Under the pieces are notes generated by a model. That model was not told the origin of the DNA and did not search any database. It worked only from the letters and a program-made list of their open reading frames with translations. Source: Candidatus Latescibacterota bacterium (GTDB lineage: Bacteria; Latescibacterota; UBA2968; UBA8231). Taken from it: 64,000 bases of DNA. How positions within the stretch are numbered: position 1 is the first letter of the stretch; every line of letters begins with the position of its first letter. Of this stretch, positions 1 through 64,000 are shown in pieces. The stretch covers positions 4,768,001 to 4,832,000 of the forward strand of contig OZ241867.1 in the NCBI GenBank assembly GCA_965203175.1, in the 5' to 3' direction. The position numbers and the translations under genes are program-made.

Positions 1-312
1 AACGGCTGGGCCAATTACGCCGCCTCGTACTTCAACGATTGCTACCGCTTCTCCGAATCAGCCCATTACGCGCTCAAGTCAGGAGGGACAGCCTTGGTGG
101 TAATCGGCAACAGCATCCTGCAAGGGATAATGGTGCCTACGGATCGCTTTCTGGGTACAATCGCTGAGGCCGTCGGCCTAGACCTAGTAGACATCCACAT
201 ACCCAGAGCCACCCGCGTGGGCAACAGCATAATCCAGTCCGAGGTACGAGTCGCCAAGGCCAAAGACGCTCACCAACTCTATGAGGCTGTGGTGGAACTA
301 CGAAAGCCTTAG
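1..312 (+). CDS. C-terminal part of a probable DNA methyltransferase (amino-MTase type), partner of the adjacent restriction endonuclease; 5' end outside window
   Basis: Frame 1 is open from base 1 (NGWANYAASYFNDCYRF...ALKSGGTALVVIGNS...YEAVVELRKP*). The LKxGG...VVIGNS pattern resembles the C-terminus of N4/N6 MTases. Converges on the REase with a 4-bp overlap. Confidence 0.65.
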   Translation, partial: NGWANYAASYFNDCYRFSESAHYALKSGGTALVVIGNSILQGIMVPTDRFLGTIAEAVGLDLVDIHIPRATRVGNSIIQSEVRVAKAKDAHQLYEAVVELRKP

Positions 313-923
313 CTCTGAATTTCGGCGATGATACTCTCCAATTGAGGCTCTGGGCCAGAGAGGCGGTCGGCCCAACTCCTACCTCGATGCAGTACATCCC
401 ATTCGGAACGGGCTTGGTTATAGCGGCCTTTGCCCGGGTCGTGGTTGCCGAACCCATCCACGACGGTATTCCACAACGGGGTGTAAGTGCGTATCAATTC
501 GGACTCCACCGCTGAAATCAGATCCGTTTCGACGCCGTTGAGGATCATGAAGCGGCAACAGAAATCACGTACCTCCAGATTCTCAACGCTAGCGATAGAG
601 CGGGCGTGTTCCTGTAGGCGTTGATAGAGCGCCTTGTCTTGGTCCGTGTGAGCGGTTCGGGCTGTCCGCCAGCCGGCAGGCACGGCCTTACCTATGTAGA
701 TGGGCTGGCGGCAATCCTGCTGGTTTTGGCGGGCAATATGGCTGTAATAGTCAAAGGAGCCGAGATAATAGAGGGCGTAAACGCCGACCCCGGCAAAGTC
801 GGTAGCAGGTGGTAAGAAATGAACCGGAGTTTTGGTGAGAAATTCGACAGCTTCCTTGACTACACTCTTGAATTTCGGCGAGCGGAAGGTATGCCGGTCG
901 GGATTTACTGATGGCAGGGACAT
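309..923 (-). CDS. Eco29kI/Cfr42I-family GIY-YIG type II restriction endonuclease
   Basis: GVYALYY...PIYIGKAVPAG, LYQRLQEHARSI, ESELIR..PLWN..VDGFGNHDPGKGRYNQARSEWDVLH motifs, which are typical of the Eco29kI family. Confidence 0.9.
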   Translation of the reverse strand: MSLPSVNPDRHTFRSPKFKSVVKEAVEFLTKTPVHFLPPATDFAGVGVYALYYLGSFDYYSHIARQNQQDCRQPIYIGKAVPAGWRTARTAHTDQDKALYQRLQEHARSIASVENLEVRDFCCRFMILNGVETDLISAVESELIRTYTPLWNTVVDGFGNHDPGKGRYNQARSEWDVLHRGRSWADRLSGPEPQLESIIAEIQS

Positions 924-962
924 AGTTTCAGGGATTCAAGAGGAACGTTATAGGACAAAATT

Positions 963-1991
963 TCACTCCCACACCCGCTCCTCCAGCACCCCTTCGCACT
1001 CCCGCCCATCCTCAAAGACCACCCGCACCTCCACCTGCTGCCGGTCAAAATCGGCCGGCAACTCCCACAGATGCGTCGCCAGATCGCGAGACGATTCGGC
1101 CAGCGGATCGATCCGCGCTAATGGCCCCAAGTCCCCCACCTCGACCTGCGTGCGCGGCGAACCATCGAACACATTGACAAAGCGACGCCCCAAAGCCTGA
1201 TGTAGGCACAATTCCACTGCCTCATCTTGGTGCGGCTGGAAAGCGTGGTACTGGTTACTGAATCCTCCTTCCGCATCGACCTCAACTACCCGATACCCCT
1301 GCGGTTCGCGTCCTTGCGGGCCGCGGCTTTCCACCCCCGTCTTCCACCAATTGCCCGACACCGCCGCGGTGGTCATAACCTCCATAGCACCGACGAAGTG
1401 GCGATCATTTTCATGGTGGTGGCCGTGCAAGGTGATCACCCGTTCAAAGGGCTGCAATAGCGTCAGCAAGCGCCGCGCCCCGGCAATCTCATTGGTGGGA
1501 AAGGCCATATCAGGTGCCTGACCCGAGCGCTGGGGAAAAGTCGTCGATACCGGCACATGACTGGCCACCACCAGCGGCGCGGCCCGATCCAGCCCCGCCA
1601 AATCCGCAGCCAGCCACTCCAACAGCCCCTCGTCGGCCAAGACGTGCCAGTTGGACGGATGATCCTCGGTCGGCTCGAAATAGCGCACCACGTCCAGCAG
1701 CACAAAGTGGACGCCGCCAATATCGGCGCTGGCGTGCACCGTCCCCCCTTGTTCCCGGGGCAGATAGCCGCTGCACATCTCGTGGTTGCCGTGGCTCAAT
1801 AGCACCGGCACAGATACCCTCTCCATGGTTTGGGCGTATTGCGCTAGCGCCTCGGACGTGAGGCCCACGTCGCCGCCATTGATCAGGACTTCAGGCTGAT
1901 GCTCCAGCATGGATTCCACACACAACTCAAATCCCCGAAAGGCGTCTATCCCGGAGTCGAGGTGAATGTCGGTAAAGTAGATGAATTTCAT
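963..1991 (-). CDS. Calcineurin-like metallophosphoesterase
   Basis: DIH, GGD, GNHE, SHVP and HGHHH metal-binding motifs. Confidence 0.9.
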   Translation of the reverse strand: MKFIYFTDIHLDSGIDAFRGFELCVESMLEHQPEVLINGGDVGLTSEALAQYAQTMERVSVPVLLSHGNHEMCSGYLPREQGGTVHASADIGGVHFVLLDVVRYFEPTEDHPSNWHVLADEGLLEWLAADLAGLDRAAPLVVASHVPVSTTFPQRSGQAPDMAFPTNEIAGARRLLTLLQPFERVITLHGHHHENDRHFVGAMEVMTTAAVSGNWWKTGVESRGPQGREPQGYRVVEVDAEGGFSNQYHAFQPHQDEAVELCLHQALGRRFVNVFDGSPRTQVEVGDLGPLARIDPLAESSRDLATHLWELPADFDRQQVEVRVVFEDGRECEGVLEERVWE

Positions 1992-1995
1992 TGGG

Positions 1996-2589
1996 TTATT
2001 CCTTAAGAAGCGTTCCTAAAATTGTTTTCGGGCGGCTTTTGAGCCATCCCCAAGACCGATCTTCAACCGACGTAGAAGCGGTTGCCGGATAAAAGCCAGA
2101 ACCTAAGACAAAATCTTGGCCGAGGGCAGAATAGGGAATAGCATAGCTCACTTTAGGCGAGCCGGTGTCCCCTTCTATCTCTGGATGGGGCCAAAGGTAC
2201 TCGACAAAGCCACCGCCTTGAGCCGCCGCAGCAATGAGTTCTTGGGTCATTTTGACGCCGTTGGCGTCTTCAAGATCGTAGATGTTTTGGCCTTCAAGGT
2301 CTGGATTGGCTCCGTTAAGGATTAGGAGCCCATCGGTCGTCCCAGCAAAGAGGTAGATAGATCCCTGCTTCCAAACCCCTTCGGTTCTGAATTCCTGCAA
2401 GATAGCCAGATACTCGGAAAGGCTTGTGGCGTTGTCCAAGTACGCCTTCGCCGCATGCACAAAGGCTTTCAGGGTTTCCCGATCCACCACATCGCCGGCT
2501 GTTACCTCCGGGTCTTGAGCGATGGCGGGATACGCGGCGGGCAAGAGGATGGTTAATGCCATAATGAGTACTGCTGTTAGGTGTTTCAC
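1996..2589 (-). CDS. Secreted stand-alone Cache (sCache_2-like) domain protein with C-terminal SWGxLK motif
   Basis: GTG start at 2589 behind an AAGGAG RBS; signal peptide; YLFAG...GANPDLEGQN..DLEDANG...GGGFVEYLWP...KVSY...VLGSGFY is a Cache signature. Confidence 0.8.
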   Translation of the reverse strand: MKHLTAVLIMALTILLPAAYPAIAQDPEVTAGDVVDRETLKAFVHAAKAYLDNATSLSEYLAILQEFRTEGVWKQGSIYLFAGTTDGLLILNGANPDLEGQNIYDLEDANGVKMTQELIAAAAQGGGFVEYLWPHPEIEGDTGSPKVSYAIPYSALGQDFVLGSGFYPATASTSVEDRSWGWLKSRPKTILGTLLKE

Positions 2590-2848
2590 GACGACTCTCC
2601 TTTTTGAAAAGCCAAGCGGCGGTCTTGCTCTCTCAACATTTCTTCGCTGTACGCCAAGCGCGTGTTGATCTGGCATCTCCTTTCCAAATTGGATGGACAC
2701 GGCTCTTCCTTTTTCTTGCTCACTTCAGTATATAAACTTACCCTGCAAACGCAATTGCTTCCGGTCGATGCACAAGCGGATTGCATGACGGCTCCGGCTG
2801 GAACAAGCTCTCCGAACGGCAGCTTTTACCTGTGGAAGTGAGGATTGT

Positions 2849-3670
2849 ATGACCTTCGCCCGCGTCTCCCGTCCCGCTCTTTTCCAAGCCCCTCTAAGTC
2901 GAGGCATCGCCACCGTCCTCGGCCCCCAAGGCTTGCGTCTGACTGGTCTGACCAGCTTTCACCTCGACGAGGGGCCCGACTTTGCTTGGCTCAATATCTA
3001 CCGCACCCTAGCCGACGGCCGCCAACTCGAAATTACGCGCGAGCGCACCCCAGATCAGGTGGCCCAAGAAGGCGATAGCGTCGCGGTGCGCTGGGCGGCC
3101 TGCCCTGAGGTGCAAGCCGAATTGCAGGCGCACTACCGCATCGCTGGACCCGATAGTCTCGACGCCACCTTCAGCGCCCACCTAGCAGCCGATTACCGAC
3201 GTTTTGAATTCTTTATCGCCAATTATTTTACTCCCCACTACACGCCGTACTTTCCCGTGCAGTACGACCGCACCCACCCCGAAGGCGTCACTTGGTACCA
3301 AAAGCAGTGGTACGGCCACAATGAGGCCGAATCGTGGGCGCGCGATGAAGATGCTGAAGCCGTGTTTCGCGACGGCCGCTGGCTCGACGGCTATCCTCTC
3401 AACTGGCGTCGGGGACCGTACTACGCCCACGCCCTGACTCTGCAAGAGCATCGCTACGGCCACGCTATTCTGCTCATGGCCCGGCCCACCGACTGCCTGG
3501 GCCTGTCGGGTTACAACAGCTACCACAACGCCCAGTACTTCCACTTGGGAGGCAACGACGTCCAAGCCGGCCAACACCTGACGTTCACCATTCGCTTGGT
3601 GTTATTGACCGAGTGGGACGATCTGCAGGCAGAGGCCTTGGCGCACTATCATCAGTGGATGGAGGAATAG
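2849..3670 (+). CDS. Hypothetical protein (possible galactose mutarotase-like beta-sandwich)
   Basis: 273-aa ORF with GAGGA RBS, 7 bp upstream of the oxidoreductase; fold guess is weak. Confidence 0.6.
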   Translation: MTFARVSRPALFQAPLSRGIATVLGPQGLRLTGLTSFHLDEGPDFAWLNIYRTLADGRQLEITRERTPDQVAQEGDSVAVRWAACPEVQAELQAHYRIAGPDSLDATFSAHLAADYRRFEFFIANYFTPHYTPYFPVQYDRTHPEGVTWYQKQWYGHNEAESWARDEDAEAVFRDGRWLDGYPLNWRRGPYYAHALTLQEHRYGHAILLMARPTDCLGLSGYNSYHNAQYFHLGGNDVQAGQHLTFTIRLVLLTEWDDLQAEALAHYHQWMEE

Positions 3671-3677
3671 AGGAATA

Positions 3678-4709
3678 ATGGCACTGCTCAAACTAGGCGT
3701 CGTCGGCTGCGGTTGGGCCGGCCAACAGACCATCAAGGCGGCTCAGGCCAGTTCCCTGGTCGATGTCGTCGCCTTGGCCGATCTGGACGAACCGCGCCGC
3801 AGCCGCGTCGCCAGCGAAGAAGGCGTACCGCACCAATACGGCCCCTACCAAGACCTGCTGGCCGACGACCAAGTCCAGGCCGTGCTCCTAGCCGTCAATC
3901 CGCCAGCCCGCTACCCCATGGTCGTGGATGCTTTTGCCGCTGGCAAACACGTCTTGGTGCAAAAGCCGCACGCGGTGCGAGCTGCGCATATCTTGGAATT
4001 CGAAGCGGCGGCCGAGCGCGCCGGCACCACGTTGCAATTCTGCTACTTCATGCGCCACTTTCCCCACAACCGCAAATTGAGCGTCGCAGTACAAGAAGGC
4101 TGCATCGGCGAGCCGTACCACGCCCGCATTTTCCTCAAATTCAATTCGCGTCCGCTGGCCGACAGCTTTGAAAGCTGGACCAATGTGTATGGTCACAAGG
4201 GCGGCGCCCTAGGCCAGCACGCCTCGCACGAACTCGACCTAGCTTGGTGGTGGATGGGCTGTCCCAAGCCGCAGTGGGCCTTTGCCGTCAAGCATACCCT
4301 CGAGTCGCTGTACCACGGCCCCGAGGGCGCGGCCGAGGATTACTTTTCCGGCCTAGTCGGTCTGGAAGGCGACAAGACCATCCAGATAGACTGCTCGCGC
4401 TGGCTGCACTGCGACACCCCCACGACCGTGGAATTGTACGGCAGTGAGGGTGCCTTATCTCAGGGAGTTATATGGCACTGGGAAGACGGACAATTCACCG
4501 CGCGGGAAGCCGCCGCAGAATCGGATATGCCCCACACCCAACCGCCCTCGGAGGGATTGTCTTTCTACCACGAAATCGAACACTTCGCCCGCGCCGTAGC
4601 CGGCCAAGTCAAGGCCGACGTCGATGCCCAAGACGCCTATCACTTCATGCAAATCCTCGATGCCTTATACGACAGCGCCCAATGCCGCGAAAAAGTAATG
4701 ATCGACTGA
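3678..4709 (+). CDS. Gfo/Idh/MocA family oxidoreductase
   Basis: LGVVGCGWAG Rossmann motif, AGKHVLVQKP, GGALGQHASHELD. Confidence 0.92.
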   Translation: MALLKLGVVGCGWAGQQTIKAAQASSLVDVVALADLDEPRRSRVASEEGVPHQYGPYQDLLADDQVQAVLLAVNPPARYPMVVDAFAAGKHVLVQKPHAVRAAHILEFEAAAERAGTTLQFCYFMRHFPHNRKLSVAVQEGCIGEPYHARIFLKFNSRPLADSFESWTNVYGHKGGALGQHASHELDLAWWWMGCPKPQWAFAVKHTLESLYHGPEGAAEDYFSGLVGLEGDKTIQIDCSRWLHCDTPTTVELYGSEGALSQGVIWHWEDGQFTAREAAAESDMPHTQPPSEGLSFYHEIEHFARAVAGQVKADVDAQDAYHFMQILDALYDSAQCREKVMID

Positions 4710-4718
4710 AGAAGAAAT

Positions 4719-5363
4719 TCACGGACGCCAACCCGCCTTCAGGTCGCCCCAGGTAGTTTGGACGACAGCAGTAGCATCATCGATGCGGTGAAGTTCCAAG
4801 GTTTCGACCCCACCCTCCTCCGTAGTAGTGAGAAACAAGGAGTCTCCCTCAACAGCATAGGTTCCACTCACCGCAAGTCCAGCAAGCATTTCTTCTTCAT
4901 TGAATCCAGCTAGCAACTCGTCGATAACCGTCTGTTCAGCCTCCGGATAGTCCTCTTCGGAGATTTCGCCCAAGGCCAAGGCCAAACGGGCCATTTCGCG
5001 GATGAATTGAATCACGACCTCGACGACCTTGACCCTCTCACCGCCGATTACATAGTAGGCATTATCTATGTCAACCCAGAGGCTGTCTCCGGCGACTTGG
5101 TAGGTGCCGGTTTGGTGAAAGGAGTCGATGATGAGCGCTTCTGCCCCCGTGGCTTCGTCATCAGCGAAGCCTTCTAGCAACGCGGGACCTTGGTAGATCT
5201 GATTAAAGGTGCCATCCTCCTTAAAGATCAGGTGAACGGTCAGCTCGCCGAGTTCGGCATCAACGATGGTCCCCTCCCAAGTGCCGTGGAGTGCCTCTTC
5301 TTGAGCGGCGAGCGGCAGGGCAAGCAAGCAAAGGAACGCGATAGACGACAGAAGCTGGTGCAT
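4719..5363 (-). CDS. Secreted acidic hypothetical protein (lipocalin-like beta repeats), paralog A, C-terminal TWGxLK motif
   Basis: Signal peptide MHQLLSSIAFLCLLALPLAAQ; LHGTWEG; GTYxVxGDxL repeats; ends QTTWGDLKAGWRP. Confidence 0.8.
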   Translation of the reverse strand: MHQLLSSIAFLCLLALPLAAQEEALHGTWEGTIVDAELGELTVHLIFKEDGTFNQIYQGPALLEGFADDEATGAEALIIDSFHQTGTYQVAGDSLWVDIDNAYYVIGGERVKVVEVVIQFIREMARLALALGEISEEDYPEAEQTVIDELLAGFNEEEMLAGLAVSGTYAVEGDSLFLTTTEEGGVETLELHRIDDATAVVQTTWGDLKAGWRP

Positions 5364-5590
5364 GAAGGCCTCCTTTGAGGAGCACAGTGATAAGAGTACT
5401 CCGAGACGGCATTTATAATCTAAAATAAAGCGGCACGATTTAAGACATTACCGCTTTCTTCCCATCATAAGTGATTCCGTTCATTGACCTAGTGCTATAT
5501 ACAACACCTAAGTTCGGAAAAAGTGTTCCTCTCATTTAGGGGACGGCGAGGCGAGGCACCGTCGTCTAAGTTGGGTTTCTTGCGGTCTAA

Positions 5591-5732
5591 GAAGCTGTCT
5601 GAAACTCCCGTCGGGCCGCCTCAAAGGTCGCCAAGCGACCTTCGCATTGAGCATTTTTCATAGGGAGAGACGCTCGTGACTAGGCCTTTCTCTTCGCGCA
5701 AAGGATGGCACCCGGAGTTTTCAGACGGCTTC
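5591..5732. mobile_element. Non-autonomous miniature inverted-repeat element (MITE), 142 bp
   Basis: Left end GAAGCTGTCTGAAACTCC; reverse complement of right end GAAGCCGTCTGAAAACTCC; TAA on both sides (5588-5590, 5733-5735); internal perfect hairpin AAGGTCGC-CAA-GCGACCTT; no ORF. Confidence 0.75.
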
Positions 5733-5742
5733 TAAGGGAAGT

Positions 5743-6405
5743 TCACGGACTCCAAGCCGCTTTCAGGGCACCCCAGCTAGTTGGGGCAACCGCGCTAGCG
5801 ACATCAATGCGCTGGAATTCCAAGGTTTCGACCCCGCCCTCCTCCATAGTAGTGATGAACAAAGTATCCCCTTCAATGGCATAGGTACTATTTATCTCCT
5901 CAGATCCACCGAATCCGAGATCGGCGAGGAACTCGTCCTCATCGAATTCGGCGAGGAACTCATCGACGAACGCCTGTTCAAATGCCGGGTAGTCCTCGTC
6001 GGAGATTCCCTCCAGATCAGCGGCTAAACGGGCGAAGCCACGGGCGAAGCCAATGAAGAATTCCTTTATAAACTCGACGAACTCGACGGGGGTCATCTTC
6101 TCATCGTCGATGATATAGTACAATTCGACTATATCAACCCAGAGGCTGTCGCCTGCGACTCGATAGGTGCCGGCGAACTGGACAGAAAGCGCCTCTATGG
6201 GAGATTCGACATCGTCTTCTTCTCCCTCGATGTTTTGGTCGAGCGCAAAGGTGCCATCCGCCTCGAAGGTCAGGCGCATGGTAATCTCACTGCTTTCTTC
6301 ATCGATATAGGTCCCCTCCCAAGTGCCGTAGAGGTCCTCTTCCTGAGCGGCGAGCGGCAGGGCGAGCAAGCAAAGGAACGCGATAGACGACAGAAGCTGG
6401 TGCAT
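5743..6405 (-). CDS. Secreted acidic hypothetical protein, paralog B of 4719-5363
   Basis: Identical first 23 aa to paralog A (ATG at 6405, AAGGAGG RBS); ends PTSWGALKAAWSP. Confidence 0.8.
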   Translation of the reverse strand: MHQLLSSIAFLCLLALPLAAQEEDLYGTWEGTYIDEESSEITMRLTFEADGTFALDQNIEGEEDDVESPIEALSVQFAGTYRVAGDSLWVDIVELYYIIDDEKMTPVEFVEFIKEFFIGFARGFARLAADLEGISDEDYPAFEQAFVDEFLAEFDEDEFLADLGFGGSEEINSTYAIEGDTLFITTMEEGGVETLEFQRIDVASAVAPTSWGALKAAWSP

Positions 6406-6571
6406 GACGGCCTCCTTTGAAGGGCAAAGGACAAGACGGCGAACAGTGATAAGAGTACTCTGGGACAACATCCGCAGCAAAGTAGAACAGAGTCCGCCCT
6501 CAGTTGACGGGATAAAACTCAGACGCTACTATCCGTCTCTCGTTCCACTTCCATATCAGAAAGCACACACC

Positions 6572-8242
6572 ATGACCGAATCCATCCCCATCAGCAAGAA
6601 CATCACCCAAGGCCCGTCCCGAGCTGGGGCCCGCGCCATGTACCGGGCCGCCGGTTTCGACGCCGACGCCCTGCGCAAACCCCTCATCGGCATCGCCAAT
6701 ACCTGGACCGAGCTCGGCCCCTGCAACTTTGGCCTGCGCGGCCTAGCCGAGCACGTCAAGGCCGGGATCCTCCAGGCCGGCGGCACCCCCCTCGAATTCA
6801 ATACAGTGGTGATCTCCGACGGCATCACCATGGGCACCGAAGGCATGAAGACCTCGCTCATTTCGCGCGAAGTCATCGCCGACTCCATGGAACTGGTGGT
6901 GCGCGGCCACATGCTCGACGGCTTTGTCGCCCTCACCGGCTGCGACAAGACCACCCCAGGAGCCATTATGGCCATGTGCCGCTTGGACATCCCCTCGGTG
7001 CTGCTCTACGGTGGATCGATTATGCCCGGCCGCCACGACCAAGTTGACATCACCATCCAAGACGTGTACGAAGCCATCGGCGCCCACGCCACCGGCCGCA
7101 TCGACGACGATCAATTGCGCCTCATCGAGGAAAACGCCTGCCCCGGAGCCGGTTCCTGCGGCGGTCAATTCACCGCCAATACCATGGCCACCGCAGCCGA
7201 AATCCTCGGCGTGGCTCTCATGGGCTCAGGCTCGGTGCCGGCCACCGATCCGCGCAAGGAAGCCGTCGGCACCCAAGTTGGGTCCCTAGCCGTCGAGTTA
7301 GTGCACCAAGATCGTACCCCCTCACAGATCATCACCCGCCCCGCCCTCGACAACGCCATCCGCTCCATTGCCACCACCGGCGGCTCGACCAACGGCGTAC
7401 TGCATTTTCTGGCCATCGCCCGGGAAGCCGGATTGGAACTGGACATTGAGGATTTCCAGACCTTGAGCAGTTCCACCCCACTCATGGTCGATCTCAAACC
7501 GGGCGGCCGCTTTGTCGCCCCCGATTTGGACAAGGCCGGCGGCATCGCCCTAGTGGCCCGCCGCCTCAAAGAAGCCGGCCTGCTGCACGAGGACGCCCTC
7601 ACGGTATCGGGCCGCACTATTGGCCAAGAGGCCGACCGCGCTGTGGAAACCCCCGGCCAGCAGGTCGTGGTCTCGGTCGATAAACCGCTGAAAAAATCGG
7701 GTGGTCTAGTCATACTCAAGGGCAATCTCGCCCCCGAAGGCGCGGTGGTGAAATTAGCCGGCCACGAACGCGCCCAGCACCAAGGCCCGGCCCGCGTCTT
7801 CGACAGCGAGGACGAAGTCATGCCGGTCATTGAGCAGGGTCACATTCACCCCGGCGACGTGGTGGTCATTCGCTATGAAGGCCCCAAGGGCGGACCGGGC
7901 ATGCGCGAGATGCTAGCCGTCACCGGTGCCATCGTGGGGGCAGGTCTAGGCGACTCCGTGGCCTTGGTCACCGATGGCCGCTTTTCGGGTGCCACCCGCG
8001 GCCTGATGATCGGCCACGCCGCGCCCGAAGCCGCAGTGGGCGGCCCCTTAGCCGTCCTGCACGACGGCGATACCATCACCATCGACACCACGACCGGCCG
8101 GTTGGACGTGGCATTAGACGAAGCTGAGTTGCAGGCCCGCCTTGCCGCCTGGGAGGCCCCGCCGCCGCGCTACACTTCCGGCGTGATGGCCAAATACGCC
8201 CGCTCGGTGTCGTCGGCAGCCCAAGGAGCGGTGACCAGCTAA
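6572..8242 (+). CDS. ilvD: Dihydroxy-acid dehydratase
   Basis: PCN, SDGITMG, GCDKT, CPGAGSCGGQFTANTM, GGSTN, YEGPKGGPGMREML and TDGRFSG motifs; start taken at MTESIP (6572). Confidence 0.97.
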   Translation: MTESIPISKNITQGPSRAGARAMYRAAGFDADALRKPLIGIANTWTELGPCNFGLRGLAEHVKAGILQAGGTPLEFNTVVISDGITMGTEGMKTSLISREVIADSMELVVRGHMLDGFVALTGCDKTTPGAIMAMCRLDIPSVLLYGGSIMPGRHDQVDITIQDVYEAIGAHATGRIDDDQLRLIEENACPGAGSCGGQFTANTMATAAEILGVALMGSGSVPATDPRKEAVGTQVGSLAVELVHQDRTPSQIITRPALDNAIRSIATTGGSTNGVLHFLAIAREAGLELDIEDFQTLSSSTPLMVDLKPGGRFVAPDLDKAGGIALVARRLKEAGLLHEDALTVSGRTIGQEADRAVETPGQQVVVSVDKPLKKSGGLVILKGNLAPEGAVVKLAGHERAQHQGPARVFDSEDEVMPVIEQGHIHPGDVVVIRYEGPKGGPGMREMLAVTGAIVGAGLGDSVALVTDGRFSGATRGLMIGHAAPEAAVGGPLAVLHDGDTITIDTTTGRLDVALDEAELQARLAAWEAPPPRYTSGVMAKYARSVSSAAQGAVTS

Positions 8243-8268
8243 TCGTTTTTGCTACAGGGAGATGGTCG

Positions 8269-9534
8269 CTACGACCCCTCCCACCGACTGACCACCTGCT
8301 TCTCCTTTTGGACGCGCTCGTACAGATTCTGCCATTCTTGCGAGCCATCGTCCTCTAAAATTTCGGTGCGCACACCCTCTACATAGGTCCCCGGTACACT
8401 GGGGTGCTCCATGTGTATGCAGGTGCCGTCGGGATAGACGATGGTGCTGATCTGCCGCGGTTTCGGGTGGATGTAGAGCTGTCCTTGACGCGCGTGTTCG
8501 TCGAGTTCCTCCTGCGGAACGCGGTATTGCTCAACCGCCGCCTCATCGACCTCGACGCCGAGGCCGGGGCCGTCGGGGACCCGCTGGTGCCCGTTGATCA
8601 CCTGAACGGGTTCGGTCAGCAGATGGTGGCTATACATATTGATACAACTAATCGCCGCCCACCGGGCGTGCGTTAGCACCGAGCCGAGATGGGCGTCCCA
8701 CGTAGTCGTCAACCCATTGCCAACGATCTGCAACCAGAACGGCATGGAAACTTCCGCAGCGCACTGTCCTTGGCGCATGGTCATTGACTTCCCGCCCCCA
8801 ATCACAAAGCCGTCGCAAACTTCTTCGCGCACCGCCGTGAGAAACGGCGGCGAACCAAAGTGCATGGCCACCGGCCTGTTCACAGCCTGGCGGATCTGGC
8901 GATTGCCGAGAATATCATCCTGCGGGATGGGCGTTTCGAACATGGCCACGTTTTCGTAGCGCTCGAGCTTTTTTATGATCGGAATGGCATTGGCCGCGTT
9001 TTCCCAAGAGCCGTTGGGATCGAGATCGAGATGGAAATGAGGGGGCACCACCTTGGATATGGCATCGACCTGCGCGACGATGTCGTACCAGGGCCGCGGT
9101 TTGTTCTTGAGATTTGTGTACCCTTGCGCCACGGCCTCGGTCGCTTCCGCGGCCCAGTTTTCCGGTGAGGTGTGACTGCACCACCAAGAAATCGGCGTCC
9201 AGTCGCGCACTTTGGTACCCAGCAGCCGATGCACCGGGATTTCGAGTATCTTGCCGACCACGTCGAACAGCGCCATCTGCAAACCAGCACCCAGGCCATC
9301 TTCATTCATCAGGTCGGCCGGGCTTTGGCCGATGATGCGCGCAACCGCATCGTCGGTCACCCGACCATAGGTATAGTGAATGACGGTCTCTCCCCAACCC
9401 ACGTGGCCCGTGTCGGTGGTGACCTTGCACAGCTCGAGGATGGACCAGTTGTAAACCGACTGGCGGGTTATCTCCTGCTGTCTAGGCGTGAACGGGACAT
9501 CGACGATAATGCGTTCGACATTGGTGACTTTCAT
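8269..9534 (-). CDS. Mandelate racemase/muconate lactonizing enzyme (enolase superfamily) protein
   Basis: VTTDTGHVGWGE, ALFDVVGK...PVHRLLG, KxK, DPN, ETP, VPDGPGLGVEVD. Confidence 0.9.
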   Translation of the reverse strand: MKVTNVERIIVDVPFTPRQQEITRQSVYNWSILELCKVTTDTGHVGWGETVIHYTYGRVTDDAVARIIGQSPADLMNEDGLGAGLQMALFDVVGKILEIPVHRLLGTKVRDWTPISWWCSHTSPENWAAEATEAVAQGYTNLKNKPRPWYDIVAQVDAISKVVPPHFHLDLDPNGSWENAANAIPIIKKLERYENVAMFETPIPQDDILGNRQIRQAVNRPVAMHFGSPPFLTAVREEVCDGFVIGGGKSMTMRQGQCAAEVSMPFWLQIVGNGLTTTWDAHLGSVLTHARWAAISCINMYSHHLLTEPVQVINGHQRVPDGPGLGVEVDEAAVEQYRVPQEELDEHARQGQLYIHPKPRQISTIVYPDGTCIHMEHPSVPGTYVEGVRTEILEDDGSQEWQNLYERVQKEKQVVSRWEGS

Positions 9535-9720
9535 GGGATTTTCCTTTCAAAGCAGGGTGTCGGCACAGGATCGGGTGCCTTGTTGAAGGACAAATGGATA
9601 CCTATATCTTTTACGAACATGGAAGTGGATCCGAATCTTCACTGGTAAGATAGTTTCACCTTAACCAGTACTCCAGTCTTCAGAGTCCGCCACACTGCCA
9701 CTACCGAGAGGCTGCCGCAA

Positions 9721-11298
9721 ATGACTGACCGCAATAGCCAAAAAAAGGCTCCCAGACGCCGCCCGCCCCGCATTCGCCTAAACGCGGGTGCCTGGAGTCC
9801 GCTAATTGACATGATCGACGTCTTTCCAGGACACCGTGGCTCCAGTCGGCACGGAGAATTGGAGCTCTACGACGCTCCGCTTGGCATCCGCTTTGAGATC
9901 GAGGAGGCCGTTAAGTCCGAGCCGATCCTGCAGGCGACCATGGAGTGGGAAGGCACCCACGTCTCGCCGCTCTACATCTGGCAGCGGGACGGGCGCTATC
10001 ACTTGCTCTACGACAGCGGAGGAGGCCAGTGCTACGCGGTCAGCGACGATGCGTACAACTGGACGCGCCCCGTCCTGAACGAGGTCGAATTCAACGGCTC
10101 GTCCAACAACAACCTGCTTGCCAACTCATGCAAAGGAGCTACCGGCATCTTCGAAGACCCCAACGCACCTCCCGAGGAGCGCTTCAAGGCGATGGGCGGC
10201 CGCATGTACTGGTGGGATCCAGACACCGGCGAAGAGCTATCTGAAGAGGAGCCGTCCCGACGCATCAAGGCGGAACAGGAGCAAGAGAACTACACCGGTC
10301 CCAGAGCCGAAATCACGGGCCACATGCTCGCCTGGACATCACCCGACTGTCTCCACTGGACACCCTTCCCAGAGCCGCTGGCGCACCGGCCGGTCAACGG
10401 CGGCATATCGGCCCGTTACGACGAACACCGAGGCAACTACTTCGCTTACATCCAGCTAATGGGCTACCCCACCGAACTGCTCGAAGGCATTGGCGTCAAC
10501 AGACTCGAACAGGGCATGCAGATCCGCACGATCGGCTTTTCGCGCACTGACGACTTTGCCAACTGGCCCGCTCCAAAGCTGATCCATCACCCCGATACCG
10601 AAGACCCGCCCGACATCAGCTTTTACGGCGCCAATTACTTCCCGTACCCAGGCCGCGACGACCTGCACGGCATGTTCATCCCCATATACCACCAGATCGC
10701 CAGCACCATCGACGGGCAAATCGCCTTCAGCCGCGACGGCCTCTACTGGTCCCGTCCCGAGCGCCGGCCAATCCTGCCGCTGGGCGCCGAGGGAGACGGC
10801 GACGAATGCATGGCCCACTTCTGGCGCAGCGGCCTCGTCGAGCTGCCCGATGGCTACTGGGCCTGTCCATACGCGACCTTCTCAGTCATTCACGATTGTC
10901 CAGCCGACAAGGTGCCCGCGCTCTTTCCCTTGCGGCAGCCGCAGCAGATTCGCTGGGCGCGCTGGCGACCGCACCGGTTCTGCGGGATACGCGCCAGCGC
11001 CGAGGGCTGCTTCTCCCTGCCTTCCCTCTTCCGCGTCCACGACGAGCTGCGCCTCAACTATCGCTGCGAGCCGGGCGGCTGGATTCAGATTGAACTGCTG
11101 GAGAAGTTGCCGTCGCTAATGCTCCCCGATACCGACCCACTGCCGGGGTTCACCTTTGACGAGTGCGACCGTCTAACGGGTGATTGCGAAGACCGGGTAG
11201 TAACCTGGCAAGGCCGCTCCGACATCTCCGCGGCCGGCGAGGCCGTCGGCATCCGGGTGCGCATGCTCGGCGCCAAACTGTTTGCCTATCGCGTCTAG
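9721..11298 (+). CDS. Hypothetical beta-propeller glycoside hydrolase-like protein (GH32/43-like)
   Basis: Asp-box-like motifs SDDAYNW, SPDCLHW, TDDFANW, SRDGLYW; C-terminal beta-sandwich ending KLFAYRV. Confidence 0.65.
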   Translation: MTDRNSQKKAPRRRPPRIRLNAGAWSPLIDMIDVFPGHRGSSRHGELELYDAPLGIRFEIEEAVKSEPILQATMEWEGTHVSPLYIWQRDGRYHLLYDSGGGQCYAVSDDAYNWTRPVLNEVEFNGSSNNNLLANSCKGATGIFEDPNAPPEERFKAMGGRMYWWDPDTGEELSEEEPSRRIKAEQEQENYTGPRAEITGHMLAWTSPDCLHWTPFPEPLAHRPVNGGISARYDEHRGNYFAYIQLMGYPTELLEGIGVNRLEQGMQIRTIGFSRTDDFANWPAPKLIHHPDTEDPPDISFYGANYFPYPGRDDLHGMFIPIYHQIASTIDGQIAFSRDGLYWSRPERRPILPLGAEGDGDECMAHFWRSGLVELPDGYWACPYATFSVIHDCPADKVPALFPLRQPQQIRWARWRPHRFCGIRASAEGCFSLPSLFRVHDELRLNYRCEPGGWIQIELLEKLPSLMLPDTDPLPGFTFDECDRLTGDCEDRVVTWQGRSDISAAGEAVGIRVRMLGAKLFAYRV

Positions 11299-11319
11299 AA
11301 TCTTCGACCCGCCCCTTTC

Positions 11320-13158
11320 TCACTCTTCGGCCAGTCCCATCAGCCGGCGACCGACGTCCGTGAGGCGATTCGGTGTCCAAGCCGGCTCCCAAGTCAATTC
11401 AACAACGACAGACCGGACGCCCGGTAGCTGTTCCAGCCGCGCCCGCAGTGGTTGGGCAAGGAAGTTGTACTTTGGTCGCCCACGGTGCGGCATCGTCATC
11501 ACCACGCGAACGTCGTTGCCGTGCGTGCGCACATCGTAGATGTAGCCCATGTCCACTAGGCTAGCGTCCACGGTGTTGAACTGGTCCTCGCGAACCTCCC
11601 GCATGGCTTCCCACAGAGCGCGCTTCCGCGGCCAGTCAGCGGGGCGCTCGCCAATACGAGCTAGGGGTTGGCCCCCTTCCGATGCCTCGTCGATCCAGTC
11701 CGCAGGTGCGGGCACGTCCACCGCGACAATCAGAGGAGACAACAGTCGCTCGCGCAGCGCTTCCAGCCCAACGGCACCGCCCTGCTCAGGGTATGGTGCC
11801 AGCAGGTAGGCGTTGCGCTGCACGAGGGACAAGCCGGTCTGGAGCCAAGCGCTGTCGCGCAGCATGGGCCGGCACCAGACCGACGCGTGCGGCGGCTGGC
11901 CCGGCTTGGCATGGTCGAGGGTGACGTCGAGGTGCTGATAGAGCTTGGCTTTTGACGTCGCCTCCGGGCCGGCAGTGGGCGATCCTTCGAGGTGATGGTC
12001 CAAATAGATAGCAAATAGGCTGTCCCGGCTCTGACGATGGTAGAAGCCCACGCCCCAGACGTGGTCGATCTGCTCCGGCGGCACCGGCCCCTCGTGGACG
12101 CGACCGGCTTCATCCATCCACAGGGACGCGTCGAAAGGCCGGCCGCCGAAGTACCACTCGTCATCACGGGCCACATGCGCACAGAAGTCGCGTGTGGCCT
12201 CCATCCGGCCATCCTTCAGGAAATAGGGGACTCCGGCGTAGAACGTATAGGTCAGGTCCATGAAAAAGCGGCTGGGCGTGAATAGCGGGTGTACTGGACT
12301 GTGGGGGAAGCCAAAACGCCGCACACGGACGCACAAGGGACCGCGTACCACTTCGTAGTGGGGACACTCGGCCCAGTTTGTCACCCGCATTTTCTGAAAG
12401 GCACCAGCCGTGGTGTAATCGTGGGCCCAGTCGATATTGGGTGGCTCGCCGTGGCCGTTCCCGTGCGTGGACAACCGCAGCCCGCCTAGGTGCCACTTGG
12501 GGGTCAGAGACTCCAGTTGGCCCATCTGCCGGGAGAGGGCGGCCACGTAGTGGGGGGTCTCGATCTCCACACCGACACCCTCTCCCCTGATGCTCAGGCG
12601 GCTCGGGTAGTCGGGCAACTCGGCGGCGGGGTTGCCGCAGAAGATGAGAAACACGGCCTGACCAGCGGCGGGGACGTCGGCCTCGAAGACCAAGTGGGCG
12701 AACCAGTATGGACCGCGACGGACCGCGCCATAGACTTGGCTGCAAACCTCGCACGGCCGGCCGCTGTCGAGCCGGGCGACACGCAGCTCGCGTTCCGGCG
12801 CGGTCACCCTTTCCGCAGGCATCGCCACGAGGAGGTCCAGCGGCTCGGACTGCCGCGCTTGGCCGATAGGCTCCCTGAGCCGCACGGTCTGGCACAGCTC
12901 CCAGCCGTCGGCCCATCGGGACCAGGGCTTGGGTAGCTGCTCAGTCAGGTGCCACCCGGTGGCGGGCAGGTCAACAGGCCCTGGGTCTGCACGTAGCATG
13001 CGCTCGTTGGCGATGGTGTCCTTGATGGAGTCGGCCACGCCCAGAGCCAACTCGTGGTTCCCTGTGCGCAGCGCCCGCCGCAGAATCTCGACCTTGGTAT
13101 CGACATCATCGGTGCGGTGGGCCCAAGTGGGTTCAAAGTCTTGCGCGTCGGCGGCCAT
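11320..13158 (-). CDS. Large hypothetical protein with C-terminal DUF59/MIP18 (Fe-S assembly/PaaD-like) domain
   Basis: C-terminus EAMREV...SLVDMGYIYDV...VVMTMP...VVELTWEPAWTPNRLT matches DUF59; GGAGG RBS before ATG 13158. Confidence 0.75.
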   Translation of the reverse strand: MAADAQDFEPTWAHRTDDVDTKVEILRRALRTGNHELALGVADSIKDTIANERMLRADPGPVDLPATGWHLTEQLPKPWSRWADGWELCQTVRLREPIGQARQSEPLDLLVAMPAERVTAPERELRVARLDSGRPCEVCSQVYGAVRRGPYWFAHLVFEADVPAAGQAVFLIFCGNPAAELPDYPSRLSIRGEGVGVEIETPHYVAALSRQMGQLESLTPKWHLGGLRLSTHGNGHGEPPNIDWAHDYTTAGAFQKMRVTNWAECPHYEVVRGPLCVRVRRFGFPHSPVHPLFTPSRFFMDLTYTFYAGVPYFLKDGRMEATRDFCAHVARDDEWYFGGRPFDASLWMDEAGRVHEGPVPPEQIDHVWGVGFYHRQSRDSLFAIYLDHHLEGSPTAGPEATSKAKLYQHLDVTLDHAKPGQPPHASVWCRPMLRDSAWLQTGLSLVQRNAYLLAPYPEQGGAVGLEALRERLLSPLIVAVDVPAPADWIDEASEGGQPLARIGERPADWPRKRALWEAMREVREDQFNTVDASLVDMGYIYDVRTHGNDVRVVMTMPHRGRPKYNFLAQPLRARLEQLPGVRSVVVELTWEPAWTPNRLTDVGRRLMGLAEE

Positions 13159-13385
13159 TAGTATCTCCTCCAAGTAAGAATTTTACTGCATTCGCCTTTT
13201 CCAATTGTATTGATGCCATAGCGGATAGTGTATTATATGAAAAAGGCGTAAGTTTTAAAGCAATCCTAGCCGCTTAGAACCAATATTCGCGGCAGTACAC
13301 ACCCGCAAAAATCATTGGGCCGGTGTCTTGCGCTGGTTTGACTGACGGCTCGCCAATGAAGCAGCTTCCAATCCCCAATTCACCC

Positions 13386-14531
13386 ATGCCCCTCACCTTC
13401 CATTGCTCCGCCTGCCAGGCCTCCTATCCCCAAGCTCCGGCCCCCTACCGCTGCCTCGCCTGCGACGCACCCCTCGAATGTCGGTCCCCCACCCCAACCT
13501 TCCCCCTCGACCAGATCGCCGCTCGCCCCACCGACATGTGGCGCTTCCGCGAAGCCCTGCCCCTGGTGGGCGACTCTGTCTCTCTCGGCGAGGCCCGCAC
13601 TCCTCTAATTCCCTTTGATCTAGAGGATATGACGGTTCTGGCCAAATGCGACCACACCCTGCCCACCGGCTCGTACAAGGATCGCGGGGCCGCCCTGCTT
13701 ATGAGCTATCTACACGCTTTGGGCATAGAAGAAGCAGTAGAGGATTCCTCGGGCAACGCCGGGGCCGCCCTAGCCGCGTACGCGGCCCGCGCCAAGGTGC
13801 GCCTCAAAGTCTTTTGTCCGGCTTCGGCTTCTGCGGGCAAACTGGTGCAGATCCGCCTGTACGGTGCCGAACTAGTTCCGGTGGAAGGACCACGCCCCCG
13901 GGCCACCGAGGCTCTGCTCGAGTACATCGACCGCACTGGAGCCGTGTACGCTTCGCACCTGTGGCATCCCCTCTTTATAGAAGGCCTCAAAACCCTAGCC
14001 TTTGAACTGGCCGAGCAACTCGACTGGACCGCACCCGACGCAGTGGTCTGTCCGGTGGGAGCCGGCAGCATCTTACTCGGCCTGCACCGCGGCTTCCTCG
14101 ACTTGCAGCGGGCCGGGCTAGTCAATCGCCTGCCGCGCCTCATTGCCGTCCAAGCCGAACACGTCTCGCCGCTGTACCAAGCCTTCCACGCTGGCTTAGA
14201 CGTAGTCCCTCCCGCCACTTCTCCACGCCCCACCCGGGCCGAAGGCATTGCCCTACCCCGCCCAGTTAGAGACCGCGAAGTCATCAACGCCTTGCGCCAG
14301 TCAGCAGGTACCGTAGTCGCCGTCTCCGAAGAGGCCATAGTCCGGGGTCTGCGCCAGTTGGGCCGGACCGGTTTCTGCGTGGAGCCGACTTCGGCTGTGA
14401 TATGGGACGGCCTGCGCCAAGCCCGGGCTGCCGGTCTGGTGGAGCCGGGCCAGCGGATTGTGGCCGTGCTTTCAGGTCACGGCCTGAAGGCGGCCCAACC
14501 CATCGGCGAGATATTAGCAAACGGCCAGTGA
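13386..14531 (+). CDS. thrC: Threonine synthase (PLP-dependent, Zn-ribbon N-terminus)
   Basis: CxxC...CxxC, PTGSYKDRG PLP lysine motif, DSSGNAG, PVGAG, EPTSA, LSGHGLK. Confidence 0.85.
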   Translation: MPLTFHCSACQASYPQAPAPYRCLACDAPLECRSPTPTFPLDQIAARPTDMWRFREALPLVGDSVSLGEARTPLIPFDLEDMTVLAKCDHTLPTGSYKDRGAALLMSYLHALGIEEAVEDSSGNAGAALAAYAARAKVRLKVFCPASASAGKLVQIRLYGAELVPVEGPRPRATEALLEYIDRTGAVYASHLWHPLFIEGLKTLAFELAEQLDWTAPDAVVCPVGAGSILLGLHRGFLDLQRAGLVNRLPRLIAVQAEHVSPLYQAFHAGLDVVPPATSPRPTRAEGIALPRPVRDREVINALRQSAGTVVAVSEEAIVRGLRQLGRTGFCVEPTSAVIWDGLRQARAAGLVEPGQRIVAVLSGHGLKAAQPIGEILANGQ

Positions 14532-14614
14532 ATTAGTTTATCTCCACAACTCCACAATAAATAATAAGTTAGAGATCATCCTCAAGGGGGATACACTGCT
14601 CCCTAAAAAAAGTC

Positions 14615-14655
14615 TTGACTTATCCATTGCAATATTGTACTATCTAAATAGTATA
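14615..14655 (+). promoter_or_regulatory. Sigma70-type promoter with overlapping YtrA-type operator
   Basis: TTGACT (14615-20), 17 bp spacer, TACTAT (14638-43); imperfect palindrome TGTACTAT-CTAA-ATAGTATA (14636-55) covers the -10 box, upstream of the GntR gene. Confidence 0.7.
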
Positions 14656-14706
14656 CTGTTACGATAGGACAAAAAATGAAAACCACAATCAGAAAGGAGT
14701 GCGAAG

Positions 14707-15078
14707 ATGCCGATCGATTTTGATCCCACTCGCCCTATCTATCTGCAGATCATCGAGGCGGTGAAAAAGCGCACCGCTCAAGGGATCTATCAGGCCGGAG
14801 GCCCTTTGCCGTCGGTGCGGGAAATGGCCAAGGAGATGGGCGTGAATCCCAATACCATGTCTAGAGCCTACATGGAATTGGAGCGCGAAGAATTCATAAC
14901 CACCCGACGCGGCGAGGGATCGTCGATAACCGAGAGCGCCAAACGCATCGACAGCGAGCGCCGCACCCTAGCTGGGGCTGCGCGTGACCGCTTTGTCGCG
15001 GAAATCCGCGACTTGGCCCTCTCACGCGAACAAATCGACGACCTGCTGCGCGAAATTTCAGAGGAGGTGACACAATGA
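14707..15078 (+). CDS. GntR family (YtrA subfamily) transcriptional regulator
   Basis: PIYLQI...LPSVREMA..MGVNPNTMSRAYMELE..FITTRRGEG; short protein heading an ABC operon. Confidence 0.93.
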   Translation: MPIDFDPTRPIYLQIIEAVKKRTAQGIYQAGGPLPSVREMAKEMGVNPNTMSRAYMELEREEFITTRRGEGSSITESAKRIDSERRTLAGAARDRFVAEIRDLALSREQIDDLLREISEEVTQ

Positions 15079-15764
15079 TAGAAGTAAAGAACCTGTGGAA
15101 GCGATACTCCGGCGTGACGGCCCTGGGGGGCATCTCCCTAACCATCGAAAAAGGCCGGGTAATGGGCATTCTCGGCGAGAATGGCAGCGGCAAGAGCACG
15201 CTCTTCAAAATCCTCGCCGGCGTCGCCCACGCCAGCGAAGGCAGCGCCAGCATCTCGGGTCAACCGGTCGGCGTGCAAACGCGCCGCATCACTTCGTACC
15301 TGCCCGAGGTCAGCCCGTTTTACGACTGGATGCTCGTCAGCGAGCAACTCGAATTCCTAGCCGCGTTTTTCCCCGGCTGGGACATGGACAAATCTCACGA
15401 ACTGCTCGGCCTGATGAACGTCGATAGCCACCGGAAGATCGGCACCCTATCCGATGGTCAGCGGGCGCGGTTAAAAGTAGTAGCCGCCTTTTCGCGGCCG
15501 AGCGAGTTGGTGCTCATGGACGAGCCGCTGGGACGGATCGACCCGCCGTCGCGTCGGCGCATCTTGGAGACCTTGCTCAGTGAGTTTCGCGTCGGGGAGC
15601 AGACGATTCTGATATCGACCCACCTCGTCAGCGAGGTGGAAGAGCTGATAGAAGAGGTGGCCTTCTTGCGCCACGGCGAAATCGCAGTCAGCGGTAATAT
15701 CGAAGAATTGAGGCAAAATCGCGGCATGTCGCTCAGCGACATTTTCGAGGAGGTGGTAGCATGA
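15075..15764 (+). CDS. ABC transporter ATP-binding protein
   Basis: GENGSGKS Walker A, LSDGQ signature, LMDEP, ISTH; ATGA overlap with the GntR gene. Confidence 0.95.
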   Translation: MIEVKNLWKRYSGVTALGGISLTIEKGRVMGILGENGSGKSTLFKILAGVAHASEGSASISGQPVGVQTRRITSYLPEVSPFYDWMLVSEQLEFLAAFFPGWDMDKSHELLGLMNVDSHRKIGTLSDGQRARLKVVAAFSRPSELVLMDEPLGRIDPPSRRRILETLLSEFRVGEQTILISTHLVSEVEELIEEVAFLRHGEIAVSGNIEELRQNRGMSLSDIFEEVVA

Positions 15765-16546
15765 ATACTTGGAAGACGCTGTACATAAAGGAAATAAAGG
15801 ACAACCGCACCCTGTTCGTCTTGCTGCCGTTGGTGACGGTCTTTCTCGAACTCGTTGCGGTGCTGTCTTTCGACGACGGGCAGGACCCTTCGCTCCACTT
15901 CCTGTGGAGCTTTGTTCCCTATGCGTTTTTACTGATCCTGCCTTTTGTGCTCAGCCACTCGTTCGCCCAAGAAGTAAAAGGGCAGACCCATTATCTGCTC
16001 CTCTCCCTGCCAGTGTCGCGCACGCAGATCTTAGCGGCCAAAGCTGCGGCCGTGGCGACCCTCGGCATCGTCTTATTCGCGTTGAGCAGCGCCGGTTTCA
16101 TCGTCGTTGTCGGCGAACTGCACTTACTCGCACTCGAGGCGAAGAAAACGTCATCACATGCACTACATTTCGTTCCCCTGTTCAGCGACATCGCAGTGGA
16201 CATCCTAATTATCAGCGGAGTGTTCTACCTATCAGCGATGGCAGTGATGCTGGGCATTGCCGGCGGGGCCTCCGGCCTGAAGTTGGTGGTGCGGCGCTTT
16301 GCTGGCCTCGCTTCTACCGCCTTCGTCTTAGGCGTGTTGTACTTCTACTTTAGCACCCTTCCCGATGTGCTCGACTTGTCCGGCGCGCACGAGGTACTCT
16401 GGTTCGACCGCGATTCTGACGAGCCGATAGGACTAAACTCGGAGTCTCTCAAGCTCAGTTTCATGTTCCTCGGGTACTCGGTCTTCGTCGGCCTAGCATC
16501 CATGGGAATCGGGATGTGGCTGTTTGAAAAGCGGGCCGAAGCCTGA
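15761..16546 (+). CDS. ABC-2 type transporter permease
   Basis: Multiple TM segments, KEIK N-terminus, E..G...LLSLPVSR..IL.AK motif. Confidence 0.88.
   Translation: MNTWKTLYIKEIKDNRTLFVLLPLVTVFLELVAVLSFDDGQDPSLHFLWSFVPYAFLLILPFVLSHSFAQEVKGQTHYLLLSLPVSRTQILAAKAAAVATLGIVLFALSSAGFIVVVGELHLLALEAKKTSSHALHFVPLFSDIAVDILIISGVFYLSAMAVMLGIAGGASGLKLVVRRFAGLASTAFVLGVLYFYFSTLPDVLDLSGAHEVLWFDRDSDEPIGLNSESLKLSFMFLGYSVFVGLASMGIGMWLFEKRAEA
16511..16546 (+). repeat. Direct repeat copy 1 (last 12 codons of permease)
   Basis: GGGATGTGGCTGTTTGAAAAGCGGGCCGAAGCCTGA, 34/36 identical to 17482-17517. Confidence 0.9.
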
Positions 16547-16657
16547 ACGTAGTCCAAATATATCCAGCCTCGCGATCTGAGCAGGAGGACCTGATTGGAT
16601 AGTTGCGATAGCTCTTACAGAAGCAGCAATCCACACTCTTCCACCAAGGAGGACATC

Positions 16658-17467
16658 ATGCAACCCTTAGCCATTCGCATCCTATATGTCGCCCTGATCG
16701 CCGTCTATAGTGGCGTCTCCAGCGCAGCGGCCGTCGAGACCAAGTACCCGCAGGGCGGCTTTGAGCCCCGCATCGACAAATTCCAGGGCTTGCAGGACTA
16801 TATTCACACCGTGGAGAAGATCGAGGTCAAGGCCGGACCCAAGTTGTGGAAGGCCATCGAGTCTATTCCCGTCGCGACGGGCGTCCCCATCACCCCCGAG
16901 CAAGAAGCCGATCTGCGCGACTGGCTCTACGACTTTCTCGTCGCCTTCTCCGCCTCGGGCAATGACAGCCTCGCCGCCGAGTTTTATCTGCGCGAGGGCG
17001 TCAACAACCCCAGGGCCTTAAAAAACATGGAAGAGACCCTAGCGGATTGGGGCATCGCAAAAGGCGATACGCCCTCTGACCTCTTCCGTGCTATGCACCG
17101 AGCCGTACTCGACGATCAAGGTTATGAATACCGCTTTGGCAATGCCTTCTTTCGCCACAGTACGTTCAAGGTGTTCGAGATGCAGGGCCAGTACGAGCGC
17201 TATCGGTCGTACCCGAGGAACGTTGTCAAGGCCAAGTTCAAATTGCAGCAAGAGGTTGAGACGGCGCTGCGAGCCGGCAAGAAGCGGGTCTTCACCGACA
17301 TCGCGTTTGTCACCGAAGAGCCAGCCGAGTTCGCCGGGTCGGAAGACCCGATCTGCACCCCCTTCTTTTGCCGGCTGGTTTGGGATCCCGAGCGGGCGAT
17401 GTGGCGCTTTGTAGAGGTCTTCTACACCTCCAAACTGCCGCACCCTTTCTTGTTTTCGGCCATATAA
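16658..17467 (+). CDS. Secreted hypothetical protein, inserted between the 36-bp direct repeats
   Basis: AAGGAGG RBS, ATG 16658, signal peptide MQPLAIRILYVALIAVYSGVSSAAA; no family recognised. Confidence 0.75.
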   Translation: MQPLAIRILYVALIAVYSGVSSAAAVETKYPQGGFEPRIDKFQGLQDYIHTVEKIEVKAGPKLWKAIESIPVATGVPITPEQEADLRDWLYDFLVAFSASGNDSLAAEFYLREGVNNPRALKNMEETLADWGIAKGDTPSDLFRAMHRAVLDDQGYEYRFGNAFFRHSTFKVFEMQGQYERYRSYPRNVVKAKFKLQQEVETALRAGKKRVFTDIAFVTEEPAEFAGSEDPICTPFFCRLVWDPERAMWRFVEVFYTSKLPHPFLFSAI

Positions 17468-17481
17468 CCGGCCTTGAGACT

Positions 17482-17517
17482 GGGATGTGGCTATTTGAAA
17501 AGCGGGCCGAAGCCTAA
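17482..17517 (+). repeat. Direct repeat copy 2 (orphan permease 3' end)
   Basis: GGGATGTGGCTATTTGAAAAGCGGGCCGAAGCCTAA; overlaps the stop codon of the convergent PhyH gene. Confidence 0.9.
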
Positions 17518-18407
17518 GCAGATCGCTTGCGCTCGGCCCACGTGCGGCGTTTGCGGCGGTGCAACGCAACATCGTCGCGGTAGGAGTCGGGGTCGCGGTC
17601 CAAGCCGGTCTCGCGGTCGAGGAAGAGCGGGAAGTCGGACGCCGGGGGTTTGGCGTTGTGATACGCGTTGGTGTAGGAACGCATGATGATGCGCTGTTCG
17701 CGGTTGAGCGTCTCAAGCCAAGCAGGATCGGACTGGAGGCGGTCGGCTGGAGTGACCCAAGCCGGGCAGTAGGCGTAGAAGATATTCTTGCGCACCACGT
17801 CGCTCTCGTTGGGCTCGACGCGATGCCAGATGCTCGAGTGCATAAAGGTCATGGTGCCCTTGCGCAGGCAGACCACCCGCTCGCCCGGGATCGACTCGTG
17901 GCTATCGTACTCATCGACGTATTGCTTGCGGTGGCTGCCGGGCAGGACCACTAGGTTGCCCATCTTGGCCCGCGGCAGGTCGGTCAGCCACAAGCCGATC
18001 TTGATTTGCAGCGGCAATTCGGGCGAGAAGGTGCCATAAGGCACGGCGCGGGCACCATCGGGATGCCAGAGATTGTAGCGTTCGCCGCCGGGCGGACGAA
18101 TAAAAAACTGGCTCTGATGCAGCTTGAGCAATTCGCCGAAGAGGTCGTAGGCGTAGCCGATGTGGCGAGGGTGATCAATGAGCGCGGCAAAAGCGGGATC
18201 GCGCTCGACGATATTTTGGCAGCCAAAGGTCTCCCCCGCCCGGTATTTGGGGCTAGATTGGCAAACGCGATCGACCGCGGCTGTGAGTTCATCAACGGCC
18301 TCTTGGTCGAGGGCATCTTCAAAGAAGAGGATCCCCTCGCGGTTGAAGGTCTCCCACTCATCCTCGGTAAAGCCGGGCGGGGCGATGCGGTAGGTGGAAT
18401 CGGTCAT
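17514..18407 (-). CDS. Phytanoyl-CoA dioxygenase (PhyH) family Fe(II)/2OG dioxygenase
   Basis: F.REG, WHPD, LTD...GNLVVLPGSH, WHR; start at MTDSTY. Confidence 0.9.
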   Translation of the reverse strand: MTDSTYRIAPPGFTEDEWETFNREGILFFEDALDQEAVDELTAAVDRVCQSSPKYRAGETFGCQNIVERDPAFAALIDHPRHIGYAYDLFGELLKLHQSQFFIRPPGGERYNLWHPDGARAVPYGTFSPELPLQIKIGLWLTDLPRAKMGNLVVLPGSHRKQYVDEYDSHESIPGERVVCLRKGTMTFMHSSIWHRVEPNESDVVRKNIFYAYCPAWVTPADRLQSDPAWLETLNREQRIIMRSYTNAYHNAKPPASDFPLFLDRETGLDRDPDSYRDDVALHRRKRRTWAERKRSA

Positions 18408-18527
18408 GGTGGAGGTTCCTGTGTGAAAGGTTGGAAAAAATGGCCTCTTTATTTCCAATTCTTCTTCTTTTTTGGAATTATTGATTCCAAAATATCATTT
18501 AACAAAGCCGATCCACTAGCTGGATAG

Positions 18528-19274
18528 CTATGCGCGGCGCTGGTACGCAATGGCGTAAAAAGCCTGCGATCGGCCGCTGCGGTTTGGCTCGCTGCGGTGC
18601 CAGGTGTAATTGCTGAAGAACAGTCCGTCTCCCGGCCTAGTGGCGATTAGCTTCTCTTGGGCAAAGTCCACTTGCTCCAGAGGCACGCGATGGCGTTTGA
18701 AAGGCTGGAAGCCATCGTCGCCCACGTGGCCCATGGGTGGATCGTCGTAGTACGATTCGTGCTCGATGAGCTGCCAACCCTGGTGGCTGGCCGGCATCAC
18801 GGCCAAGGCACTGGCTTCTATCCCGACTTCCGTCAAAGGAATCCAGCAGTTGCACCCCAACTCTGGCGCTATTTTCCAATAGAACGAATCTTGGTGGAAA
18901 TAGCTACACCCCCCCTGCTCTTCGACGATCGCAGCGTGCTTGACCCCTATTTGATCAGTAAAGCGCTCCACTGGCCCTCCCAGCAAGGCCGCCATGACTT
19001 CGGCCAAGTGCGAATGATCGGCGATCCGCGCGAACACCTCCTCTTGGCTGGCAGGCTGCTGAATGCCGCCCGGCAGCGGACTGCCCCCGGCGGCTTTATA
19101 ACGACTTGGATCGAGCACTTGGAAATGCCTCTCCGACCAGTCGGGTACGTCCACGGCTATTTCCATGGTGCGCTGGCGTGCGACCTCAATCAGATCGTCC
19201 GGGATCAATTCTTCGACTAGGCAATAGCCTTCTTCGCGGTATTGCCGCAAATGCGTCTCTGTCGCTAAAACCAT
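18528..19274 (-). CDS. PhyH family dioxygenase
   Basis: YREEGY, FHQD, CWIPL, VMPASH, PGD..F..WHRS.PN.S. Confidence 0.9.
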   Translation of the reverse strand: MVLATETHLRQYREEGYCLVEELIPDDLIEVARQRTMEIAVDVPDWSERHFQVLDPSRYKAAGGSPLPGGIQQPASQEEVFARIADHSHLAEVMAALLGGPVERFTDQIGVKHAAIVEEQGGCSYFHQDSFYWKIAPELGCNCWIPLTEVGIEASALAVMPASHQGWQLIEHESYYDDPPMGHVGDDGFQPFKRHRVPLEQVDFAQEKLIATRPGDGLFFSNYTWHRSEPNRSGRSQAFYAIAYQRRA

Positions 19275-19307
19275 AATTTTCTCCTCCCGCGAGTTATGCG
19301 TCTGGCC

Positions 19308-20498
19308 CTACCCTGCCTCGACATCGGAGCGGTACGGTACGCGCCCGTGCAGCAACGCATCGCAGGCCGCCCCCACCGCCGGATTGCCACCAGTCAAACA
19401 CCCCATAGCCCGGGCTTGGGCCACGGTCAAGCTGCCGGCAAACAACTGGGTAAAAGTGTTAATGTCGCAGCACAACGCGTCTTTATCTGCCTTTTCCGAA
19501 ACTTGCACCTGACCTCCTTCAGCCTGCACTGTCGCGACCAGCGGCTTATCGGCATTCACCACCCAATCGGCGACCTCAAACGAGACCGTCGCCTGCAAAT
19601 TTTCGGGCGGCTTGAGATGCGCCAGAGCCTGAGCCACGTCCAGCACCCGCAGCGCTAGGTCGTGTTCAACGGAAGCATCAAAACGCTCTGGAAAAGTGCG
19701 GAGTAACAGACTGTCAGGCGGCAGCTCAAGTCTCAGAGCGGCTACCCCGTCCATATCGGCCAAGGACCGCACAAATTTCAATTGGGCAGTAAAAGAAGCC
19801 CCGTGCAACTCCCGCACGGTAATGCGTTTGCCTTGGCCGCGCCCCATATCCCCTATTCCCATTACAGCGGAACAGTCTATGCCCCCACCATCCCCCTCCA
19901 GCACCCAAAGCTCGCGCTTTATATCCTCCTTTTGCCAAAACGCTTCCGAGCGCACTGACTGCCCATTGCGCAGTTGCGCCCCCTCGGTGTGCAACCGATG
20001 CACGGCGGTTGTGTCCTCCGCGGTCGCCCGCCGTACCGTCCCAGTCTCCTCCGTAGCTTGACGCACCAAATCCGGCCATACTTTCAGTTCCAATCTCGGT
20101 GCCGGACAAGCCCAACCGAATTTGCCGTACCACCTAAAGGAAAAAGGCCACAGCGGACTAACGCAGCAACCGCGTTCCCGCAGTATGTGAATGGCCTGCA
20201 CCATAAGCCCACCCGCGTGACCACGCCGCTTATGCTTGGGATCGGTAGCCACCCCGCCAATGGCCCCAGCCGGAATCTGTGCCGCGCCCCACCACAGCGA
20301 TTCGGGCTGATAGCCCAAGGCGCACACCAAAGTCCCTTCCCCATCAAAGCCAGCCAGCGCCGTCTCATCATCCCCGTACCAATCTTCAGCGTGTTCCATA
20401 AAGGCGCGTCCGGCCACTAAGCGGGCATGGGGTAAACCCTCCGGTCCTAGCTGGCGGACGTCTAGGTCTTTATTGTAATGGGGTTGCTGCATCACCAT
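19308..20498 (-). CDS. Eis-like GNAT acetyltransferase with C-terminal SCP2-like domain
   Basis: GGVATDPKHKRRGHA acetyl-CoA motif, LWPFSFRWYGKFGW, RVLDV..AL; about 400 aa. Confidence 0.88.
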   Translation of the reverse strand: MVMQQPHYNKDLDVRQLGPEGLPHARLVAGRAFMEHAEDWYGDDETALAGFDGEGTLVCALGYQPESLWWGAAQIPAGAIGGVATDPKHKRRGHAGGLMVQAIHILRERGCCVSPLWPFSFRWYGKFGWACPAPRLELKVWPDLVRQATEETGTVRRATAEDTTAVHRLHTEGAQLRNGQSVRSEAFWQKEDIKRELWVLEGDGGGIDCSAVMGIGDMGRGQGKRITVRELHGASFTAQLKFVRSLADMDGVAALRLELPPDSLLLRTFPERFDASVEHDLALRVLDVAQALAHLKPPENLQATVSFEVADWVVNADKPLVATVQAEGGQVQVSEKADKDALCCDINTFTQLFAGSLTVAQARAMGCLTGGNPAVGAACDALLHGRVPYRSDVEAG

Positions 20499-20580
20499 TC
20501 TCCTCCTCTGGGCATTGTCCTACCAACCCGAGTATCGCTATTATTCCCAACAATGGGAAGCGACTAACTTGAGCGTCAAA

Positions 20581-22221
20581 ATGAAAATTATCAATCGCAG
20601 TAGCATCAACCGCAGCCAGCCAAATACGCCACGGCCCTTTTCGCCCTTTCTCGCGCTCGCGGGCTGGCCGACCTTGGCGTGGTTGGTCCCCCTCTTGGGG
20701 CTAACTGCGGCTTTTGGCGAAATAGTGGGCGCAGCAAACTGCGGCGACTCGGTGTGGAATGCTGATGACGACGCGCGCTACGTCACCCGCTTCCACGAAC
20801 ACCACGGGCCGATAGAACCAGTGGAGCCACTGGCGACGTATCTGGAAATTCGCAACTACGACCGCTTCAACGGAGCCGTCCTCGACGACCGGCTGGCGCT
20901 CGTGGCCCGCAGCGGTGCCGATCAGGGCTGGTCGCCGACCGTCGGCGTGGACTCGTGGAGCGTATCGCTCAACGAGATGTACCGGCACACGGGCGATCGC
21001 CGCTACTTCGACGAAAATCTCAAGCTCGTCCGCGTCGTCATCAACAACCGCGACGACCGGCGCGTGCCCCAAGAGCAGTTGTGGAACGGCTCGGTGGTAC
21101 CGCTGTGGAGCGATGGCACCTACTCCTCGCGCGGACGCGAGGCCTATGTCCTGCACACCGGGCTAATCGCCTATCCGATCTTCGACTTCCTACTAATCGC
21201 CCGCGAGGACCCCAACCTGCTGGCTGCCTTCGACTCCGGTGAGTACGACCGCATCTTAGCAGACGTACAAGCGGCGGTGTCCTTCCACGACGCCGAGTGG
21301 GTTGACGGGCCCGGGCCGTCCGAGGGCTACTACCATCACCCGTCCGATTACCAAGACTCCAACTACGCCACCGTGCCCGTGCCGTTCAACTGGCTCAGCG
21401 CCATGGGCCGTGCTCTGTGGACTTCCCACCTGCTGACCGGCAACCTTGAGCACAGAGATCGCGCCATCCGCTTGGCCCACTACTGCAGGAATCGTCTCCA
21501 TCCAACGCCCGACGGGGCCTACATCTGGGAGTACTACCTGCCACGGGAGTCAATCCGGCACCTGAGTAAGCAGTGGAATGAGGTGTTCTCCGAGGATACC
21601 GGTCACGCCGCCCTCAGTCTCACCTTTCCGATTATGATGGCGGACCACGGCCAAGTCTTTGACGCCAGCGACATGATGCGCTTCGGCCAGACGGTCCGCT
21701 GCGGCTTCGGTCGCCTCGGAGGGGGTGTGCTGCTCGGCGAGATTAACGGAGACCCGACCCGCTTCGGGCCAGCCCAGGTGAGCGTCATGGCTCCCTTCCT
21801 GCGCCTCACTCCCTACGTGCCGGAGGTATTCCCAATCATCGCCGCGTACTACACCTATTTCATCGACTCGGAAGGGCCGCTCGACGGGGCGCTACTGCGT
21901 CGCTTCAAGCCCACCGCTGCGGTACCCACGGTCGTGCAAGAGGAACTGGAGAGGCCGCTGGTGGCGGCGCTTGCGCAGCCCTACCCAAATCCCTTCAATA
22001 GCTCGGTGCAGATCGAGTACTCCCTCGCAGTCGCTGCTGCGGTACGCCTAGAGATATTCGACGTAGCCGGACAGCGACTGCGGACGCTCATCAACACACA
22101 ACAGGCTTCGGGAACGCACCGTGCACACTGGGAAGCTGATGACGTCGCCGCTGGCCCTTACATCGTCCGCCTGCGGGCCGGCGAGTGGAGTCAGACGCGC
22201 AAGCTCATGCTGCTCAAGTAG
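20581..22221 (+). CDS. Secreted protein (possible alpha/alpha-toroid) with T9SS type A/FlgD-like C-terminal domain; N-terminus derived from the sialidase start
   Basis: C-terminus PYPNPFNSSVQIEY...IFDVAGQRLRTL...GPYIVRL...TRKLMLLK; first 78 nt are 65/78 identical to 22335-22412. Confidence 0.8.
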   Translation: MKIINRSSINRSQPNTPRPFSPFLALAGWPTLAWLVPLLGLTAAFGEIVGAANCGDSVWNADDDARYVTRFHEHHGPIEPVEPLATYLEIRNYDRFNGAVLDDRLALVARSGADQGWSPTVGVDSWSVSLNEMYRHTGDRRYFDENLKLVRVVINNRDDRRVPQEQLWNGSVVPLWSDGTYSSRGREAYVLHTGLIAYPIFDFLLIAREDPNLLAAFDSGEYDRILADVQAAVSFHDAEWVDGPGPSEGYYHHPSDYQDSNYATVPVPFNWLSAMGRALWTSHLLTGNLEHRDRAIRLAHYCRNRLHPTPDGAYIWEYYLPRESIRHLSKQWNEVFSEDTGHAALSLTFPIMMADHGQVFDASDMMRFGQTVRCGFGRLGGGVLLGEINGDPTRFGPAQVSVMAPFLRLTPYVPEVFPIIAAYYTYFIDSEGPLDGALLRRFKPTAAVPTVVQEELERPLVAALAQPYPNPFNSSVQIEYSLAVAAAVRLEIFDVAGQRLRTLINTQQASGTHRAHWEADDVAAGPYIVRLRAGEWSQTRKLMLLK

Positions 22222-22334
22222 TCCTCTGGCGCGACTTTCCATATCCCAATCCGGGATGTCCGTCGTGAATCGCCATCAGTCCGGTGCCGATCTCGTACAA
22301 AAATGCGCAGTTGCAAAAACAAGGAAATATTGAG

Positions 22335-23459
22335 ATGAAAATTATCAACCGCGGCATCATCAACCGCGGCGAGCCCAATACGCCGCGCGCCTTTTCGACT
22401 TTTCCCGCGCTCATCCCGCTGGCCGACGGCTCGCTGCTGTCCACCTACCGCGTCGGCAGCAGCAAGGACTCGGCGGACGGCACGATCGAACTGAAGCGCT
22501 CGGACGATGGCGGGCAGTCTTGGAGCGCCCCCGCAACCCCTTTTGCCACGACCTTAAACGGGCTAAACGGCTCAATCAGGGTCGGCTATATCACCGACCT
22601 AGGCAACGGCCACCTGTTGCTCGCCGCCATGTGGGTAGACCGCCAGACCTATCCGGGCCAACCCCTCTTTAACGAAGAGACCGAAGGCTGCCTGCCGATG
22701 GAGATCGTCTTGGCCGATTCCCACGACCTAGGGCGCACCTGGTCCGACTGGCGCGTCGTGTCCGTCCCCCCGGACGTTGGCCCACCCAGCCTGACCAACC
22801 CCGTACTCATCCTGCCCAGCGGCCGACTGGCCTTGAGCATCGAGACCAATAAAACCTATTTGGACCGAGGCCAGTGGCTACAGCGGGTGGTGTATTTATA
22901 CTCGGAAGATCAGGGCCAGACCTGGAGCGATCCCGTCACCACCTGCCAAGACCCCACCGGCCGCATCTTCAACTGGGACCAGCGCGCTGGCGTCTGCCCC
23001 GACGGCCGCGTAGTCACCTTCACCTGGACCTACGACCGGCAGACAACCCAGTACCTCAATATCCAGCGCCACATCAGTTCAGACGAAGGCACCACTTGGT
23101 CTGCCCCCGATGATCTCGGTTTTCCCGACCAAGCCGCGCATCCGGCCATTTTGCCCGATGGCCGCGTGGTCTTGGCCTGGGTCGATCGCTTCCAGTCGCA
23201 CTCGATTCGCGCCCGCCTAGCCCTAGCAGCAGACGCCCCCTTTGACGCTGATACCGAAGTAGAGCTGTACCGCCAAACAGTCGAATCTTCGCAATCCGCG
23301 GCTGGCCAAGGAGACACCGGCGACTTGCTAGCCGAAATGGGCTTGTGGAGTTTTGGCCTACCCTTTTCAGCTGCCCTGCCCGATGGCGACGTCATGGTCG
23401 TCTATTACGCCGGCGACGACGTCTGCATGGAAGTGCGCTGGGCTCGTTTGTCACTATAG
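22335..23459 (+). CDS. Sialidase/BNR-repeat (Asp-box) family protein
   Basis: SDDGGQSW, SHDLGRTW, SEDQGQTW, SSDEGTTW Asp boxes. Confidence 0.88.
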   Translation: MKIINRGIINRGEPNTPRAFSTFPALIPLADGSLLSTYRVGSSKDSADGTIELKRSDDGGQSWSAPATPFATTLNGLNGSIRVGYITDLGNGHLLLAAMWVDRQTYPGQPLFNEETEGCLPMEIVLADSHDLGRTWSDWRVVSVPPDVGPPSLTNPVLILPSGRLALSIETNKTYLDRGQWLQRVVYLYSEDQGQTWSDPVTTCQDPTGRIFNWDQRAGVCPDGRVVTFTWTYDRQTTQYLNIQRHISSDEGTTWSAPDDLGFPDQAAHPAILPDGRVVLAWVDRFQSHSIRARLALAADAPFDADTEVELYRQTVESSQSAAGQGDTGDLLAEMGLWSFGLPFSAALPDGDVMVVYYAGDDVCMEVRWARLSL

Positions 23460-23473
23460 GAGGATGCTTTCTC

Positions 23474-24919
23474 ATGCAGCAATCGCCCCCCAATCTCCTC
23501 TACATCCACTCCGACCAGCACAATCCCTACGTCATGGGCTGCGCTGGCGATCCGGTGGTGGAGACTCCGCATTTGGACCGCCTCGCCGCCGAAGGCGTGC
23601 AATGCACCCAAGTCTACTGCCCGTCGCCGGTGTGCGTGGCCTCGCGCATGGCCATGCTCGCGGGACGCTACCCCAGCGACATTGAAGTGTGGACCAACAA
23701 TCAGATCCTCGATTCGGGGGTGCCGACGATGGCCCACGCCATGGGAGCGGCCGGGTATCGACCCGTGCTGATCGGCCGCATGCACTCAATAGGTCCCGAC
23801 CAACTGCACGGCTATGTCGCAAGGCCAGTGGGCGACCACTCCTCCAATTGGCCCGGCGGGGGGCACGCCCCGGCCATGGCCCGTGGGAGTCTGGAAAAGG
23901 CCGGAGCGGGACAGAGCTCGTACCAAGTACACGACGAGGACGTGACCGCAGCAGCCGTGTACTTTCTAAATCAACTGGGAGTGCAAAAACGCGCCGGTCA
24001 AGCTGAAGGCCCCTTCAGCCTCAGCATCGGCTTTATGCTGCCGCATTCTCCCTATTTGGCGCGGCAACCTCTATACGATTACTACCGAGCGAAAATTCGC
24101 CCGCCCACGGTACGCGAGCCTTTTGGCGACCACCTCCATCCGGCGATCCGCTGGTGGCGGGCCCACGGCGGTTTGCAGGATGTGCCCGAGGAATGGGTGC
24201 TCAACGCCCGGGCTGCCTATTGGGCCTTGGTCGCCGAGATGGACGGCATGATCGGCCGCATTTTAACGGCCTTGCGAGAAAATGGCTTGGCCGACAATAC
24301 CCTAGTGGTATACAGCTCGGATCACGGCGAGTTGGTCGGCGAGCACGACTTGTGGATGAAGCGGACTTTTTACGAAGAGTCGGTCAAAGTGCCAGCCATT
24401 ATCTCTTGGCCCGGCGTTCTGCCGGCTGGGACGCGTTGCGACCGAGTGATGAGCGCCTTGGACCTCAACGCCACCATGCTCCAAGCCTTGGGTGCTCCGC
24501 CCTTACCCAATTCGCCAGGGCGGTCGGCACTGGAGTTTCTGCGCACGGGACAGAGCGATTGGGAGGATGTAGCCTTTTCGGAATACGCCCTGCGCGAGGG
24601 CCAAGTGCAGCGCATGGTCCGCCGCGGGCCGTGGAAGCTGGTCTACCACTGGCGGGAGCGCCCCCAGTTGTTCAATCTAGAAGAAGATCCTCAAGAGCGA
24701 GTGGACCGGGCCGCCGAGCCAGAGTGCCAAGAAGTGGTAGCCGAGTTGACCGACTTGGTCTTGGACGGATGGGATCCGGCCCATGTCGCGGCACGGCTGG
24801 AAGCGCGGCAGGCGGATATCGATTTGATCCGAGACTGGGCCGAACAGACTAACGCACCCGACCAGTTTCGCTGGGATCAGCGGTCGGATATGACCTATCG
24901 GGAGCTTCCATCTGGTTGA
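23474..24919 (+). CDS. Sulfatase (choline-sulfatase-like)
   Basis: PNLLYIHSDQH, TPHLD.LA.EG, CVASR (CxAxR variant), SDHGE, YEESVKVP, LFNLEEDP.E. Confidence 0.93.
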   Translation: MQQSPPNLLYIHSDQHNPYVMGCAGDPVVETPHLDRLAAEGVQCTQVYCPSPVCVASRMAMLAGRYPSDIEVWTNNQILDSGVPTMAHAMGAAGYRPVLIGRMHSIGPDQLHGYVARPVGDHSSNWPGGGHAPAMARGSLEKAGAGQSSYQVHDEDVTAAAVYFLNQLGVQKRAGQAEGPFSLSIGFMLPHSPYLARQPLYDYYRAKIRPPTVREPFGDHLHPAIRWWRAHGGLQDVPEEWVLNARAAYWALVAEMDGMIGRILTALRENGLADNTLVVYSSDHGELVGEHDLWMKRTFYEESVKVPAIISWPGVLPAGTRCDRVMSALDLNATMLQALGAPPLPNSPGRSALEFLRTGQSDWEDVAFSEYALREGQVQRMVRRGPWKLVYHWRERPQLFNLEEDPQERVDRAAEPECQEVVAELTDLVLDGWDPAHVAARLEARQADIDLIRDWAEQTNAPDQFRWDQRSDMTYRELPSG

Positions 24920-24966
24920 TTCCCCACCTTTAGACGCCTATATTGCCCCGCGCCAAGGAGCATCCC

Positions 24967-25764
24967 ATGAGCACAGAACTTTTCGACTTGACCAACCAAG
25001 TGGCCGTGGTGATCGGCGGGGCCCGCGATTTGGGCCGCGACATGGCCGAGAGCTTAGCCGACGCCGGTTGTCACCTAGCCATCACCTCCCGCCAAAAAGC
25101 CAGTGCCCAAGCCACCGCAGAGCATCTCAAAGAGACCTACGGCTGTGAGGTGTACAGCGACGCCCTCGACATCTGCGACCACGCCGCCCTCAGCCAATTC
25201 GCCCAAGACGTGCACAAGTGGCAAGGCCGCGTCAATGTAGTGGTCAACAACGCCGGCGGCGGCTTGGGGCTGACTACCACCGACCTATTCGAGCGCAAGC
25301 CCGAAGACGCCCGCCTGCTCATCGACACCAATTTGACCGGCCCCCTCTTCTCCTGCCAAATCTTCGGCCGCATCATGGCCGAACAAGGCTCGGGCTCCAT
25401 CATCAACATCGCCTCTATCGCTGGTCTAGTCGGCCGCGACCGCCGCATGTACGAGCGCAGCGGCTTGGGCCAGCAACCGCTTGACTACGCCGCAGCCAAA
25501 GCCGGCGTCATCGGTCTGACGATGGACGCGGCCGCCTATTTAGCTCCTATGGGGGTGCGGGTCAACGCCATTTCGCCCGGCGGCTTTGAGCGCGGCCAAC
25601 CCCAGGCCTTTATCGACGCGTACAGCGACGCCACCGCCTTGGGCCGCATGGGCCGCGACGGCATGGACATGAAGGGAGCGGTGCGCTTTTTGGCCTCGCC
25701 CGCCGCCGACTATATCACTGGGCACAACTTGGTGGTGGACGGCGGCTTTTGCATGTGGAAGTAG
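24967..25764 (+). CDS. SDR family oxidoreductase
   Basis: GGARDLG, NNAG, YAAAK, VRVNAISPGG, YITGHNLVVDGG. Confidence 0.94.
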   Translation: MSTELFDLTNQVAVVIGGARDLGRDMAESLADAGCHLAITSRQKASAQATAEHLKETYGCEVYSDALDICDHAALSQFAQDVHKWQGRVNVVVNNAGGGLGLTTTDLFERKPEDARLLIDTNLTGPLFSCQIFGRIMAEQGSGSIINIASIAGLVGRDRRMYERSGLGQQPLDYAAAKAGVIGLTMDAAAYLAPMGVRVNAISPGGFERGQPQAFIDAYSDATALGRMGRDGMDMKGAVRFLASPAADYITGHNLVVDGGFCMWK

Positions 25765-25783
25765 CGTCTCAGAGGATAAGCCA

Positions 25784-26689
25784 ATGAGCGAAACCCCCAT
25801 AAAAATCACCCCCCAACAACAGCGGCAGTTCGACGAAGACGGCTTCTTCCTCGTCGAAGACGCCCTGCCGCCCGACCGCATCGCCGCACTGTTGCAACGG
25901 CTCGACGAGTTGTACGACCGCTACCGCCAAGAGCGCAATCTCGATCCCCGCCAAGCCTTTCAGATGCGCAATATCGCCACCGATTCCCTCTTTAAGGAAT
26001 TGGTGGACTACCCCCCCATTTTGCCTCTAATTGTGGACCTGATGGGCTACAATATCCAGCTCCGCACGTCGCACCTCGACGTGCGCCCGCCACAGGATCC
26101 AGCCGACGGAGAGCACGAGTTAGGTGCCCCGGACAGTTTTTTCCCGTGGCACGCCGACGGTCCCGACTACGGCTGGGCCGCGGTCGATGGAGTGCTGCCG
26201 TTTATGGAGATGAAGGTCGGCTATTATTTAACCGACCTGACCCAACCTTTGAGCGGTGCCATTTGCGTTGTGCGCGGCAGCCATCGCCAATCGCCGTGGC
26301 TTAACGAGGATGCACGCCGCGTCGATCCCGCGCGCATCGTCGAAGTCAACGTCGATCCCGGCACCGCGCTGGTTTGGCGCACGGCCTTGTACCACTGCCT
26401 GACCCCCAATCTATCCGACCAACCGCGCAAGTGCCTGTACTACGGCTATCAGCACCGCTGGATCCGCCCCTCGGATTACGAGCACCAAGCCCCGGAAATT
26501 TTGGCCGGGTGCGACCCGGTGCGGCGTCAGCTCTTAGGCGAATTGGGCACCGGCAGTACGGCCTATGCTGGCGACGACCCCTTGGTGCTGCCAGTGTCGC
26601 GCTATTGGCGGCCCAAAGACGAGGATATCCCGCTCAAAGCTTGGGCGGAGAATTATCGGTCTAACTTAAAGGAGGAGACCGTCCCGTGA
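25784..26689 (+). CDS. PhyH family dioxygenase
   Basis: FDEDGF, WHAD, YLTD..GAICVVRGSH, LYHC. Confidence 0.9.
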   Translation: MSETPIKITPQQQRQFDEDGFFLVEDALPPDRIAALLQRLDELYDRYRQERNLDPRQAFQMRNIATDSLFKELVDYPPILPLIVDLMGYNIQLRTSHLDVRPPQDPADGEHELGAPDSFFPWHADGPDYGWAAVDGVLPFMEMKVGYYLTDLTQPLSGAICVVRGSHRQSPWLNEDARRVDPARIVEVNVDPGTALVWRTALYHCLTPNLSDQPRKCLYYGYQHRWIRPSDYEHQAPEILAGCDPVRRQLLGELGTGSTAYAGDDPLVLPVSRYWRPKDEDIPLKAWAENYRSNLKEETVP

Positions 26690-27480
26690 CCCAACAAACC
26701 CTGCGCCACCTCACCCCCGATCAAGTCGAACGCTTCTACCTCGACGGCTGCCTGACCGTCGAGGATGTGCTAACCCCCGATGAGGTCGCCTCTTTAGCAG
26801 CCCACACCGACCGCATCGCCACCGGCGAGTTGGAGCACATCCCCGACACCAGCATCCAGCTCGAACCCGTCTTCCGTCGCGGCGAAAAAGCCGTCACCGA
26901 TCAGGTGCTGGCCGTGCGCAAATTGTACAACATAGCGGTGTACGACGACGTAATGTGGGCCCACGTCACCCACCCCAAAATCGCCGACATCATCGCCGAC
27001 CTGCTCAGTACCGACGACATCAAGATGTACGGCGACCAGCTCTTTATGAAAGCGCCGCGCACGGGCTCGGCGCAGGGCTGGCACCAGGACTCGGCCTCTT
27101 GGCGCGACATTTTCCCCATGGACTTGGTCTCTGCCTGGACTGCCATTGACGCGGCCACCCGCGACAACGGCTGCCTCAACTTTGCCCCGGGCACCCACCG
27201 CTGGGGCATGTTGCGGGGCGAGCGCTTAGCTCCTTTTGTCGCCGATCTCGAAAGCGGCGGCTGGCCCATCCGGCCCGCTCCCCTGCGCGCCGGCAGCATC
27301 AGCTTCCACCACAGCCTAACGCTGCACCAGAGCAACGCCAATCTGACCGGCACGCGACGCCGGGGCTATGCCGTGCACTACATGCGCGCGACTTCCTGGC
27401 GCGACGAGGCAGTCACCGACGCGCCCAAGATGCCGCCCTTCAAGCAGGTGCGGGGTCGGTCTTTTCCTGGGAGGGTTTGA
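26686..27480 (+). CDS. PhyH family dioxygenase
   Basis: F..DG, KAP..G..WHQD, AWTAID....NGCL..PGTH, LH.S..N; GTGA overlap. Confidence 0.92.
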   Translation: MTQQTLRHLTPDQVERFYLDGCLTVEDVLTPDEVASLAAHTDRIATGELEHIPDTSIQLEPVFRRGEKAVTDQVLAVRKLYNIAVYDDVMWAHVTHPKIADIIADLLSTDDIKMYGDQLFMKAPRTGSAQGWHQDSASWRDIFPMDLVSAWTAIDAATRDNGCLNFAPGTHRWGMLRGERLAPFVADLESGGWPIRPAPLRAGSISFHHSLTLHQSNANLTGTRRRGYAVHYMRATSWRDEAVTDAPKMPPFKQVRGRSFPGRV

Positions 27481-27483
27481 GGA

Positions 27484-27562
27484 TATATCCCACACCGGAA
27501 GGCATCTGGCGTGGAATCGTTTGAACGACCTGAAAGTAAGGTTAGAGCGGACAGAAGATTGA
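27484..27562 (+). pseudogene. Possible decayed 3' end of an SNF2/DUF3883 helicase gene
   Basis: Reads YIPHRKASGVES then, after a 1-nt shift, LNDLKVRLERTED*. Resembles the YI...GVxSVNYDLxxLLxRAE terminus recalled for these helicases and the clearer remnant at 31942. Confidence 0.35.
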
Positions 27563-27567
27563 TGATG

Positions 27568-27601
27568 AAAAAGACAAAAAGAAACGCCCCTTGCGGGGCG
27601 T
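27568..27601 (-). terminator. Rho-independent terminator, minus strand
   Basis: Minus strand reads ACGCCCC-GCAA-GGGGCGT followed by TTCTTTTTGTCTTTTT (perfect 7-bp stem, GNRA loop, U-rich tail). Confidence 0.75.
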
Positions 27602-27692
27602 CAGGCCGAAGATTCTATCTCCAGCGGGGTGATGTAGAAATATAATATTAGTTGGCAGTTGTCAATTGCAATAAATACCGGGAGATGAAAAT

Positions 27693-29213
27693 ATGAACGG
27701 TCTAGCCACACAGGACGCACTTGAACTCGAAGTGGCTAATTTCGGGCCGATCGTCGAGGCCAAGATTGATTTGCGTCCGCTGACCGTATTCGTCGGGCCG
27801 AGCAACACGGGGAAATCCTATCTGGCGATCCTGATCTATGCGCTGCATCGGTTTTTTAGGGCAGGTCCCTACCCTATAGAACGGCCGGTTACAGGCCCAA
27901 TCTCTCAATTTCTAAAGGGCGAAGAGCCGTACTTCCACCTGCCCGGTGCCGAATTCGACCGCATCTTACAAGCATTACGAGAATGGGAAGTAGAAAACCA
28001 CGAGCGTGGTGCGGCTCTGTCGGCTCCGGTCGTGGACTTGGTGCTTCCGCTACTCCGAGACGTTGATGGTTTTAAAGAGGTGCTCGATGAGGAAATCACG
28101 AGGTGTTTCGGCGTAGATGGCACAAAGAATCTGATTCGCCATTCGGGCAGCAACAAGGCTGAGGTTACCTTGCAAAGCAGCGGATTGGGAGAAGGCGGCA
28201 ATACGGCACCGTTCAAATACGCCCTTGCGATGACGAGGACGGGACCTCAGCTAATCACCGTTATCCCCGAGGGGGCACCTTTGCGGGTCGAAGAATCGCC
28301 GGAAAGGTATGGTTACTCTTCGAGATTTCTTAGCTGGCGCGACGATATAGACAGGAAGCTGGGCGTGTGGGAAGTGTCGCAGGACCTTGCCAATTCCGTC
28401 CTTTCCTTCATCCTTGGCCCGATGAGCCGCCCTGCTCATTATCTCCCTGCTGATCGCACAGGCGTGATGCACGCTCATCGCGTGCTCCTCGGTTCCTTGC
28501 TCAACCGTGCCTCGCAATCTCGGCTTCGCCAAGATGATCCGCTGCCAGACCTTTCCGGCGTTGTCGCCGATTTTCTCAAGCAACTCATCGAATTGGGCGA
28601 TCTTGCGGGACGTCAGAGCAACAAAGCAGACGCTCTGGCCAAGCGCATTGAGCAAGCGATCCTCACAGGCTCGGTTCAAATCAAAACGTCGGCAATGGGC
28701 TATCCGCTGTTTTTCTATAAACCCGACGGATGGAAAAATTCTCTACCTCTGATGAACACCTCGTCGATGGTGTCGGAACTCGCGCCAGTGGTCTTGTATC
28801 TGCGCCATGTCGTTCAACCCGGCGAGACCCTGATCATCGAAGAACCAGAATCTCACCTGCATCCGGCCATGCAGGTCGAATTCATCCGCCAAATCGCGGC
28901 GCTCGTCAATGCAGGCGTCAGGGTGATCGTCACGACGCACAGCGAGTGGGTGCTGGAGGAACTCGCCAACATCGTACGGCGCTCCGAACTTCCCAAGGCT
29001 CGTCGCAAGGAGATACCTCGGGGTGATTTCGCACTGCCTTCTGACCAAGTGGGCGCATGGCTGTTCGAGCCGAAGCGCCGCCCCAAGGGATCGGTGGTGA
29101 GGGAAATTCGTCTCGACGATTCAGGGCTTTATCCATCCGAATTTGATGAAGTCGCACGCGTACTCCACAACGACTGGGCCGATATTTCTAGCTGGATCGG
29201 AGAAACCGAATGA
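27693..29213 (+). CDS. ABC-type ATPase of the AAA_15/AAA_21 (AbiEii/OLD-like) class, defence-associated
   Basis: NFGPI, GPSNTGKS Walker A, YLPADRTG, SSMVSEL signature, LIIEEPESHLHP Walker B, TTHS. Confidence 0.9.
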   Translation: MNGLATQDALELEVANFGPIVEAKIDLRPLTVFVGPSNTGKSYLAILIYALHRFFRAGPYPIERPVTGPISQFLKGEEPYFHLPGAEFDRILQALREWEVENHERGAALSAPVVDLVLPLLRDVDGFKEVLDEEITRCFGVDGTKNLIRHSGSNKAEVTLQSSGLGEGGNTAPFKYALAMTRTGPQLITVIPEGAPLRVEESPERYGYSSRFLSWRDDIDRKLGVWEVSQDLANSVLSFILGPMSRPAHYLPADRTGVMHAHRVLLGSLLNRASQSRLRQDDPLPDLSGVVADFLKQLIELGDLAGRQSNKADALAKRIEQAILTGSVQIKTSAMGYPLFFYKPDGWKNSLPLMNTSSMVSELAPVVLYLRHVVQPGETLIIEEPESHLHPAMQVEFIRQIAALVNAGVRVIVTTHSEWVLEELANIVRRSELPKARRKEIPRGDFALPSDQVGAWLFEPKRRPKGSVVREIRLDDSGLYPSEFDEVARVLHNDWADISSWIGETE

Positions 29214-29689
29214 CGGGATTGGTGGGAACGGTTCACGGGAAGGTTAATAATACGTGTATTGAAAACAGGGGTATTAAGAAGGAAGGGTGCTCGGTGTCGC
29301 TGAAAGATGCACCGCAACCACGCCTAATAATCGATTTCGATAAACCGGGATCGCCACTGGGTAAGAATCAGACACGCTGCGACTACCTGTTCGTCGCCGA
29401 GGATCCTAGCAAGTCCGGCTGGGTCGTGCCGCTGGAGTTGAAGAAAGGCCAATTGGACACCAGCGGAATCGTCCGACAGCTCAAAGCGGGAGCCCACGCT
29501 GCCTCACAGCTTGTGCCCAATACGATGGCTGTCAATTTCCGCCCTGTCGTGGCCTACGGTGGTGGTATCCATACGGCAGAACGGAACGCATTGAAGGCTA
29601 ATCGCAACAAGGTGCGGTTTCATGGAACTGCCGAGCCCGTCCGATTGATCAAATGCGGCGAGCAATTGACCAAGGCGCTCGGCGCATGA
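29210..29689 (+). CDS. Small putative PD-(D/E)XK-type nuclease, partner of the ATPase
   Basis: RCDYLFV...VPLELKKG...IVRQL motif; ATGA overlap with the ATPase. Confidence 0.6.
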   Translation: MTGLVGTVHGKVNNTCIENRGIKKEGCSVSLKDAPQPRLIIDFDKPGSPLGKNQTRCDYLFVAEDPSKSGWVVPLELKKGQLDTSGIVRQLKAGAHAASQLVPNTMAVNFRPVVAYGGGIHTAERNALKANRNKVRFHGTAEPVRLIKCGEQLTKALGA

Positions 29690-29733
29690 CATCTCCCCGC
29701 AAAAAGCTCATTGAAGTCGCCCTGCCGCTCGAA
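29686..29733 (+). pseudogene. 5' remnant of DUF1156-family adenine methyltransferase
   Basis: ATG overlaps the previous stop codon; reads [16 protein letters not shown], the characteristic DUF1156 start, then similarity is lost just before the ankyrin gene. Confidence 0.75.
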
Positions 29734-29749
29734 TATCGAGCCGAAGAAG

Positions 29750-31927
29750 CTATCTCCGACGAGATGTGGCCACAGTCTCTTTGAGAAAGTCCTCCACCTC
29801 TTGTAGGCCTTTTTCTTTAGCTAATCTCAAGGGGGTTCTGCCACTATTATCTGGGGTGTTTACATCAGCACCCTTGTTCACTAAAAAACGCACCGCCTCT
29901 AAACGGCCCCACTCGGTGGCTTCCATCAAGGCCGTCTCGCCGTTATTAGTTTGGGCGTTTATATCAGCACCATTTTCTACCAAAAAGCGAACCTTCTCCA
30001 AATCGCCAACCCGCACAGCTTGTATTAAGACCGTCTCGCCGTTATTAGTTTGGGTGTTTAGATCGGCACCCTTACCCACCAAAAAGCGAACCACCTCTAT
30101 GCCAGGGGCGGCTTGCATCAGGGCCGTCCAACCGTATTTAGTTTGGGCGTTTATATCGGCACCGTTTTCTATCAAAAAGTGAACCTTCTCCAAATCGCCG
30201 ACCTGCACAGCTTTCATCAAGGCCGTCTCGCCGTTATTAGTTTGGGTATTTACATCAGCACCATTTTCTACCAAAAGGCGAACTAACTCCAAAGCACCAA
30301 TCCGCACGGCTTTTATCAAAGCCGACTCGCCGTTATTAGTTTGGGTATTTACATCAGCACCATTTTCTACCAAAAGGCGAACTAATTCCAAATCGCCGAC
30401 CCGCACGGCTTTTATCAAGGCCGACTCGCCGTTATTAGTTTGGGCGTTTACATCGGCACCGTTTTCTACCAAAAGGTGAACCAACTCCAAATCGCCCTTC
30501 CGAACCGCTTGCACCAAGACGGTCCAACCGCGTTCATCTTGGGCGTCTATCTCGGCACCCTCACCCACCAGAATGCGAACCACCTCTAAACGGTCCCACT
30601 TGACGGCCTCCATTAAGGCGGTCCAACCGCGTTCATCTTGGGTGTTTATCTCGGCACCTTCACCTACCAAAAAGCGAAATACTTCCAAAGCGCCGAGCCG
30701 AGCCGCCTCCATCAAGGCCGTCTTGCCGCTATTGTCTTGGGTGTTTAGTTCGGCACCATTTTCTACCAAAAAGCGAACCACCTCCAAAGCACCAATCCGC
30801 ACGGCTTTTATCAAGGCTGCCGCGCCATATTTGTCTTGAGCGTTTAGTTCGGCTCCGTTTTCTACCAAAAAGCGAACGACCTCCAAGTCGCCGACCCGCG
30901 CCGCTTGCATCAAGGCCGCCCTACCGTCATTAGTTCGGGCGTTTAGTTCGGCTCCGTTTTCTACCAAAAAGCGAACCATCTCTACGCTATTTGGGGCGGC
31001 TTGTATCAAGGCTGTTTCGCCGATATTAGTTCGGGCGTCTATCTCGGCACCCTGATTCACCAAAAAGCGAACCATCTCCAAATCATCGACCCTAGCCGCC
31101 ATCATCAAGACCGTCCAGCCGTATTTAGCTCGGGCGTTTAGCTCGGCACCGTTTTCTACCAAAAAGCGCACCATCTCCAAATCGTCCTCCCGCGCCGCTT
31201 GCATCAAGGCCGTCCAGCCATATTTAGTTCGGGCATTTATATTGGCACCCTCACCTACCAAAAAGCGCACCATCTCCAAATCGCCGCCTAAAACAGCCCA
31301 GTGCAAGGCCGTCTTGCCATCCTCAGTTCGGGCATTCGCTCCTGCTTTCGCCACCCAGCGTTCTACCAAAGAGCGCACAACCTCTACATGGGCAACCCCT
31401 ATCTCTGGGTCGCCGCCCCAGGAAGCCAAGTCCAAGGCTGTCCAGCCGTTTTTATCTTGGACGTTTATGTCAGCACCGTTGTCCATCAAAAAACGTACTA
31501 TCTCTACATCGCCTTCTCCGGCAGCTACCATCAAGGCTGTCCTGCCGCGACCAGTTTGGACGTTGATATCGGTGCCGTTATCCACCAAAAACTGCACCAT
31601 CTCTACATCGCCTTCCCTGGCAGCCACCATCAAGGCTGTCTCACCTTGGTCAGTCCGGACGTGGATAGCCATCCCTGCATCCATAAATAGCTGTACCGCG
31701 AACACATCCCCCTTTTCCACGCGCTCGAAGAAAGAAGACTGGGTATATTGAATTCCCCGCTCGCTGAGCTCGCTGCGAGCCTGCTCAAGGGTTCGGGGTT
31801 GGTAGGAGTCGTCAGTCGAATCCTGCTCGACGACCTTTTTGTCCCCTCTATCCTCACCCTCCACGACACTCACTAGCAATAGGCCAACTAGGCCGATCAC
31901 ACCTGTCACGCCTTTCCAGCTTTTCAT
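29750..31927 (-). CDS. Secreted ankyrin-repeat protein (roughly 19-20 repeats)
   Basis: Signal peptide; tandem 33-aa G.TALM.AA..GDLE.VRFLV.NGA.IN units; several near-identical 99-bp DNA units around 29.9-30.5 kb. Confidence 0.96.
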   Translation of the reverse strand: MKSWKGVTGVIGLVGLLLVSVVEGEDRGDKKVVEQDSTDDSYQPRTLEQARSELSERGIQYTQSSFFERVEKGDVFAVQLFMDAGMAIHVRTDQGETALMVAAREGDVEMVQFLVDNGTDINVQTGRGRTALMVAAGEGDVEIVRFLMDNGADINVQDKNGWTALDLASWGGDPEIGVAHVEVVRSLVERWVAKAGANARTEDGKTALHWAVLGGDLEMVRFLVGEGANINARTKYGWTALMQAAREDDLEMVRFLVENGAELNARAKYGWTVLMMAARVDDLEMVRFLVNQGAEIDARTNIGETALIQAAPNSVEMVRFLVENGAELNARTNDGRAALMQAARVGDLEVVRFLVENGAELNAQDKYGAAALIKAVRIGALEVVRFLVENGAELNTQDNSGKTALMEAARLGALEVFRFLVGEGAEINTQDERGWTALMEAVKWDRLEVVRILVGEGAEIDAQDERGWTVLVQAVRKGDLELVHLLVENGADVNAQTNNGESALIKAVRVGDLELVRLLVENGADVNTQTNNGESALIKAVRIGALELVRLLVENGADVNTQTNNGETALMKAVQVGDLEKVHFLIENGADINAQTKYGWTALMQAAPGIEVVRFLVGKGADLNTQTNNGETVLIQAVRVGDLEKVRFLVENGADINAQTNNGETALMEATEWGRLEAVRFLVNKGADVNTPDNSGRTPLRLAKEKGLQEVEDFLKETVATSRRR

Positions 31928-31941
31928 GCCGCCGTCTCCTC

Positions 31942-31987
31942 AACTACGACTTCGCCAAGCTGCTGGCGCGGGCCGAATCCCAACCTG
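31942..31987 (+). pseudogene. 3' remnant of SNF2/DUF3883 helicase gene
   Basis: Reads NYDFAKLLARAES, matching the ...SVNYDxxxLLARAE.P* terminus of helicases that precede DUF1156 MTases (recalled, not searched). Confidence 0.6.
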
Positions 31988-32492
31988 AGCAACTTGTATC
32001 TTGTCGTCCTGTGCAAAAAAGATACTCAACAACTGGCTGGTTTGCTCTTTATCAATCATGGTCCAAGGCTTGGACAAGGATGACTAGCGCGCTATCTTGG
32101 TCTTTCGAAGATAAAAAAGGATAGAATAGTATACGCAAGATCGCTAGCTGCGGAGGCGGCAAAGGCCAAGACAAGCTATCGCGGGAGATCAATTTTCGCT
32201 ATTTTTTTACGGGTGCCGATTACGAGGGCTTGCATCTGAGCCGAGGGGGAGACCGGTCGGATGAATTGATGGCGCATATATAGCGAGATTCGCCAACACC
32301 TCGATAACGGCTAGTCTCTGCACTACAGTGCTTGGGAGAGGCTTACGGCGAAACCGTGACGGTGCAGGAACATATCATGAATCAACCGACAGCATGAGCA
32401 GCGCGGACAAGCACAACCTTGGCGAGTAAGCGAGGACTATATTCAATTCGGAAGTCTAGCGGACAGGCTGTAGAGCAAGAAAAGGAGAAATC

Positions 32493-33293
32493 ATGGCGAA
32501 GCCGTTCCTTCGTTGGGCAGGCAGCAAGCGTCAGATAGTAAAGAGGCTATCCGAGTATTGGCCCGGAGGAAACACGCGGTATATCGAGCCGTTCGCGGGT
32601 TCCGCGTGTCTCTTCTTCGAGTTGGAACCTCGCTCTGCCCTTATCGGAGATATTAACTCTGAACTGATCGAGATGTACGAGGTAGTCCGAGAACGTCCCT
32701 ACGATCTTCACGAGTCTTTGAGTCGTTGGAATAACGATCAAAACGAGTACTATCGTGTACGAAGCATGAAATCCTCGATACTAAACAATGTCGATCGAGC
32801 AGCTCGTTTCATATATCTCAACAGATTTTGTTTCAATGGTTTATATCGAACCAATGGAAGTGGCCACTTCAATGTGCCTTATGGAGGAGGCAAGTCCGGA
32901 TCAATTCCTTCAATAGAAGTATTAAATGAAGCAAGTAGAGTTTTGGCTAATTCTCGATTGATTTCTGGAGACTTTGAAGAAATTTTAAGAGATGCAAAAA
33001 AAAATGATTTTATATATTTAGATCCGCCATTTTCTATGGTAGACAGGAGATCTTTTACCGAATATGCACCTGAATCCTTTAGAGAAAAAGACTTGATTCG
33101 GCTACGAGAGACAATTCACTATCTCGACAAACTTGGTGCTGTATTTCTTTTGAGTTATGCTGACTGTGATGAGGGAAAACGGCTTGCCAAAGGTTTTCCG
33201 ACTTATCGAGTAGAAATCAAAAGAAATATTGCCGGATTTCCTAGCAGCCGAAGATCGGTGACTGAACTCATCGCGACGAATGCCGCTATCTAA
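32493..33293 (+). CDS. Dam-family (D12 class) N6-adenine DNA methyltransferase
   Basis: PFLRWAGSK, YIEPFAGS, RFIYLNRFCFNGLYRTN..GHFNVPYG, FIYLDPPF; AAGGAG RBS; AT-rich. Confidence 0.93.
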   Translation: MAKPFLRWAGSKRQIVKRLSEYWPGGNTRYIEPFAGSACLFFELEPRSALIGDINSELIEMYEVVRERPYDLHESLSRWNNDQNEYYRVRSMKSSILNNVDRAARFIYLNRFCFNGLYRTNGSGHFNVPYGGGKSGSIPSIEVLNEASRVLANSRLISGDFEEILRDAKKNDFIYLDPPFSMVDRRSFTEYAPESFREKDLIRLRETIHYLDKLGAVFLLSYADCDEGKRLAKGFPTYRVEIKRNIAGFPSSRRSVTELIATNAAI

Positions 33294-33307
33294 GTGAGGG
33301 AGTTTCA

Positions 33308-34324
33308 ATGAGCGAAGAGAGAAGCAATCATGAAGGTGTCTCAGTGATTCCGAAAGGAGAACTGATTTACCTCGGTGTTGATGAACTCCGCCCAAGTCCG
33401 CACAATCCGCGTAAGCTCTTTGATCCTGAACCGCTTGCAGCACTCAAAAAAAGTATCCAAGAGCATGGAGTACTTGTCCCACTGACTGTCTATTCTCAGC
33501 CTGGTCAGGATATATACGCGATTGTAGACGGAGAGCGCCGTTACAAATGTTGCTCCGACCTCTGCAAGGAAGGAGTCGATATAAGAATTCCAGCAAATGT
33601 TGTCGCTCCTCCCGATCCGATGGCATCCCTAATATATATGTTTAATATCCACCAGTTCCGGCAACAATGGGAACTGATGCCGACTGCACTTGCTCTGAAA
33701 GCTGTTATAGAAGAATTGGAAATAGATGACCAGCAGGAATTGACCGAACTAACTGGACTTAGCGATCCTCAAGTCGAGCGCTGCAAAATTATTCTTTCGT
33801 TTCCTGATCGATATCAAGAGCTGTCAATGGAGCATGATCCACAGGCAAGAATACCATCTAATTTCTGGGTCGAGCTTTATCCTGTATTGGAACTTGTGGA
33901 GAATCTATTACCTGGTCTAATAAAAGAGGAAGGGCGTGACGGAGTTACCGACCGTCTGATCGATAAATATCGTGATAAGCGAATCAAGAGTGTCATTCAT
34001 TTCAGGCGTATACTAGAGGCATATGATGTGCAAGAAAATAAGGAGGGTGTAGAGGTCGTAGCAGACAAATTGAGAGAGTATATTTTGAGCCCGGAGATGG
34101 AGACGCGGGATACATTCGATGGATTCATTCTCGACTCAAGACGAGTCCAGAAAGCTACTCAGGCTGCAGACAGGTTCCTTAATGATCTACAAAAGGCGAA
34201 GATCGATCATGCAATAGATTATAAAGATGAGCTAATTCAAAAACTTATGAATGTACGTCAATTTGTTGATGATCTCTTAGCTAAGCTTGAAGGTGAAGAT
34301 GCACCACAAGAGGAGGATGCTTGA
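33308..34324 (+). CDS. ParB/Srx N-terminal domain protein
   Basis: LRPSPHNPRKLFD..L..LKKSIQEHGVLVPLTV...YAIVDGERRY; HTH-like middle; no adjacent ParA. Confidence 0.88.
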   Translation: MSEERSNHEGVSVIPKGELIYLGVDELRPSPHNPRKLFDPEPLAALKKSIQEHGVLVPLTVYSQPGQDIYAIVDGERRYKCCSDLCKEGVDIRIPANVVAPPDPMASLIYMFNIHQFRQQWELMPTALALKAVIEELEIDDQQELTELTGLSDPQVERCKIILSFPDRYQELSMEHDPQARIPSNFWVELYPVLELVENLLPGLIKEEGRDGVTDRLIDKYRDKRIKSVIHFRRILEAYDVQENKEGVEVVADKLREYILSPEMETRDTFDGFILDSRRVQKATQAADRFLNDLQKAKIDHAIDYKDELIQKLMNVRQFVDDLLAKLEGEDAPQEEDA

Positions 34325-35142
34325 TTCTACTTAGAGCAGTCTCTTATGTCCGAGCAGCTTGGCGACTTCGGAGATACGAACCTAAAAAGGTTACCTTAAG
34401 GAGCTTGATCGAATGGACTCGACAGTTTCCAAAAGACTATCGAACTGATTTAATTCGACTAGTTGCGAACCTAAGGTTTATCTCAGAAAAAGAGACTATA
34501 GGGTACCTTGTTGATTTAAATCAGAAGGTTCTTTGTGCCTTACAAAAAGATGGTATAGATATCCGTAACGTCATATATGTTTCAACCAGCACAGCGGGAA
34601 GTAGCAGTAGTGTTATGTTAAGCCTACTGCGCGATCATGCAAATCTCGAACAACGAGGAGCAACGTTGCTGCACTATGGTGAAGCAATGAAGATTCAGCG
34701 ATATACTAGGAAACTCAAACGTGGTGCAATCGTGTATGTCGATGACTTCGCGGGAACGGGAAAGCAGTTCATTCGATCACGTCGAGACGTAGCAGAATAC
34801 GTTGTCGGTGTATTCTCGGAGTTCTTCTTGCTCCCATGTATCTGTGAAGAGGCACAGTCAAAAATCGAAGCTGCCGGCATAAAACCGCTGAGTGGGTTTA
34901 TTCATAAAAAATCCGAACGTCCGTTTCTTGATAATTGTGCCTTTCTAAAGCCAAAACAGCGCAAAAGACTTTTGATGTTGTCCCACAAGTATTGGAATGA
35001 GAAAATCGCCCTCGGTTTTAGTGGTTTGGCAACCAATGTTGTCTTTTATCGTACCACACCAAATACGACGCCACTAATTTTTCGGGGGAAACGTGGTCAG
35101 GCACCTGTCTTCGGAGTTATTCCTAGGTACGACGACCAGTAG
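34321..35142 (+). CDS. Phosphoribosyltransferase-like protein (conflict-system type PRTase)
   Basis: AGSSSS loop, IVYVDDFAGTGKQF PRPP-binding motif, C-terminal LGF...VVF...PNTT..IF...W/F...PR pattern; TTGA overlap with ParB gene. Confidence 0.8.
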   Translation: MILLRAVSYVRAAWRLRRYEPKKVTLRSLIEWTRQFPKDYRTDLIRLVANLRFISEKETIGYLVDLNQKVLCALQKDGIDIRNVIYVSTSTAGSSSSVMLSLLRDHANLEQRGATLLHYGEAMKIQRYTRKLKRGAIVYVDDFAGTGKQFIRSRRDVAEYVVGVFSEFFLLPCICEEAQSKIEAAGIKPLSGFIHKKSERPFLDNCAFLKPKQRKRLLMLSHKYWNEKIALGFSGLATNVVFYRTTPNTTPLIFRGKRGQAPVFGVIPRYDDQ

Positions 35143-35178
35143 ACTTGCCCAGATAATACCACGTAAGTATGCGTTTTT

Positions 35179-35301
35179 AAAGACCTCATCGAAGTCACCC
35201 TGCCACTCGATGCGACCAACGCCATGTTGGCACGAGAGAAGTAGATTCTTCGACACGGACATCCGAGCACGCTGTATCTGTGATGGGCACGGTGGTCGTT
35301 G
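35179..35301 (+). pseudogene. Decayed 5' part of DUF1156-family methyltransferase
   Basis: One frame reads [39 protein letters not shown], versus the family start [40 protein letters not shown]; two in-frame stops. Confidence 0.88.
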
Positions 35302-35447
35302 GATTCTATACGAGCGGCGATTTAGGAGTTTTTCCAAGGCTTGGGCCAAATAACTGTCGTCCTATCTTGATCTTTAGTCGTCCAAAAATCGGCACGTGGA
35401 CAGAGCACTAGGCACCACCAACTCGGCCAACCCAAAGGAGCAAAGAC

Positions 35448-36317
35448 GTGGACAAATACCTCTATACGGTCTCAGAAGAAGAAAAATACTACTTCGACCT
35501 GCGCGGCTACCTAGTCGTCCGCAACGCCCTCACCGCCGAGGAAGTAAGCGAGTGCAACGCCGCCATCGACCACTTCGCCGACCAGATCTCTGCTTATCCC
35601 GGCACCCTCGCCCGCGGCTCAAGCGCGCTGCAAGGCACGACCAGCCGCCAGCAGCTCACCGGCATGCTCGGTTGGCCGTCCCCCTACCGCGAACCCTTTC
35701 GCCGCCTGCTGGTCCATCCCACCATCGTCTCTCGCCTCAACGAATTCAGCGGCCCGGGCTTTCGTCTCGATCACGGCCCCCTACTCATCAGCGCCACTGA
35801 GGGCACCGAAGGGCACTACCTACACGGCGCAGGCGAGCCCTTTAGCCCCGCCACTTGGTATCACCAGCAAAACGGCAAAATCTACTGCCGGGGCATCACC
35901 GTGGCTTGGCAACTGACCGACTGCAACCCCGGCGACGGCGGCTTTGCCGTGATCCCCGGAAGCCACAAAACCTGCGAGCCGACCCCGCCCGAGATCCGCT
36001 CGCTCGCAGAGTACGGAGAATTGGTCGTCCAACCCGCCATGCGCGCCGGCGACGTCCTCTTCTTCGCCGAGACCGCCACCCACGGCACGCTGCCGTGGAA
36101 GGGCAAGACGCAGCGGCGCTCCGTGCTCTACAAATACGCCTCCCGGGGCGCGGCCCGAGCTACGGGCAAATACTTCACTCCACAGGCGCGCTACGGCGCT
36201 TGGATCGACGAACTCACGCCCGAACAACAAGCCGTCCTGTACGGACCAGGCGTCCACCACAAGGACCTGCCCCTGCTGGAATCCGACGGCCAAAAAACTT
36301 GGATTGCGGAGGGCTAA
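35448..36317 (+). CDS. PhyH family dioxygenase
   Basis: FDLRGYLVV, LHG, WQLTD..PGDGGF.VIPGSHK, AGDVLFF.E...HGT.PW. Confidence 0.9.
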   Translation: MDKYLYTVSEEEKYYFDLRGYLVVRNALTAEEVSECNAAIDHFADQISAYPGTLARGSSALQGTTSRQQLTGMLGWPSPYREPFRRLLVHPTIVSRLNEFSGPGFRLDHGPLLISATEGTEGHYLHGAGEPFSPATWYHQQNGKIYCRGITVAWQLTDCNPGDGGFAVIPGSHKTCEPTPPEIRSLAEYGELVVQPAMRAGDVLFFAETATHGTLPWKGKTQRRSVLYKYASRGAARATGKYFTPQARYGAWIDELTPEQQAVLYGPGVHHKDLPLLESDGQKTWIAEG

Positions 36318-36318
36318 A

Positions 36319-37182
36319 ATGGATGCGCGCGAATGCTATTTCTGGGATCTCACCGGCTATCTGATCGTCCGCAATGTCCTCACCGCCGAGGAATTAAGCG
36401 AATGCAATGCCGCTATCGATCACTGCATGGACCAGATGCAGCAAAGCCCCGACAATGGCGGTGCCCGAGGAGAGTCTAACGCGCTTCAAGGCACTGGCCA
36501 ACAGACCCTCCCCAACCTGCTCGAATTGCCCCATCCCCACTGTGAACCCTTCCGCCGCCTGCTGGTGCATCCCCAAGTCGTCTGCCGCCTCAACGCAATG
36601 TGCGGCAAAGGCTTCCGCCACGACCACGGACCCTGGGTCTCCTACAGTCCCAAGGGAACCGAGGGCCTCATCCTGCACGGGGCGGGCGAACCCCACAGAC
36701 CCTACGTGGCCTACCACCACCAGAACGGCCAGTTCTACTGCGCTGGCGTCACCGTGACCTGGCAGTTAGCCGACTGCAAGGCCGGCGATGGTGGTTTTGC
36801 CTGCGTGCCGGGCAGCCACAAAGCCAAATTCCCCATGCCTGCCGGCGTGCGCTCCTGCGACGAGCCACTGGACGTGGTCCACCAGCCCGCGCTCAAAGCC
36901 GGCGATGTCATCTTCTTTATGGACGGGGCCCAGACCCACGGCACCCTACCCTGGAAAGGCGAAGCGCCGCGCCGCTCTGCACTCTACAAGTACGCGAGCC
37001 GCACGGCCACCCGCTCTGGCGTCTCCATCGAGTTAGCCGAACCGGAAGTCTATTGGGACGAGGCTATCGTAGAGGGTATGACACCCGAGCAACGCGCCGT
37101 CATGTACGGCCCCTGTTCCAGTATCTCCCAGAAGCTACATTTGCAGGTGGAGGCCGACGGCAACGTTGTGCTCGTCAAGTAA
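36319..37182 (+). CDS. PhyH family dioxygenase, tandem paralog of 35448-36317
   Basis: Shares GYL.VRN.LTAEE.SECNAAIDH, EPFRRLLVHP, LHGAGEP, HQ..NG, PGSHK, HGTLPWKG, LYKYASR. Confidence 0.9.
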   Translation: MDARECYFWDLTGYLIVRNVLTAEELSECNAAIDHCMDQMQQSPDNGGARGESNALQGTGQQTLPNLLELPHPHCEPFRRLLVHPQVVCRLNAMCGKGFRHDHGPWVSYSPKGTEGLILHGAGEPHRPYVAYHHQNGQFYCAGVTVTWQLADCKAGDGGFACVPGSHKAKFPMPAGVRSCDEPLDVVHQPALKAGDVIFFMDGAQTHGTLPWKGEAPRRSALYKYASRTATRSGVSIELAEPEVYWDEAIVEGMTPEQRAVMYGPCSSISQKLHLQVEADGNVVLVK

Positions 37183-37202
37183 ATTTCTCAGCAGAGGCGA
37201 TT

Positions 37203-37985
37203 ATGCTCACTGACGCACAGATCTACCATTTTGCCGTGCACGGCTGGGTGCTACAGAAAGCCGTGTTCAGTCCAGAAGAATGCGAGGCTTTTAAGGCAGC
37301 GCTAGACCGGCTTTACGCGACCGACGTCTCGACCATGGTGCATAAGGACACCGACGACATCAAAAACATCGACAATATGGTCAACCACGAGGCCATCTTC
37401 CGCGAGTGGATTGTTCACCCGAAGATTTTGCCGGTTTTGAAACAGCTCTTGGGCACGCCTCCGCGCTTTGAGTGCTGCCACGCCATGATCAAGTTGCCCC
37501 ATCCCGCACGCCAGAGCGAATGCAGCTCTTTGAGCGATCCTGCGCAAATGTCGTGGCATCGGGGTATCCGTCCCAAATACGGCATTGTCCCGGCGAACAA
37601 CCACCCCTACATCAACACTACCTTCCTCAACAATATCACGTTTCTGACGGATGTAGGTCCGGACGATGGTGGGACTATGATCTTGGACGGTTCACATCAG
37701 ATCGAGGCGCAGGATTGGCGTCAGATTTTTGATCCATCCTCAGTAGTGCAGATTGCGGCTGACGCTGGGGATGTGTTGCACTTCACGGAAGCGCTCGTCC
37801 ACACCGGAGTGCCCATCCTGTCGGAGCGCACTCGCTACACCATGTTCTACGGGTTTACGCCGCCTTGGATGCAGTGCTGGCCGGGATGCTCGCCTACCCC
37901 AGAGGCTATTGAGGCTTGCGAAGGGGAACTAAAGGAGATTCTGGGGGCGCGGACCGGGTACATGGGCCAGTACAGCCCTGAGTAG
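37203..37985 (+). CDS. PhyH family dioxygenase
   Basis: Start MLTDAQ at 37203; F..HGW, WHRG, FLTD.GP..GGT....GSH, AGDVLHFTEALVH. Confidence 0.88.
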   Translation: MLTDAQIYHFAVHGWVLQKAVFSPEECEAFKAALDRLYATDVSTMVHKDTDDIKNIDNMVNHEAIFREWIVHPKILPVLKQLLGTPPRFECCHAMIKLPHPARQSECSSLSDPAQMSWHRGIRPKYGIVPANNHPYINTTFLNNITFLTDVGPDDGGTMILDGSHQIEAQDWRQIFDPSSVVQIAADAGDVLHFTEALVHTGVPILSERTRYTMFYGFTPPWMQCWPGCSPTPEAIEACEGELKEILGARTGYMGQYSPE

Positions 37986-37991
37986 CGCCCA

Positions 37992-38786
37992 TTAAGAAAC
38001 CGTCTGCAAACTCCACTGCTCGCACCCGGCAAAAGGCATGTGCTCCCCCTCGACGTACTGCGGCCGCGGCGCGTACTTATTCCCTACATCGGGCATCACG
38101 TCACCCCGGCACATAATGCACGGACTGCGATCCACAGTGACTCTGGTGCTGGTCGGAATGTAGCGCAGGGTAAGCCCGACCCGCCATTGATCCGAAGTGT
38201 TGGTATTGGACCCGTGAATGATACTGGGGTGGTGGATGGAAATATCCCCCGCCTCCAGTTCTAGATCAACGGCATCAGCGTCGTCGATCTGGTCGGGATG
38301 GATGCCGACGCCAAGGACGTACTTATCCCTATCGAGATCGACCATCTCGCTGCGCTTGAGCAGGCGCTTGGTATGCGTCCCCGGCAAAACCCGCATACAG
38401 CCATTGGCCACCGTCGAGTCCGTGCCGGCCACCCATAACGTGGTGACTTCCATCGGCTCCAAAGGCCAGTACGAGCCGTCCTGATGCCACTGCACGGCTT
38501 GGCCGGTACTGGGTTTTTTGGCGATATAATGCGCCGCAAACATGGCCACATTGGGCCCGAGGAATTGCGCGGCAATATCGACCAACCGGTCGTCGGTGAC
38601 TAGGCGGTGCATAAAGGGATCATTCACCATTAGTTCGTGGTGCAATTGCTCGGGGCGCGTGCCCGGATTCTTTTTAACTAACCAGTGTACGTGCTCCACG
38701 GTCTCAGCGGCTAGCTCCGCATCAATGGCCTTGCGGGCAATGCAAAAGCCCTGCTCGTCGTATGCTTGGCGCAGTGTTGTTTCCAT
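37992..38786 (-). CDS. PhyH family dioxygenase
   Basis: Start METTLR at 38786; K.P..G..V.WHQD..YW, NGCMRVLPGTH, IIHGS..NTS..R. Confidence 0.92.
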   Translation of the reverse strand: METTLRQAYDEQGFCIARKAIDAELAAETVEHVHWLVKKNPGTRPEQLHHELMVNDPFMHRLVTDDRLVDIAAQFLGPNVAMFAAHYIAKKPSTGQAVQWHQDGSYWPLEPMEVTTLWVAGTDSTVANGCMRVLPGTHTKRLLKRSEMVDLDRDKYVLGVGIHPDQIDDADAVDLELEAGDISIHHPSIIHGSNTNTSDQWRVGLTLRYIPTSTRVTVDRSPCIMCRGDVMPDVGNKYAPRPQYVEGEHMPFAGCEQWSLQTVS

Positions 38787-38802
38787 TCGCTCTCTTGCCC
38801 TC

Positions 38803-39138
38803 CTAGGCTCGCCACGCCGGATGGGTAACATGCAGCAAATAGGCCCGTTTCGGCACGGTGATAATCGTCTGCGTACCCTTCTCAATATAACCCAAGTCAC
38901 CTACCTCGTACTGCACCGGCTCCTGATCCGCGACTTGGATCTCCAAGTGCCCCTCCAACATGAAAAAGACCTCGTCGTAATCAAAGGTCCACACCAACCG
39001 GCTGGCCTCTAGATACTCGGTAAAACCGGCCGACAGTTTGTTGCCGACGCCAACAATGGGATCGGAAACCTGCACCGTGGCACCGGGCACGTCAAAAGCG
39101 GCTAAATTTCTCTGGTCCTTCTCGACTTTATAGATCAT
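38803..39138 (-). CDS. Cupin (EutQ-like) protein
   Basis: LSAGF, WT.DYDEVFFMLEG.L, GD..YI.KG, V.HP.W. Confidence 0.8.
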   Translation of the reverse strand: MIYKVEKDQRNLAAFDVPGATVQVSDPIVGVGNKLSAGFTEYLEASRLVWTFDYDEVFFMLEGHLEIQVADQEPVQYEVGDLGYIEKGTQTIITVPKRAYLLHVTHPAWRA

Positions 39139-39305
39139 GACGCACTCCTAGTTCTTTTTATACAACTTGAATTTCGCCATATTTCCTTCGCTCATGGCGT
39201 GTCGCTCTCCGGTCAGATGTGATAGAGTAACGTACGGGAATTCCGTAGTTGCACCAACAAGGGCACTCGCCTCCCCAAGTGCCTAGGCCATAGGAGCTAG
39301 CCGCT

Positions 39306-40607
39306 TTGTCCCACCCATCCATTCCTCCGACCACAGCCCAAGTCCTGGGACTACCCCCCCAGGACTTGACCCCTTTCTTCGCTGACCGCCCCTGTGCCCA
39401 AGCCCTAGAACGACTCGAAATCCTGGCCGCCTGGATGGCCAAGATAAATACCCAAAACCACGACGGCGTGACCTTGACCCCGGCCTTGGTGGAACATCTG
39501 TCCAGCGGCGATATCCACGCCCGCATCGCCGATTTGGACCAGCGGCGCCGGGCGACCAATCTGGGCCAATTTGACCCGGACGACCTTTTACAGCGGGAAC
39601 TGGAGTACCGGCGCTACGCCTCCGAGGCAAGACGCCAGCCGACCTGGCCTCAGGACGAAGTCGAACAACGGCGCGCCTTTGACGCTTTGGAGTTCCTTCC
39701 GCCCCAGCAGGAGGAGGATTGCCGCCTGACCGACCAGGACTGCCTCGAAGTCCAGCGGGCGGCCTGGGAGGCGCGCGGCCTACTCGATTTCTTGCGCCAT
39801 TTCCGCGCCCATACCCAAAGGCCCATCGTCGTGGTCGGCAACGAGCGCTACGGCCGCCTCTTTGTCGTCGAGCCCCTAGAGCCGCATTTGGCCGACGACT
39901 TTGCCGTGCGCTACGAGCGCACCCCCTCACACCTCTCTATGCGCCTGACCGTGCCCCACTATACCGAGCGCTTTCAGCGCAATGGCTTTGCTCCCGAGTT
40001 CATGCGCCACTTGAGCGCCCACATGCCCCACGTGGTGCTGGTAGACGTGTGCAGTCCCCGGGGCACTGAGCGCTATACCAAAGTCCCCCGAGGCATCCGC
40101 GATCTGGTCAATTGGTTCATGGTCTTCAACCACCTCCGCGCCCAGGGCGACCGCAGCCAGTACCAGGATCAGAGCGGCCTACCTCATCACTTGCTCGACG
40201 AGTTGGAAAAATGGTACGAGTTTGTCGTCGTGCGGCGGCGCATTGGCCCGTGGATCGAACCCGGTCCGACCTACGCCATCAGTCACTGGGCTCCCGAACT
40301 GAAAGAGGAAGTACTCATGGGTGATCTGGCCGTCCCCCGGCGGCCGGCCACACCCGGCGACGAGCCCCAGGTCATTTTGGCCAATCCCGCTCTGTATCGC
40401 ATCGAAGGAACGGACCTGCCCGAGTTCATGCGCCGCACCCAGCCTTATTACTTCAACGACCCAGAGAAGCGCATCCGCGAAGAGATTGTCCCCGGTTTTG
40501 GCACCCACGGCTTCGAGACCCGCGTGCGGGGCTGTACCACGGATCAGTACGTGGCCGCGGTGCAGCGCGCTATGGGTCAGGCCCTGCAAAGGTGCGAGTC
40601 TAGCTAG
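39306..40607 (+). CDS. Hypothetical protein
   Basis: 433-aa ORF with AGGAG RBS and TTG start, 2 bp from the next gene; no family recognised. Confidence 0.7.
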   Translation: MSHPSIPPTTAQVLGLPPQDLTPFFADRPCAQALERLEILAAWMAKINTQNHDGVTLTPALVEHLSSGDIHARIADLDQRRRATNLGQFDPDDLLQRELEYRRYASEARRQPTWPQDEVEQRRAFDALEFLPPQQEEDCRLTDQDCLEVQRAAWEARGLLDFLRHFRAHTQRPIVVVGNERYGRLFVVEPLEPHLADDFAVRYERTPSHLSMRLTVPHYTERFQRNGFAPEFMRHLSAHMPHVVLVDVCSPRGTERYTKVPRGIRDLVNWFMVFNHLRAQGDRSQYQDQSGLPHHLLDELEKWYEFVVVRRRIGPWIEPGPTYAISHWAPELKEEVLMGDLAVPRRPATPGDEPQVILANPALYRIEGTDLPEFMRRTQPYYFNDPEKRIREEIVPGFGTHGFETRVRGCTTDQYVAAVQRAMGQALQRCESS

Positions 40608-40609
40608 GC

Positions 40610-42826
40610 ATGATCCGCTGCCGACTCACAATTACTTCGCCCCTGCCCGGCGATTGGGGCCGCATTCCCTTTTCACCCGTCGTCGACTTTGACCGTCTCA
40701 TTGCCCAGGCCGGCGTCCAAGGCGTACTCGACCCCAATTCCATTGTCGTAGTCGATCTCGCTAGCGGTACACCCGTCGCTTTTGCCCGCAGCGAGGACCT
40801 AGCCTACGGCGATCGGGGCCGCATTGAGTGGACCATAGACGAGCCCGACCATATTGAATATGAAATCCGCTTTGCCACGGCCGATTGCCGGCCAGCACTA
40901 GTGCCGCAGTCCTACGTCCCCTTGGTGGGCAACGGCGACCTGCTCTGCTACAACGCCCCTGACCCGCGCCCCTTGGTCCTGAGCAATTCCCTGCATCTAA
41001 TCGACCTGAGCGGCGACGGCTTGGCCGACTTAGTGGGCTGCTGGAATTACTACCACCGTCCCGGCGCGCCCGTAAGCGGCTTGGTCTGCTGTCCGCGCAT
41101 TGGCACCGCAGAGGACTTGCTCTTTGGCGATATGGCGCGCCTGCGCTATGTCGAGGACGGCGAATTAAAGCACTTTCCCGGAGTGTACGTGCGGGTCGCC
41201 TTTGCCGATATGGATGGCAACGGGCTGGTCGACTTGGCCTTTGCCGACCGCAGTTGCAGTCAGGTCGCCTTCTTTCGCAACACGGGGCAACGCGACGAGG
41301 GCAACCTGCCGCTTTTTGCCCCCTACGGCTCTATTGAGACCCCTTTTGCGACCATTGAGCACTTGCTTCTGCAAGATATCACCGGCAACGGCGCGGTCGA
41401 TTTAGTGGTCAACGGCCACCTCATTGCCAATCTCGCGGCCCCCGGCGCTCCCTTCCGACCCAGCCCACCCCAAGACTTGGGCAGCGGCCCGCACATTGCC
41501 TTTCTCGACCTAGATGGCGACGGCCGTTTGGAACTGATCGGCCTAGACGCCTACCCACCCCCAGACCAGCCGCACGCGCTCCACTGGCGCGGTCTCACTG
41601 GCACCAACCCCATTCAGTACGGCCCGCCCCAAGCCCTGCCCAACATACCCGACGTCGCGGACTGCACCCAACTGGCCGCCAGCCAGGAGCCACACCCCGG
41701 CCTCCTGTTGCAGTGCAACACCTATCAGCATCTAGTCTTTTACGAATTGACCGGTCCCGGCCAGCTAGTGAGGCGCGGCCCTCTCCAAGCCCCATCGCCC
41801 CCGGTCTCTTGGAGCGATCAGGCCTGGCCCTGCGCGGCGGACTGGGACAGTGACGGCGTTTGGGATCTGGTCATTGGCGGTGGCTATGGCTGGCCGCGTC
41901 TAGTGCACAACCGGGGCGACAACCAGCGTCCCGCCTTTGACGAACCGCAATTGATCCCCTCCTCCGAGGGCCCCATCCGGGTGCTGCGCGGCGATTTGCT
42001 GGGCGGCGATCACTGGCACAATATGGGCTACCCCTATCCCGTGCTGGTCGATTGGGACGGCGACGGCCTGCTCGACCTGATGCTGCCCAATGAGACCAAC
42101 CGCATTATCTGGCATCGAAATATAGGTACTGACAAAGTCCCTTATTTTGGGCCGCGCCAATTCATCGAAGTGGAAGGCTTCCCCGACTCGCCCCAGACCC
42201 GAGCCGAATCGGGCCTTTTGAGCGCCGACCCCAACTTGCCCAATCACCCCTACCCAACCGATCCCCGCTCGCCTTTCTTCTGGCGCACTGGCGCTGCTTT
42301 TGCCGACTGGAACGGCGACGGCCTAATGGATTTTATCACTCACAGCTATCAGCGCCAAGCCACGCTTTTTGTTCAGTACATGCACGACGATGGTCAGCCG
42401 AGGGTCAGAGCGGCGGGCCCAGTGCTATTGGAGGACGGCCGCCCCATTGACGATAGCCTTGTCGGGAGGCAAAAACACTGGACCGAATCCTTCCGCGCCT
42501 GCGACTGGGACGGCGATGGCTTGATCGATCTCATCTACAATCTCGCCGGCACGGGCGAGATCTACCTCTTGCGCAATGTCGGCTCACCGCAAGAGCCCGT
42601 CTTTGCGGCCCCCCGGCAATTCAAGTGCTACGGCACCCCCATTGCCTGTACCATCCACGGCCCCAGCGCCTGGGCCGGCGATCTCAACGGCGACGGCAAG
42701 CCCGATCTCTTGGCCTGCGTCGAGTGGAGTGTGTATCCCTTTTTCGCCCACGCCGCCCTAGAGATGGACCGCCATCCGCAATATCGGATCGAATTGGTGG
42801 GGTCGGTAGGAGAGCGGTGTCGCTGA
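40610..42826 (+). CDS. FG-GAP/VCBS repeat protein
   Basis: Repeated D.[DN]GDG..DL motifs (DLSGDGLADL, DMDGNGLVDL, DWDGDGLLDL, DLNGDGKPDL). Confidence 0.9.
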   Translation: MIRCRLTITSPLPGDWGRIPFSPVVDFDRLIAQAGVQGVLDPNSIVVVDLASGTPVAFARSEDLAYGDRGRIEWTIDEPDHIEYEIRFATADCRPALVPQSYVPLVGNGDLLCYNAPDPRPLVLSNSLHLIDLSGDGLADLVGCWNYYHRPGAPVSGLVCCPRIGTAEDLLFGDMARLRYVEDGELKHFPGVYVRVAFADMDGNGLVDLAFADRSCSQVAFFRNTGQRDEGNLPLFAPYGSIETPFATIEHLLLQDITGNGAVDLVVNGHLIANLAAPGAPFRPSPPQDLGSGPHIAFLDLDGDGRLELIGLDAYPPPDQPHALHWRGLTGTNPIQYGPPQALPNIPDVADCTQLAASQEPHPGLLLQCNTYQHLVFYELTGPGQLVRRGPLQAPSPPVSWSDQAWPCAADWDSDGVWDLVIGGGYGWPRLVHNRGDNQRPAFDEPQLIPSSEGPIRVLRGDLLGGDHWHNMGYPYPVLVDWDGDGLLDLMLPNETNRIIWHRNIGTDKVPYFGPRQFIEVEGFPDSPQTRAESGLLSADPNLPNHPYPTDPRSPFFWRTGAAFADWNGDGLMDFITHSYQRQATLFVQYMHDDGQPRVRAAGPVLLEDGRPIDDSLVGRQKHWTESFRACDWDGDGLIDLIYNLAGTGEIYLLRNVGSPQEPVFAAPRQFKCYGTPIACTIHGPSAWAGDLNGDGKPDLLACVEWSVYPFFAHAALEMDRHPQYRIELVGSVGERCR

Positions 42827-42837
42827 AGAGAAATCCT

Positions 42838-45795
42838 ATGGAAAAAAAATGGCGTTTGGTCCGTGTCGCAGTGGCCGTATTCTCGATCTGCGGTGCAGGA
42901 GAAGTCGGCACCGAGACCAGAGAGTGGACAGCAGCAGAGGTAGACAGTGCTTTTGTAACGGTGGATCTGAGCGCGTACTACCACGGCAGATTCATCGGCA
43001 CGGATATGGGAGACGGGTACGGGATTGCCGAGGGGGAATTGCCCGAGGCGAACGCGCACATCGAGGTCGGGGGCATTCCCTTTCACATCGGCGACCGGGA
43101 GCGCGGGGACCACTTGGACGTGGGCTTGGCGCGCTGGCCCGACGTGGAACGGGATCCGGTGGGATTCTATTCGCACTACAAGCCGGCCTATGACGGAGAT
43201 CCCGAATGCCCAGTGGTGCACATCCCCCGGCAAAATTATTCTGGATTGTACCTCCTGTGCTTTGCCGACGCCGACACGGCAAAGACGCCCGTGGTGTCGT
43301 TCAGACTGGGATTACACGACGGCAACGGCATCCTCTTCGACAGCGCCATAGAGGTACCCCGGTGGAATGGACCAGGCAACGAGTGGGTCGTGACACAGGT
43401 GCCGCTGCGCCTGATCGGGGCAACCGGCGAAGAGCAAGGCCACCTCTTTGTAGTCAAGGCACCGCTGCGCTCAGGCGACACCCAAGACATCGTTGCCGAG
43501 GGAGCGCATCTGGATCTGGAACTGACCAAGGAATTGCACGTGGCCGTGCGCAATCCCGACCCAGCTCGCTTCCGCAAGCGGGCGCTGGGCCGTCCCAGCG
43601 CCGTGCGCGTACTAGGCCTCACGCTTGCTGTAGCACCGGTGCAGATGCGGGTGGAATCCGACGAAGTGGGCAATATATTTGTCGCGCCACAGGTGCCGGC
43701 CTTCACTATCGCCCTGCGCAACGCCACGGCCGAGGTGCGACAAACTCGAGTCGAGGCCGTGGTGACCGATTATTACGGAGCGGAGAGCCGGACGCGGGAA
43801 AATCTGCGCCTAGCACCTCTGGCTGCCGACACCCTGCGCCTCGAATTGCCGCAGGAAAAGCGCGGTTATTTCGCGGCGGTCTTCCACCTCTTCGACAGCG
43901 CCTCAGACGCGTTGCTGCAACGCCATACGACCTTTGCACTCCTACCCGAGGACCGACGCCAGGCGACCTATGCGGACTCGCCCTTTGGCACCTGGTGTTT
44001 TGGCACGGGGCACCGGGGCACCACCGTAGACCGGGCCGGACCACTGATGTACAAGGCGGGGATAAGGCGCACCTTGGGCGCGTACGGTTATGAGGCCCTC
44101 AAGAAATACGGCCTGACGCGCGGCCAGCACAGCAGCATCGTCGGCACGCATAAAGTCGGTGAAAGCGATCTGGAAGGTCTGCGCCGGACCTTCGCCCAGT
44201 GGCCCGACACGCGCCAAGCCCTGGTTTTCCACGAGAGCAATATCGGCCCGCTGAAGACCCATCCAGGTTTTATCATAGGCACCCAGCCCGCCCCACTGGA
44301 TTCGGCGACCCAAGCCGAGCTCGAGCGACGCTGGGTAGCAGCGACTACGGCCAGCGCCGCGGTGCGCCGCCTCGACCCAGACATGGAACTGGTCTTCGGC
44401 AATATGGTGCAGCCAGCGATCGAGCAATACTTGGCGCGCGGTTATCCGCGCCAGTACATCGATCGCTTGGGCGAAGAGTCGCCCGGCTTCATGCGCATGC
44501 CCGAACGCCAGCCCGAAGTGGCCGGCTTCTCCAGCCTGTGGTGGATGAAGGAGATGGCACGGCACTACGGGTACGGCGATGTCGGTCTGGCTGTCTCGTA
44601 CGAGTGGATGTACCACTCGACCAACCCCGGCAATCTCGACCAGCGCACGGCCGCCGCCTACAATGTGCGCGACTGCCTGCTGGCACTCGCCTACGGCGTG
44701 CCTCACGTCAACCCAGCGCTGGCCTACGACGTGGCCAACGCCTATTACTTCTCCAACTGGGGCGCTTCCGGCCTGTGCCACCGCCCGCCCGAGCTCAACC
44801 CCAAACCCGGGTACGTGGCCTACGCTACCCTGACGGCGCAGCTCGACCAAGCGCGCTTCTCGCGCAAATTGGCTACGGGCTCGACGAGCGTCTTTGCGCT
44901 GGAATTCGCCCGGGCAGACGGGCAGAAGGTATATGCCCTGTGGACCATTCGCGGCGAGAGAGAAATCATCCTGTCCGTGCGCGAAACGGAGGTCGCCGCG
45001 GTGACGGATGCCATGGGCAACGCTGCGCCCGTGGCGAGCAAGGCCGGCGAGGTCGTGGTGGTTGTGGATAATTCACCGCGCTACCTCAGCGGCGTCGAAG
45101 TCATGGCCGTGCGCGCCGGCACTGGGCGTTATGCGGCAGCGCCCGGCCCAGATGCCGTCCTCCTGCACGAACTCGACGACCCCGGTACTTGGCGGGTGAG
45201 CGCGCGCCAAGACACGACCTTCGAGAATTACACTTGGGACGTGGTGCGGCGTCCGGGGCGTTTTTCCTGGAGCGCGGTGCAGGACAGCGAGCGCGGTGCG
45301 GTCGCACGGGTGGCGTTGGCCGGTCCGCAAGGGGGACCGGACGTGGCGGCCTATTACAACTTCTGTGAGATGAGTGAAGCCGTCGTCCTACCGGGGGCTC
45401 CGCGCCAAATCGGCCTGTGGATCTACGGCAATTCGAGCTGGAGCCGCATCGTCTTTGCCCTAGAGGACGCCGAGGGCGAAGAGTGGGTCCACCTGGGCGC
45501 CGAACTCAACGGCCGCGCCGACTGGAACACCAACGACAGCGAGAGCACGTCCTTTGTCAATTTTGACGGCTGGCGCTACATGGGTATCGACCTGCCGGGC
45601 GAATACCCGTTTGAGCGCTACCAGTGGCCGCGCAAGTGCAATTGGCGCGCCACCGGCGGCAATGGGCTGGTCGATTACCCGCTGCGGCTCAAAGGTTTCT
45701 TCGTGCAGTTGCGCGAAAAGCTGGTGTACGTCGACGAGATGGTACCGGCGCAGAGCCGACACCTACTGCTCGACGATCTGATGTGTTCTTACTGA
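42838..45795 (+). CDS. Large secreted putative glycoside hydrolase (GH39/GH5-like clan, tentative)
   Basis: Signal peptide; SPFG, GL..R....PKPGYVAYATL motif seen in clan GH-A-like proteins; start uncertain (42817 GTG or 42838 ATG). Confidence 0.6.
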   Translation: MEKKWRLVRVAVAVFSICGAGEVGTETREWTAAEVDSAFVTVDLSAYYHGRFIGTDMGDGYGIAEGELPEANAHIEVGGIPFHIGDRERGDHLDVGLARWPDVERDPVGFYSHYKPAYDGDPECPVVHIPRQNYSGLYLLCFADADTAKTPVVSFRLGLHDGNGILFDSAIEVPRWNGPGNEWVVTQVPLRLIGATGEEQGHLFVVKAPLRSGDTQDIVAEGAHLDLELTKELHVAVRNPDPARFRKRALGRPSAVRVLGLTLAVAPVQMRVESDEVGNIFVAPQVPAFTIALRNATAEVRQTRVEAVVTDYYGAESRTRENLRLAPLAADTLRLELPQEKRGYFAAVFHLFDSASDALLQRHTTFALLPEDRRQATYADSPFGTWCFGTGHRGTTVDRAGPLMYKAGIRRTLGAYGYEALKKYGLTRGQHSSIVGTHKVGESDLEGLRRTFAQWPDTRQALVFHESNIGPLKTHPGFIIGTQPAPLDSATQAELERRWVAATTASAAVRRLDPDMELVFGNMVQPAIEQYLARGYPRQYIDRLGEESPGFMRMPERQPEVAGFSSLWWMKEMARHYGYGDVGLAVSYEWMYHSTNPGNLDQRTAAAYNVRDCLLALAYGVPHVNPALAYDVANAYYFSNWGASGLCHRPPELNPKPGYVAYATLTAQLDQARFSRKLATGSTSVFALEFARADGQKVYALWTIRGEREIILSVRETEVAAVTDAMGNAAPVASKAGEVVVVVDNSPRYLSGVEVMAVRAGTGRYAAAPGPDAVLLHELDDPGTWRVSARQDTTFENYTWDVVRRPGRFSWSAVQDSERGAVARVALAGPQGGPDVAAYYNFCEMSEAVVLPGAPRQIGLWIYGNSSWSRIVFALEDAEGEEWVHLGAELNGRADWNTNDSESTSFVNFDGWRYMGIDLPGEYPFERYQWPRKCNWRATGGNGLVDYPLRLKGFFVQLREKLVYVDEMVPAQSRHLLLDDLMCSY

Positions 45796-46032
45796 TCTAC
45801 TCGACTCTTCGCCGATGGATTTGTCACTCTATTTCCCGTGGAAACGAGAATCCGTGAAAATGAACACCGCGGATCCCGGCGCTTCAACCTCCAAAATTTC
45901 GGTGCCAGTCCAGCTGCACTGAAGATCAGTTGCAGACTGGAGTCGTCTCCCGGAGCAGTGAGCGGATTGTTCACTATGGCATTTTTCAATACTTTGGCTG
46001 CTGACGCGACCCCCAATGCCGGAGCTTCTCCA

Positions 46033-47064
46033 ATGAAAGTCCTCGTACGCCAGCGCGATCTCTCCGACGACTACCTGCGCTTCGCCGTGCAGATCGGAGC
46101 GGACGGCATCGATATCCACAACGCGGAAAGCCTACCTGGGTTTGCCGAGCAGGGCTACCCGCACTTAGAGGAATTGCGCATACTGAAAGCCCGAGTCGAG
46201 GCAGCCGGACTACACATCTACCGCGTCACCCCGGCCGAACCAATCCGCTTCCTGAGCGGCGAGCCCGGTGGCGAGGCGCAGCTCGACGCCCTGTGCACGG
46301 CGATCGAGATCATCGGGCGCGTGGGCATTCCATTCATGTCGATGCCCGTCCATCTGGCGCAGACGCCGGCGTACCGGCACCACAATCCGGGCTACCGCGG
46401 CGGCTACACCAAGGTCCATCGGGGTGGCTACCGCATGGGTGCTTTCGATGCCGAGCGCCTGCGGCAAAGCCTCGCCGCCGATCCCATTGAGCCTTTCGAC
46501 CCAGAGGAGCACTGGCAACGCTGCGTGCACATGTACGAACGGCTCGTACCCGTGGCCGAGGCCTGCGACGTGCGGCTCATCATCCATCCCTCCGACCCAC
46601 CCCTGCCCGATAGCGAACTCTCCCCCCGGCGCTGGACAGACATCTTAGATGCAGTGCCCAGCGACCACAGTGGTCTGCTCTACTGCATCGGCACCCGCTA
46701 CGAAGCCCTCGGGGACGGCGTTCTCGACGACATCCGCCACTGGGGTCGGCAGGGAAAAATCTTCCACACCCACTTCCGCAACGTCCAGGGGACAGTGCCC
46801 GGCGGCGGGTACGCCGAAGTCGGACTAGACGACGGCGACATGAATATGTTTGCCGTGCTCGAAACGCTGCGCGAGGTAGGTTTCAACGGCGGCTTGCAAA
46901 TGGATCACCTGCCGCACTACGACGACGACGGCGAACAGCGCGCGGCCACCGCCTTTGCCGTGGGTTATACAAAGGCGTTGCTCCAGGCTCTCGATGGGCT
47001 GGCGTCATTTGCGCCAAAGACTACATCAGCCGCAAATCGTCCGCATGAGGTCGAGTCATCCTGA
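46033..47064 (+). CDS. Mannonate dehydratase (UxuA)-like protein
   Basis: LVPVAE..DVRL.IHP.DPP, GL..C.GT, KIFH.HFRNV, DDGD.NM, DH.P, AFAVGY.KAL. Confidence 0.85.
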   Translation: MKVLVRQRDLSDDYLRFAVQIGADGIDIHNAESLPGFAEQGYPHLEELRILKARVEAAGLHIYRVTPAEPIRFLSGEPGGEAQLDALCTAIEIIGRVGIPFMSMPVHLAQTPAYRHHNPGYRGGYTKVHRGGYRMGAFDAERLRQSLAADPIEPFDPEEHWQRCVHMYERLVPVAEACDVRLIIHPSDPPLPDSELSPRRWTDILDAVPSDHSGLLYCIGTRYEALGDGVLDDIRHWGRQGKIFHTHFRNVQGTVPGGGYAEVGLDDGDMNMFAVLETLREVGFNGGLQMDHLPHYDDDGEQRAATAFAVGYTKALLQALDGLASFAPKTTSAANRPHEVESS

Positions 47065-47136
47065 TTCCCGGCAACACCCCATCTTACGCCGGGGCCGCCG
47101 TCGCACCGGGCTTGCCAGCCACCAAGGAGATCCGAC

Positions 47137-48384
47137 GTGAAGGTGGCTAGTGTCGAACTCACGAACCTCGACGTGCCATTCGAGCAGTATGCTGGTCAGC
47201 ACCTGCAGTACTGGATTGCGCCGTGGCGGATCGTTCAGGTATGCAAGCTGACGCTGGACAACGGCGTTGTCGGTTGGGGTGAGACCATCCCGAACGCCAC
47301 CCATGCCCGGGTACCTGACGACATCGCAGAACGAATCGTCGGTGAAGAGGCAGCGGCTCTATTATGGAGAGACGAGCTCGGCGCTGGCGTGCAGATCGCC
47401 CTATTCGATGCCGTAGCGAAAAACGAGAACGTCCCGATCTGCGACCTGCTTGGGCCGCAGGTACGCAACGGGTGTCCGATCTCCTGGTGGACCTGCGACA
47501 TGGGCCCGGAAGATTGGGCTCGACAGTGCGAGATGGCCGTTGCGCGGGGATACATGTCGGCCAAGCTCAAGACGAGGCCGTGGCAGGATTTGCACGCCTG
47601 CTTGCAGGCGGTGCTGCGCGTAATTCCGCCGCAATTTAGACTCGACCTCGATTTCAACGGCCACCTAGTGAATGCCGCCAATGCAGTCCCGCTGCTAAAA
47701 TCGCTCGAGCAGTACGAGCAACTGGCGATGATCGAAACTCCGATACCGCAGGAAGATATCGCTGGCAACCTCCAAGTCCGGTCGCGAATCAACCGGCCCA
47801 TCGCCATGCACGTGGACAGGCCTCCGATCATGACAGTGCTGCGCGACGACATCGCGGACGGCCTAATTGTCGGGGGCGGTGCCTCGCAGCTAATGCAACA
47901 GCAGGCCGTAGTCGCGGCCGCCAACAAGCCGTTCTGGCTGCAACTGGTCGGCACCGGCATCACCACAGCCTGGGCGGCTCACGTGGGGGCGGTCTGCCCC
48001 GAGGCCCGGTGGCCGGCCATCACCTGCATGAACATCTACCAGAGTCAGCTGCTGCAGAGACCCATCGAGGTGCAGGGCGGCTACTACCCGGTTCCCGCAG
48101 GGCCCGGTCTGGGTATCGAGATCGATGAGGCGGCGGTGCAGAAATACGCGGTGGATTACTCGACAGTACGCGAAGTTCGCCACTTTTATCGCTATGTCCG
48201 CTCCGGCGGCGAGAGCGCGCACATCGCCGGCAACAGGAGCGCTTTCCACGGGCGCTACCGGCAAGCTGGACTGCCCCTTTTCGAGGCCGGCTCGACGCTC
48301 GAGGTCATCGCCGACGACGGCAGCAGCGAATTCGCCGAGTTCTACAGCGAGATCGAGCGGCGCGGCGTACTCTTCGGAGAATAA
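47137..48384 (+). CDS. Mandelate racemase/muconate lactonizing enzyme family protein, paralog of 8269-9534
   Basis: VGWGET, LGAG.Q.ALFD, PISWW, K.K.RPW, DLDFNG, ETPIPQ, PFWLQ.VG.G.T, GPGLG.E.D. Confidence 0.9.
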   Translation: MKVASVELTNLDVPFEQYAGQHLQYWIAPWRIVQVCKLTLDNGVVGWGETIPNATHARVPDDIAERIVGEEAAALLWRDELGAGVQIALFDAVAKNENVPICDLLGPQVRNGCPISWWTCDMGPEDWARQCEMAVARGYMSAKLKTRPWQDLHACLQAVLRVIPPQFRLDLDFNGHLVNAANAVPLLKSLEQYEQLAMIETPIPQEDIAGNLQVRSRINRPIAMHVDRPPIMTVLRDDIADGLIVGGGASQLMQQQAVVAAANKPFWLQLVGTGITTAWAAHVGAVCPEARWPAITCMNIYQSQLLQRPIEVQGGYYPVPAGPGLGIEIDEAAVQKYAVDYSTVREVRHFYRYVRSGGESAHIAGNRSAFHGRYRQAGLPLFEAGSTLEVIADDGSSEFAEFYSEIERRGVLFGE

Positions 48385-48389
48385 GAACC

Positions 48390-49502
48390 ATGCCCAACTA
48401 CTGCCCCACCTCCCGCGACTGGCAACGCCACAGCCCCACCCAAGCAGGCTTCGACGCCGACAAACTAGCCGCGGCATTGGCCTTCGCCCAGACCCAAGAG
48501 ATCCAAGCCTCCACCAATTTGGCCGACATGCTGCCCAAGGGCGACCGCCATCCCAACGACCGCCCTCTAGGCCCGCTCAAAAAACGCGGTACCACAGCCG
48601 GCCTGATTGTGCGACAAGGGTATCTAGTCGCCACCTTCGGCCCAGTCGATAGCGTCGAAGTTACCTTCAGTTGCGCCAAGAGCTATATCTCGGCAGTGGC
48701 CGGAGTGGCCTTTGACCAAGGGTTAATCCGCGATCTAGACGAACCCGTCGGCCGCACGGTCGCGGACGGTGGCTTTGACGCGCCGCAGAATCAGTCAATC
48801 ACCTGGCGTCATTTGCTGCAACAAACCAGCGAATGGGAAGGCGAACTCTTCGGCATCCCCGACTGGATTGACCGCGGCCGAGAACTAGGCCAAGGTGCGG
48901 CCGAAGCTACAGTGGGCGGCACGGCCTCTAGCGCCGACAATTACCGCTCTCTCGAATCGCCCGGCACCTTTTGGGAGTACAACGACGTGCGCGTCAACCG
49001 CACAGCTCTCAGCCTATTGCGCCTTTTCCGTGGCCCCTTACCCCCTGTACTCAAAGAGACCATCATGGACCCCATTGGGGCCTCTTCCACTTGGGAATGG
49101 CACGGATACGAAACCTCTTGGGTCGAAGAAAGCGGCCAAACGGTCCAATCCGTCTCCGGCGGCACGCACTGGGGCGGCGGCCTGTGGATCACTTCCTACG
49201 ACCACGCCCGCTTTGGCCTGCTCTTCCAGCGGCGAGGGCGCTGGAACGGCCGTCAACTCCTATCCGAACAGTGGCTTGAGCACTCTCTCACCCCTTGTCC
49301 CATCAAGCCCGAATACGGCTTCCTGTGGTGGCTCAACTACCAGCACGACATGTCCGATTTGGCCTGTCTTGACAGCTTTGCGGCGCGCGGAGCCGGCGGC
49401 AACATCGTCTTCGTCGAGCCGGAGCGCGAACTAGTCATCGTCCTGCGCTGGTGCGGCAACGCCAAAGCCGTGATTGACCGCATCCTCTCCAGTGAAGTTT
49501 GA
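48390..49502 (+). CDS. Serine hydrolase, beta-lactamase class C family
   Basis: FSCAKS (SxxK), IT.RHLL..TS, PGT.WEYND, YGFLWW, ARGAGG. Confidence 0.92.
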   Translation: MPNYCPTSRDWQRHSPTQAGFDADKLAAALAFAQTQEIQASTNLADMLPKGDRHPNDRPLGPLKKRGTTAGLIVRQGYLVATFGPVDSVEVTFSCAKSYISAVAGVAFDQGLIRDLDEPVGRTVADGGFDAPQNQSITWRHLLQQTSEWEGELFGIPDWIDRGRELGQGAAEATVGGTASSADNYRSLESPGTFWEYNDVRVNRTALSLLRLFRGPLPPVLKETIMDPIGASSTWEWHGYETSWVEESGQTVQSVSGGTHWGGGLWITSYDHARFGLLFQRRGRWNGRQLLSEQWLEHSLTPCPIKPEYGFLWWLNYQHDMSDLACLDSFAARGAGGNIVFVEPERELVIVLRWCGNAKAVIDRILSSEV

Positions 49503-49580
49503 TGCCCGACTGAGTCCTACTATCACGTCATCTCATTCGTTATATTCCCCCGTTATTACTCCTAGCGAAGATACTATCCA

Positions 49581-51675
49581 ATGCGCGATGCTTGGCTCTT
49601 GGTCCTGGTCCTCGCAGCCACGGTTAGCCACGCCCAGATTGCAAAGTGGCAGATCGGCGGCAGCGGTCTGGCTTGGGACCAAGGCGACTCCCTGCAGATT
49701 TTGGTCGATTTTGCCAACGTCCCCGGTTCGATCCAACCACTCTATCTACAGCCGGACCAAAACCTCCTTCCTCTGCTGGAAAATTGGCAATTCTGGCGAG
49801 TTCCCGGCGTGAGAAATCTCAGCTATGTCGATGGCTATATGCCACGCGTTTGGAAGCGGTGGAATGGCAGAGGCGGCGACCCGACTCAGAGTGGCGTCTT
49901 CCTAGTCGACGCAGACTCCACCACCTACAACGCACCTCGCTCGGAAGGCATACAGGACCAGTTCTATACCATCGACACCGCCGTGCCGGTACCCGCCCAA
50001 CAGTTCGGGTTCTATACGCCTCCTCAAGGATTTCGCTCCGACGGCACCCCGCTGAACACTGATGCCACCCCGGCTTTCGACGTCTCCATCGGCGACGAAT
50101 CCGAGCCCGTCGTAACCGGCCCCGCTAGCAAAGCCGGCGGTGAGGATTTCTGCACCAGCAACATAGGGGTCTGGCTACTGGAAAACTGCCCTGAATCTTG
50201 GCGATCCGCCGGCTATGCACCCTTCCAACAAGTGGTGGCCAGCGTGGCCGAAAACCTCGATCCCACCGTCCACGTCGATTTCCCCCGTCAGTACGTGCGC
50301 TACTTCCGCTGGCGGCGGCAACTGTCGCTCCTCGACGAAGAGGCAGTTGACCTGTGGCGGCGCGGGCGTCCAGGCCCATGCGCTCAAGGGTTCCATCGGC
50401 GGCTTCGAGATCTTCGCTTGGGGCGTGCCGCAGCGCGCCGTCTACCTCAGCCGGATCGTCGATCTCGGCCAGGCCGTCAACTTTGGCCGCCTGTATTGGT
50501 CGGCAACGCCGCTGCGACTGGAAAACGGCGCAGTCGTCGAAGTGCCCGACGCCCAGGTCTGGCTCAAGGCCGAAGTTCGCATCGGACGCGACGGCGATCC
50601 CGCGACGTACAACGAGTTCACTGACCTCGGACGCGAAAAGGAAGTTTCGCGCGAGCATTACGAGTCACTCACGCCGCAGTTCACTCGCGATCCCCAACCT
50701 GGGTTGCGCGCCCCGATAGGCTACGACAGCGACAACTGGTCCTTCTGGTCGGTGCCCGTTACCAAATCCGGGGAGCACCTCAGACTCAGAAACGGCTCGC
50801 ACCTGCAGCTCAATCTCTCGCTGGAAAGCCGGGACTTTGACGCGTGGATCCGCCTCGATTCGCTGTGGATCGAGATCGCTCCGCTCCTAGCCGAAGAAGT
50901 CGTCGCCGAGGTGGCGCGCCTGGATGATCTGCAACCGGTCCGGGGCATCGTCGAGGTGGAATTGGGCCAATGGACCGAATTCGCCTACCAGATCAGAGCC
51001 AAATTCGCGGACGGGGCCGCAGCCGGGTTCGACGCGCTGCACATCAGCACCGGCAGTCGCCCCGCCTTCCGCAGCCTAGAAATGGGCACTCCGCTCTCAG
51101 CCGTCGTCCCCGCTCTAGTGCTGGAGGAGGAAGACGGCCTGACCATTCATCTGAGCGAAAAAATAACCCGCGCCAACAACGCGCCCATCCGCGTCGTCTT
51201 CGCCAGCAAAGTGTTCGAATTGGCCGATACCTTTACGGGCGAGCTTCTCGACACCAGCAGCCAGAGCCTGCCGCAACTTATCGCACCCGGCGATGCCAGC
51301 GAGACCATTTCAACCAGCAGCCTGCGGGTCTTGGGCGCGGCGGGCGAGTCGCCCGATTTCATCCAAGCGCTGGCCCTCTCCACGCCGGTGCTGACCCCCA
51401 ACGGGGACGGAGTCCACGACAGGCTCGATATCAGTTATGCCCTATTCCGCCTCACCGATTCCGTACCCGTGGTGCTGGAAGTCTACGCCCTCGACGGCCG
51501 CCGCGTCGCCCGTCTCGACCAAGGGCTCCAGGGTGCCGGCCCCCGCCAACTCGCCTGGGACGGCCGCGACGCAGCAGGCCGCCTGCTGCCGCCGGGCCTC
51601 TACCTGCTCTCCGTCGCACTGCAGACCGAATTCGTCCAAGCTAGGCAATTGCTGCCGCTGGGCATAGCCTATTAA
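49581..51675 (+). pseudogene. Secreted protein with C-terminal FlgD-Ig/T9SS type B-like domain, split by a frameshift near 50345 (pseudogene or sequence error)
   Basis: Frame of 49581 is plausible up to LLDEEA; the frame of 50215-51675 continues LTCGGAG...ALKGSIGGFEIF...AVYLSRIVDLG and ends TPNGDGVHD...LLPLGIAY, parallel to the intact neighbour. Confidence 0.8.
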
Positions 51676-51688
51676 CAGGAAGCGCACT

Positions 51689-54049
51689 ATGCGACCCCTG
51701 CTAATTTTGGTCCTCTGCTCCGCGACGGCCCTCGGTGCCGATGCTCTCCGCTTCGCCGATGTCGACGCGTGGTCGACGTGGGACATGCCCTATGGGCTGG
51801 TCGAGTTCGGCGACGCGGGCCAACTGCAACTGGTCAAATACCGCAAAGACATCAACGCCGTGGCCAACGCTCCGCTCTTTACCCACGGCACCCGGTCGCG
51901 GGGCGAGGCAGTAGCGGGCGGCATCTGGAAGGCCGGCAGCAATCCCGACGCTGCCGAACGGACCATCGACGGCGACCCGGCCACCTTCTGGCAAGCAGCA
52001 CCCAACGACGCCCTTGACGACTGGTTCGTGCAGGTCGATCTAGGCCGCGCGGTGCTGGCCAAGGAAATCCGCCTCACCTTCCCCGACAAGGAGGGCGCCC
52101 GCCCCTTCCGCCAGTTCACCGTCTTCACCGCCACCGGCATCACTTCCGACCCTCTCAACGACGTCTTCATCTACCGGCCGGTCTATTTTACCACCCGTCC
52201 CAACGAGGCTACTTCCATCGCGGTCCCCCTGGCCTTCGACCTCCTGGATACCGCGCAAGTCGTCGACCGCAACCTCGACATCGAGCCCGCTGACATCGCC
52301 AATTTTCGCCTCGTCCAGTACATCAACTTCACTGTCGAGGACTTCGATCCCGAGGGCGCGCTGGCCGAGATCGAAGTCGTCGCTGTCGGCGACAATGTCA
52401 GCCTCGGCACGCTCAACCGTGGCATTGTCCTCGACGGGCTCACTGCCCGCGGCAACGAAGGCATCCTCGACGCCGACATGAATACCGGCAACGCCATCAT
52501 TCCCACCGCCTATGAGGGGCGCGTGCGCTCCTGGCAGGAACAAGGCACCTGGTTTTACGTCGACCTTGGCGCCACCTTCTGGCTCGACGAACTCTTCATC
52601 TACGTGGTCAGCCCCCGCGAGGGTACTGTCGGAAGTTTGGCTGGCCCGCCTCGGGGATTTAAGTTCCTACACTCGGACGGCACGCGTCTAACTAGCTCCG
52701 AGCTGCCCACTCCCGAGGCCTTCGACTTTACCACCCTCATCGACCAGCCCGACCTCGCCATCGGTCAATACTACAGTGGTCGTGGTATTCGCTACCTGCG
52801 CTACGCCTTCGCGCCGCGCCGCATCCGCTATCTGTTCTGGCACCCCCATACGACCCAAGGTTGGGCCTCGCGCTGGTACGAGATGATGCTGTTCTCCCCA
52901 GGCCATCCCGCCCAAGTGGTATTGCGCTCCCCCTTTATCAACCTTGGAGAAACCGCCGGCGACGGACGTCCGAAAGTCATCAGCAACCTTTCATGGGATG
53001 CTGATCTTCCCCCCGGAACGCGCATCGAACTGCGTTCGCGCTCGGGCAATACCCAAGGCGCTGTCTATACTTTTCACAATAAGATCGGTGAGGTTATTAC
53101 AGAAGAAAAATGGCTCAGTTCACCGAAAGTGCTCAGAGGGCCGGTCGATACAACCGTTGTAGTAAGCGAGGACTGGGACGAGTGGAGTGAGGAATACACT
53201 TTTTCCGGCGAAGCCTTCAAATCGCAAAGCCCGCGCCGCTTCGTGCAGTTGGAGATGATCCTCTCGACCGACGATCCGGACGTAGCACCCGAGGTCTCTT
53301 CGCTCTCCGTCGAATACGAGGCCGCGCTCTTGCAGGGGGCGTTGGGCCGCGTCGAGCCCCGCAACGCCCGGCCCAACGAGGACACCCGCTTCACCTATAC
53401 GCTTGCGCCTGCCGGCAACGCCGAGGACCCCGGTTTCGACCTGATGCGCTTCGCTTTTTCCTGGGCGGCGTCCGATATCGACGTGTGGATAGGCGGCGCG
53501 GTTGTCGAACCGACCTTTGTCGACATTGGAGTCGATTCCTTGCTCATCGGCCTGCCCTTCACCGTAAAGTCCGACTCAGTCCAGATCAGTTTCACTACCC
53601 GCGTAGTACACAACGCCACGCTCTTCGGCCTAGATCTAGGTTCGAGTGAACGGCCCGACTTGTGGCAATCGGTCGAGGCGGAAACGCGCCGCGCCAATAT
53701 AGTCATGTTACCCGCCCTAGCAGATGCCACCCAGCTCATCGACGAACTCTCGCTCTCCTCTCCCGTGCTAACCCCCAACGGCGACGGTGCCAACGATGAA
53801 ATCCAGATCCGCTTTGTCGCCTTTAAGGTGACGGGGCAGACGCCCCGGGTGTTTATATACGATCTAGCCGGACGCCCAGTATCAGAACTCCCACCACCGA
53901 CTGTACAAGGCGCAGCTTACGTCTTTAGCTGGACGGGTCGCGATGCGGCTGGGAACCTTGTGCGGCCGGGTGCCTATCTCTGTCGCATAGACCTAGGTGC
54001 CGACGCGGGTGTAGACACCACCCTGCGCACCGTTGCCGTCGCCTATTGA
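51689..54049 (+). CDS. Secreted protein with discoidin/F5-8-like domain and C-terminal FlgD-Ig/T9SS type B-like domain
   Basis: Signal peptide; IDGDPATFW...VDLG; C-terminus PVLTPNGDGAND...IYDLAGR...WTGRD..G.LV.PG.Y...VAVAY. Confidence 0.85.
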   Translation: MRPLLILVLCSATALGADALRFADVDAWSTWDMPYGLVEFGDAGQLQLVKYRKDINAVANAPLFTHGTRSRGEAVAGGIWKAGSNPDAAERTIDGDPATFWQAAPNDALDDWFVQVDLGRAVLAKEIRLTFPDKEGARPFRQFTVFTATGITSDPLNDVFIYRPVYFTTRPNEATSIAVPLAFDLLDTAQVVDRNLDIEPADIANFRLVQYINFTVEDFDPEGALAEIEVVAVGDNVSLGTLNRGIVLDGLTARGNEGILDADMNTGNAIIPTAYEGRVRSWQEQGTWFYVDLGATFWLDELFIYVVSPREGTVGSLAGPPRGFKFLHSDGTRLTSSELPTPEAFDFTTLIDQPDLAIGQYYSGRGIRYLRYAFAPRRIRYLFWHPHTTQGWASRWYEMMLFSPGHPAQVVLRSPFINLGETAGDGRPKVISNLSWDADLPPGTRIELRSRSGNTQGAVYTFHNKIGEVITEEKWLSSPKVLRGPVDTTVVVSEDWDEWSEEYTFSGEAFKSQSPRRFVQLEMILSTDDPDVAPEVSSLSVEYEAALLQGALGRVEPRNARPNEDTRFTYTLAPAGNAEDPGFDLMRFAFSWAASDIDVWIGGAVVEPTFVDIGVDSLLIGLPFTVKSDSVQISFTTRVVHNATLFGLDLGSSERPDLWQSVEAETRRANIVMLPALADATQLIDELSLSSPVLTPNGDGANDEIQIRFVAFKVTGQTPRVFIYDLAGRPVSELPPPTVQGAAYVFSWTGRDAAGNLVRPGAYLCRIDLGADAGVDTTLRTVAVAY

Positions 54050-54122
54050 GCTGGCTGGCTTGACTATGTTATTCTGAGCATGTATAAAATAACAGAAGTT
54101 GAAACCTAATCAGGGCAACATC

Positions 54123-54374
54123 ATGGAAACTCCGCTGCGAGCAATAGAACTGATCGGCACAATTGACGAAAAGGGGCAACTGCATTTGGACGCGCCAATC
54201 TCCGCAATTGGCCAAGGGCGAGTTCGCGTTATTCTACTCCCGGAAGAAGCTGAAATCGGGGAAAAGGAGTGGCTAAAAGCTGCGGCTAGTAATCCTGCTT
54301 TTGACTTCCTAAAAGATCCAGCCGAAGACATTTATACGCTGGATGATGGACAGCCATTCAATGACCAGAGGTAA
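54123..54374 (+). CDS. Putative antitoxin of the adjacent PemK/MazF toxin
   Basis: Small acidic-tailed ORF overlapping the toxin; C-terminal AFDFL.DP.EDIY is typical of such partners. Confidence 0.7.
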   Translation: METPLRAIELIGTIDEKGQLHLDAPISAIGQGRVRVILLPEEAEIGEKEWLKAAASNPAFDFLKDPAEDIYTLDDGQPFNDQR

Positions 54375-54705
54375 AATCGTCCTCGTTCCCTTCCCTTTCG
54401 ATGATCTATCAACTTCCAAAGTAAGACCCGCCGTTTGTCTGACCGAGCCAACGGGTCCGCAGCGCCATGTTGTGCTCGCCTTTATTACCAGCCAAGCTCC
54501 CGACCAATTACTCGATTCAGATGTGCTGCTGAGCGACCAGACCTCTGATTTCCCCGCGACCGGTCTGCGTCTTTCTTCTACAATACGCTTGCACCGTTTG
54601 CTGACGATCTTTACTTCACTGATTCAACGTGAGTTGGGCCGATTGCCCAATTCAGTACAAAATGAAGTAGCCGAAAAACTCCGTACGCTTTTTCGATTAA
54701 GTTGA
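54361..54705 (+). CDS. PemK/MazF family type II toxin
   Basis: RGKIVLVPFPFDDLS..K.RPAV, ITS, TGL...S.IR..RL.T, LG.L. Confidence 0.92.
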   Translation: MTRGKIVLVPFPFDDLSTSKVRPAVCLTEPTGPQRHVVLAFITSQAPDQLLDSDVLLSDQTSDFPATGLRLSSTIRLHRLLTIFTSLIQRELGRLPNSVQNEVAEKLRTLFRLS

Positions 54706-54768
54706 AAACTGAAAGCACCAGTTCCGCATCTCTAGTTCACCCATCACCCCCGATCCATAAGCCGCAGT

Positions 54769-56022
54769 ATGCCAGCCCAATATCTGCGAACAATTCGCCA
54801 TTTCAATCGCGACATCCGTTTGTATCTGTTTGCTTCTGGGCTAATTGGATTTTGCCTATTCAGCGGCATTTACTCGCTATTGTTCAATTTATATCTGCTG
54901 CGGCTGGGCTACGGTCCTGCATTCGTCGGCCAAGTCAACGCCGTCGGTGGCTTAGCCTTTGCCCTATCCAGCCTACCGAGCAGTTTCCTCGGCAGCCGTT
55001 GGGGCAATCGCCGCACCATGATCCTCGGCCTTGGCTTGGCCGTCGTCGGCCATGCGCTGCTGTCGCAAGCTGAATTCGTCCCTACTATCCACCAGCAAAG
55101 CTTCATTCTCGGCATGAACTCCCTCGGATTACTCGGCATCTCGCTGTATATCGTCAATGGCTACCCCTACTTGATGAGGGTCTCCAGCGCCGCACAGCGC
55201 CACCACGTATTCTCGCTCCAAGCCGCCCTCTTTCCCCTTGCGGGTTTCGCGGGCAGTTTGGTCGGAGGGTTCCTGCCGGGCGGCTTTGCCAGCCTCTTAC
55301 AACTTTCCCTCGACCATCCTGCCCCCTATCGGCATACATTGCTCTGCGCCTCCCTGCTACTCACCCCAGGCGTATTTGCCCTTGTGGCGACGAGTCAAGA
55401 GACTCGCGAACACCAAGAGGACACTCCAACGGAAGCTGCCCCCTTGCCGCTGAAGCTCATCCTGGTAATCTCTTTTATTGCGTTTCTTTATACTGCCAGT
55501 GAAGGTGCAGTCCGCACTTTTTTAAATGTCTATCTAGATGACGCATTAAATGCGAGTACCGCTCTAATTGGCACGCTGGCTGCCTCGGGACAATTACTCG
55601 CCACTCCCGCCGCCCTCATGATGCCCTTTCTAGTGCAGCGTTTTGGTCGCACCCGCACGTTCAATGGAGCGGTTTTGTGCTCGGCTCTGATATTGGTCCC
55701 CCTCGCTTTAATTCCCCATTGGGCCATTGCCGGTTTATGCCTTATGGGCACGATGTGCCTAGCGGGGATCCGCCGACCAGCCTTCACCGTTTTCCAACAA
55801 GAAATGATGCCACTGCGCTGGCGGACAGCGATGGCCGGGGCAGCGGCCACCATGACCGGCTTTGGTTATGCCGGCATATCTCTAGGCGGGGGATATATGA
55901 TTGAAGCGGTGGGATATCGCGCTCTATTTCTTATGGCAGGTTGCTTAACTGCCTCTGGCGCAGCGATTTTTTGGCTCTGTTTTAGGCATCGCGATGATCA
56001 TGGTGAAGCAGACTCTGGCTAA
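54769..56022 (+). CDS. MFS transporter
   Basis: About 12 TM segments; LGSRWGNRR and LVQRFGRTR loop motifs. Confidence 0.9.
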   Translation: MPAQYLRTIRHFNRDIRLYLFASGLIGFCLFSGIYSLLFNLYLLRLGYGPAFVGQVNAVGGLAFALSSLPSSFLGSRWGNRRTMILGLGLAVVGHALLSQAEFVPTIHQQSFILGMNSLGLLGISLYIVNGYPYLMRVSSAAQRHHVFSLQAALFPLAGFAGSLVGGFLPGGFASLLQLSLDHPAPYRHTLLCASLLLTPGVFALVATSQETREHQEDTPTEAAPLPLKLILVISFIAFLYTASEGAVRTFLNVYLDDALNASTALIGTLAASGQLLATPAALMMPFLVQRFGRTRTFNGAVLCSALILVPLALIPHWAIAGLCLMGTMCLAGIRRPAFTVFQQEMMPLRWRTAMAGAAATMTGFGYAGISLGGGYMIEAVGYRALFLMAGCLTASGAAIFWLCFRHRDDHGEADSG

Positions 56023-56120
56023 CGTTCTCGTCGGAGTCGCAAGCAACCACCGCCTAAAACATCGCAGTAGAACCGCCTAGCCTTCTCTAGATCCGTCGAG
56101 TAAAGTTTGAGCGGCCAATC

Positions 56121-57857
56121 TTAAACCAGCGCGTCGGCTAGCTCTTGGGCCTGGACCATGCGGGCGTAGCAACCATCTCGGGCCAGCAAATCTTGGTGGG
56201 TGCCGCGCTCGACGATTCGGCCTTGGTCCAGCACTAAGATCAGATCGGCCCGGCGCACAGTGGACAAGCGGTGGGCAATGACCAAGGTCGTGCGATTGTA
56301 TATGAGCCGCTGGACAGCTTCTTGGATGAGGACCTCAGTTGCCGTGTCCACTGAGGAAGTGGCTTCGTCGAGTAACAGCACCGGGGCATTTTTGAGCAAG
56401 GCGCGGGCAATGGAGAGACGCTGCTTTTGTCCGCCCGACAGGCGCACGCCGCGCTCGCCGATCAAGGTGTTGTAGCCTTCGGGCAGATCGCAGATGAATT
56501 CCTCGGCATTGGCCGCTCGGGCCGCTTCCTCCATGTCGGCTTGGCTGGCTTCGGGGCGGCCAAAGAGGATATTGTCGCGCACGGTGCCGTGGAAGAGAAA
56601 TACGTCTTGGGGAACGGAGGCGATGTGGCCGCGCAGATAATCCAAGGGCAGGATCCGCACATCGCGTCCTCCCAGTTGGACTTGGCCCTTCTGCGGGTCG
56701 TAGTAGCGCGGCACCAAGGCAGCAATGGTACTCTTGCCAGCGCCCGTGGGGCCAACCAAGGCCACCACCTGTCCGGCTTCTACCTGGAAATCAATATCGC
56801 GCAGCACGGGCTGATCTGGCTCGTAGCCAAAGGTGAGACTATCAAAGCGCACAGACCAGTCCAGATGGGCTGGAGCCACGGCATTGGGCGCGTCGACAAT
56901 AGTGGGTTTTTGCGCCAACAGGGCGAAAATCCGCTCGGTGCTGGAGGCTGCTTTCTGCAGCACATCGTTAATGGAGGCCAAGCGCAGAAAAGGCTCGTAG
57001 ATATGCGCCATATAGGCGACGAAGACAAACAGATCAGCCACGGAAATGCCGCCTTGCAGTGCATCAGTGCCCCCCGCCCAGATCACTAGCACCACCCCTA
57101 CCCCACCGGCTCCTTCGATTAGGCCGGAAGGAATAATCGAGATCTTGTTGGCGTCGATCATCCGGTCGCGGTACGTCCGGCTGCGGGCCTCAATGCTGCG
57201 GGCGCAGCGCTCTTCCTGGACAAACGACTTGATGACCGAGACGCCGGACAGGTAGTCCTGCACTTGGGCCACCAACTCGCCCAAGCCGCCCCGCACTCCA
57301 GCCCACATGCTCCGCACCCGCGAGACGTAGCGGAAGACGAGGAAGGCGGTCAGGGGGATGGGCAGCAGCGCGATGAGGGCGAGGCGGGCGTCGAGGACGA
57401 ACAGCACGGTCAACATGGCACCGGGAATGACCAAGGCGATGAAGGTCTCGGGAATGCCGTGGGCGATAAAGTCCTCCACGGTCTCCACGTCGTTGATGGA
57501 GCGGGACATGAGTTCGCCAGTGCGGCGCTGGTGGAAAAAGCGGTGCGGCATCCGTTGCAAATGGCGGTACACCCGATTCATGAGCCGGTGCATGACTTGA
57601 TAGGCAGCCACGTGCGAGTACAGACCGTACCCATAGCGCACCAAGCCCCGGATCAGGTAAGAGCCCAGCAACAAGAGCGATAGCTTCAGCAGACCAGCCG
57701 AGGAACCGCCTCCTTCGGTGAGCCATTGGATGAGGCGGCGGATGACCAAGGGCGGCAGCAAGTTCGCAGCGACAAAGAGGAATCCGCAGCCGATGGTCAG
57801 GGCCAGGAGGGTGCGTTGGGGACGGACGAGGCGATAGAACTGGCGGATGAAATTCAC
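56121..57857 (-). CDS. ABC transporter, fused permease/ATPase (MsbA-like exporter)
   Basis: N-terminal TMD, GPTGAGKS, LSGGQKQR, LLDEATS, IAHRLST. Confidence 0.95.
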   Translation of the reverse strand: MNFIRQFYRLVRPQRTLLALTIGCGFLFVAANLLPPLVIRRLIQWLTEGGGSSAGLLKLSLLLLGSYLIRGLVRYGYGLYSHVAAYQVMHRLMNRVYRHLQRMPHRFFHQRRTGELMSRSINDVETVEDFIAHGIPETFIALVIPGAMLTVLFVLDARLALIALLPIPLTAFLVFRYVSRVRSMWAGVRGGLGELVAQVQDYLSGVSVIKSFVQEERCARSIEARSRTYRDRMIDANKISIIPSGLIEGAGGVGVVLVIWAGGTDALQGGISVADLFVFVAYMAHIYEPFLRLASINDVLQKAASSTERIFALLAQKPTIVDAPNAVAPAHLDWSVRFDSLTFGYEPDQPVLRDIDFQVEAGQVVALVGPTGAGKSTIAALVPRYYDPQKGQVQLGGRDVRILPLDYLRGHIASVPQDVFLFHGTVRDNILFGRPEASQADMEEAARAANAEEFICDLPEGYNTLIGERGVRLSGGQKQRLSIARALLKNAPVLLLDEATSSVDTATEVLIQEAVQRLIYNRTTLVIAHRLSTVRRADLILVLDQGRIVERGTHQDLLARDGCYARMVQAQELADALV

Positions 57858-57891
57858 GGGGCACTCGGGCGAACGGTTTTTCTGACCAAGG

Positions 57892-59127
57892 TCAAAAATA
57901 GAACAGCAGCAGCGGGATTTCTACCTCGTCCGGGGTCAGCCCCCCGTGGGCACCGTGCTTTGTCATCTCGAATTTGTCTTTTTCGTACCACCAGACCGAC
58001 TCGCCGGCAAAGGGCAGGACGACCAAGTTGCCCACTCGGTCGAGAAAGCGCTGAGATAGCGGCAGAGGGCCAAAGAGGCCGGCTTCGATCAGATCCGCAG
58101 TACGACAAACTTGGGCACAGCCTTCGAGTTGACGGGTCAACAGGGCGTGGGCTTCGTCGAGCCGGTCGTCCTCGACATAGAGAAAGAAATCGCGGCACGC
58201 GCCGGCTGGCACTAAGGGACGGCCAGCGCGGTCGGTGCGCAGCATCGGCACCAAACCGGGAAAACGAATCTCGTCATTGAGATACACGGTGGTTTCCGGA
58301 TAGACCGAAGCCTGACCGTGATCGGCGATGAGGGCGAACAGAGTGCGCTGCAAACGACCAGCCAGCGGACGCCAAAAGAGCCGCTCGACCGCGGTCAGAA
58401 AGGTGTCGATTTCGACCTGAAACTGCGGCGAATCCGGGCCGTAGCAGTGGCCTATAAGGTCGATCTGGTCGAAGTAGAACAGGAAATAAGCCGGCCCTGA
58501 ACGCGGCTTTTGCAGTAGCGTGGCCAGATTGGTCAGCGCCTCGGAAAAGGTGTAGCAGGGATGGACTTGGGCTCCCTGCAAGTAGGTGTCAGAGCAGGTC
58601 GAAGGAGTAAAAGCCCGGCTTTGAAAAACGAAACTCTCGACCCCTAACTGCGCCAACTCTTGGTATAATGTGCCTTGGGGAAAGACGGTCTGGGCCGCTT
58701 CCCGAGGCAGCGAATTAGGATGTTTGCTGTCGGCTCGGGCAAAAGGCAGCGGGGTGATAATAGCGTCGAGGCTCGGCTCGTAGTACTGCCATTCAAAAAC
58801 GCCGCTACGCCCGGGCGGCAGTCCCGTGTGAATACAGGTGATGTGGGCGGCGGTAGTAGAAGGAAACTGCGCGGTAAGACGATTCACCGATCCTTCGCGG
58901 CCAATATCGCCGAGGAAGGGATAGCGGTCCTGGTAGCGCTCAAAGAAGCGCCAGCCAAAGGAGTCGATAAAAAAGAGCACCACCGTGTCGCAAGGCTCTA
59001 CAGCCGTCAGCAGCGCCGGGTCGAGGCTGGGCGATCCTTGGCCGGTCAGGATCCATTTGATGGTGGCCGGCAGGTCGGCAAAACAGTGGCCGTTATAGCG
59101 GGGGCGGATGAAGCGGTCGTCGAGCAC
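57892..59127 (-). CDS. Alkaline phosphatase superfamily (nucleotide pyrophosphatase/phosphodiesterase) protein
   Basis: IDSFG, FPSTT, D..GH.YGP, ADHG, G.HGGL...E..PL. Confidence 0.88.
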   Translation of the reverse strand: MLDDRFIRPRYNGHCFADLPATIKWILTGQGSPSLDPALLTAVEPCDTVVLFFIDSFGWRFFERYQDRYPFLGDIGREGSVNRLTAQFPSTTAAHITCIHTGLPPGRSGVFEWQYYEPSLDAIITPLPFARADSKHPNSLPREAAQTVFPQGTLYQELAQLGVESFVFQSRAFTPSTCSDTYLQGAQVHPCYTFSEALTNLATLLQKPRSGPAYFLFYFDQIDLIGHCYGPDSPQFQVEIDTFLTAVERLFWRPLAGRLQRTLFALIADHGQASVYPETTVYLNDEIRFPGLVPMLRTDRAGRPLVPAGACRDFFLYVEDDRLDEAHALLTRQLEGCAQVCRTADLIEAGLFGPLPLSQRFLDRVGNLVVLPFAGESVWWYEKDKFEMTKHGAHGGLTPDEVEIPLLLFYF

Positions 59128-59139
59128 GATGCGCGAGCT

Positions 59140-60000
59140 TTACAAAAAGCGCGTAATCCCAAAGCCCAAGCGCCAGTTGTCAGGGCCCGCGTCGTCGGGT
59201 GCCCCCACCAAGTACTGGGCCGGACTAAGGCGCGTATTATTGGTGGCGAATATGTAAAAGGTATGCCCTCCCGTATCTATGGACAGGCCCCAAGCTAGCG
59301 AATTGTGCGAGCGGCCCGTTTCGCCCGGCAATAAAATGCCTTGGTATCCGGTCAGGGTCGGACTGTACTCCAACCACACGCCCCACATATCGTCAAAGTA
59401 ATACTGGACGTAGGTTCCCAGCGTAAAGGTGTACTGCGTATCGACGCTGAAAACGGCGCTGTTGTACAGATACGAAGGCACTATCCCTATGCCCAACTTT
59501 TCATCCAGCAGCGCGTTGAAAATCAACTGCCCATAGTACTGAAAATTGTCAGCCGCAGCCGCCTTGCGCTTGACAATAGCCGGCATATCCGTATTCCAAG
59601 CTAGGCCGACGTTTAGGCCCAAAACCGCTGGCAAGCGCTCGTGGGGGAATTGCAGCCAATGGTACTGCAACTGCAGATCCAAATTGTCCAGCATATTACT
59701 CCGCCCCAAAGTCGCCATCAGCCGGTCGCTGAGGCCGTAACTAAGCGAGGTGCGGATATTGGCTGGCCCATCAAAACCGAAATTGGCCTTGTACCCCTCG
59801 TCAATGGCCGGGAGAAAGCGGTGCGAGATCTCGTAGTGGAAATCGCCTTGGGACAGCGTTTCCGCGGTGGGGTAATTGGCCGTCCTGATAGCGCTGAACA
59901 ACTCCAGCCGAGTCTCGGTCGGCACACTCGCCTGCCACGACGGCTGGGCACCGGCCAAAGCCGGCAACAGCATTCCCAAGCACAAGACGCGAATGTTCAC
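59140..60000 (-). CDS. DUF5777-like outer-membrane beta-barrel protein
   Basis: Signal peptide; ISHRF...FGFDG.ANIR, YGLSDRL...GR, DTGGH.F....TN, LGFGITR. Confidence 0.8.
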   Translation of the reverse strand: MNIRVLCLGMLLPALAGAQPSWQASVPTETRLELFSAIRTANYPTAETLSQGDFHYEISHRFLPAIDEGYKANFGFDGPANIRTSLSYGLSDRLMATLGRSNMLDNLDLQLQYHWLQFPHERLPAVLGLNVGLAWNTDMPAIVKRKAAAADNFQYYGQLIFNALLDEKLGIGIVPSYLYNSAVFSVDTQYTFTLGTYVQYYFDDMWGVWLEYSPTLTGYQGILLPGETGRSHNSLAWGLSIDTGGHTFYIFATNNTRLSPAQYLVGAPDDAGPDNWRLGFGITRFL

Positions 60001-60017
60001 GGTCAGTCCCTCCTGCC

Positions 60018-60590
60018 CTATTGTACGTGTTTTAAGTAGAACGAGACCTCGACGGCAATTTCCTGACTCACCTTGACAAAGGCCGCTAGGGAAGGTGCCT
60101 CTATGTTGTAGTCGGCCAGTTTAATGGTGAAAGCCGCCTCGACCTTGGAGCGCCCCTCTTCCACTACTACGGTACCGGGCACTTCTACGACACGGTCCAC
60201 CCCGTGCAAAGACAAGATCCCCTTGGTTTTGACGCGGTAGGCGACCACCGTAGAATCGACCGCGGCGTGTTCGGCGATCTTCCCTTTGTACACGGCCTTG
60301 GGCCACTGGTCCGTGTCCAGCACTTGGCGCATATCGCGGTCCCGCTTGCCGATGCCCGTATCAAAGCTGGCTAGGTCCACTTCAAAATGCAGTTGGTCCT
60401 TTGCCGCAAAAATCGGCTCGCCTTCCCAATAGATAAAGCCGTCGATTTTATCGGTCGTGCCGGTAAAAGCAAGGGCCACCACTTTGGAAGTGAACGCGAT
60501 TTGGTTGCCCTCGGCCTTTTTATCGACGTGCCATTCGCCGCCGTGGACGGCTAGCGGCGAGCAGATCAGCAAGCAGATGAACCAGCGCAT
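60018..60590 (-). CDS. YceI family protein
   Basis: VDLASFDTGIGKRD..M...L.T.Q.P.A, G.LSLHGV.R, F.IKL.DY.I..P. Confidence 0.9.
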   Translation of the reverse strand: MRWFICLLICSPLAVHGGEWHVDKKAEGNQIAFTSKVVALAFTGTTDKIDGFIYWEGEPIFAAKDQLHFEVDLASFDTGIGKRDRDMRQVLDTDQWPKAVYKGKIAEHAAVDSTVVAYRVKTKGILSLHGVDRVVEVPGTVVVEEGRSKVEAAFTIKLADYNIEAPSLAAFVKVSQEIAVEVSFYLKHVQ

Positions 60591-60618
60591 GAGACAGAGC
60601 TTGCAGTTTAGAGGCGAA

Positions 60619-61029
60619 TTAGTCGTTGGGAGCCCCATTTTCTATCCAAGCGCGCACCGTTTCGAGCGCGTCCGGCGTCAGGTACGGCCCGCCGGGGGGC
60701 ATGCGGGATCCATCGATATCGGCGTCTGCCAAAAGTTTGAGATACAGGTAGCTGTTGTCGGGATCGCCCGGCTCGATCAGCGCTATGCCACGGCTGCTCT
60801 CCACATTGACGATGTTGTCGTATGCTTGACCCGCGGATAGGTTGGGCCAGGCGCTGTCGCTGTGGCAGCCGCTCAAAGCACAGGAAACATCGAATACCGT
60901 CTCTTGCACCTGCGCAAAGGTCGCCGGCCCTTCGGCGGCAGAGTCGAATACCATATCTGTACTCGTGGTCGGACCGGAACAAGACGTCCCCGTCCATACC
61001 AACGCGACGAGCACGACGAGCGCTTTCAT
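60619..61029 (-). CDS. Lipoprotein with atypical haem-binding CX4CH motif (planctomycete-type cytochrome c-like)
   Basis: Lipobox-like TSC; CALSGCH; PGDPDNSYL..KL, MPPGG, I..WI..GA. Confidence 0.75.
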   Translation of the reverse strand: MKALVVLVALVWTGTSCSGPTTSTDMVFDSAAEGPATFAQVQETVFDVSCALSGCHSDSAWPNLSAGQAYDNIVNVESSRGIALIEPGDPDNSYLYLKLLADADIDGSRMPPGGPYLTPDALETVRAWIENGAPND

Positions 61030-61157
61030 GGCCTTTTCTCCTTGGGATATACTACATCCGCAAGCTAACCACGCCGGTCTGGCCCTGCAACACGCGGGAG
61101 AATGGGCTTTTGAATTTAGAACGTACTAGTTCAGTTCAAGGGGCTCTGCTCAACTTC

Positions 61158-62840
61158 TCACAAGCTCTTCTCGATCATCGCTACAATCTCGTCTGTATTA
61201 CTCGTTATCATAAGACGCTCCACGATCAGCCCTTGTGAGTCCACCAAGTAATACGAAGGAATGCCATTTACTTGGTAGGACTTGGCCACGTCTAAGCCTC
61301 GGCCGTTAGCACGCACGTGGACGCCTTTGATCTCGTGTTTATCAATCGCCTCTCGCCAAGCAGCATCGTCCGTGTCTATCGACAGGTTGAGGAAAACCAC
61401 GGGCCAGTCGGCCGTCTTTTCCTTGATTCTGCGGAGATCGGGCAGGTCGCCGATACACGGCCCGCACCAACTCGCCCAGAAATCGAGCAGAATTACCTTC
61501 CCCTTGAATTGGCTCAGCGATACGGGCTGACCGTCGAGGTCGTGAAGGGTGAATTCGGGTGCGGGTTGCCCAGGTTGTAGCTTTAGGGCCTTATACATAA
61601 TTGCTTGGACGGCCTCATTGTATTCCGGGTAAGGATTGATCTCTTGGAAATCTTCCCACTTGCGCTGGACCGACGCAAAGGCGTCGATTCCGCGCTCGAA
61701 GCTACGGATCAGTTCTTCGGCCAGAAACCAGTAGAGCACTCTCCCCTCCAGTTTTTCCTTGGCCAAATCGTATCTTGCCGAAAAACTAGTAAACCTCTTC
61801 CGAGTAGGGGGCCCTGTAGTTATCGAATCAAGCTGGGCCCGCACCGCCCCCGACAGGCCAAGGCTCGATAGATCAATCCTCTCGAACAGCTTGAGCGGCT
61901 GGTAGTGTTCGTACAGCGAATCGAGTTGGGCTCGGGCGACCTCCGATAGCTCCGATAGGTCGAGTTTCTCGATTTGCGACAGGCTGGGTCGTCTGTTCGC
62001 TTCGTACATCAAGTCGAGGCGGGCCAAAGTCTCCTCCGACAACTCCAAACTCGACAGATCATATATTTCGGAGAATTTAGGCGTCCAGAATAGGCCGGAC
62101 TCTTCTCTCAACTTGCGCAACTCCCAGTCCAAGGTGCGCTTCAGAAAGGAGCGATAATCTCCCACACCTATGGCCTTTTCGTTGACTAAGGGAATTTTCT
62201 CAAAAAAGTTGTAATACTCCGGAGTGATCTCTCCGTTGTCGTGGCCATTGGCACGGCGGTACTTAGTTGGATAGGAAATCATGAGGCTGGCCCACTCGTA
62301 GTTGAAGTAGGCCGTCGCATAGTCGATGAACCCCGGAGAGAACGCGTATTTTTCGCGCCCTTCAGCTAGGAACTCCAATTGATCCTGCAACCACTGATCC
62401 GCTTGGCGAGAAAAGTCCTCCACCTGCAGCTCCTCGTAGTCCAAGCGAGGGCTCCAAAAGCGCGGAAGCAGCTCGGCCATGAAGCGGTTGTTGTCCGCGT
62501 TGGGGCCGCTGAACGAGTAAGCGCCCTCCTCCACGACGACGTGCAGACTGTCGCCGGGTTCAACGAAAAAGGTCAACCGTTCCCCATCGCAATAGGCCCT
62601 GACACGGGTCCCTCGGACGACAGGCAGTTTGAAGGCGAAGTGGTCTAGGCTGTCGAGAACGACGCGCTGCTCGGAGCTTTCCAGCGCCGATGGCAATTCG
62701 TAGTCAAACGTGATTTCCCGCGAAGTTGGATTCCGAATTTCGCCGGTGATGATCGCAACCGATGGCTGGCCTTGGACGCTGGCTAGACAAGCGCTCGACG
62801 CTATCAGTATGGCCATTAGCAGGTTACAGTATGTATTCAT
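61158..62840 (-). CDS. TlpA/redoxin family disulfide reductase with long N-terminal region
   Basis: G.PAP.FTL.D.DG..VSLSQFKGKVILLDFWASWCGPC, Y.V.GIP.Y.L.D..G; start taken at MNTYCN. Confidence 0.9.
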   Translation of the reverse strand: MNTYCNLLMAILIASSACLASVQGQPSVAIITGEIRNPTSREITFDYELPSALESSEQRVVLDSLDHFAFKLPVVRGTRVRAYCDGERLTFFVEPGDSLHVVVEEGAYSFSGPNADNNRFMAELLPRFWSPRLDYEELQVEDFSRQADQWLQDQLEFLAEGREKYAFSPGFIDYATAYFNYEWASLMISYPTKYRRANGHDNGEITPEYYNFFEKIPLVNEKAIGVGDYRSFLKRTLDWELRKLREESGLFWTPKFSEIYDLSSLELSEETLARLDLMYEANRRPSLSQIEKLDLSELSEVARAQLDSLYEHYQPLKLFERIDLSSLGLSGAVRAQLDSITTGPPTRKRFTSFSARYDLAKEKLEGRVLYWFLAEELIRSFERGIDAFASVQRKWEDFQEINPYPEYNEAVQAIMYKALKLQPGQPAPEFTLHDLDGQPVSLSQFKGKVILLDFWASWCGPCIGDLPDLRRIKEKTADWPVVFLNLSIDTDDAAWREAIDKHEIKGVHVRANGRGLDVAKSYQVNGIPSYYLVDSQGLIVERLMITSNTDEIVAMIEKSL

Positions 62841-62987
62841 TATGAGGCTTGTTCCTTTCAAGGTCTGTGCATTGACGAGGTCTTGTAGACAACTCCGTCG
62901 CTTTATTTTCCTTTCCCGCATGTCATACCCCTGTCGGCCCTGATGCCTCCTGTATGCGCCCGCCTGTCTGCCGAACATCAGTGCCGT

Positions 62988-63998
62988 TCAGTCGTCCTGC
63001 AGTACCTCGAAGAAGACGAGGTTGTTTTTCAGAATCGCGCAGACATGATCGTCCGCCAAGACGAGGTTATTGGATTCGGGGGCGAATAAATAGGGGGGGG
63101 GAGTAGGATCGTAATGCTTGTGAGTGCGTGAATCCTCAAAGTATAGTATCGCCCGCCAGGGCAGGGCACCGTAATCGGTCACGGAATAGGCATCGAGCTT
63201 GGACCATCTCTGGACGTAGGCAATATCGCCGTGGATGATCAGTCCAAGAGGGAAATATTTATCGGGAACGTATTCGACCTCCACCGGTTGACGCAGATCG
63301 CCCATGTCCAGCACGGCTAGCTCCTCGGGCCAGTGCCGCTGGACATACGCCTTGTCACCGTTCAGCGAGATGGGGCCCAGACCCGGCGGCACGGCAATCT
63401 GGTAGATATTCTCGCCGTAGCGCATCTCCAGTGACTCCGGCAACCTCCACCCCCGGCTGGACTTTTTCATCTCCATTCGGAACGATATAGAGTCCGACAA
63501 CGCTCCAGAAGCTAGCTGGTGATGGAGTTTTTCGATGGATTCCTCATACTGTTTGGAAGGTCCAAAGCGGCGCAGGGGCGTCCGGCTCAGCTCTGCAGGG
63601 CGACGAGGATCAGTTAGATCGAGGACGACGAAATCGTGGCCCAAAGTCAGAAAGGCATGTGGTCCAGCCCAGCGCATCTCCCAGTTCTTGGGCCAGACGT
63701 GTTTAGCCTGCTCTGCGATCGGCAGCACGTGGACCGATTGAGGCAGACCGCCTTCCCGCACGTCGAAACTGTGCAGTTCGAGCGATTCGCTCCCAAGCAG
63801 ACCAGCGTACAGATGGCCCTCCCATGCGGCCCACCCCACCAGCCTAGGAGTGTGCATCAACAAGGGGGTGGAGCCCGCCTCAATGGGATAGAGGAAGCGC
63901 TGTGCCCGCAGTTGGGGGCGCTCGGGCTGACTGAGATCGAATACGGCCACCCCCACGCTGTCTTGCGCCTCAGCCGATCCCCAGACATAGGCAGTCGA
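62988..63998 (-). CDS. LVIVD-repeat-like beta-propeller protein, 5' end outside window
   Basis: Frame open to the window edge; AVFDLSQPERP, VVLDLTDPRRP, AVLDMGDLRQP repeats. Confidence 0.7.
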   Translation of the reverse strand, partial: STAYVWGSAEAQDSVGVAVFDLSQPERPQLRAQRFLYPIEAGSTPLLMHTPRLVGWAAWEGHLYAGLLGSESLELHSFDVREGGLPQSVHVLPIAEQAKHVWPKNWEMRWAGPHAFLTLGHDFVVLDLTDPRRPAELSRTPLRRFGPSKQYEESIEKLHHQLASGALSDSISFRMEMKKSSRGWRLPESLEMRYGENIYQIAVPPGLGPISLNGDKAYVQRHWPEELAVLDMGDLRQPVEVEYVPDKYFPLGLIIHGDIAYVQRWSKLDAYSVTDYGALPWRAILYFEDSRTHKHYDPTPPPYLFAPESNNLVLADDHVCAILKNNLVFFEVLQDD

Positions 63999-64000
63999 GC

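Follow-up and report, generated by a model that had tools for sequence, protein, structure and literature searches.

What is left of a defence island when its core genes disappear, and how did its passengers come to be embedded there? The window analysed here, a 64,000-nucleotide stretch of a Candidatus Latescibacterota genome, raises both questions in its segment from 27.48 to 35.38 kb. The original prediction read this segment as the fossil of a defence hotspot, and comparison with related genomes bears this out: fragments of an Hma core lie in the window, and an intact island stands at the same locus in relatives. In all likelihood, Hma defence islands occupied this chromosomal hotspot one after another, with a PhyH-family gene on either side, and the segment is what they left behind.

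Scars of an Hma core between two PhyH-family genes

An Hma island combines HmaA, a SNF2/NOV_C helicase, HmaB, a DUF1156 methylase, and HmaC, a HEPN/DUF499 ATPase. In the relatives these proteins match their PADLOC models at E = 0, and Pfam finds SNF2, Helicase_C and NOV_C in HmaA and HEPN_Swt1 plus DUF499 in HmaC. The left PhyH gene clusters (cl0) with the flanking gene of the relatives' loci, and most of the genus's genomes have a match to its final 183 nt. Four hma fragments are left in the window, namely hmaB codons 1-16, hmaB around residues 314-359, hmaB residues 6-52 and, for hmaA, the final 16 codons; a further remnant is the tail of an XRE/ImmA-like cargo gene.

Table 1 Features of the locus, with positions in the window.
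Feature	Position	Strand	Basis or remark
Left core flank, PhyH-family dioxygenase gene, hotspot boundary	26686..27480	+	86-94% DNA identity in nine relatives' loci spanning the gene
3'-end scar (~22 codons, frame starting 27482) of XRE/ImmA-like gene, with terminator hairpin	27496..27626	+	G040 match
Cargo 1 gene A, ABC-type ATPase (AAA_15/AAA_21)	27693..29213	+	Pfam AAA_15 4.1e-23
Cargo 1 gene B, 159-aa partner, possible PD-(D/E)xK nuclease	29210..29689	+	PDC-M47B 5.5e-4
hmaB 5' scar, codons 1-16	29686..29732	+	Probably left by the 10.7-kb deletion of hmaB-hmaC-hmaA
Ankyrin-repeat gene, 725 aa, hydrophobic N-terminus	29750..31927	-	Pfam Ank families
hmaA 3' scar, last 16 codons, frame-shifted stop and a few nt more	31940..31991	+	Tail of older Hma island
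Left copy of imperfect 44-nt direct repeat flanking cargo 2, resident copy	32062..32105	.	Relatives' alignment
Internal hmaB fragment, ~aa 314-359, frameshifts and a stop	32149..32274	+	Local alignment
Cargo 2, Dam-class N6-adenine DNA methyltransferase	32493..33293	+	Pfam MethyltransfD12 6.9e-48
Cargo 2, ParB_N-domain protein	33308..34324	+	Pfam ParB_N 1.1e-12
Cargo 2, PRTase-CE-family phosphoribosyltransferase-like protein	34321..35142	+	Pfam PRTase-CE 1.5e-24
hmaB 5' scar, aa 6-52, three stops, travels with cargo 2	35179..35322	+	PADLOC, Pfam, same-genus alignment
Right copy of 44-nt repeat	35333..35376	.	First part diverged (donor-like), last part resident sequence
Right core flank, second PhyH-family gene	35448..36317	+	Comparison with relatives' loci

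Three of the four scars that had been proposed are real. The helicase C-terminus at 31942 encodes the peptide LNYDFAKLLARAES, identical in 12 of 14 positions to residues 1160-1173 of the 1175-aa HmaA, and at the DNA level it shares 85-92% identity with the 3' ends of complete hmaA genes from the relatives G146, G102, G144 and G136 (per-genome E of 1e-20 to 1e-14, with coordinates checked against the ORFs). The DUF1156 start at 29686, taken alone, gives a weak HmaB profile match (E 0.029). It is nonetheless 15/16 identical to the start of HmaB in G123, where it corresponds to positions 5400-5446 of locus L050, and it closes an unbroken stretch (27681-29732) of 88% DNA identity to G141 that sets in at the start of the ATPase gene, spans gene B and reaches 47 nt into an intact hmaB. 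Its coupling to the preceding gene is likewise visible, as an ATGA overlap with the gene B stop. The stop-riddled DUF1156 start at 35179, with its stops read as X, aligns to positions 7-54 of the PADLOC HmaB model at E 7.6e-15 and to Pfam DUF1156 at E 4.5e-7 (30.4 bits, cut-off 24 bits), and 33 of 48 positions are identical to residues 6-52 of same-genus hmaB genes.

The weak helicase end suspected at 27484-27562 was rejected: this interval has no Pfam or PADLOC match and no similarity to the HmaA C-terminus. In another frame, from 27482, the peptide GRHLAWNRLNDLKVRLERTED, followed by a stop, aligns to the C-terminus of a 439-aa XRE/ImmA-like protein of G040 with an HEAAH motif, and the surrounding DNA is 71% identical (E 3e-12) to G040rc 12812-12947, which comprises the gene end and its terminator hairpin. 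The idea that every cassette lies between a helicase end and the start of a DUF1156 gene fails at this point, since the first of these ends belongs to another gene.

The internal hmaB fragment is a fifth scar, absent from the earlier list. It corresponds to nt 942-1077 of hmaB, and its local alignment scores 45, whereas none of 200 shuffles exceeded 23.

Loss of the core and age of the scars

The genome, one 6.58-Mb contig that is 93% complete by markers, was searched for the Hma core. Genome-wide, hmaB is present as fragments with no intact copy, the search with hmaA returned only generic helicase-domain matches (best E 8.7e-12), and hmaC has no match at E<=0.001. By PADLOC, intact hmaA, hmaB and hmaC are all absent at this locus. 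The genome has lost every hma core gene.

Relatives display other states of the same locus. An intact Hma island occupies it in G123, G141 and G102, and all three hma genes stand beside the same left PhyH gene in G146, with hmaB split by a frameshift, and in G136, with a different right-hand flank; cargo without the hma core is found in G142, G125 and G139. The island of G123, a member of the same genus, reads GmrSD, ATPase, gene B, hmaB, DUF433, DUF5615, hmaC, hmaA. The window junction at 29732 joins positions 5446 and 16130 of L050 in G123, and G119 has the same junction; compared with G123, a single 10.7-kb deletion, common to G119, would have removed hmaB-hmaC-hmaA. The core had been suggested to be either lost or never present: loss holds, and the second option falls for cargo 1 in view of the intact G123 operon and this single deletion.

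The hmaA scar sits at the same place in G129, G142 and G123, none of which has cargo 2, and G129 and G142 are devoid of cargo 1 as well. The scar is older than both cargos, because genomes with neither of them also carry it. Within the genus the gene order at the locus is cargo, hmaB, cargo, hmaC, hmaA, and therefore the hmaA end marks the tail of an island and not the head of a slot. The ankyrin gene is also found between two PhyH genes in G129 and G142 (there HEC-06 and ankyrin), with cargos 1 and 2 absent, and matches at the DNA level in G124, G126 and G135, all without either cargo. By these alignments it is a resident of the locus, not Hma cargo.

Two retained passenger modules and their arrival

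Two passenger modules, an ABC-ATPase with a small partner and a Dam-ParB-PRTase trio, are still open and under purifying selection, with dN/dS of 0.15-0.28 across the five cargo genes. Gene A of cargo 1 (dN/dS 0.28 vs G141) matches the PADLOC models PD-T4-4_A at 5.9e-37 and PDC-M47A at 2.5e-28. PD-T4-4 and the PADLOC candidate PDC-M47 are two-gene systems of an ABC ATPase and a small partner, and the module is PD-T4-4/PDC-M47-like. Gene B (dN/dS 0.25) departs from PD-T4-4 in having no PD-T4-4_B match at E<=0.01 in PADLOC and no Pfam family; its match to PDC-M47B covers profile positions 35-111 of 186. Residues D58, E76 and K78 are invariant in eight sequences and gene B is possibly a PD-(D/E)xK nuclease; its structure model is unusable (pLDDT 48). 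The window allele is about 39% identical to the G119 and G123 alleles at the same position. The pair stands directly upstream of hmaB in G123 and between hmaA and hmaB in G040. In action, the ATPase would sense infection and license its partner protein, possibly as a nuclease.

Cargo 2 has a GC content of 0.43-0.47, against about 0.6 in the flanks. Its methylase is 79% identical in amino acids to that of G040 (dN/dS 0.15), the ParB_N protein has 2301 homologues at E<=1e-10 (dN/dS 0.15), and the PRTase-like protein matches PADLOC PRTase_III-A at 6.2e-20 (dN/dS 0.19). The trio is complete and its order conserved in 55 of the 62 loci with room on both sides, across many phyla. The part of the window from 32481 to 35246 is 80.6% identical to G040 and runs into the hmaB scar, whose first 68 nt fall within this block; G040 has a homologous hmaB scar after its own PRTase gene. 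The block keeps its scar in two families. In G040 it lies between hmaA, split into two ORFs, and a downstream intact hmaB, which upholds the proposed link of cargo 2 to a defence slot: both trio and ATPase pair sit there as Hma-embedded cassettes.

The trio resembles parts of two known systems. Its methylase matches type II and orphan Dam-class models (3e-76), as in a type II restriction-modification system, and its PRTase-like protein matches the effector of type III-A retrons; neither a reverse transcriptase nor a recognisable restriction endonuclease was found among the six island proteins by Pfam and PADLOC. It differs from both systems in the partners, which here are a ParB_N protein and a methylase in conserved order. 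A ParB_N domain can be a nuclease. In the trio the methylase would label the cell's own DNA, and the ParB and PRTase proteins may target DNA lacking the label or set off abortive infection.

The imperfect 44-nt direct repeat around cargo 2 is absent from the earlier account. It scores 24, where the best of 3000 control 75-mers reached 17, and is single-copy in G129.

How did these pieces come together? An old island would first have decayed to its hmaA tail, which the ankyrin gene now adjoins. A second, G123-like island would then have lost 10.7 kb in a deletion that started at hmaB codon 17 and reached about 90 nt beyond hmaA. The low-GC trio block would have come already equipped with its hmaB 5' fragment, put in by a right-flank-anchored recombination that duplicated 44 nt. 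The right-hand junction of cargo 2 is unique among the 76 family genomes and no donor was found in genome collections, and therefore the order of insertion and decay of this block is a guess.

The original prediction had a different history, in which a helicase-methylase slot supplied two cassettes, gathered as a tandem pair at a site where the core may never have stood. The order in G040 (hmaA, cargo that includes the trio and the ATPase pair, hmaB, further cargo, hmaC) agrees with such a slot, as does G137, where the hmaA end is followed by two small ORFs, an hmaB 5' fragment and then hmaB, and cargo 2 of the window does sit between an hmaA end and an hmaB start. Against it, the first helicase end belongs to an XRE/ImmA-like gene, G123 has the core next to cargo 1, and the hmaA scar is a resident common to genomes without both cargos; cargo 2 entered 114 nt downstream of this scar, which lies outside the G040-shared block beginning at 32481. 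We consider this history improbable, and the shared ancestry of the hmaA scar, read from the aligned loci, refutes it as a general account. The succession of decaying islands at one hotspot is the reading that we retain.

hmaB 5' fragments as cassette boundaries

Is the recurrence of hmaB starts in the window a local accident? The 76 family genomes were surveyed with two probes, HmaB aa 1-60 and the equally conserved aa 141-200. In frames shorter than 130 aa lay 18 of the 103 matches to the first probe, and none of the 84 matches to the second lay in frames shorter than 200 aa; the 5'-fragment counts include orthologous scars of related genomes (e.g. G000 and G119), so that the events are not independent. 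Half of the short 5' fragments (9/18) precede a longer hmaB of the same orientation by 0.9-5.6 kb, and about 12 more N-terminal matches belong to frames 150-660 aa long. Truncation points therefore concentrate near the hmaB start but also occur elsewhere. What is new here is that cassette boundaries are repeatedly formed by short 5' fragments of hmaB, a pattern that suggests embedding by hmaB-anchored recombination. Synonymous conservation in the first 60 codons of hmaB is not in excess of that in the rest of the gene (codon identity 0.53-0.56 vs 0.33-0.68), and therefore nothing marks these codons as a special recombination site.

A new cassette would be brought into an Hma island by homologous recombination on one side only, with the conserved hmaB as anchor and an illegitimate join a little way upstream, and every such entry would strand a short 5' piece of hmaB after the older cassette. 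Hma islands might then be recombination-driven cassette collectors, with hmaB as a universal homology anchor through which any cargo joined to hmaB-start DNA could be inserted ahead of a resident hmaB, a generalisation that we offer tentatively. A parallel exists in genomic islands that accumulate in tandem at tRNA genes and leave partial 3' ends of the tRNA behind. There, too, blocks acquired one after another are delimited by short, recurring pieces of a single conserved gene; here, in contrast, there is no integrase, the fragment length is not fixed and the pieces come from the 5' end of a gene that encodes a protein.

Site-specific, integron-like capture, with the hmaB 5' end as attachment site and the fragments as att-site remnants, would account for the strong enrichment of 5' over internal fragments, for the varying unit order (ATPase, B, scar, cl9, cl8, hmaB in G141; cl9, cl8, scar, ATPase in G134) and for the scar retained by the trio in two families, but is very unlikely given scar lengths from 17 to about 124 codons, an hmaB 5' end without extra DNA-level conservation, no recombinase family in 16 island proteins scanned with Pfam and PADLOC (a scan that took in a minority of the cargo ORFs of the relatives' loci), and a share of only 3.1% for mobility-associated genes among embedded genes in the text of Payne et al. 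2024 (10.1101/2024.01.29.577857).

Embedding in Hma and its use to mine for new systems, guilt-by-embedding, are described in the texts of Payne et al. 2024 and Liu et al. 2024 (PMC11232893), so the suggestion to use such anchors as bait is already in print. Both papers analysed intact systems, Payne et al. leaving out pseudogenes. In their text Payne et al. treat the origin of embedding only as a "genomic sink" hypothesis, leave its biological significance for exploration and do not mention truncated, remnant, fragment or recombination; the supplementary tables of both papers may list the cassettes described here. The locus shares with Hma with embedded cassettes (HEC) the same three core families in relatives, intact at this very locus, and a tendency to carry ABC-ATPase pairs as well as GmrSD genes (in G123 the latter matches HEC-06 at 7.8e-208). 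It differs in that the core of the window consists of four fragments, so that it is a remnant and not a system, and in the order hmaB-hmaC-hmaA, with cargo also upstream of hmaB.

Taken by itself, the locus shows nothing unusual for a defence island, having shed its core and kept its passengers. The relatives show stepwise that Hma-embedded modules persist under purifying selection after core loss; passengers kept under selection without the core support autonomous action of the modules, and both may act on their own as putative anti-phage systems. The widespread trio occupies an Hma slot in one genome, G040, and by guilt-by-embedding this is evidence that it has a role in defence. The enrichment of hmaB 5' fragments at cassette boundaries bears on the origin of embedding itself. 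If hmaB-anchored recombination does build these islands, it would explain how genes become embedded in Hma systems; arrays of cargo plus scar could be reordered, passed between distant lineages and outlive the core, and orphan hmaB 5' fragments would mark former Hma cargo, including uncharacterised systems like the Dam-ParB-PRTase trio.

Scars of an Hma system between two PhyH genes

The island occupies the interval between two PhyH-family genes, the first ending at 27480 and the second starting at 35448, and contains six long ORFs. Its G+C content lies below that of the surroundings (~0.6), dropping to 0.43–0.47 across 32–35 kb. The original prediction described this region as two cargo cassettes, each bracketed by the end of a helicase gene and the start of a DUF1156 gene. 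These two families are represented in the defence system Hma, which consists of the SNF2/NOV_C helicase hmaA, the DUF1156 methylase hmaB and the HEPN/DUF499 ATPase hmaC. The hotspot sits within a cluster of six PhyH-family paralogues.

Features of the island and its flanks, in positions of the window
Feature	Position	Strand	Remarks
PhyH-family (phytanoyl-CoA dioxygenase-like) paralogues	25784-27480 and 35448-38900		six around the island
Supposed helicase end	27484-27562		XRE/ImmA-like remnant
ATPase, AAA_15/AAA_21 (cargo 1)	27693-29213		PADLOC PD-T4-4_A 5.9e-37, PDC-M47A 2.5e-28
Mosaic stretch	29106-29644		ATPase 3' end and most of gene B
Gene B, 159 aa (cargo 1)	29210-29689		without Pfam family; PDC-M47B 5.5e-4
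hmaB start	29686-29732		16 codons
Ankyrin-repeat gene	29750-31927	minus	
hmaA 3' scar	31939-31980		
Internal hmaB piece	32149-32274		
Block matching G040	32481-35246		80.6% DNA identity
Dam-class methylase (cargo 2)	32493-33293		
ParB_N protein (cargo 2)	33308-34324		
PRTase-CE protein (cargo 2)	34321-35142		
ORF, 91 aa	35074-35349	minus	antisense across hmaB scar; most likely spurious
hmaB fragment	35179-35322		

Both predicted DUF1156 starts are remnants of hmaB. The fragment at 35179, searched with X in place of its three stops, aligns to the PADLOC HmaB N-terminus at 7.6e-15, exceeds the Pfam DUF1156 cut-off and shares 33 of 48 residues with the hmaB genes of the genus. The profile match of the start at 29686 is weak (E 0.029); it is identical to HmaB of the relative G123 at 15 of 16 residues, and it terminates an uninterrupted 88% DNA match to another relative, G141, in which the ATPase leads into an intact hmaB.

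The helicase scar peptides gave no match in Pfam or PADLOC because they are too short, and the scar at 31940 was resolved by comparison with hmaA genes of relatives in place of profiles. Its peptide agrees with residues 1160–1173 of HmaA (1175 aa) at 12 of 14 positions, and its DNA is 85–92% identical to the 3' ends of intact hmaA in four genomes, which upholds the helicase C-terminus proposed at 31942. The possible second helicase end had to be given up: a neighbouring frame aligns instead to the C-terminus of a 439-aa XRE/ImmA-like protein (HEAAH motif) in G040, a phylum relative of a different family, and the DNA match extends across the terminator hairpin of that gene. A fifth remnant is an internal piece of hmaB (alignment score 45 versus at most 23 in 200 shuffles).

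Loss of the core genes

HmaB is present in 20 of 30 other genus genomes and in 61 of 168 genomes of the phylum. Thirteen loci were fetched from relatives and their ORFs clustered. Among these, the large genes that recur are HmaA (SNF2, Helicase_C, NOV_C), HmaB and HmaC (HEPN_Swt1 and DUF499), with PADLOC models reaching E = 0 for HmaA and HmaC, and likewise for HmaB at the best loci. At this locus, the order in the genus is cargo, hmaB, cargo, hmaC, hmaA; that of G040 differs (hmaA, cargo, hmaB, cargo, hmaC). Several hmaB genes, those of G040, G136, G139, G053, G056 and G058, are 1200–1440 aa long and match the 973-position profile as two or three separated pieces in one open frame. The pattern is suggestive of large in-frame insertions around profile positions 200 and 455, which may be inteins.

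Were the core genes lost here, or did they never arrive, as the original prediction left open? For cargo 1, comparison with G123 decides for loss. Between the same two PhyH genes, this relative carries a GmrSD of the type HEC-06 (one of the Hma-embedded cassette systems), the ATPase, gene B, hmaB, DUF433, DUF5615, hmaC, hmaA, a short ankyrin gene and an hmaA 3' scar. The window tracks this arrangement up to hmaB codon 16 (position 5446 of the fetched locus L050) and picks it up again at 16130, ~90 nt beyond the hmaA stop. One deletion of 10.7 kb accounts for the difference, with a junction that G119 shares. In a whole-genome search, the window's genome yielded no intact hmaB, no hmaC and, for hmaA, only generic helicase-domain matches. 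A further hmaB remnant lies outside the window (G000:C1:6122565-6122777; profile positions 889–958, two TAA stops, E 3.8e-4). Elsewhere in this genome, another Hma locus may have decayed.

The site bears other leftovers in other relatives: HEC-06 alone in G125, HEC-06 with the ankyrin gene in G142, DUF433-DUF5615 in G139, a fusion of half of hmaA with a truncated ATPase in G134, and further hmaB 5' fragments in G140, G131 and G102. The ankyrin gene and the hmaA scar are found without either cargo in G129, G142 and others; the scar therefore predates the two cargos and does not form a left bracket to cargo 2. Thus the fossil of a defence hotspot stands, and the symmetrical bracketing does not.

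The ankyrin gene itself was rejected as cargo. Its match to PADLOC PDC-M72A (1.8e-135) reflects ankyrin repeats generally, its N-terminus is hydrophobic, and it occurs at the locus in genomes without Hma genes there. Made up of 99-nt repeats, its ORF at the locus ranges between 258 aa (G123) and 726 aa (G129), and in G119 it is present as a pair of overlapping ORFs (261 and 372 aa).

The mosaic stretch in cargo 1 is 88% identical in DNA to a second Hma locus of G141, whose gene B shares 91% of its protein sequence with that of the window. G119 and G123 have the flanks of this stretch in common with the window, but their gene B allele is only ~39% identical. The C-terminus of the ATPase and its partner gene B appear to have been exchanged together.

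Entry of cargo and the hmaB 5' end

When the whole island was searched against the DNA of the family, cargo 2 remained unmatched apart from the hmaB start. In the phylum it occurs in G040 only, with 79–80% protein identity, and the DNA match to this genome continues from the PRTase gene, past its stop, into the hmaB fragment. A homologous fragment occupies the corresponding position in G040, where it is followed by an ATPase/B pair and an intact 1440-aa hmaB; hmaA lies upstream. The cargo 2 block thus travels with its scar. In the window it is flanked by imperfect duplicates of a 44-nt sequence present once in G129. The duplicate on the left agrees with resident sequence; in the one on the right, the beginning has diverged and the end resembles the resident version. 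This repeat came from overlapping BLAST matches and was missed by a search of 27000–35800 for direct and inverted repeats, whose output was mostly ankyrin repeats. The arrangement fits an entry through recombination with its anchor in the right-hand flank. Among 76 family genomes, the search for a donor or the same right-hand junction returned the window alone and, weakly matched, the resident copy of the repeat in G129.

Fragments of this kind recur in the family. When the 76 genomes were probed with HmaB residues 1–60, 18 of 103 matches lay in open frames shorter than 130 aa, a count that takes in scars inherited among related genomes; the equally conserved residues 141–200 gave none in frames below 200 aa (0/84). 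Half of the short fragments (9/18) are followed 0.9–5.6 kb downstream, beyond intervening cargo genes, by a longer hmaB in the same orientation, and two more lie within one island of G102. In G137, hmaB is preceded by an hmaA end, two small ORFs and an hmaB 5' fragment. About 12 more N-terminal matches sit in frames of 150–660 aa.

How could such fragments arise? A fixed att site is one possibility; another is general recombination that uses hmaB as its anchor and makes an illegitimate join a little upstream. Scar length varies from 17 to ~124 codons, cargo-plus-scar units are ordered differently in G141 and G134, and the first 60 codons of hmaB are without the excess synonymous conservation expected of a DNA-level "handle". 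Together with the enrichment of 5' fragments, these patterns lead us to favour anchored recombination, an inference from sequence comparison.

Cargo modules and what the fossil means

All five cargo genes are open, with dN/dS of 0.15–0.28 against their nearest relatives. Gene B is a candidate nuclease solely by its invariant D...ExK pattern; the structure predicted from an 8-sequence alignment was unusable (pLDDT 48), and the protein atlas contained only unnamed clusters for it.

The Dam-ParB-PRTase trio of cargo 2 is widespread. Homologues of the ParB-like protein number 2301 at E<=1e-10, and a profile built on 20 sequences found 73 loci from many phyla in species-representative genomes. Of the 62 loci flanked by 900 nt or more on each side, 55 have the whole trio in the same order; Hma genes lie beside it in G040 only. 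A natural fusion of its first two genes is seen in P0045, a 500-aa protein with MethyltransfD12 and ParB_N that is 69% identical to the window's ParB-like protein. Literature searches found no description of the trio as a system.

Payne et al. (2024, bioRxiv 10.1101/2024.01.29.577857) report embedded genes in 931 of 1,485 Hma systems and name HEC systems, several of them validated; pseudogenes were left out of their survey, and they state that the biological significance of embedding is still to be explored. Liu et al. (2024, PMC11232893) place a hotspot of insertion between hmaA and hmaBC. The idea of an Hma slot with variable defence cargo that can be used as bait is therefore already known. 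In the sections compared from these two papers, we found neither hmaB fragments as boundary markers, nor cargo persisting after loss of the core, nor the trio as Hma cargo.

What remains at this locus is a genuine, well-resolved fossil of a known system: the original observation was mostly right and its interpretation right in outline, with the symmetry mistaken. The significance of the finding rests on the pattern of hmaB fragments and on what it adds in support of a defence role for the Dam-ParB-PRTase trio.

Follow-up and report, generated by a model that had tools for sequence, protein, structure and literature searches.

Three adjacent genes encoding a Dam-family DNA methyltransferase, a ParB-class protein and a PRTase-CE phosphoribosyltransferase-like protein, found in a 64,000-nt window of the genome of a Candidatus Latescibacterota bacterium (contig OZ241867.1, positions 4,768,001 to 4,832,000), form a genuine, conserved and horizontally mobile unit. 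As to its function, we infer a mechanism in which the trio would act as a restriction–modification (RM)-like, methylation-gated abortive-infection module, with Dam marking self DNA, ParB sensing DNA and the PRTase serving as effector; we hold this reading to be about evenly balanced between right and wrong.

Organization of the locus

The three open reading frames are co-oriented and lie exactly where an earlier sequence-only reading of this DNA had placed them (Table 1). Specifically, a 14-nt gap separates the Dam stop codon (TAA, 33291–33293) from the ParB ATG (33308) and contains the sequence GAGGGAG, while the ParB stop codon and the PRTase start share the TTGA at 34321–34324, such 4-nt stop/start overlaps being common among the cassettes. 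An RBS-like AAGGAG is found upstream of the Dam ATG. The trio is more AT-rich than its surroundings, with a GC content of 0.38–0.47 inside as opposed to 0.58–0.66 in the flanks. The DPPF, DGERR and VDDFAGTG motifs, described as intact, are present in the translations and occupy positions that are invariant, or nearly so, in the alignments of the families. The insert carries these three genes only, without a nuclease gene or ParA, as had been noted.

Table 1. Features of the locus, with positions counted from the first base of the window.
Feature	Position	Strand	Basis
Imperfect 44-nt direct repeat, left copy, insertion boundary	32062..32105		Congener flank homology stops at 32105
Imported insert, 3,227 nt: leader, trio, DUF1156 piece	32106..35332	+	Homology breaks, low GC
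Insert leader, 387 nt, content unassigned	32106..32492	+	Without Pfam, Rfam or locus similarity
Dam-family D12 N6-adenine DNA methyltransferase, 266 aa	32493..33293	+	PF02086, TIGR00571
ParB/Noc/KorB-class protein, 338 aa: ParB N-domain, HTH, family-specific helical C-terminal half	33308..34324	+	PF02195
PRTase-CE phosphoribosyltransferase-like protein, 273 aa, TTG start	34321..35142	+	PF24390
DUF1156-type gene 5' remnant, in-frame TAG and TGA, within insert	35167..35322	+	PF06634
Imperfect 44-nt direct repeat, right copy	35333..35376		Congener flank homology restarts at 35333

The operon had been placed between a helicase 3' remnant and a DUF1156 5' remnant, and only the second of these was recovered. 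With its in-frame stops written as X, the downstream piece matches PF06634 at an E-value of 5.7e-7 (30 bits, cut-off 24), and the segment 35143–35332 resembles two stretches that follow the trio in its closest relative (L002), with nucleotide identities of 79% and 75%. On the upstream side, none of the seven stop-to-stop frames (47–63 aa, 31892–32426) matches a helicase family at E up to 10, and the leader has no Pfam or Rfam family and resembles none of the fetched loci in tblastx or blastn. The DUF1156 piece arrived with the imported insert, and the remnants do not put the trio inside a decayed host system.

One promoter-like site (32071–32098) maps just outside the leader, and promoter-like and terminator-like sites are not commoner than in shuffled sequences. 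Between 31900 and 35500, Rfam, which need not include every retron ncRNA, gave no match at E up to 1, and the repeat search returned short two-copy families only, the gapped 44-nt flank repeat having come from BLAST. No RNA run is listed among the 12 runs containing part of the stretch.

The trio is carried by a mobile insert

Among the best matches listed for 25 same-genus genomes, with 271 weaker matches beyond these, the insert has no match, whereas both of its flanks match at 86–94%. The two copies of the bordering direct repeat are identical at 34 of 44 bases; the right copy carries a 1-nt gap, which is why a degenerate pattern for the repeat matched the left copy alone. Empty sites in three congeneric genomes (G010, G011 and G021) retain a single repeat copy, as the alignments of the two flanks overlap there by 44 nt. 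The same polymorphism appears in metagenomes, where some contigs join position 32105 directly to 35433 or 35436, which corresponds to the empty site, and others hold an insert about 95% identical at the same place. In one metagenome run the empty site is covered more deeply, at 80.9 and 16, than the insert, at about 2. A search of 40 relatives did not find the trio ParB. The insert is a presence/absence polymorphism within the genus.

The three genes are linked and co-inherited

All context scans were seeded with the PRTase, and the linkage counts refer to loci found through it. Both Dam and ParB are present in 59 of the 62 loci with at least 1,950 nt upstream (two have ParB only and one has neither), a set of close PRTase relatives (at least 35% identity) that was not deduplicated and in which L012, L068 and L111 are one contig. 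ParB is also present in 10 of 10 loci with 1,000–1,949 nt upstream, and all three genes are single full-length matches in 52 of the 56 distinct cassettes. The homologs are therefore co-located across genomes, the conserved synteny that the sequence-only reading had suggested looking for, and since the same three families occur together in nearly all testable loci, their association goes beyond chance. All-against-all clustering of the neighbours (30 sources) found only the Dam, ParB and PRTase families to be conserved. No ParA occurs in any trio locus, no endonuclease gene is linked to the methylase in any locus, and neither an ORC-CDC6-like gene (PF24389) nor an RVT_1 neighbour occurs in any of them, compared with one RVT_1 neighbour in the retron locus L021.

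The gene order may vary with all three families retained. In L085 it is ParB–PRTase–Dam, and in L028 a D12 methylase converges on ParB–PRTase. In two of the 62 loci, L036 and L040, the ParB and PRTase genes are apparently intact but no D12 methylase lies nearby, so that the ParB–PRTase pair is not obviously lethal alone, unless a Dam is encoded elsewhere in the genome. The pairwise distances of the three proteins correlate (Spearman 0.56–0.68), with none of 999 Mantel permutations as high. In conclusion, the linkage of the three genes is obligate and they are co-inherited.

In the concatenated tree at least nine phylum labels are mixed, and the window pairs with a Latescibacterota MAG (support 100/99). 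The genome-derived loci are MAG records, from Acidobacteriota, Gemmatimonadota, Latescibacterota, Parcubacteria and others, and the family as a whole resides almost wholly in uncultivated environmental bacteria. Three copies (L020, L025 and L014) are decayed, with all genes broken together.

An apparent Dam–ParB fusion (P0163, 500 aa), one of 120 listed proteins, was considered and set aside: it starts with ~40 residues that do not resemble Dam, and of Dam itself it has just the C-terminal half in frame. A PRTase with an aberrant C-terminus (P0031) comes from a contig of the same length. We read P0163 as a decayed or misassembled locus and not as Rosetta-stone evidence.

The methylase belongs to the Dam family

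The first protein matches PF02086 at 6.9e-48 and the TIGR00571 dam model with 229.6 bits (cut-off 114.85), and is the sole PF02086 match in the genome. Its nearest solved structures are DpnM (DpnII methylase 1; 2dpm, 9.1e-51) and E. coli Dam (2g1p, 2e-27), and the Dam family alignment shows conservation of both the SAM motif (EPFAGS) and the catalytic motif (DPP[FY]). Opposite K9, Y119, N120, L122, R124 and P134 of E. coli Dam, which we take to be the GATC-contact positions, the trio Dam has the conserved residues R, F, N, L, R and P; DpnM methylates GATC. Judging from these nearest solved relatives and from the conserved contact positions, the trio Dam is probably GATC-specific. GATC itself is neither avoided nor enriched in the 56 cassettes (O/E 1.03).

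The ParB protein retains the clamp-type core

The second protein matches PF02195 at 1.1e-12, and its family profile matches Spo0J (6sdk) at 1.6e-15 over residues 19–173. The AlphaFold model (pLDDT 82) matches ParB, Noc and KorB in Foldseek at E of ~1e-8; on this model, the protein is a true ParB/Noc/KorB fold. The GERR motif is retained with invariant arginines, E76 being replaced in 2 of 18 sequences. Box III reads FNIHQFR and box I HNPRK; the box I Asn, present in 18 of 18 sequences, takes the place of the Gln of canonical ParBs, and the NTPase cycle may differ accordingly. We take the GERR and box I residues to be catalytic, on the strength of the titles of PDB entries for the mutants Q52A and E93A. 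The HTH is highly conserved, with T149, G150, L151, R158 and C159 invariant across phyla, and we propose that the protein binds NTP and acts as a DNA clamp. For the C-terminal half (176–338), the best ESM Atlas score was 0.84, too low to serve as a lead, with nothing at 0.9 or above. The host encodes its own, separate ParB of 293 aa.

ParB-fold proteins are increasingly recognised as versatile NTP switches; the accessible part of a survey of this fold mentions no link to PRTases (10.1101/2025.10.10.680097).

With regard to a cis-acting site, neither 6–8-mers nor inverted repeats in the 250 nt upstream of the 56 distinct cassettes exceed shuffled sequences; an apparent k-mer signal, obtained when 30 coding bases were included, turned out to be the codons for WAGSK. 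Among perfect palindromes of 10–16 nt, the best one is shared by 5 of 56 cassettes and lies at a coding position; palindromes with GATC do not recur. These searches for a parS site or operator cover near and perfect sites, and would miss degenerate or distant ones. With no operator or palindrome and a neutral GATC frequency, nothing points to the ParB target.

The third protein is a PRTase-CE effector-family member

The PRTase matches PF24390 at 1.5e-24 (87.7 bits, cut-off 27) over positions 3–245 of the 253 in the profile, and the same family is found in 120 of 120 relatives among the matches listed. A PDB sequence search with the PRTase profile returned chance-level KaiC matches only (E of 0.018 or above), which made a fold search necessary. 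The predicted structure (pLDDT 93.1) has a type I PRTase fold and matches OPRT and HGPRT in Foldseek; VIA-align superposes it on UPRT (1vst) with Z 13.2 and rmsd 3.0 over 141 residues, and nearly all of the best 39 rows are PRTase-fold proteins. In the acidic PRPP-loop motif VDDFAGTG and next to it, D141, D142, G147 and Q149 are invariant in 44 sequences.

The proposal that the PRTase acts as an effector is supported by its membership of PRTase-CE, the effector family of type III-A retrons and of ORC/Cdc6-like operons. The PRTase effector of Retron-Eco11 has been reported to be toxic once triggered, with PRPP down by about 50%, and activation of type III-A retron PRTase-CE is described alongside PRPP depletion and abortive infection; in the accessible text of the same report its acceptor is given as unidentified (PMC12746101). 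PRPP depletion may be the way in which the retron PRTase kills. Throughout the loci of our context scan, PRTase-CE adjoins a DNA-binding module, be it a wHTH, an ORC/Cdc6-like protein or ParB. A methylase is encoded in the ORC-type operon as well (PADLOC MTase_II 2.9e-15, mad2 6.2e-15), and PRTase-CE thus recurs with a DNA-binding NTPase and a methylase.

Structure prediction for a ParB–PRTase complex gave a score of 0.44, against 0.00 for the best of three controls; at least 74% of the contacts are common to the runs, and the pLDDT of the partners is at least 87. The pass mark is reached by 116 of 157 solved complexes and by 2 of 215 mismatched pairs, and among scores of 0.60 or less it is reached by only 18 of the 157 solved complexes and by both of the mismatched pairs that pass. 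The prediction lends weak support to such a complex.

Genomic context and cataloguing

Neighbouring genes in the window and in L002 match the PADLOC models PD-T4-4_A, PDC-M72A, PD-Lambda-2_B and HEC-09, and other trio loci adjoin MmeI, NACHT, Mrr-methylase, SNF2, PIN, resolvase or relaxase genes. Much of the flanking gene content is ordinary housekeeping, however, and the defence-island context for which the sequence-only reading had proposed a search is therefore only partial.

That reading had not recognised the trio as a named system, and none emerged here. PADLOC v2.0.0 assigns only generic methylase models to Dam (MTase_II 3e-76, orphan MTase 2.2e-63, mad2 only at E 0.03) and retron PRTase_III-A models to the PRTase (6.2e-20), and ParB matches nothing meaningful. 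Full-text literature searches turned up no description of a Dam–ParB–PRTase trio.

Discussion

Our preferred reading is that the trio would be a self-contained mobile conflict (defence-type) module, built like an RM system but without the nuclease. The Dam-family methylase, probably specific for GATC, would mark the resident DNA, and the ParB-class NTP-binding clamp would read DNA while keeping the PRTase in a complex. Upon encounter with DNA devoid of the cassette methyl mark, ParB would activate PRTase-CE, which would consume PRPP or otherwise upset nucleotide metabolism, so that the cell, or the replication of the invader, possibly a phage or a plasmid, would be arrested (abortive infection). 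If this holds, the trio is a compact, portable defence-type module of new architecture, in which methylation self-marking is joined not to a nuclease but to a metabolic effector of abortive infection, and in which the DNA is read by an NTP-dependent clamp of the ParB class. Its near confinement to uncultivated bacteria would explain why E. coli-centred screens missed it.

A further version, which we consider a long shot, is that PRTase-CE acts on DNA and not on free bases. The ParB clamp on DNA lacking m6A would deliver the PRTase, which would transfer phosphoribose from PRPP onto a base, a DarT-like but PRPP-dependent adduct chemistry from which adenine N6-methylation would protect self. If true, this would be the first immune system with a ParB-type clamp as sensor and with DNA phosphoribosylation as weapon, and it would explain both the pairing of PRTase-CE with wHTH (with msDNA), ORC/Cdc6-like or ParB proteins and that of the distant PRTase toxin DS-32 with a NADAR glycohydrolase.

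The same genes could also serve a selfish end. In an addiction module ('epigenetic toxin–antitoxin'), loss of Dam would dilute methylation and the longer-lived ParB–PRTase would arrest the cell, with no primary anti-phage role. Type II RM systems are known for post-segregational killing, and the trio's compactness, its travelling without a dedicated mobility gene, its patchy spread across phyla, the within-genus polymorphism, in which one run has more of the empty site than of the insert, and the copies decayed in all genes at once would fit such behaviour. Addiction does not exclude defence, as RM systems do both; it accords poorly with the two loci retaining ParB and PRTase without a neighbouring Dam, and although plasmids are usually rich in addiction modules, tblastn with the PRTase at 1e-5 matched none of 72,556 plasmid records. 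We judge this explanation unlikely. DNA hypermodification, the further base modification that the sequence-only reading had also allowed for, is a minority possibility that we find decidedly unlikely: ParB would bring the PRTase to DNA for PRPP-based phosphoribosylation or exchange of a base, with a product that protects the DNA, and Dam would set the first mark or define the site, comparable to the ParB-like DpdB assisting DpdA in Dpd. That DNA-modifying enzymes have ParB-like partners is well established, with reports for Dpd (PMC10164549) and for ParB-dependent phage T-dioxygenases (PMC13229309), and both the constant DNA-binding neighbour of PRTase-CE and the unidentified acceptor of the retron enzyme would suit this role. 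In retrons, however, the same PRTase family is reported to be the toxic effector of abortive infection (PMC12746101), none of the loci links the trio to a nuclease or another reader able to exploit a new mark, and the corresponding search of 50,697 phage records found no match, although hypermodification genes are typically phage-borne.

Finally, the genes might have no joint mechanism and be mobile-element housekeeping, with ParB in partition or regulation, Dam in anti-restriction and the PRTase in nucleotide salvage. ParB–methylase fusions are described as common in phages and plasmids (10.1101/2025.10.10.680097), the trio has a relaxase gene beside it in L008 and a resolvase gene in L011, and one relative (L111) is filed in a viral contig collection. 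That lone viral-contig relative is nevertheless identical to a Nitrospirota MAG contig (L012), on which the four other tested ORFs have no Pfam family. The PRTase is without a match in either the plasmid or the phage collection, it belongs to a conflict-effector and not a salvage family, and no locus offers a ParA or conserved neighbours, nor was a cis palindrome able to serve as parS found. This makes housekeeping highly improbable.

Comparison with known systems

Like the trio, BREX, DISARM, MADS, Dnd and Dpd combine a methylase or modification enzyme with NTPase and DNA-binding parts and no classical restriction enzyme, and ParB-like proteins occur in Dnd (DndB) and Dpd (DpdB). Their signature genes are absent from the trio, and PADLOC gave no BREX, DISARM, Dnd, Dpd or mad match for ParB or the PRTase. 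From chromosomal and plasmid ParB, Noc and KorB, which are CTP-dependent clamps, the trio ParB takes the N-domain plus HTH fold and GERR; it differs in its box I Asn, its box III, its family-specific helical C-terminal half and the lack of a ParA and of a detected parS-like palindrome. With type II RM systems and orphan Dam methylases the trio shares a D12 Dam-family methylase with intact SAM and catalytic motifs, a mobile and patchy distribution and, probably, the marking of self, but in place of an endonuclease gene its conserved partners are ParB and PRTase.

A PRTase-fold toxin in a small defence operon has been reported in ShosTA and DS-32 (PMC11961720; 10.1101/2025.01.08.631726). In these systems the partner of the PRTase-fold protein is DprA-like or NADAR, unlike those in the trio; no ShosT model matched the trio PRTase, the NCBIfam DS32_1 model gave 24.3 bits against a cut-off of 250, and the trio has no NADAR gene.

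Type III-A retrons (e.g. Retron-Eco11, type III-A3) share the PRTase-CE effector and its coupling to a DNA-binding module. Retron III-A loci recovered by the same scan (L021–L024) have PRTase-CE fused to a wHTH, next to RVT_1, whereas the trio lacks a reverse transcriptase, an ncRNA detectable with Rfam and a PRTase-fused wHTH, with ParB and Dam instead. It offers a three-protein, RT-free setting in which to find the acceptor and the trigger of PRTase-CE effectors. In the operons with an ORC-CDC6-like protein (PF24389; L027, L029 and L030), PRTase-CE comes first, followed by the DNA-binding NTPase. That NTPase is an AAA+ ORC/Cdc6-like ATPase and not a ParB, the methylase is not of the D12 class, and an extra CARF6-like gene is present (PADLOC 1.4e-114); nevertheless, L027 and L030, which also carry the methylase-like gene, follow the same logic as the trio, namely an NTPase, a methylase and PRTase-CE.

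Architecture of the cassette and families of the encoded proteins

The sequence-only reading had proposed a new defence operon composed of a Dam-family methylase, a ParB/Srx protein and a PRTase. ORF calling returned the three co-oriented genes exactly where they had been placed, and both the 14-nt gap separating the stop codon of Dam from the start codon of ParB, which contains GAGGGAG, and the TTGA overlap of the ParB stop with the PRTase start, preceded by GAGGAGGA, are present in the window sequence. As also claimed, the trio is more AT-rich than its surroundings (GC 0.38-0.47 vs 0.58-0.66 in the flanking genes).

Features of the trio, its surroundings in the window and related loci
Sequence	Feature	Position	Strand	Description
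Window	PhyH (phytanoyl-CoA dioxygenase family) paralogues	25784-27480, 35448-37182, 37992-38900		five paralogues around the variable spot
Window	AAA_15/AAA_21 ATPase	27693-29213	+	506 aa; PD-T4-4_A match, 5.9e-37 (PADLOC)
Window	ATPase partner	29210-29689	+	159 aa; 4-nt overlap with the ATPase gene; weak PDC-M47B likeness (5.5e-4)
Window	Ankyrin protein	29750-31927	-	725 aa; match to PADLOC candidate PDC-M72A, 1.8e-135
Window	44-nt direct repeat	32062-32105 and 35333-35376		both sides of the insert; 34/44 bases identical
Window	Low-GC insert	32106-35332		3,227 nt
Window	Dam-family methylase	32493-33293	+	ORF, 266 aa
Window	ParB-class protein	33308-34324	+	ORF, 338 aa
Window	PRTase-CE protein	34321-35142	+	ORF, 273 aa, TTG start
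Window	DUF1156 remnant	35167-35322		PF06634 match, 5.7e-7, with X at the in-frame TAG and TGA
Window	Stops in the remnant	35242-35244 and ~35281-35283		profile positions Ser and Trp (EK*ILRHGHPSTLYL*WARW)
L002	DUF1156 5' sequence, twice	6828-6933 and 9544-9664		flanking a PD-T4-4_A-like gene
L021	Type III-A retron	1065-8443		427-aa PRTase-CE-wHTH, then RVT_1
L026	ParB fusion, IS66, D12 methylase	2243-7685		670-aa protein with ParB domain in its C-terminal half; 455-aa methylase
L027	ORC-CDC6-like operon	5560-10468		PRTase-CE, ORC-CDC6-like ATPase, CARF6-like, methylase-like
L029	ORC-CDC6-like operon	2014-5820		first three genes of the L027 type only
L030	ORC-CDC6-like operon	6263-10546		ATPase and last two gene clusters in common with L027
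L036	Two ORFs in the place of Dam	2-1467		206 aa (open at contig end) and 282 aa

The first protein belongs to the MethyltransfD12 family (Pfam, E 6.9e-48), scores above the cut-off of the NCBIfam dam subfamily and has DpnII methylase 1 (2dpm, 9.1e-51) and E. coli Dam (2g1p, 2e-27) as its nearest solved structures; PF02086 has no other match in the 6.58-Mb genome. Across 17 aligned family members, residues E32, P33, F34 and G36 of the SAM motif and the catalytic D177 and P178 never vary, and P179 hardly does. In addition, R7, F114, N115, L117, R119 and P129, each invariant or nearly invariant in that alignment, align with K9, Y119, N120, L122, R124 and P134 of E. coli Dam, residues that contact GATC in the Dam-DNA structures. 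The methylase is therefore putatively GATC-specific.

The second protein matches ParB_N (Pfam, E 1.1e-12), and a profile of 18 members aligns with B. subtilis Spo0J (6sdk) over residues 19-173 (E 1.6e-15). With its AlphaFold model (pLDDT 82, pTM 0.70) as query, Foldseek matched ParB, Noc and KorB at E ~1e-8. The protein is a genuine member of the ParB/Noc/KorB class. Specifically, the GERR motif is retained, with R77 and R78 invariant in the family alignment, and the HTH stretch T149 G150 L151 ... R158 C159 ranks among the best conserved. In box I, HNPRK, the canonical Gln is replaced by an Asn that does not vary, and box III reads FNIHQFR vs ENLQR. Residues ~176-338 are modelled as long helices, for which a structure look-alike search gave nothing informative.

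The third protein is a PRTase-CE (PF24390, E 1.5e-24). Foldseek matched its model (pLDDT 93.1) to OPRT and HGPRT, and in an independent search with VIA-align, almost all of the best 39 rows were proteins of the PRTase fold, headed by the UPRT 1vst (Z 13.2, rmsd 3.0, 141 residues aligned). The protein is thus predicted with high confidence to fold as a type I PRTase. Within its VDDFAGTGKQ loop, D141, D142, G147 and Q149 are invariant in 44 sequences.

Conservation and linkage of the three genes

When the PRTase alignment was run against a single genome of each species, 29 loci were obtained, 17 of which (L002-L017 and L019) carry Dam, ParB and PRTase in the same order and on the same strand. 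L018 is truncated where its contig ends, L020 and L025 show broken-up matches to all three genes, and the remaining loci are distant PRTase-CE genes within other systems. Metagenomes contributed 80 further loci, and viral contigs one. Linkage was counted, without deduplication, on loci whose PRTase is at least 35% identical, sorted by the room upstream; a single 9,863-nt contig (L012, L068 and L111) was counted separately under each handle. Where at least 1,950 nt were available (62 loci), Dam and ParB are both found in 59, ParB only in two (L036 and L040) and neither in one (L094), which has an N-terminally truncated PRTase. With 1,000-1,949 nt upstream, ParB is found in 10/10 loci; the 27 loci with less than 1,000 nt are too short to judge. 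The three genes are therefore co-located in other genomes, and the synteny check proposed by the sequence-only reading came out in its favour.

Removal of identical copies left 56 distinct cassettes, window included, in 52 of which each of the three genes is one match that spans at least 85% of its query. All-against-all clustering of ORFs of at least 90 aa from 30 sources showed that only the Dam, ParB and PRTase families are conserved, the flanks varying locus by locus. Pairwise distances of the three proteins correlate (Spearman 0.56-0.68; 0/999 permutations as high), as expected if they are co-inherited. In L085 the order is ParB-PRTase-Dam, and in L028, from a more distant branch (ParB 35% identical), ParB and PRTase-CE are accompanied by a D12 methylase in convergent orientation; gene order can thus be permuted without loss of a trio member.

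Some copies are altered. L026 combines a ParB fusion with an IS66 transposase at the expected place of the PRTase, of which a fragment is left, followed by the D12 methylase. P0163 (500 aa) apparently joins the C-terminal half of Dam in frame to ParB, and P0031, from a contig of the same length (9,988 nt), is a PRTase whose C-terminus is aberrant; decay or misassembly of this copy is probable. In the metagenome locus L036, the two ORFs in the place of Dam match no Pfam family, and ParB has an N-terminal extension of ~60 aa and a second tblastn match upstream.

Spread, import and genomic neighbourhood

The trio sequences of 16 rows were concatenated for a maximum-likelihood tree, from which the frameshifted L009 and L014, the cut L018 and the decayed L020 and L025 were excluded. 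It mixes Acidobacteriota, Gemmatimonadota, Nitrospirota, Pseudomonadota, Parcubacteria, Cloacimonadota, Spirochaetota, Rhodothermota and Latescibacterota, and pairs the window's trio with a Latescibacterota MAG (support 100/99).

When a 17-kb query was compared with 25 same-genus genomes, both flanks matched at 86-94%, and none of the matches listed, to which 271 weaker ones are additional, covers the insert. In three of these genomes (G010, G011 and G021) the flanks abut, their alignments overlapping by 44 nt; in the window this 44-nt stretch borders the insert on either side as a direct repeat. The insert holds no recombinase gene. Among 41 genomes searched, the trio ParB is present in this one only, the others matching via their own chromosomal ParB of ~293-305 aa. 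Contigs of one public run join 32105 to 35433/35436 at depths of 80.9 and 16, and insert-bearing contigs of that same run have a depth of about 2; two further runs have contigs that span a junction, with a ~95% identical insert at the same place. Since both empty and filled sites occur, the insert is a presence/absence polymorphism, and the trio copy in the window is a recent import.

Of the two gene remnants reported at the borders of the trio, the DUF1156 5' remnant is real, and the helicase 3' remnant found no support, either in Pfam or by comparison with the loci fetched. The DUF1156 piece is part of the insert and has 75-79% nucleotide identity to DNA that follows the trio in L002, the closest relative; it thus came with the insert, from a donor with a DUF1156-type gene after the trio. 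Its two stops have the look of simple point decay in an imported fragment and not of recoding. In L002, the doubled DUF1156 5' sequence reads as if the PD-T4-4_A-like gene had been inserted with its duplication.

The insertion site is intergenic, between the ankyrin gene and one PhyH paralogue; the host ATPase and ankyrin genes beside it match PADLOC models of known or candidate defence systems. The ankyrin protein consists nearly entirely of repeats after a hydrophobic N-terminus, is found in several congeners and has paralogues elsewhere in the genome. The ATPase and its partner are common to some congeners (85-88% DNA identity), and L002 has an ATPase homologue, from the same ORF cluster, immediately after the trio. 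There, the trio is flanked by PD-Lambda-2_B-like, HEC-09-like and PD-T4-4_A-like genes (PADLOC); neighbours at other loci include MmeI, a NACHT NTPase, an Mrr-methylase fusion, SNF2 and ResIII helicases, PIN, a resolvase and a relaxase, and ordinary metabolic genes are also numerous.

Proposed function and alternative explanations

Because PRTase-CE recurs with DNA-binding, NTP-using partners, twice together with a methylase, the trio may represent an RM-like module without a nuclease, the simplest reading and one whose chances we consider about even. In such a module Dam would methylate resident DNA as a self mark, ParB would be the DNA-reading component and the PRTase would be the effector arresting growth; the data establish gene identity, linkage and mobility, and from them we infer methylation sensing, the direction of control, toxicity and an anti-phage outcome. 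Translational coupling makes a ParB-PRTase complex plausible. Its prediction was a weak pass, scoring 0.44 against 0.00 for the best control, in a range (at the mark and up to 0.60) that holds 18 of 157 solved complexes and both passing mismatches; the mark itself was reached by 116/157 solved complexes and 2/215 mismatches. At least 74% of contacts agree between runs, with a partner pLDDT of at least 87. Against the RM-like reading, L036 and L040 keep ParB and PRTase with no D12 methylase nearby, no conserved ParB site was found in the 56 cassettes, the cassettes show no GATC bias, and box I of the trio ParB departs from canonical ParBs.

A selfish epigenetic addiction module agrees with all the observations; it does not exclude defence, and we regard it as unlikely. 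A ParB-guided DNA hypermodification pathway would fit with the ParB-like partners that DNA-modifying enzymes have elsewhere. However, retron members of the same PRTase family are toxic effectors, and tblastn with the trio PRTase found no match in 50,697 phage records, which makes such a pathway distinctly unlikely. That result, the same outcome for 72,556 plasmid records, the absence of ParA and the lack of conserved neighbours all speak against unrelated housekeeping genes of a mobile element, an explanation that we consider very improbable.

As regards novelty, the trio is not a catalogued PADLOC v2.0.0 system: its methylase and PRTase match only generic methylase and retron-PRTase models, and its ParB has no model. 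The claim of a new three-part system is thus partly supported, by a trio that is real, linked and outside this catalogue; what was observed holds except for the helicase remnant, and the signalling scheme proposed with it is hypothetical. Relatives are named 'hypothetical protein' or, generically, 'ParB family partition protein'. Full-text literature searches, from which subscription journals mostly fall out and in which a supplementary-table listing may be hidden, returned no description of a Dam-ParB-PRTase unit. In its section on PRTases, PMC5512222 deals with such domains in the polyvalent proteins of phages and plasmids and not with the trio, and 'PRTase' and 'phosphoribosyl' do not occur in a ParB-CTPase fold survey.

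Comparison with known PRTase systems

Type III-A retrons have PRTase-CE in common with the trio, but their PRTase is fused to a 'wHTH-PRTase associated' domain and adjoins an RVT_1 gene, as in the Flavobacterial and Chitinophagaceae loci L021-L024. In L021 the retron genes lie directly downstream of DUF3584 (1,234 aa) and DUF7281 genes. According to PMC12746101, the PRTase effector of Retron-Eco11 (type III-A3) is toxic when phage helicases trigger it, and PRPP falls by about 50% as the sole significant metabolite change, the study not identifying the acceptor. The same source indicates that Ec86 toxicity is apparently triggered by phage Dcm modifying msDNA; a retron effector can therefore be gated by DNA methylation state.

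A separate operon type (L027, L029 and L030) combines PRTase-CE with an ORC-CDC6-like ATPase (PF24389). L027 and L030 have one further ORF cluster in common, which is methylase-like, its L027 member matching MTase_II (2.9e-15) and mad2 (6.2e-15) in PADLOC; the CARF6-like gene of L027 matches at 1.4e-114. ShosT (PMC11961720) and DS-32, where the PRTase is paired with a NADAR protein (10.1101/2025.01.08.631726), are PRTase toxins too, but PADLOC and NCBIfam models rule out membership of the trio PRTase in either family.

In conclusion, small operons with DNA-binding, NTP-using parts repeatedly have PRTase-CE as their output, twice together with a methylase. Against these systems, we rate the trio as a methylation-linked, nuclease-free module of defence type, in which the effector family is known and the ParB-class partner is unprecedented.
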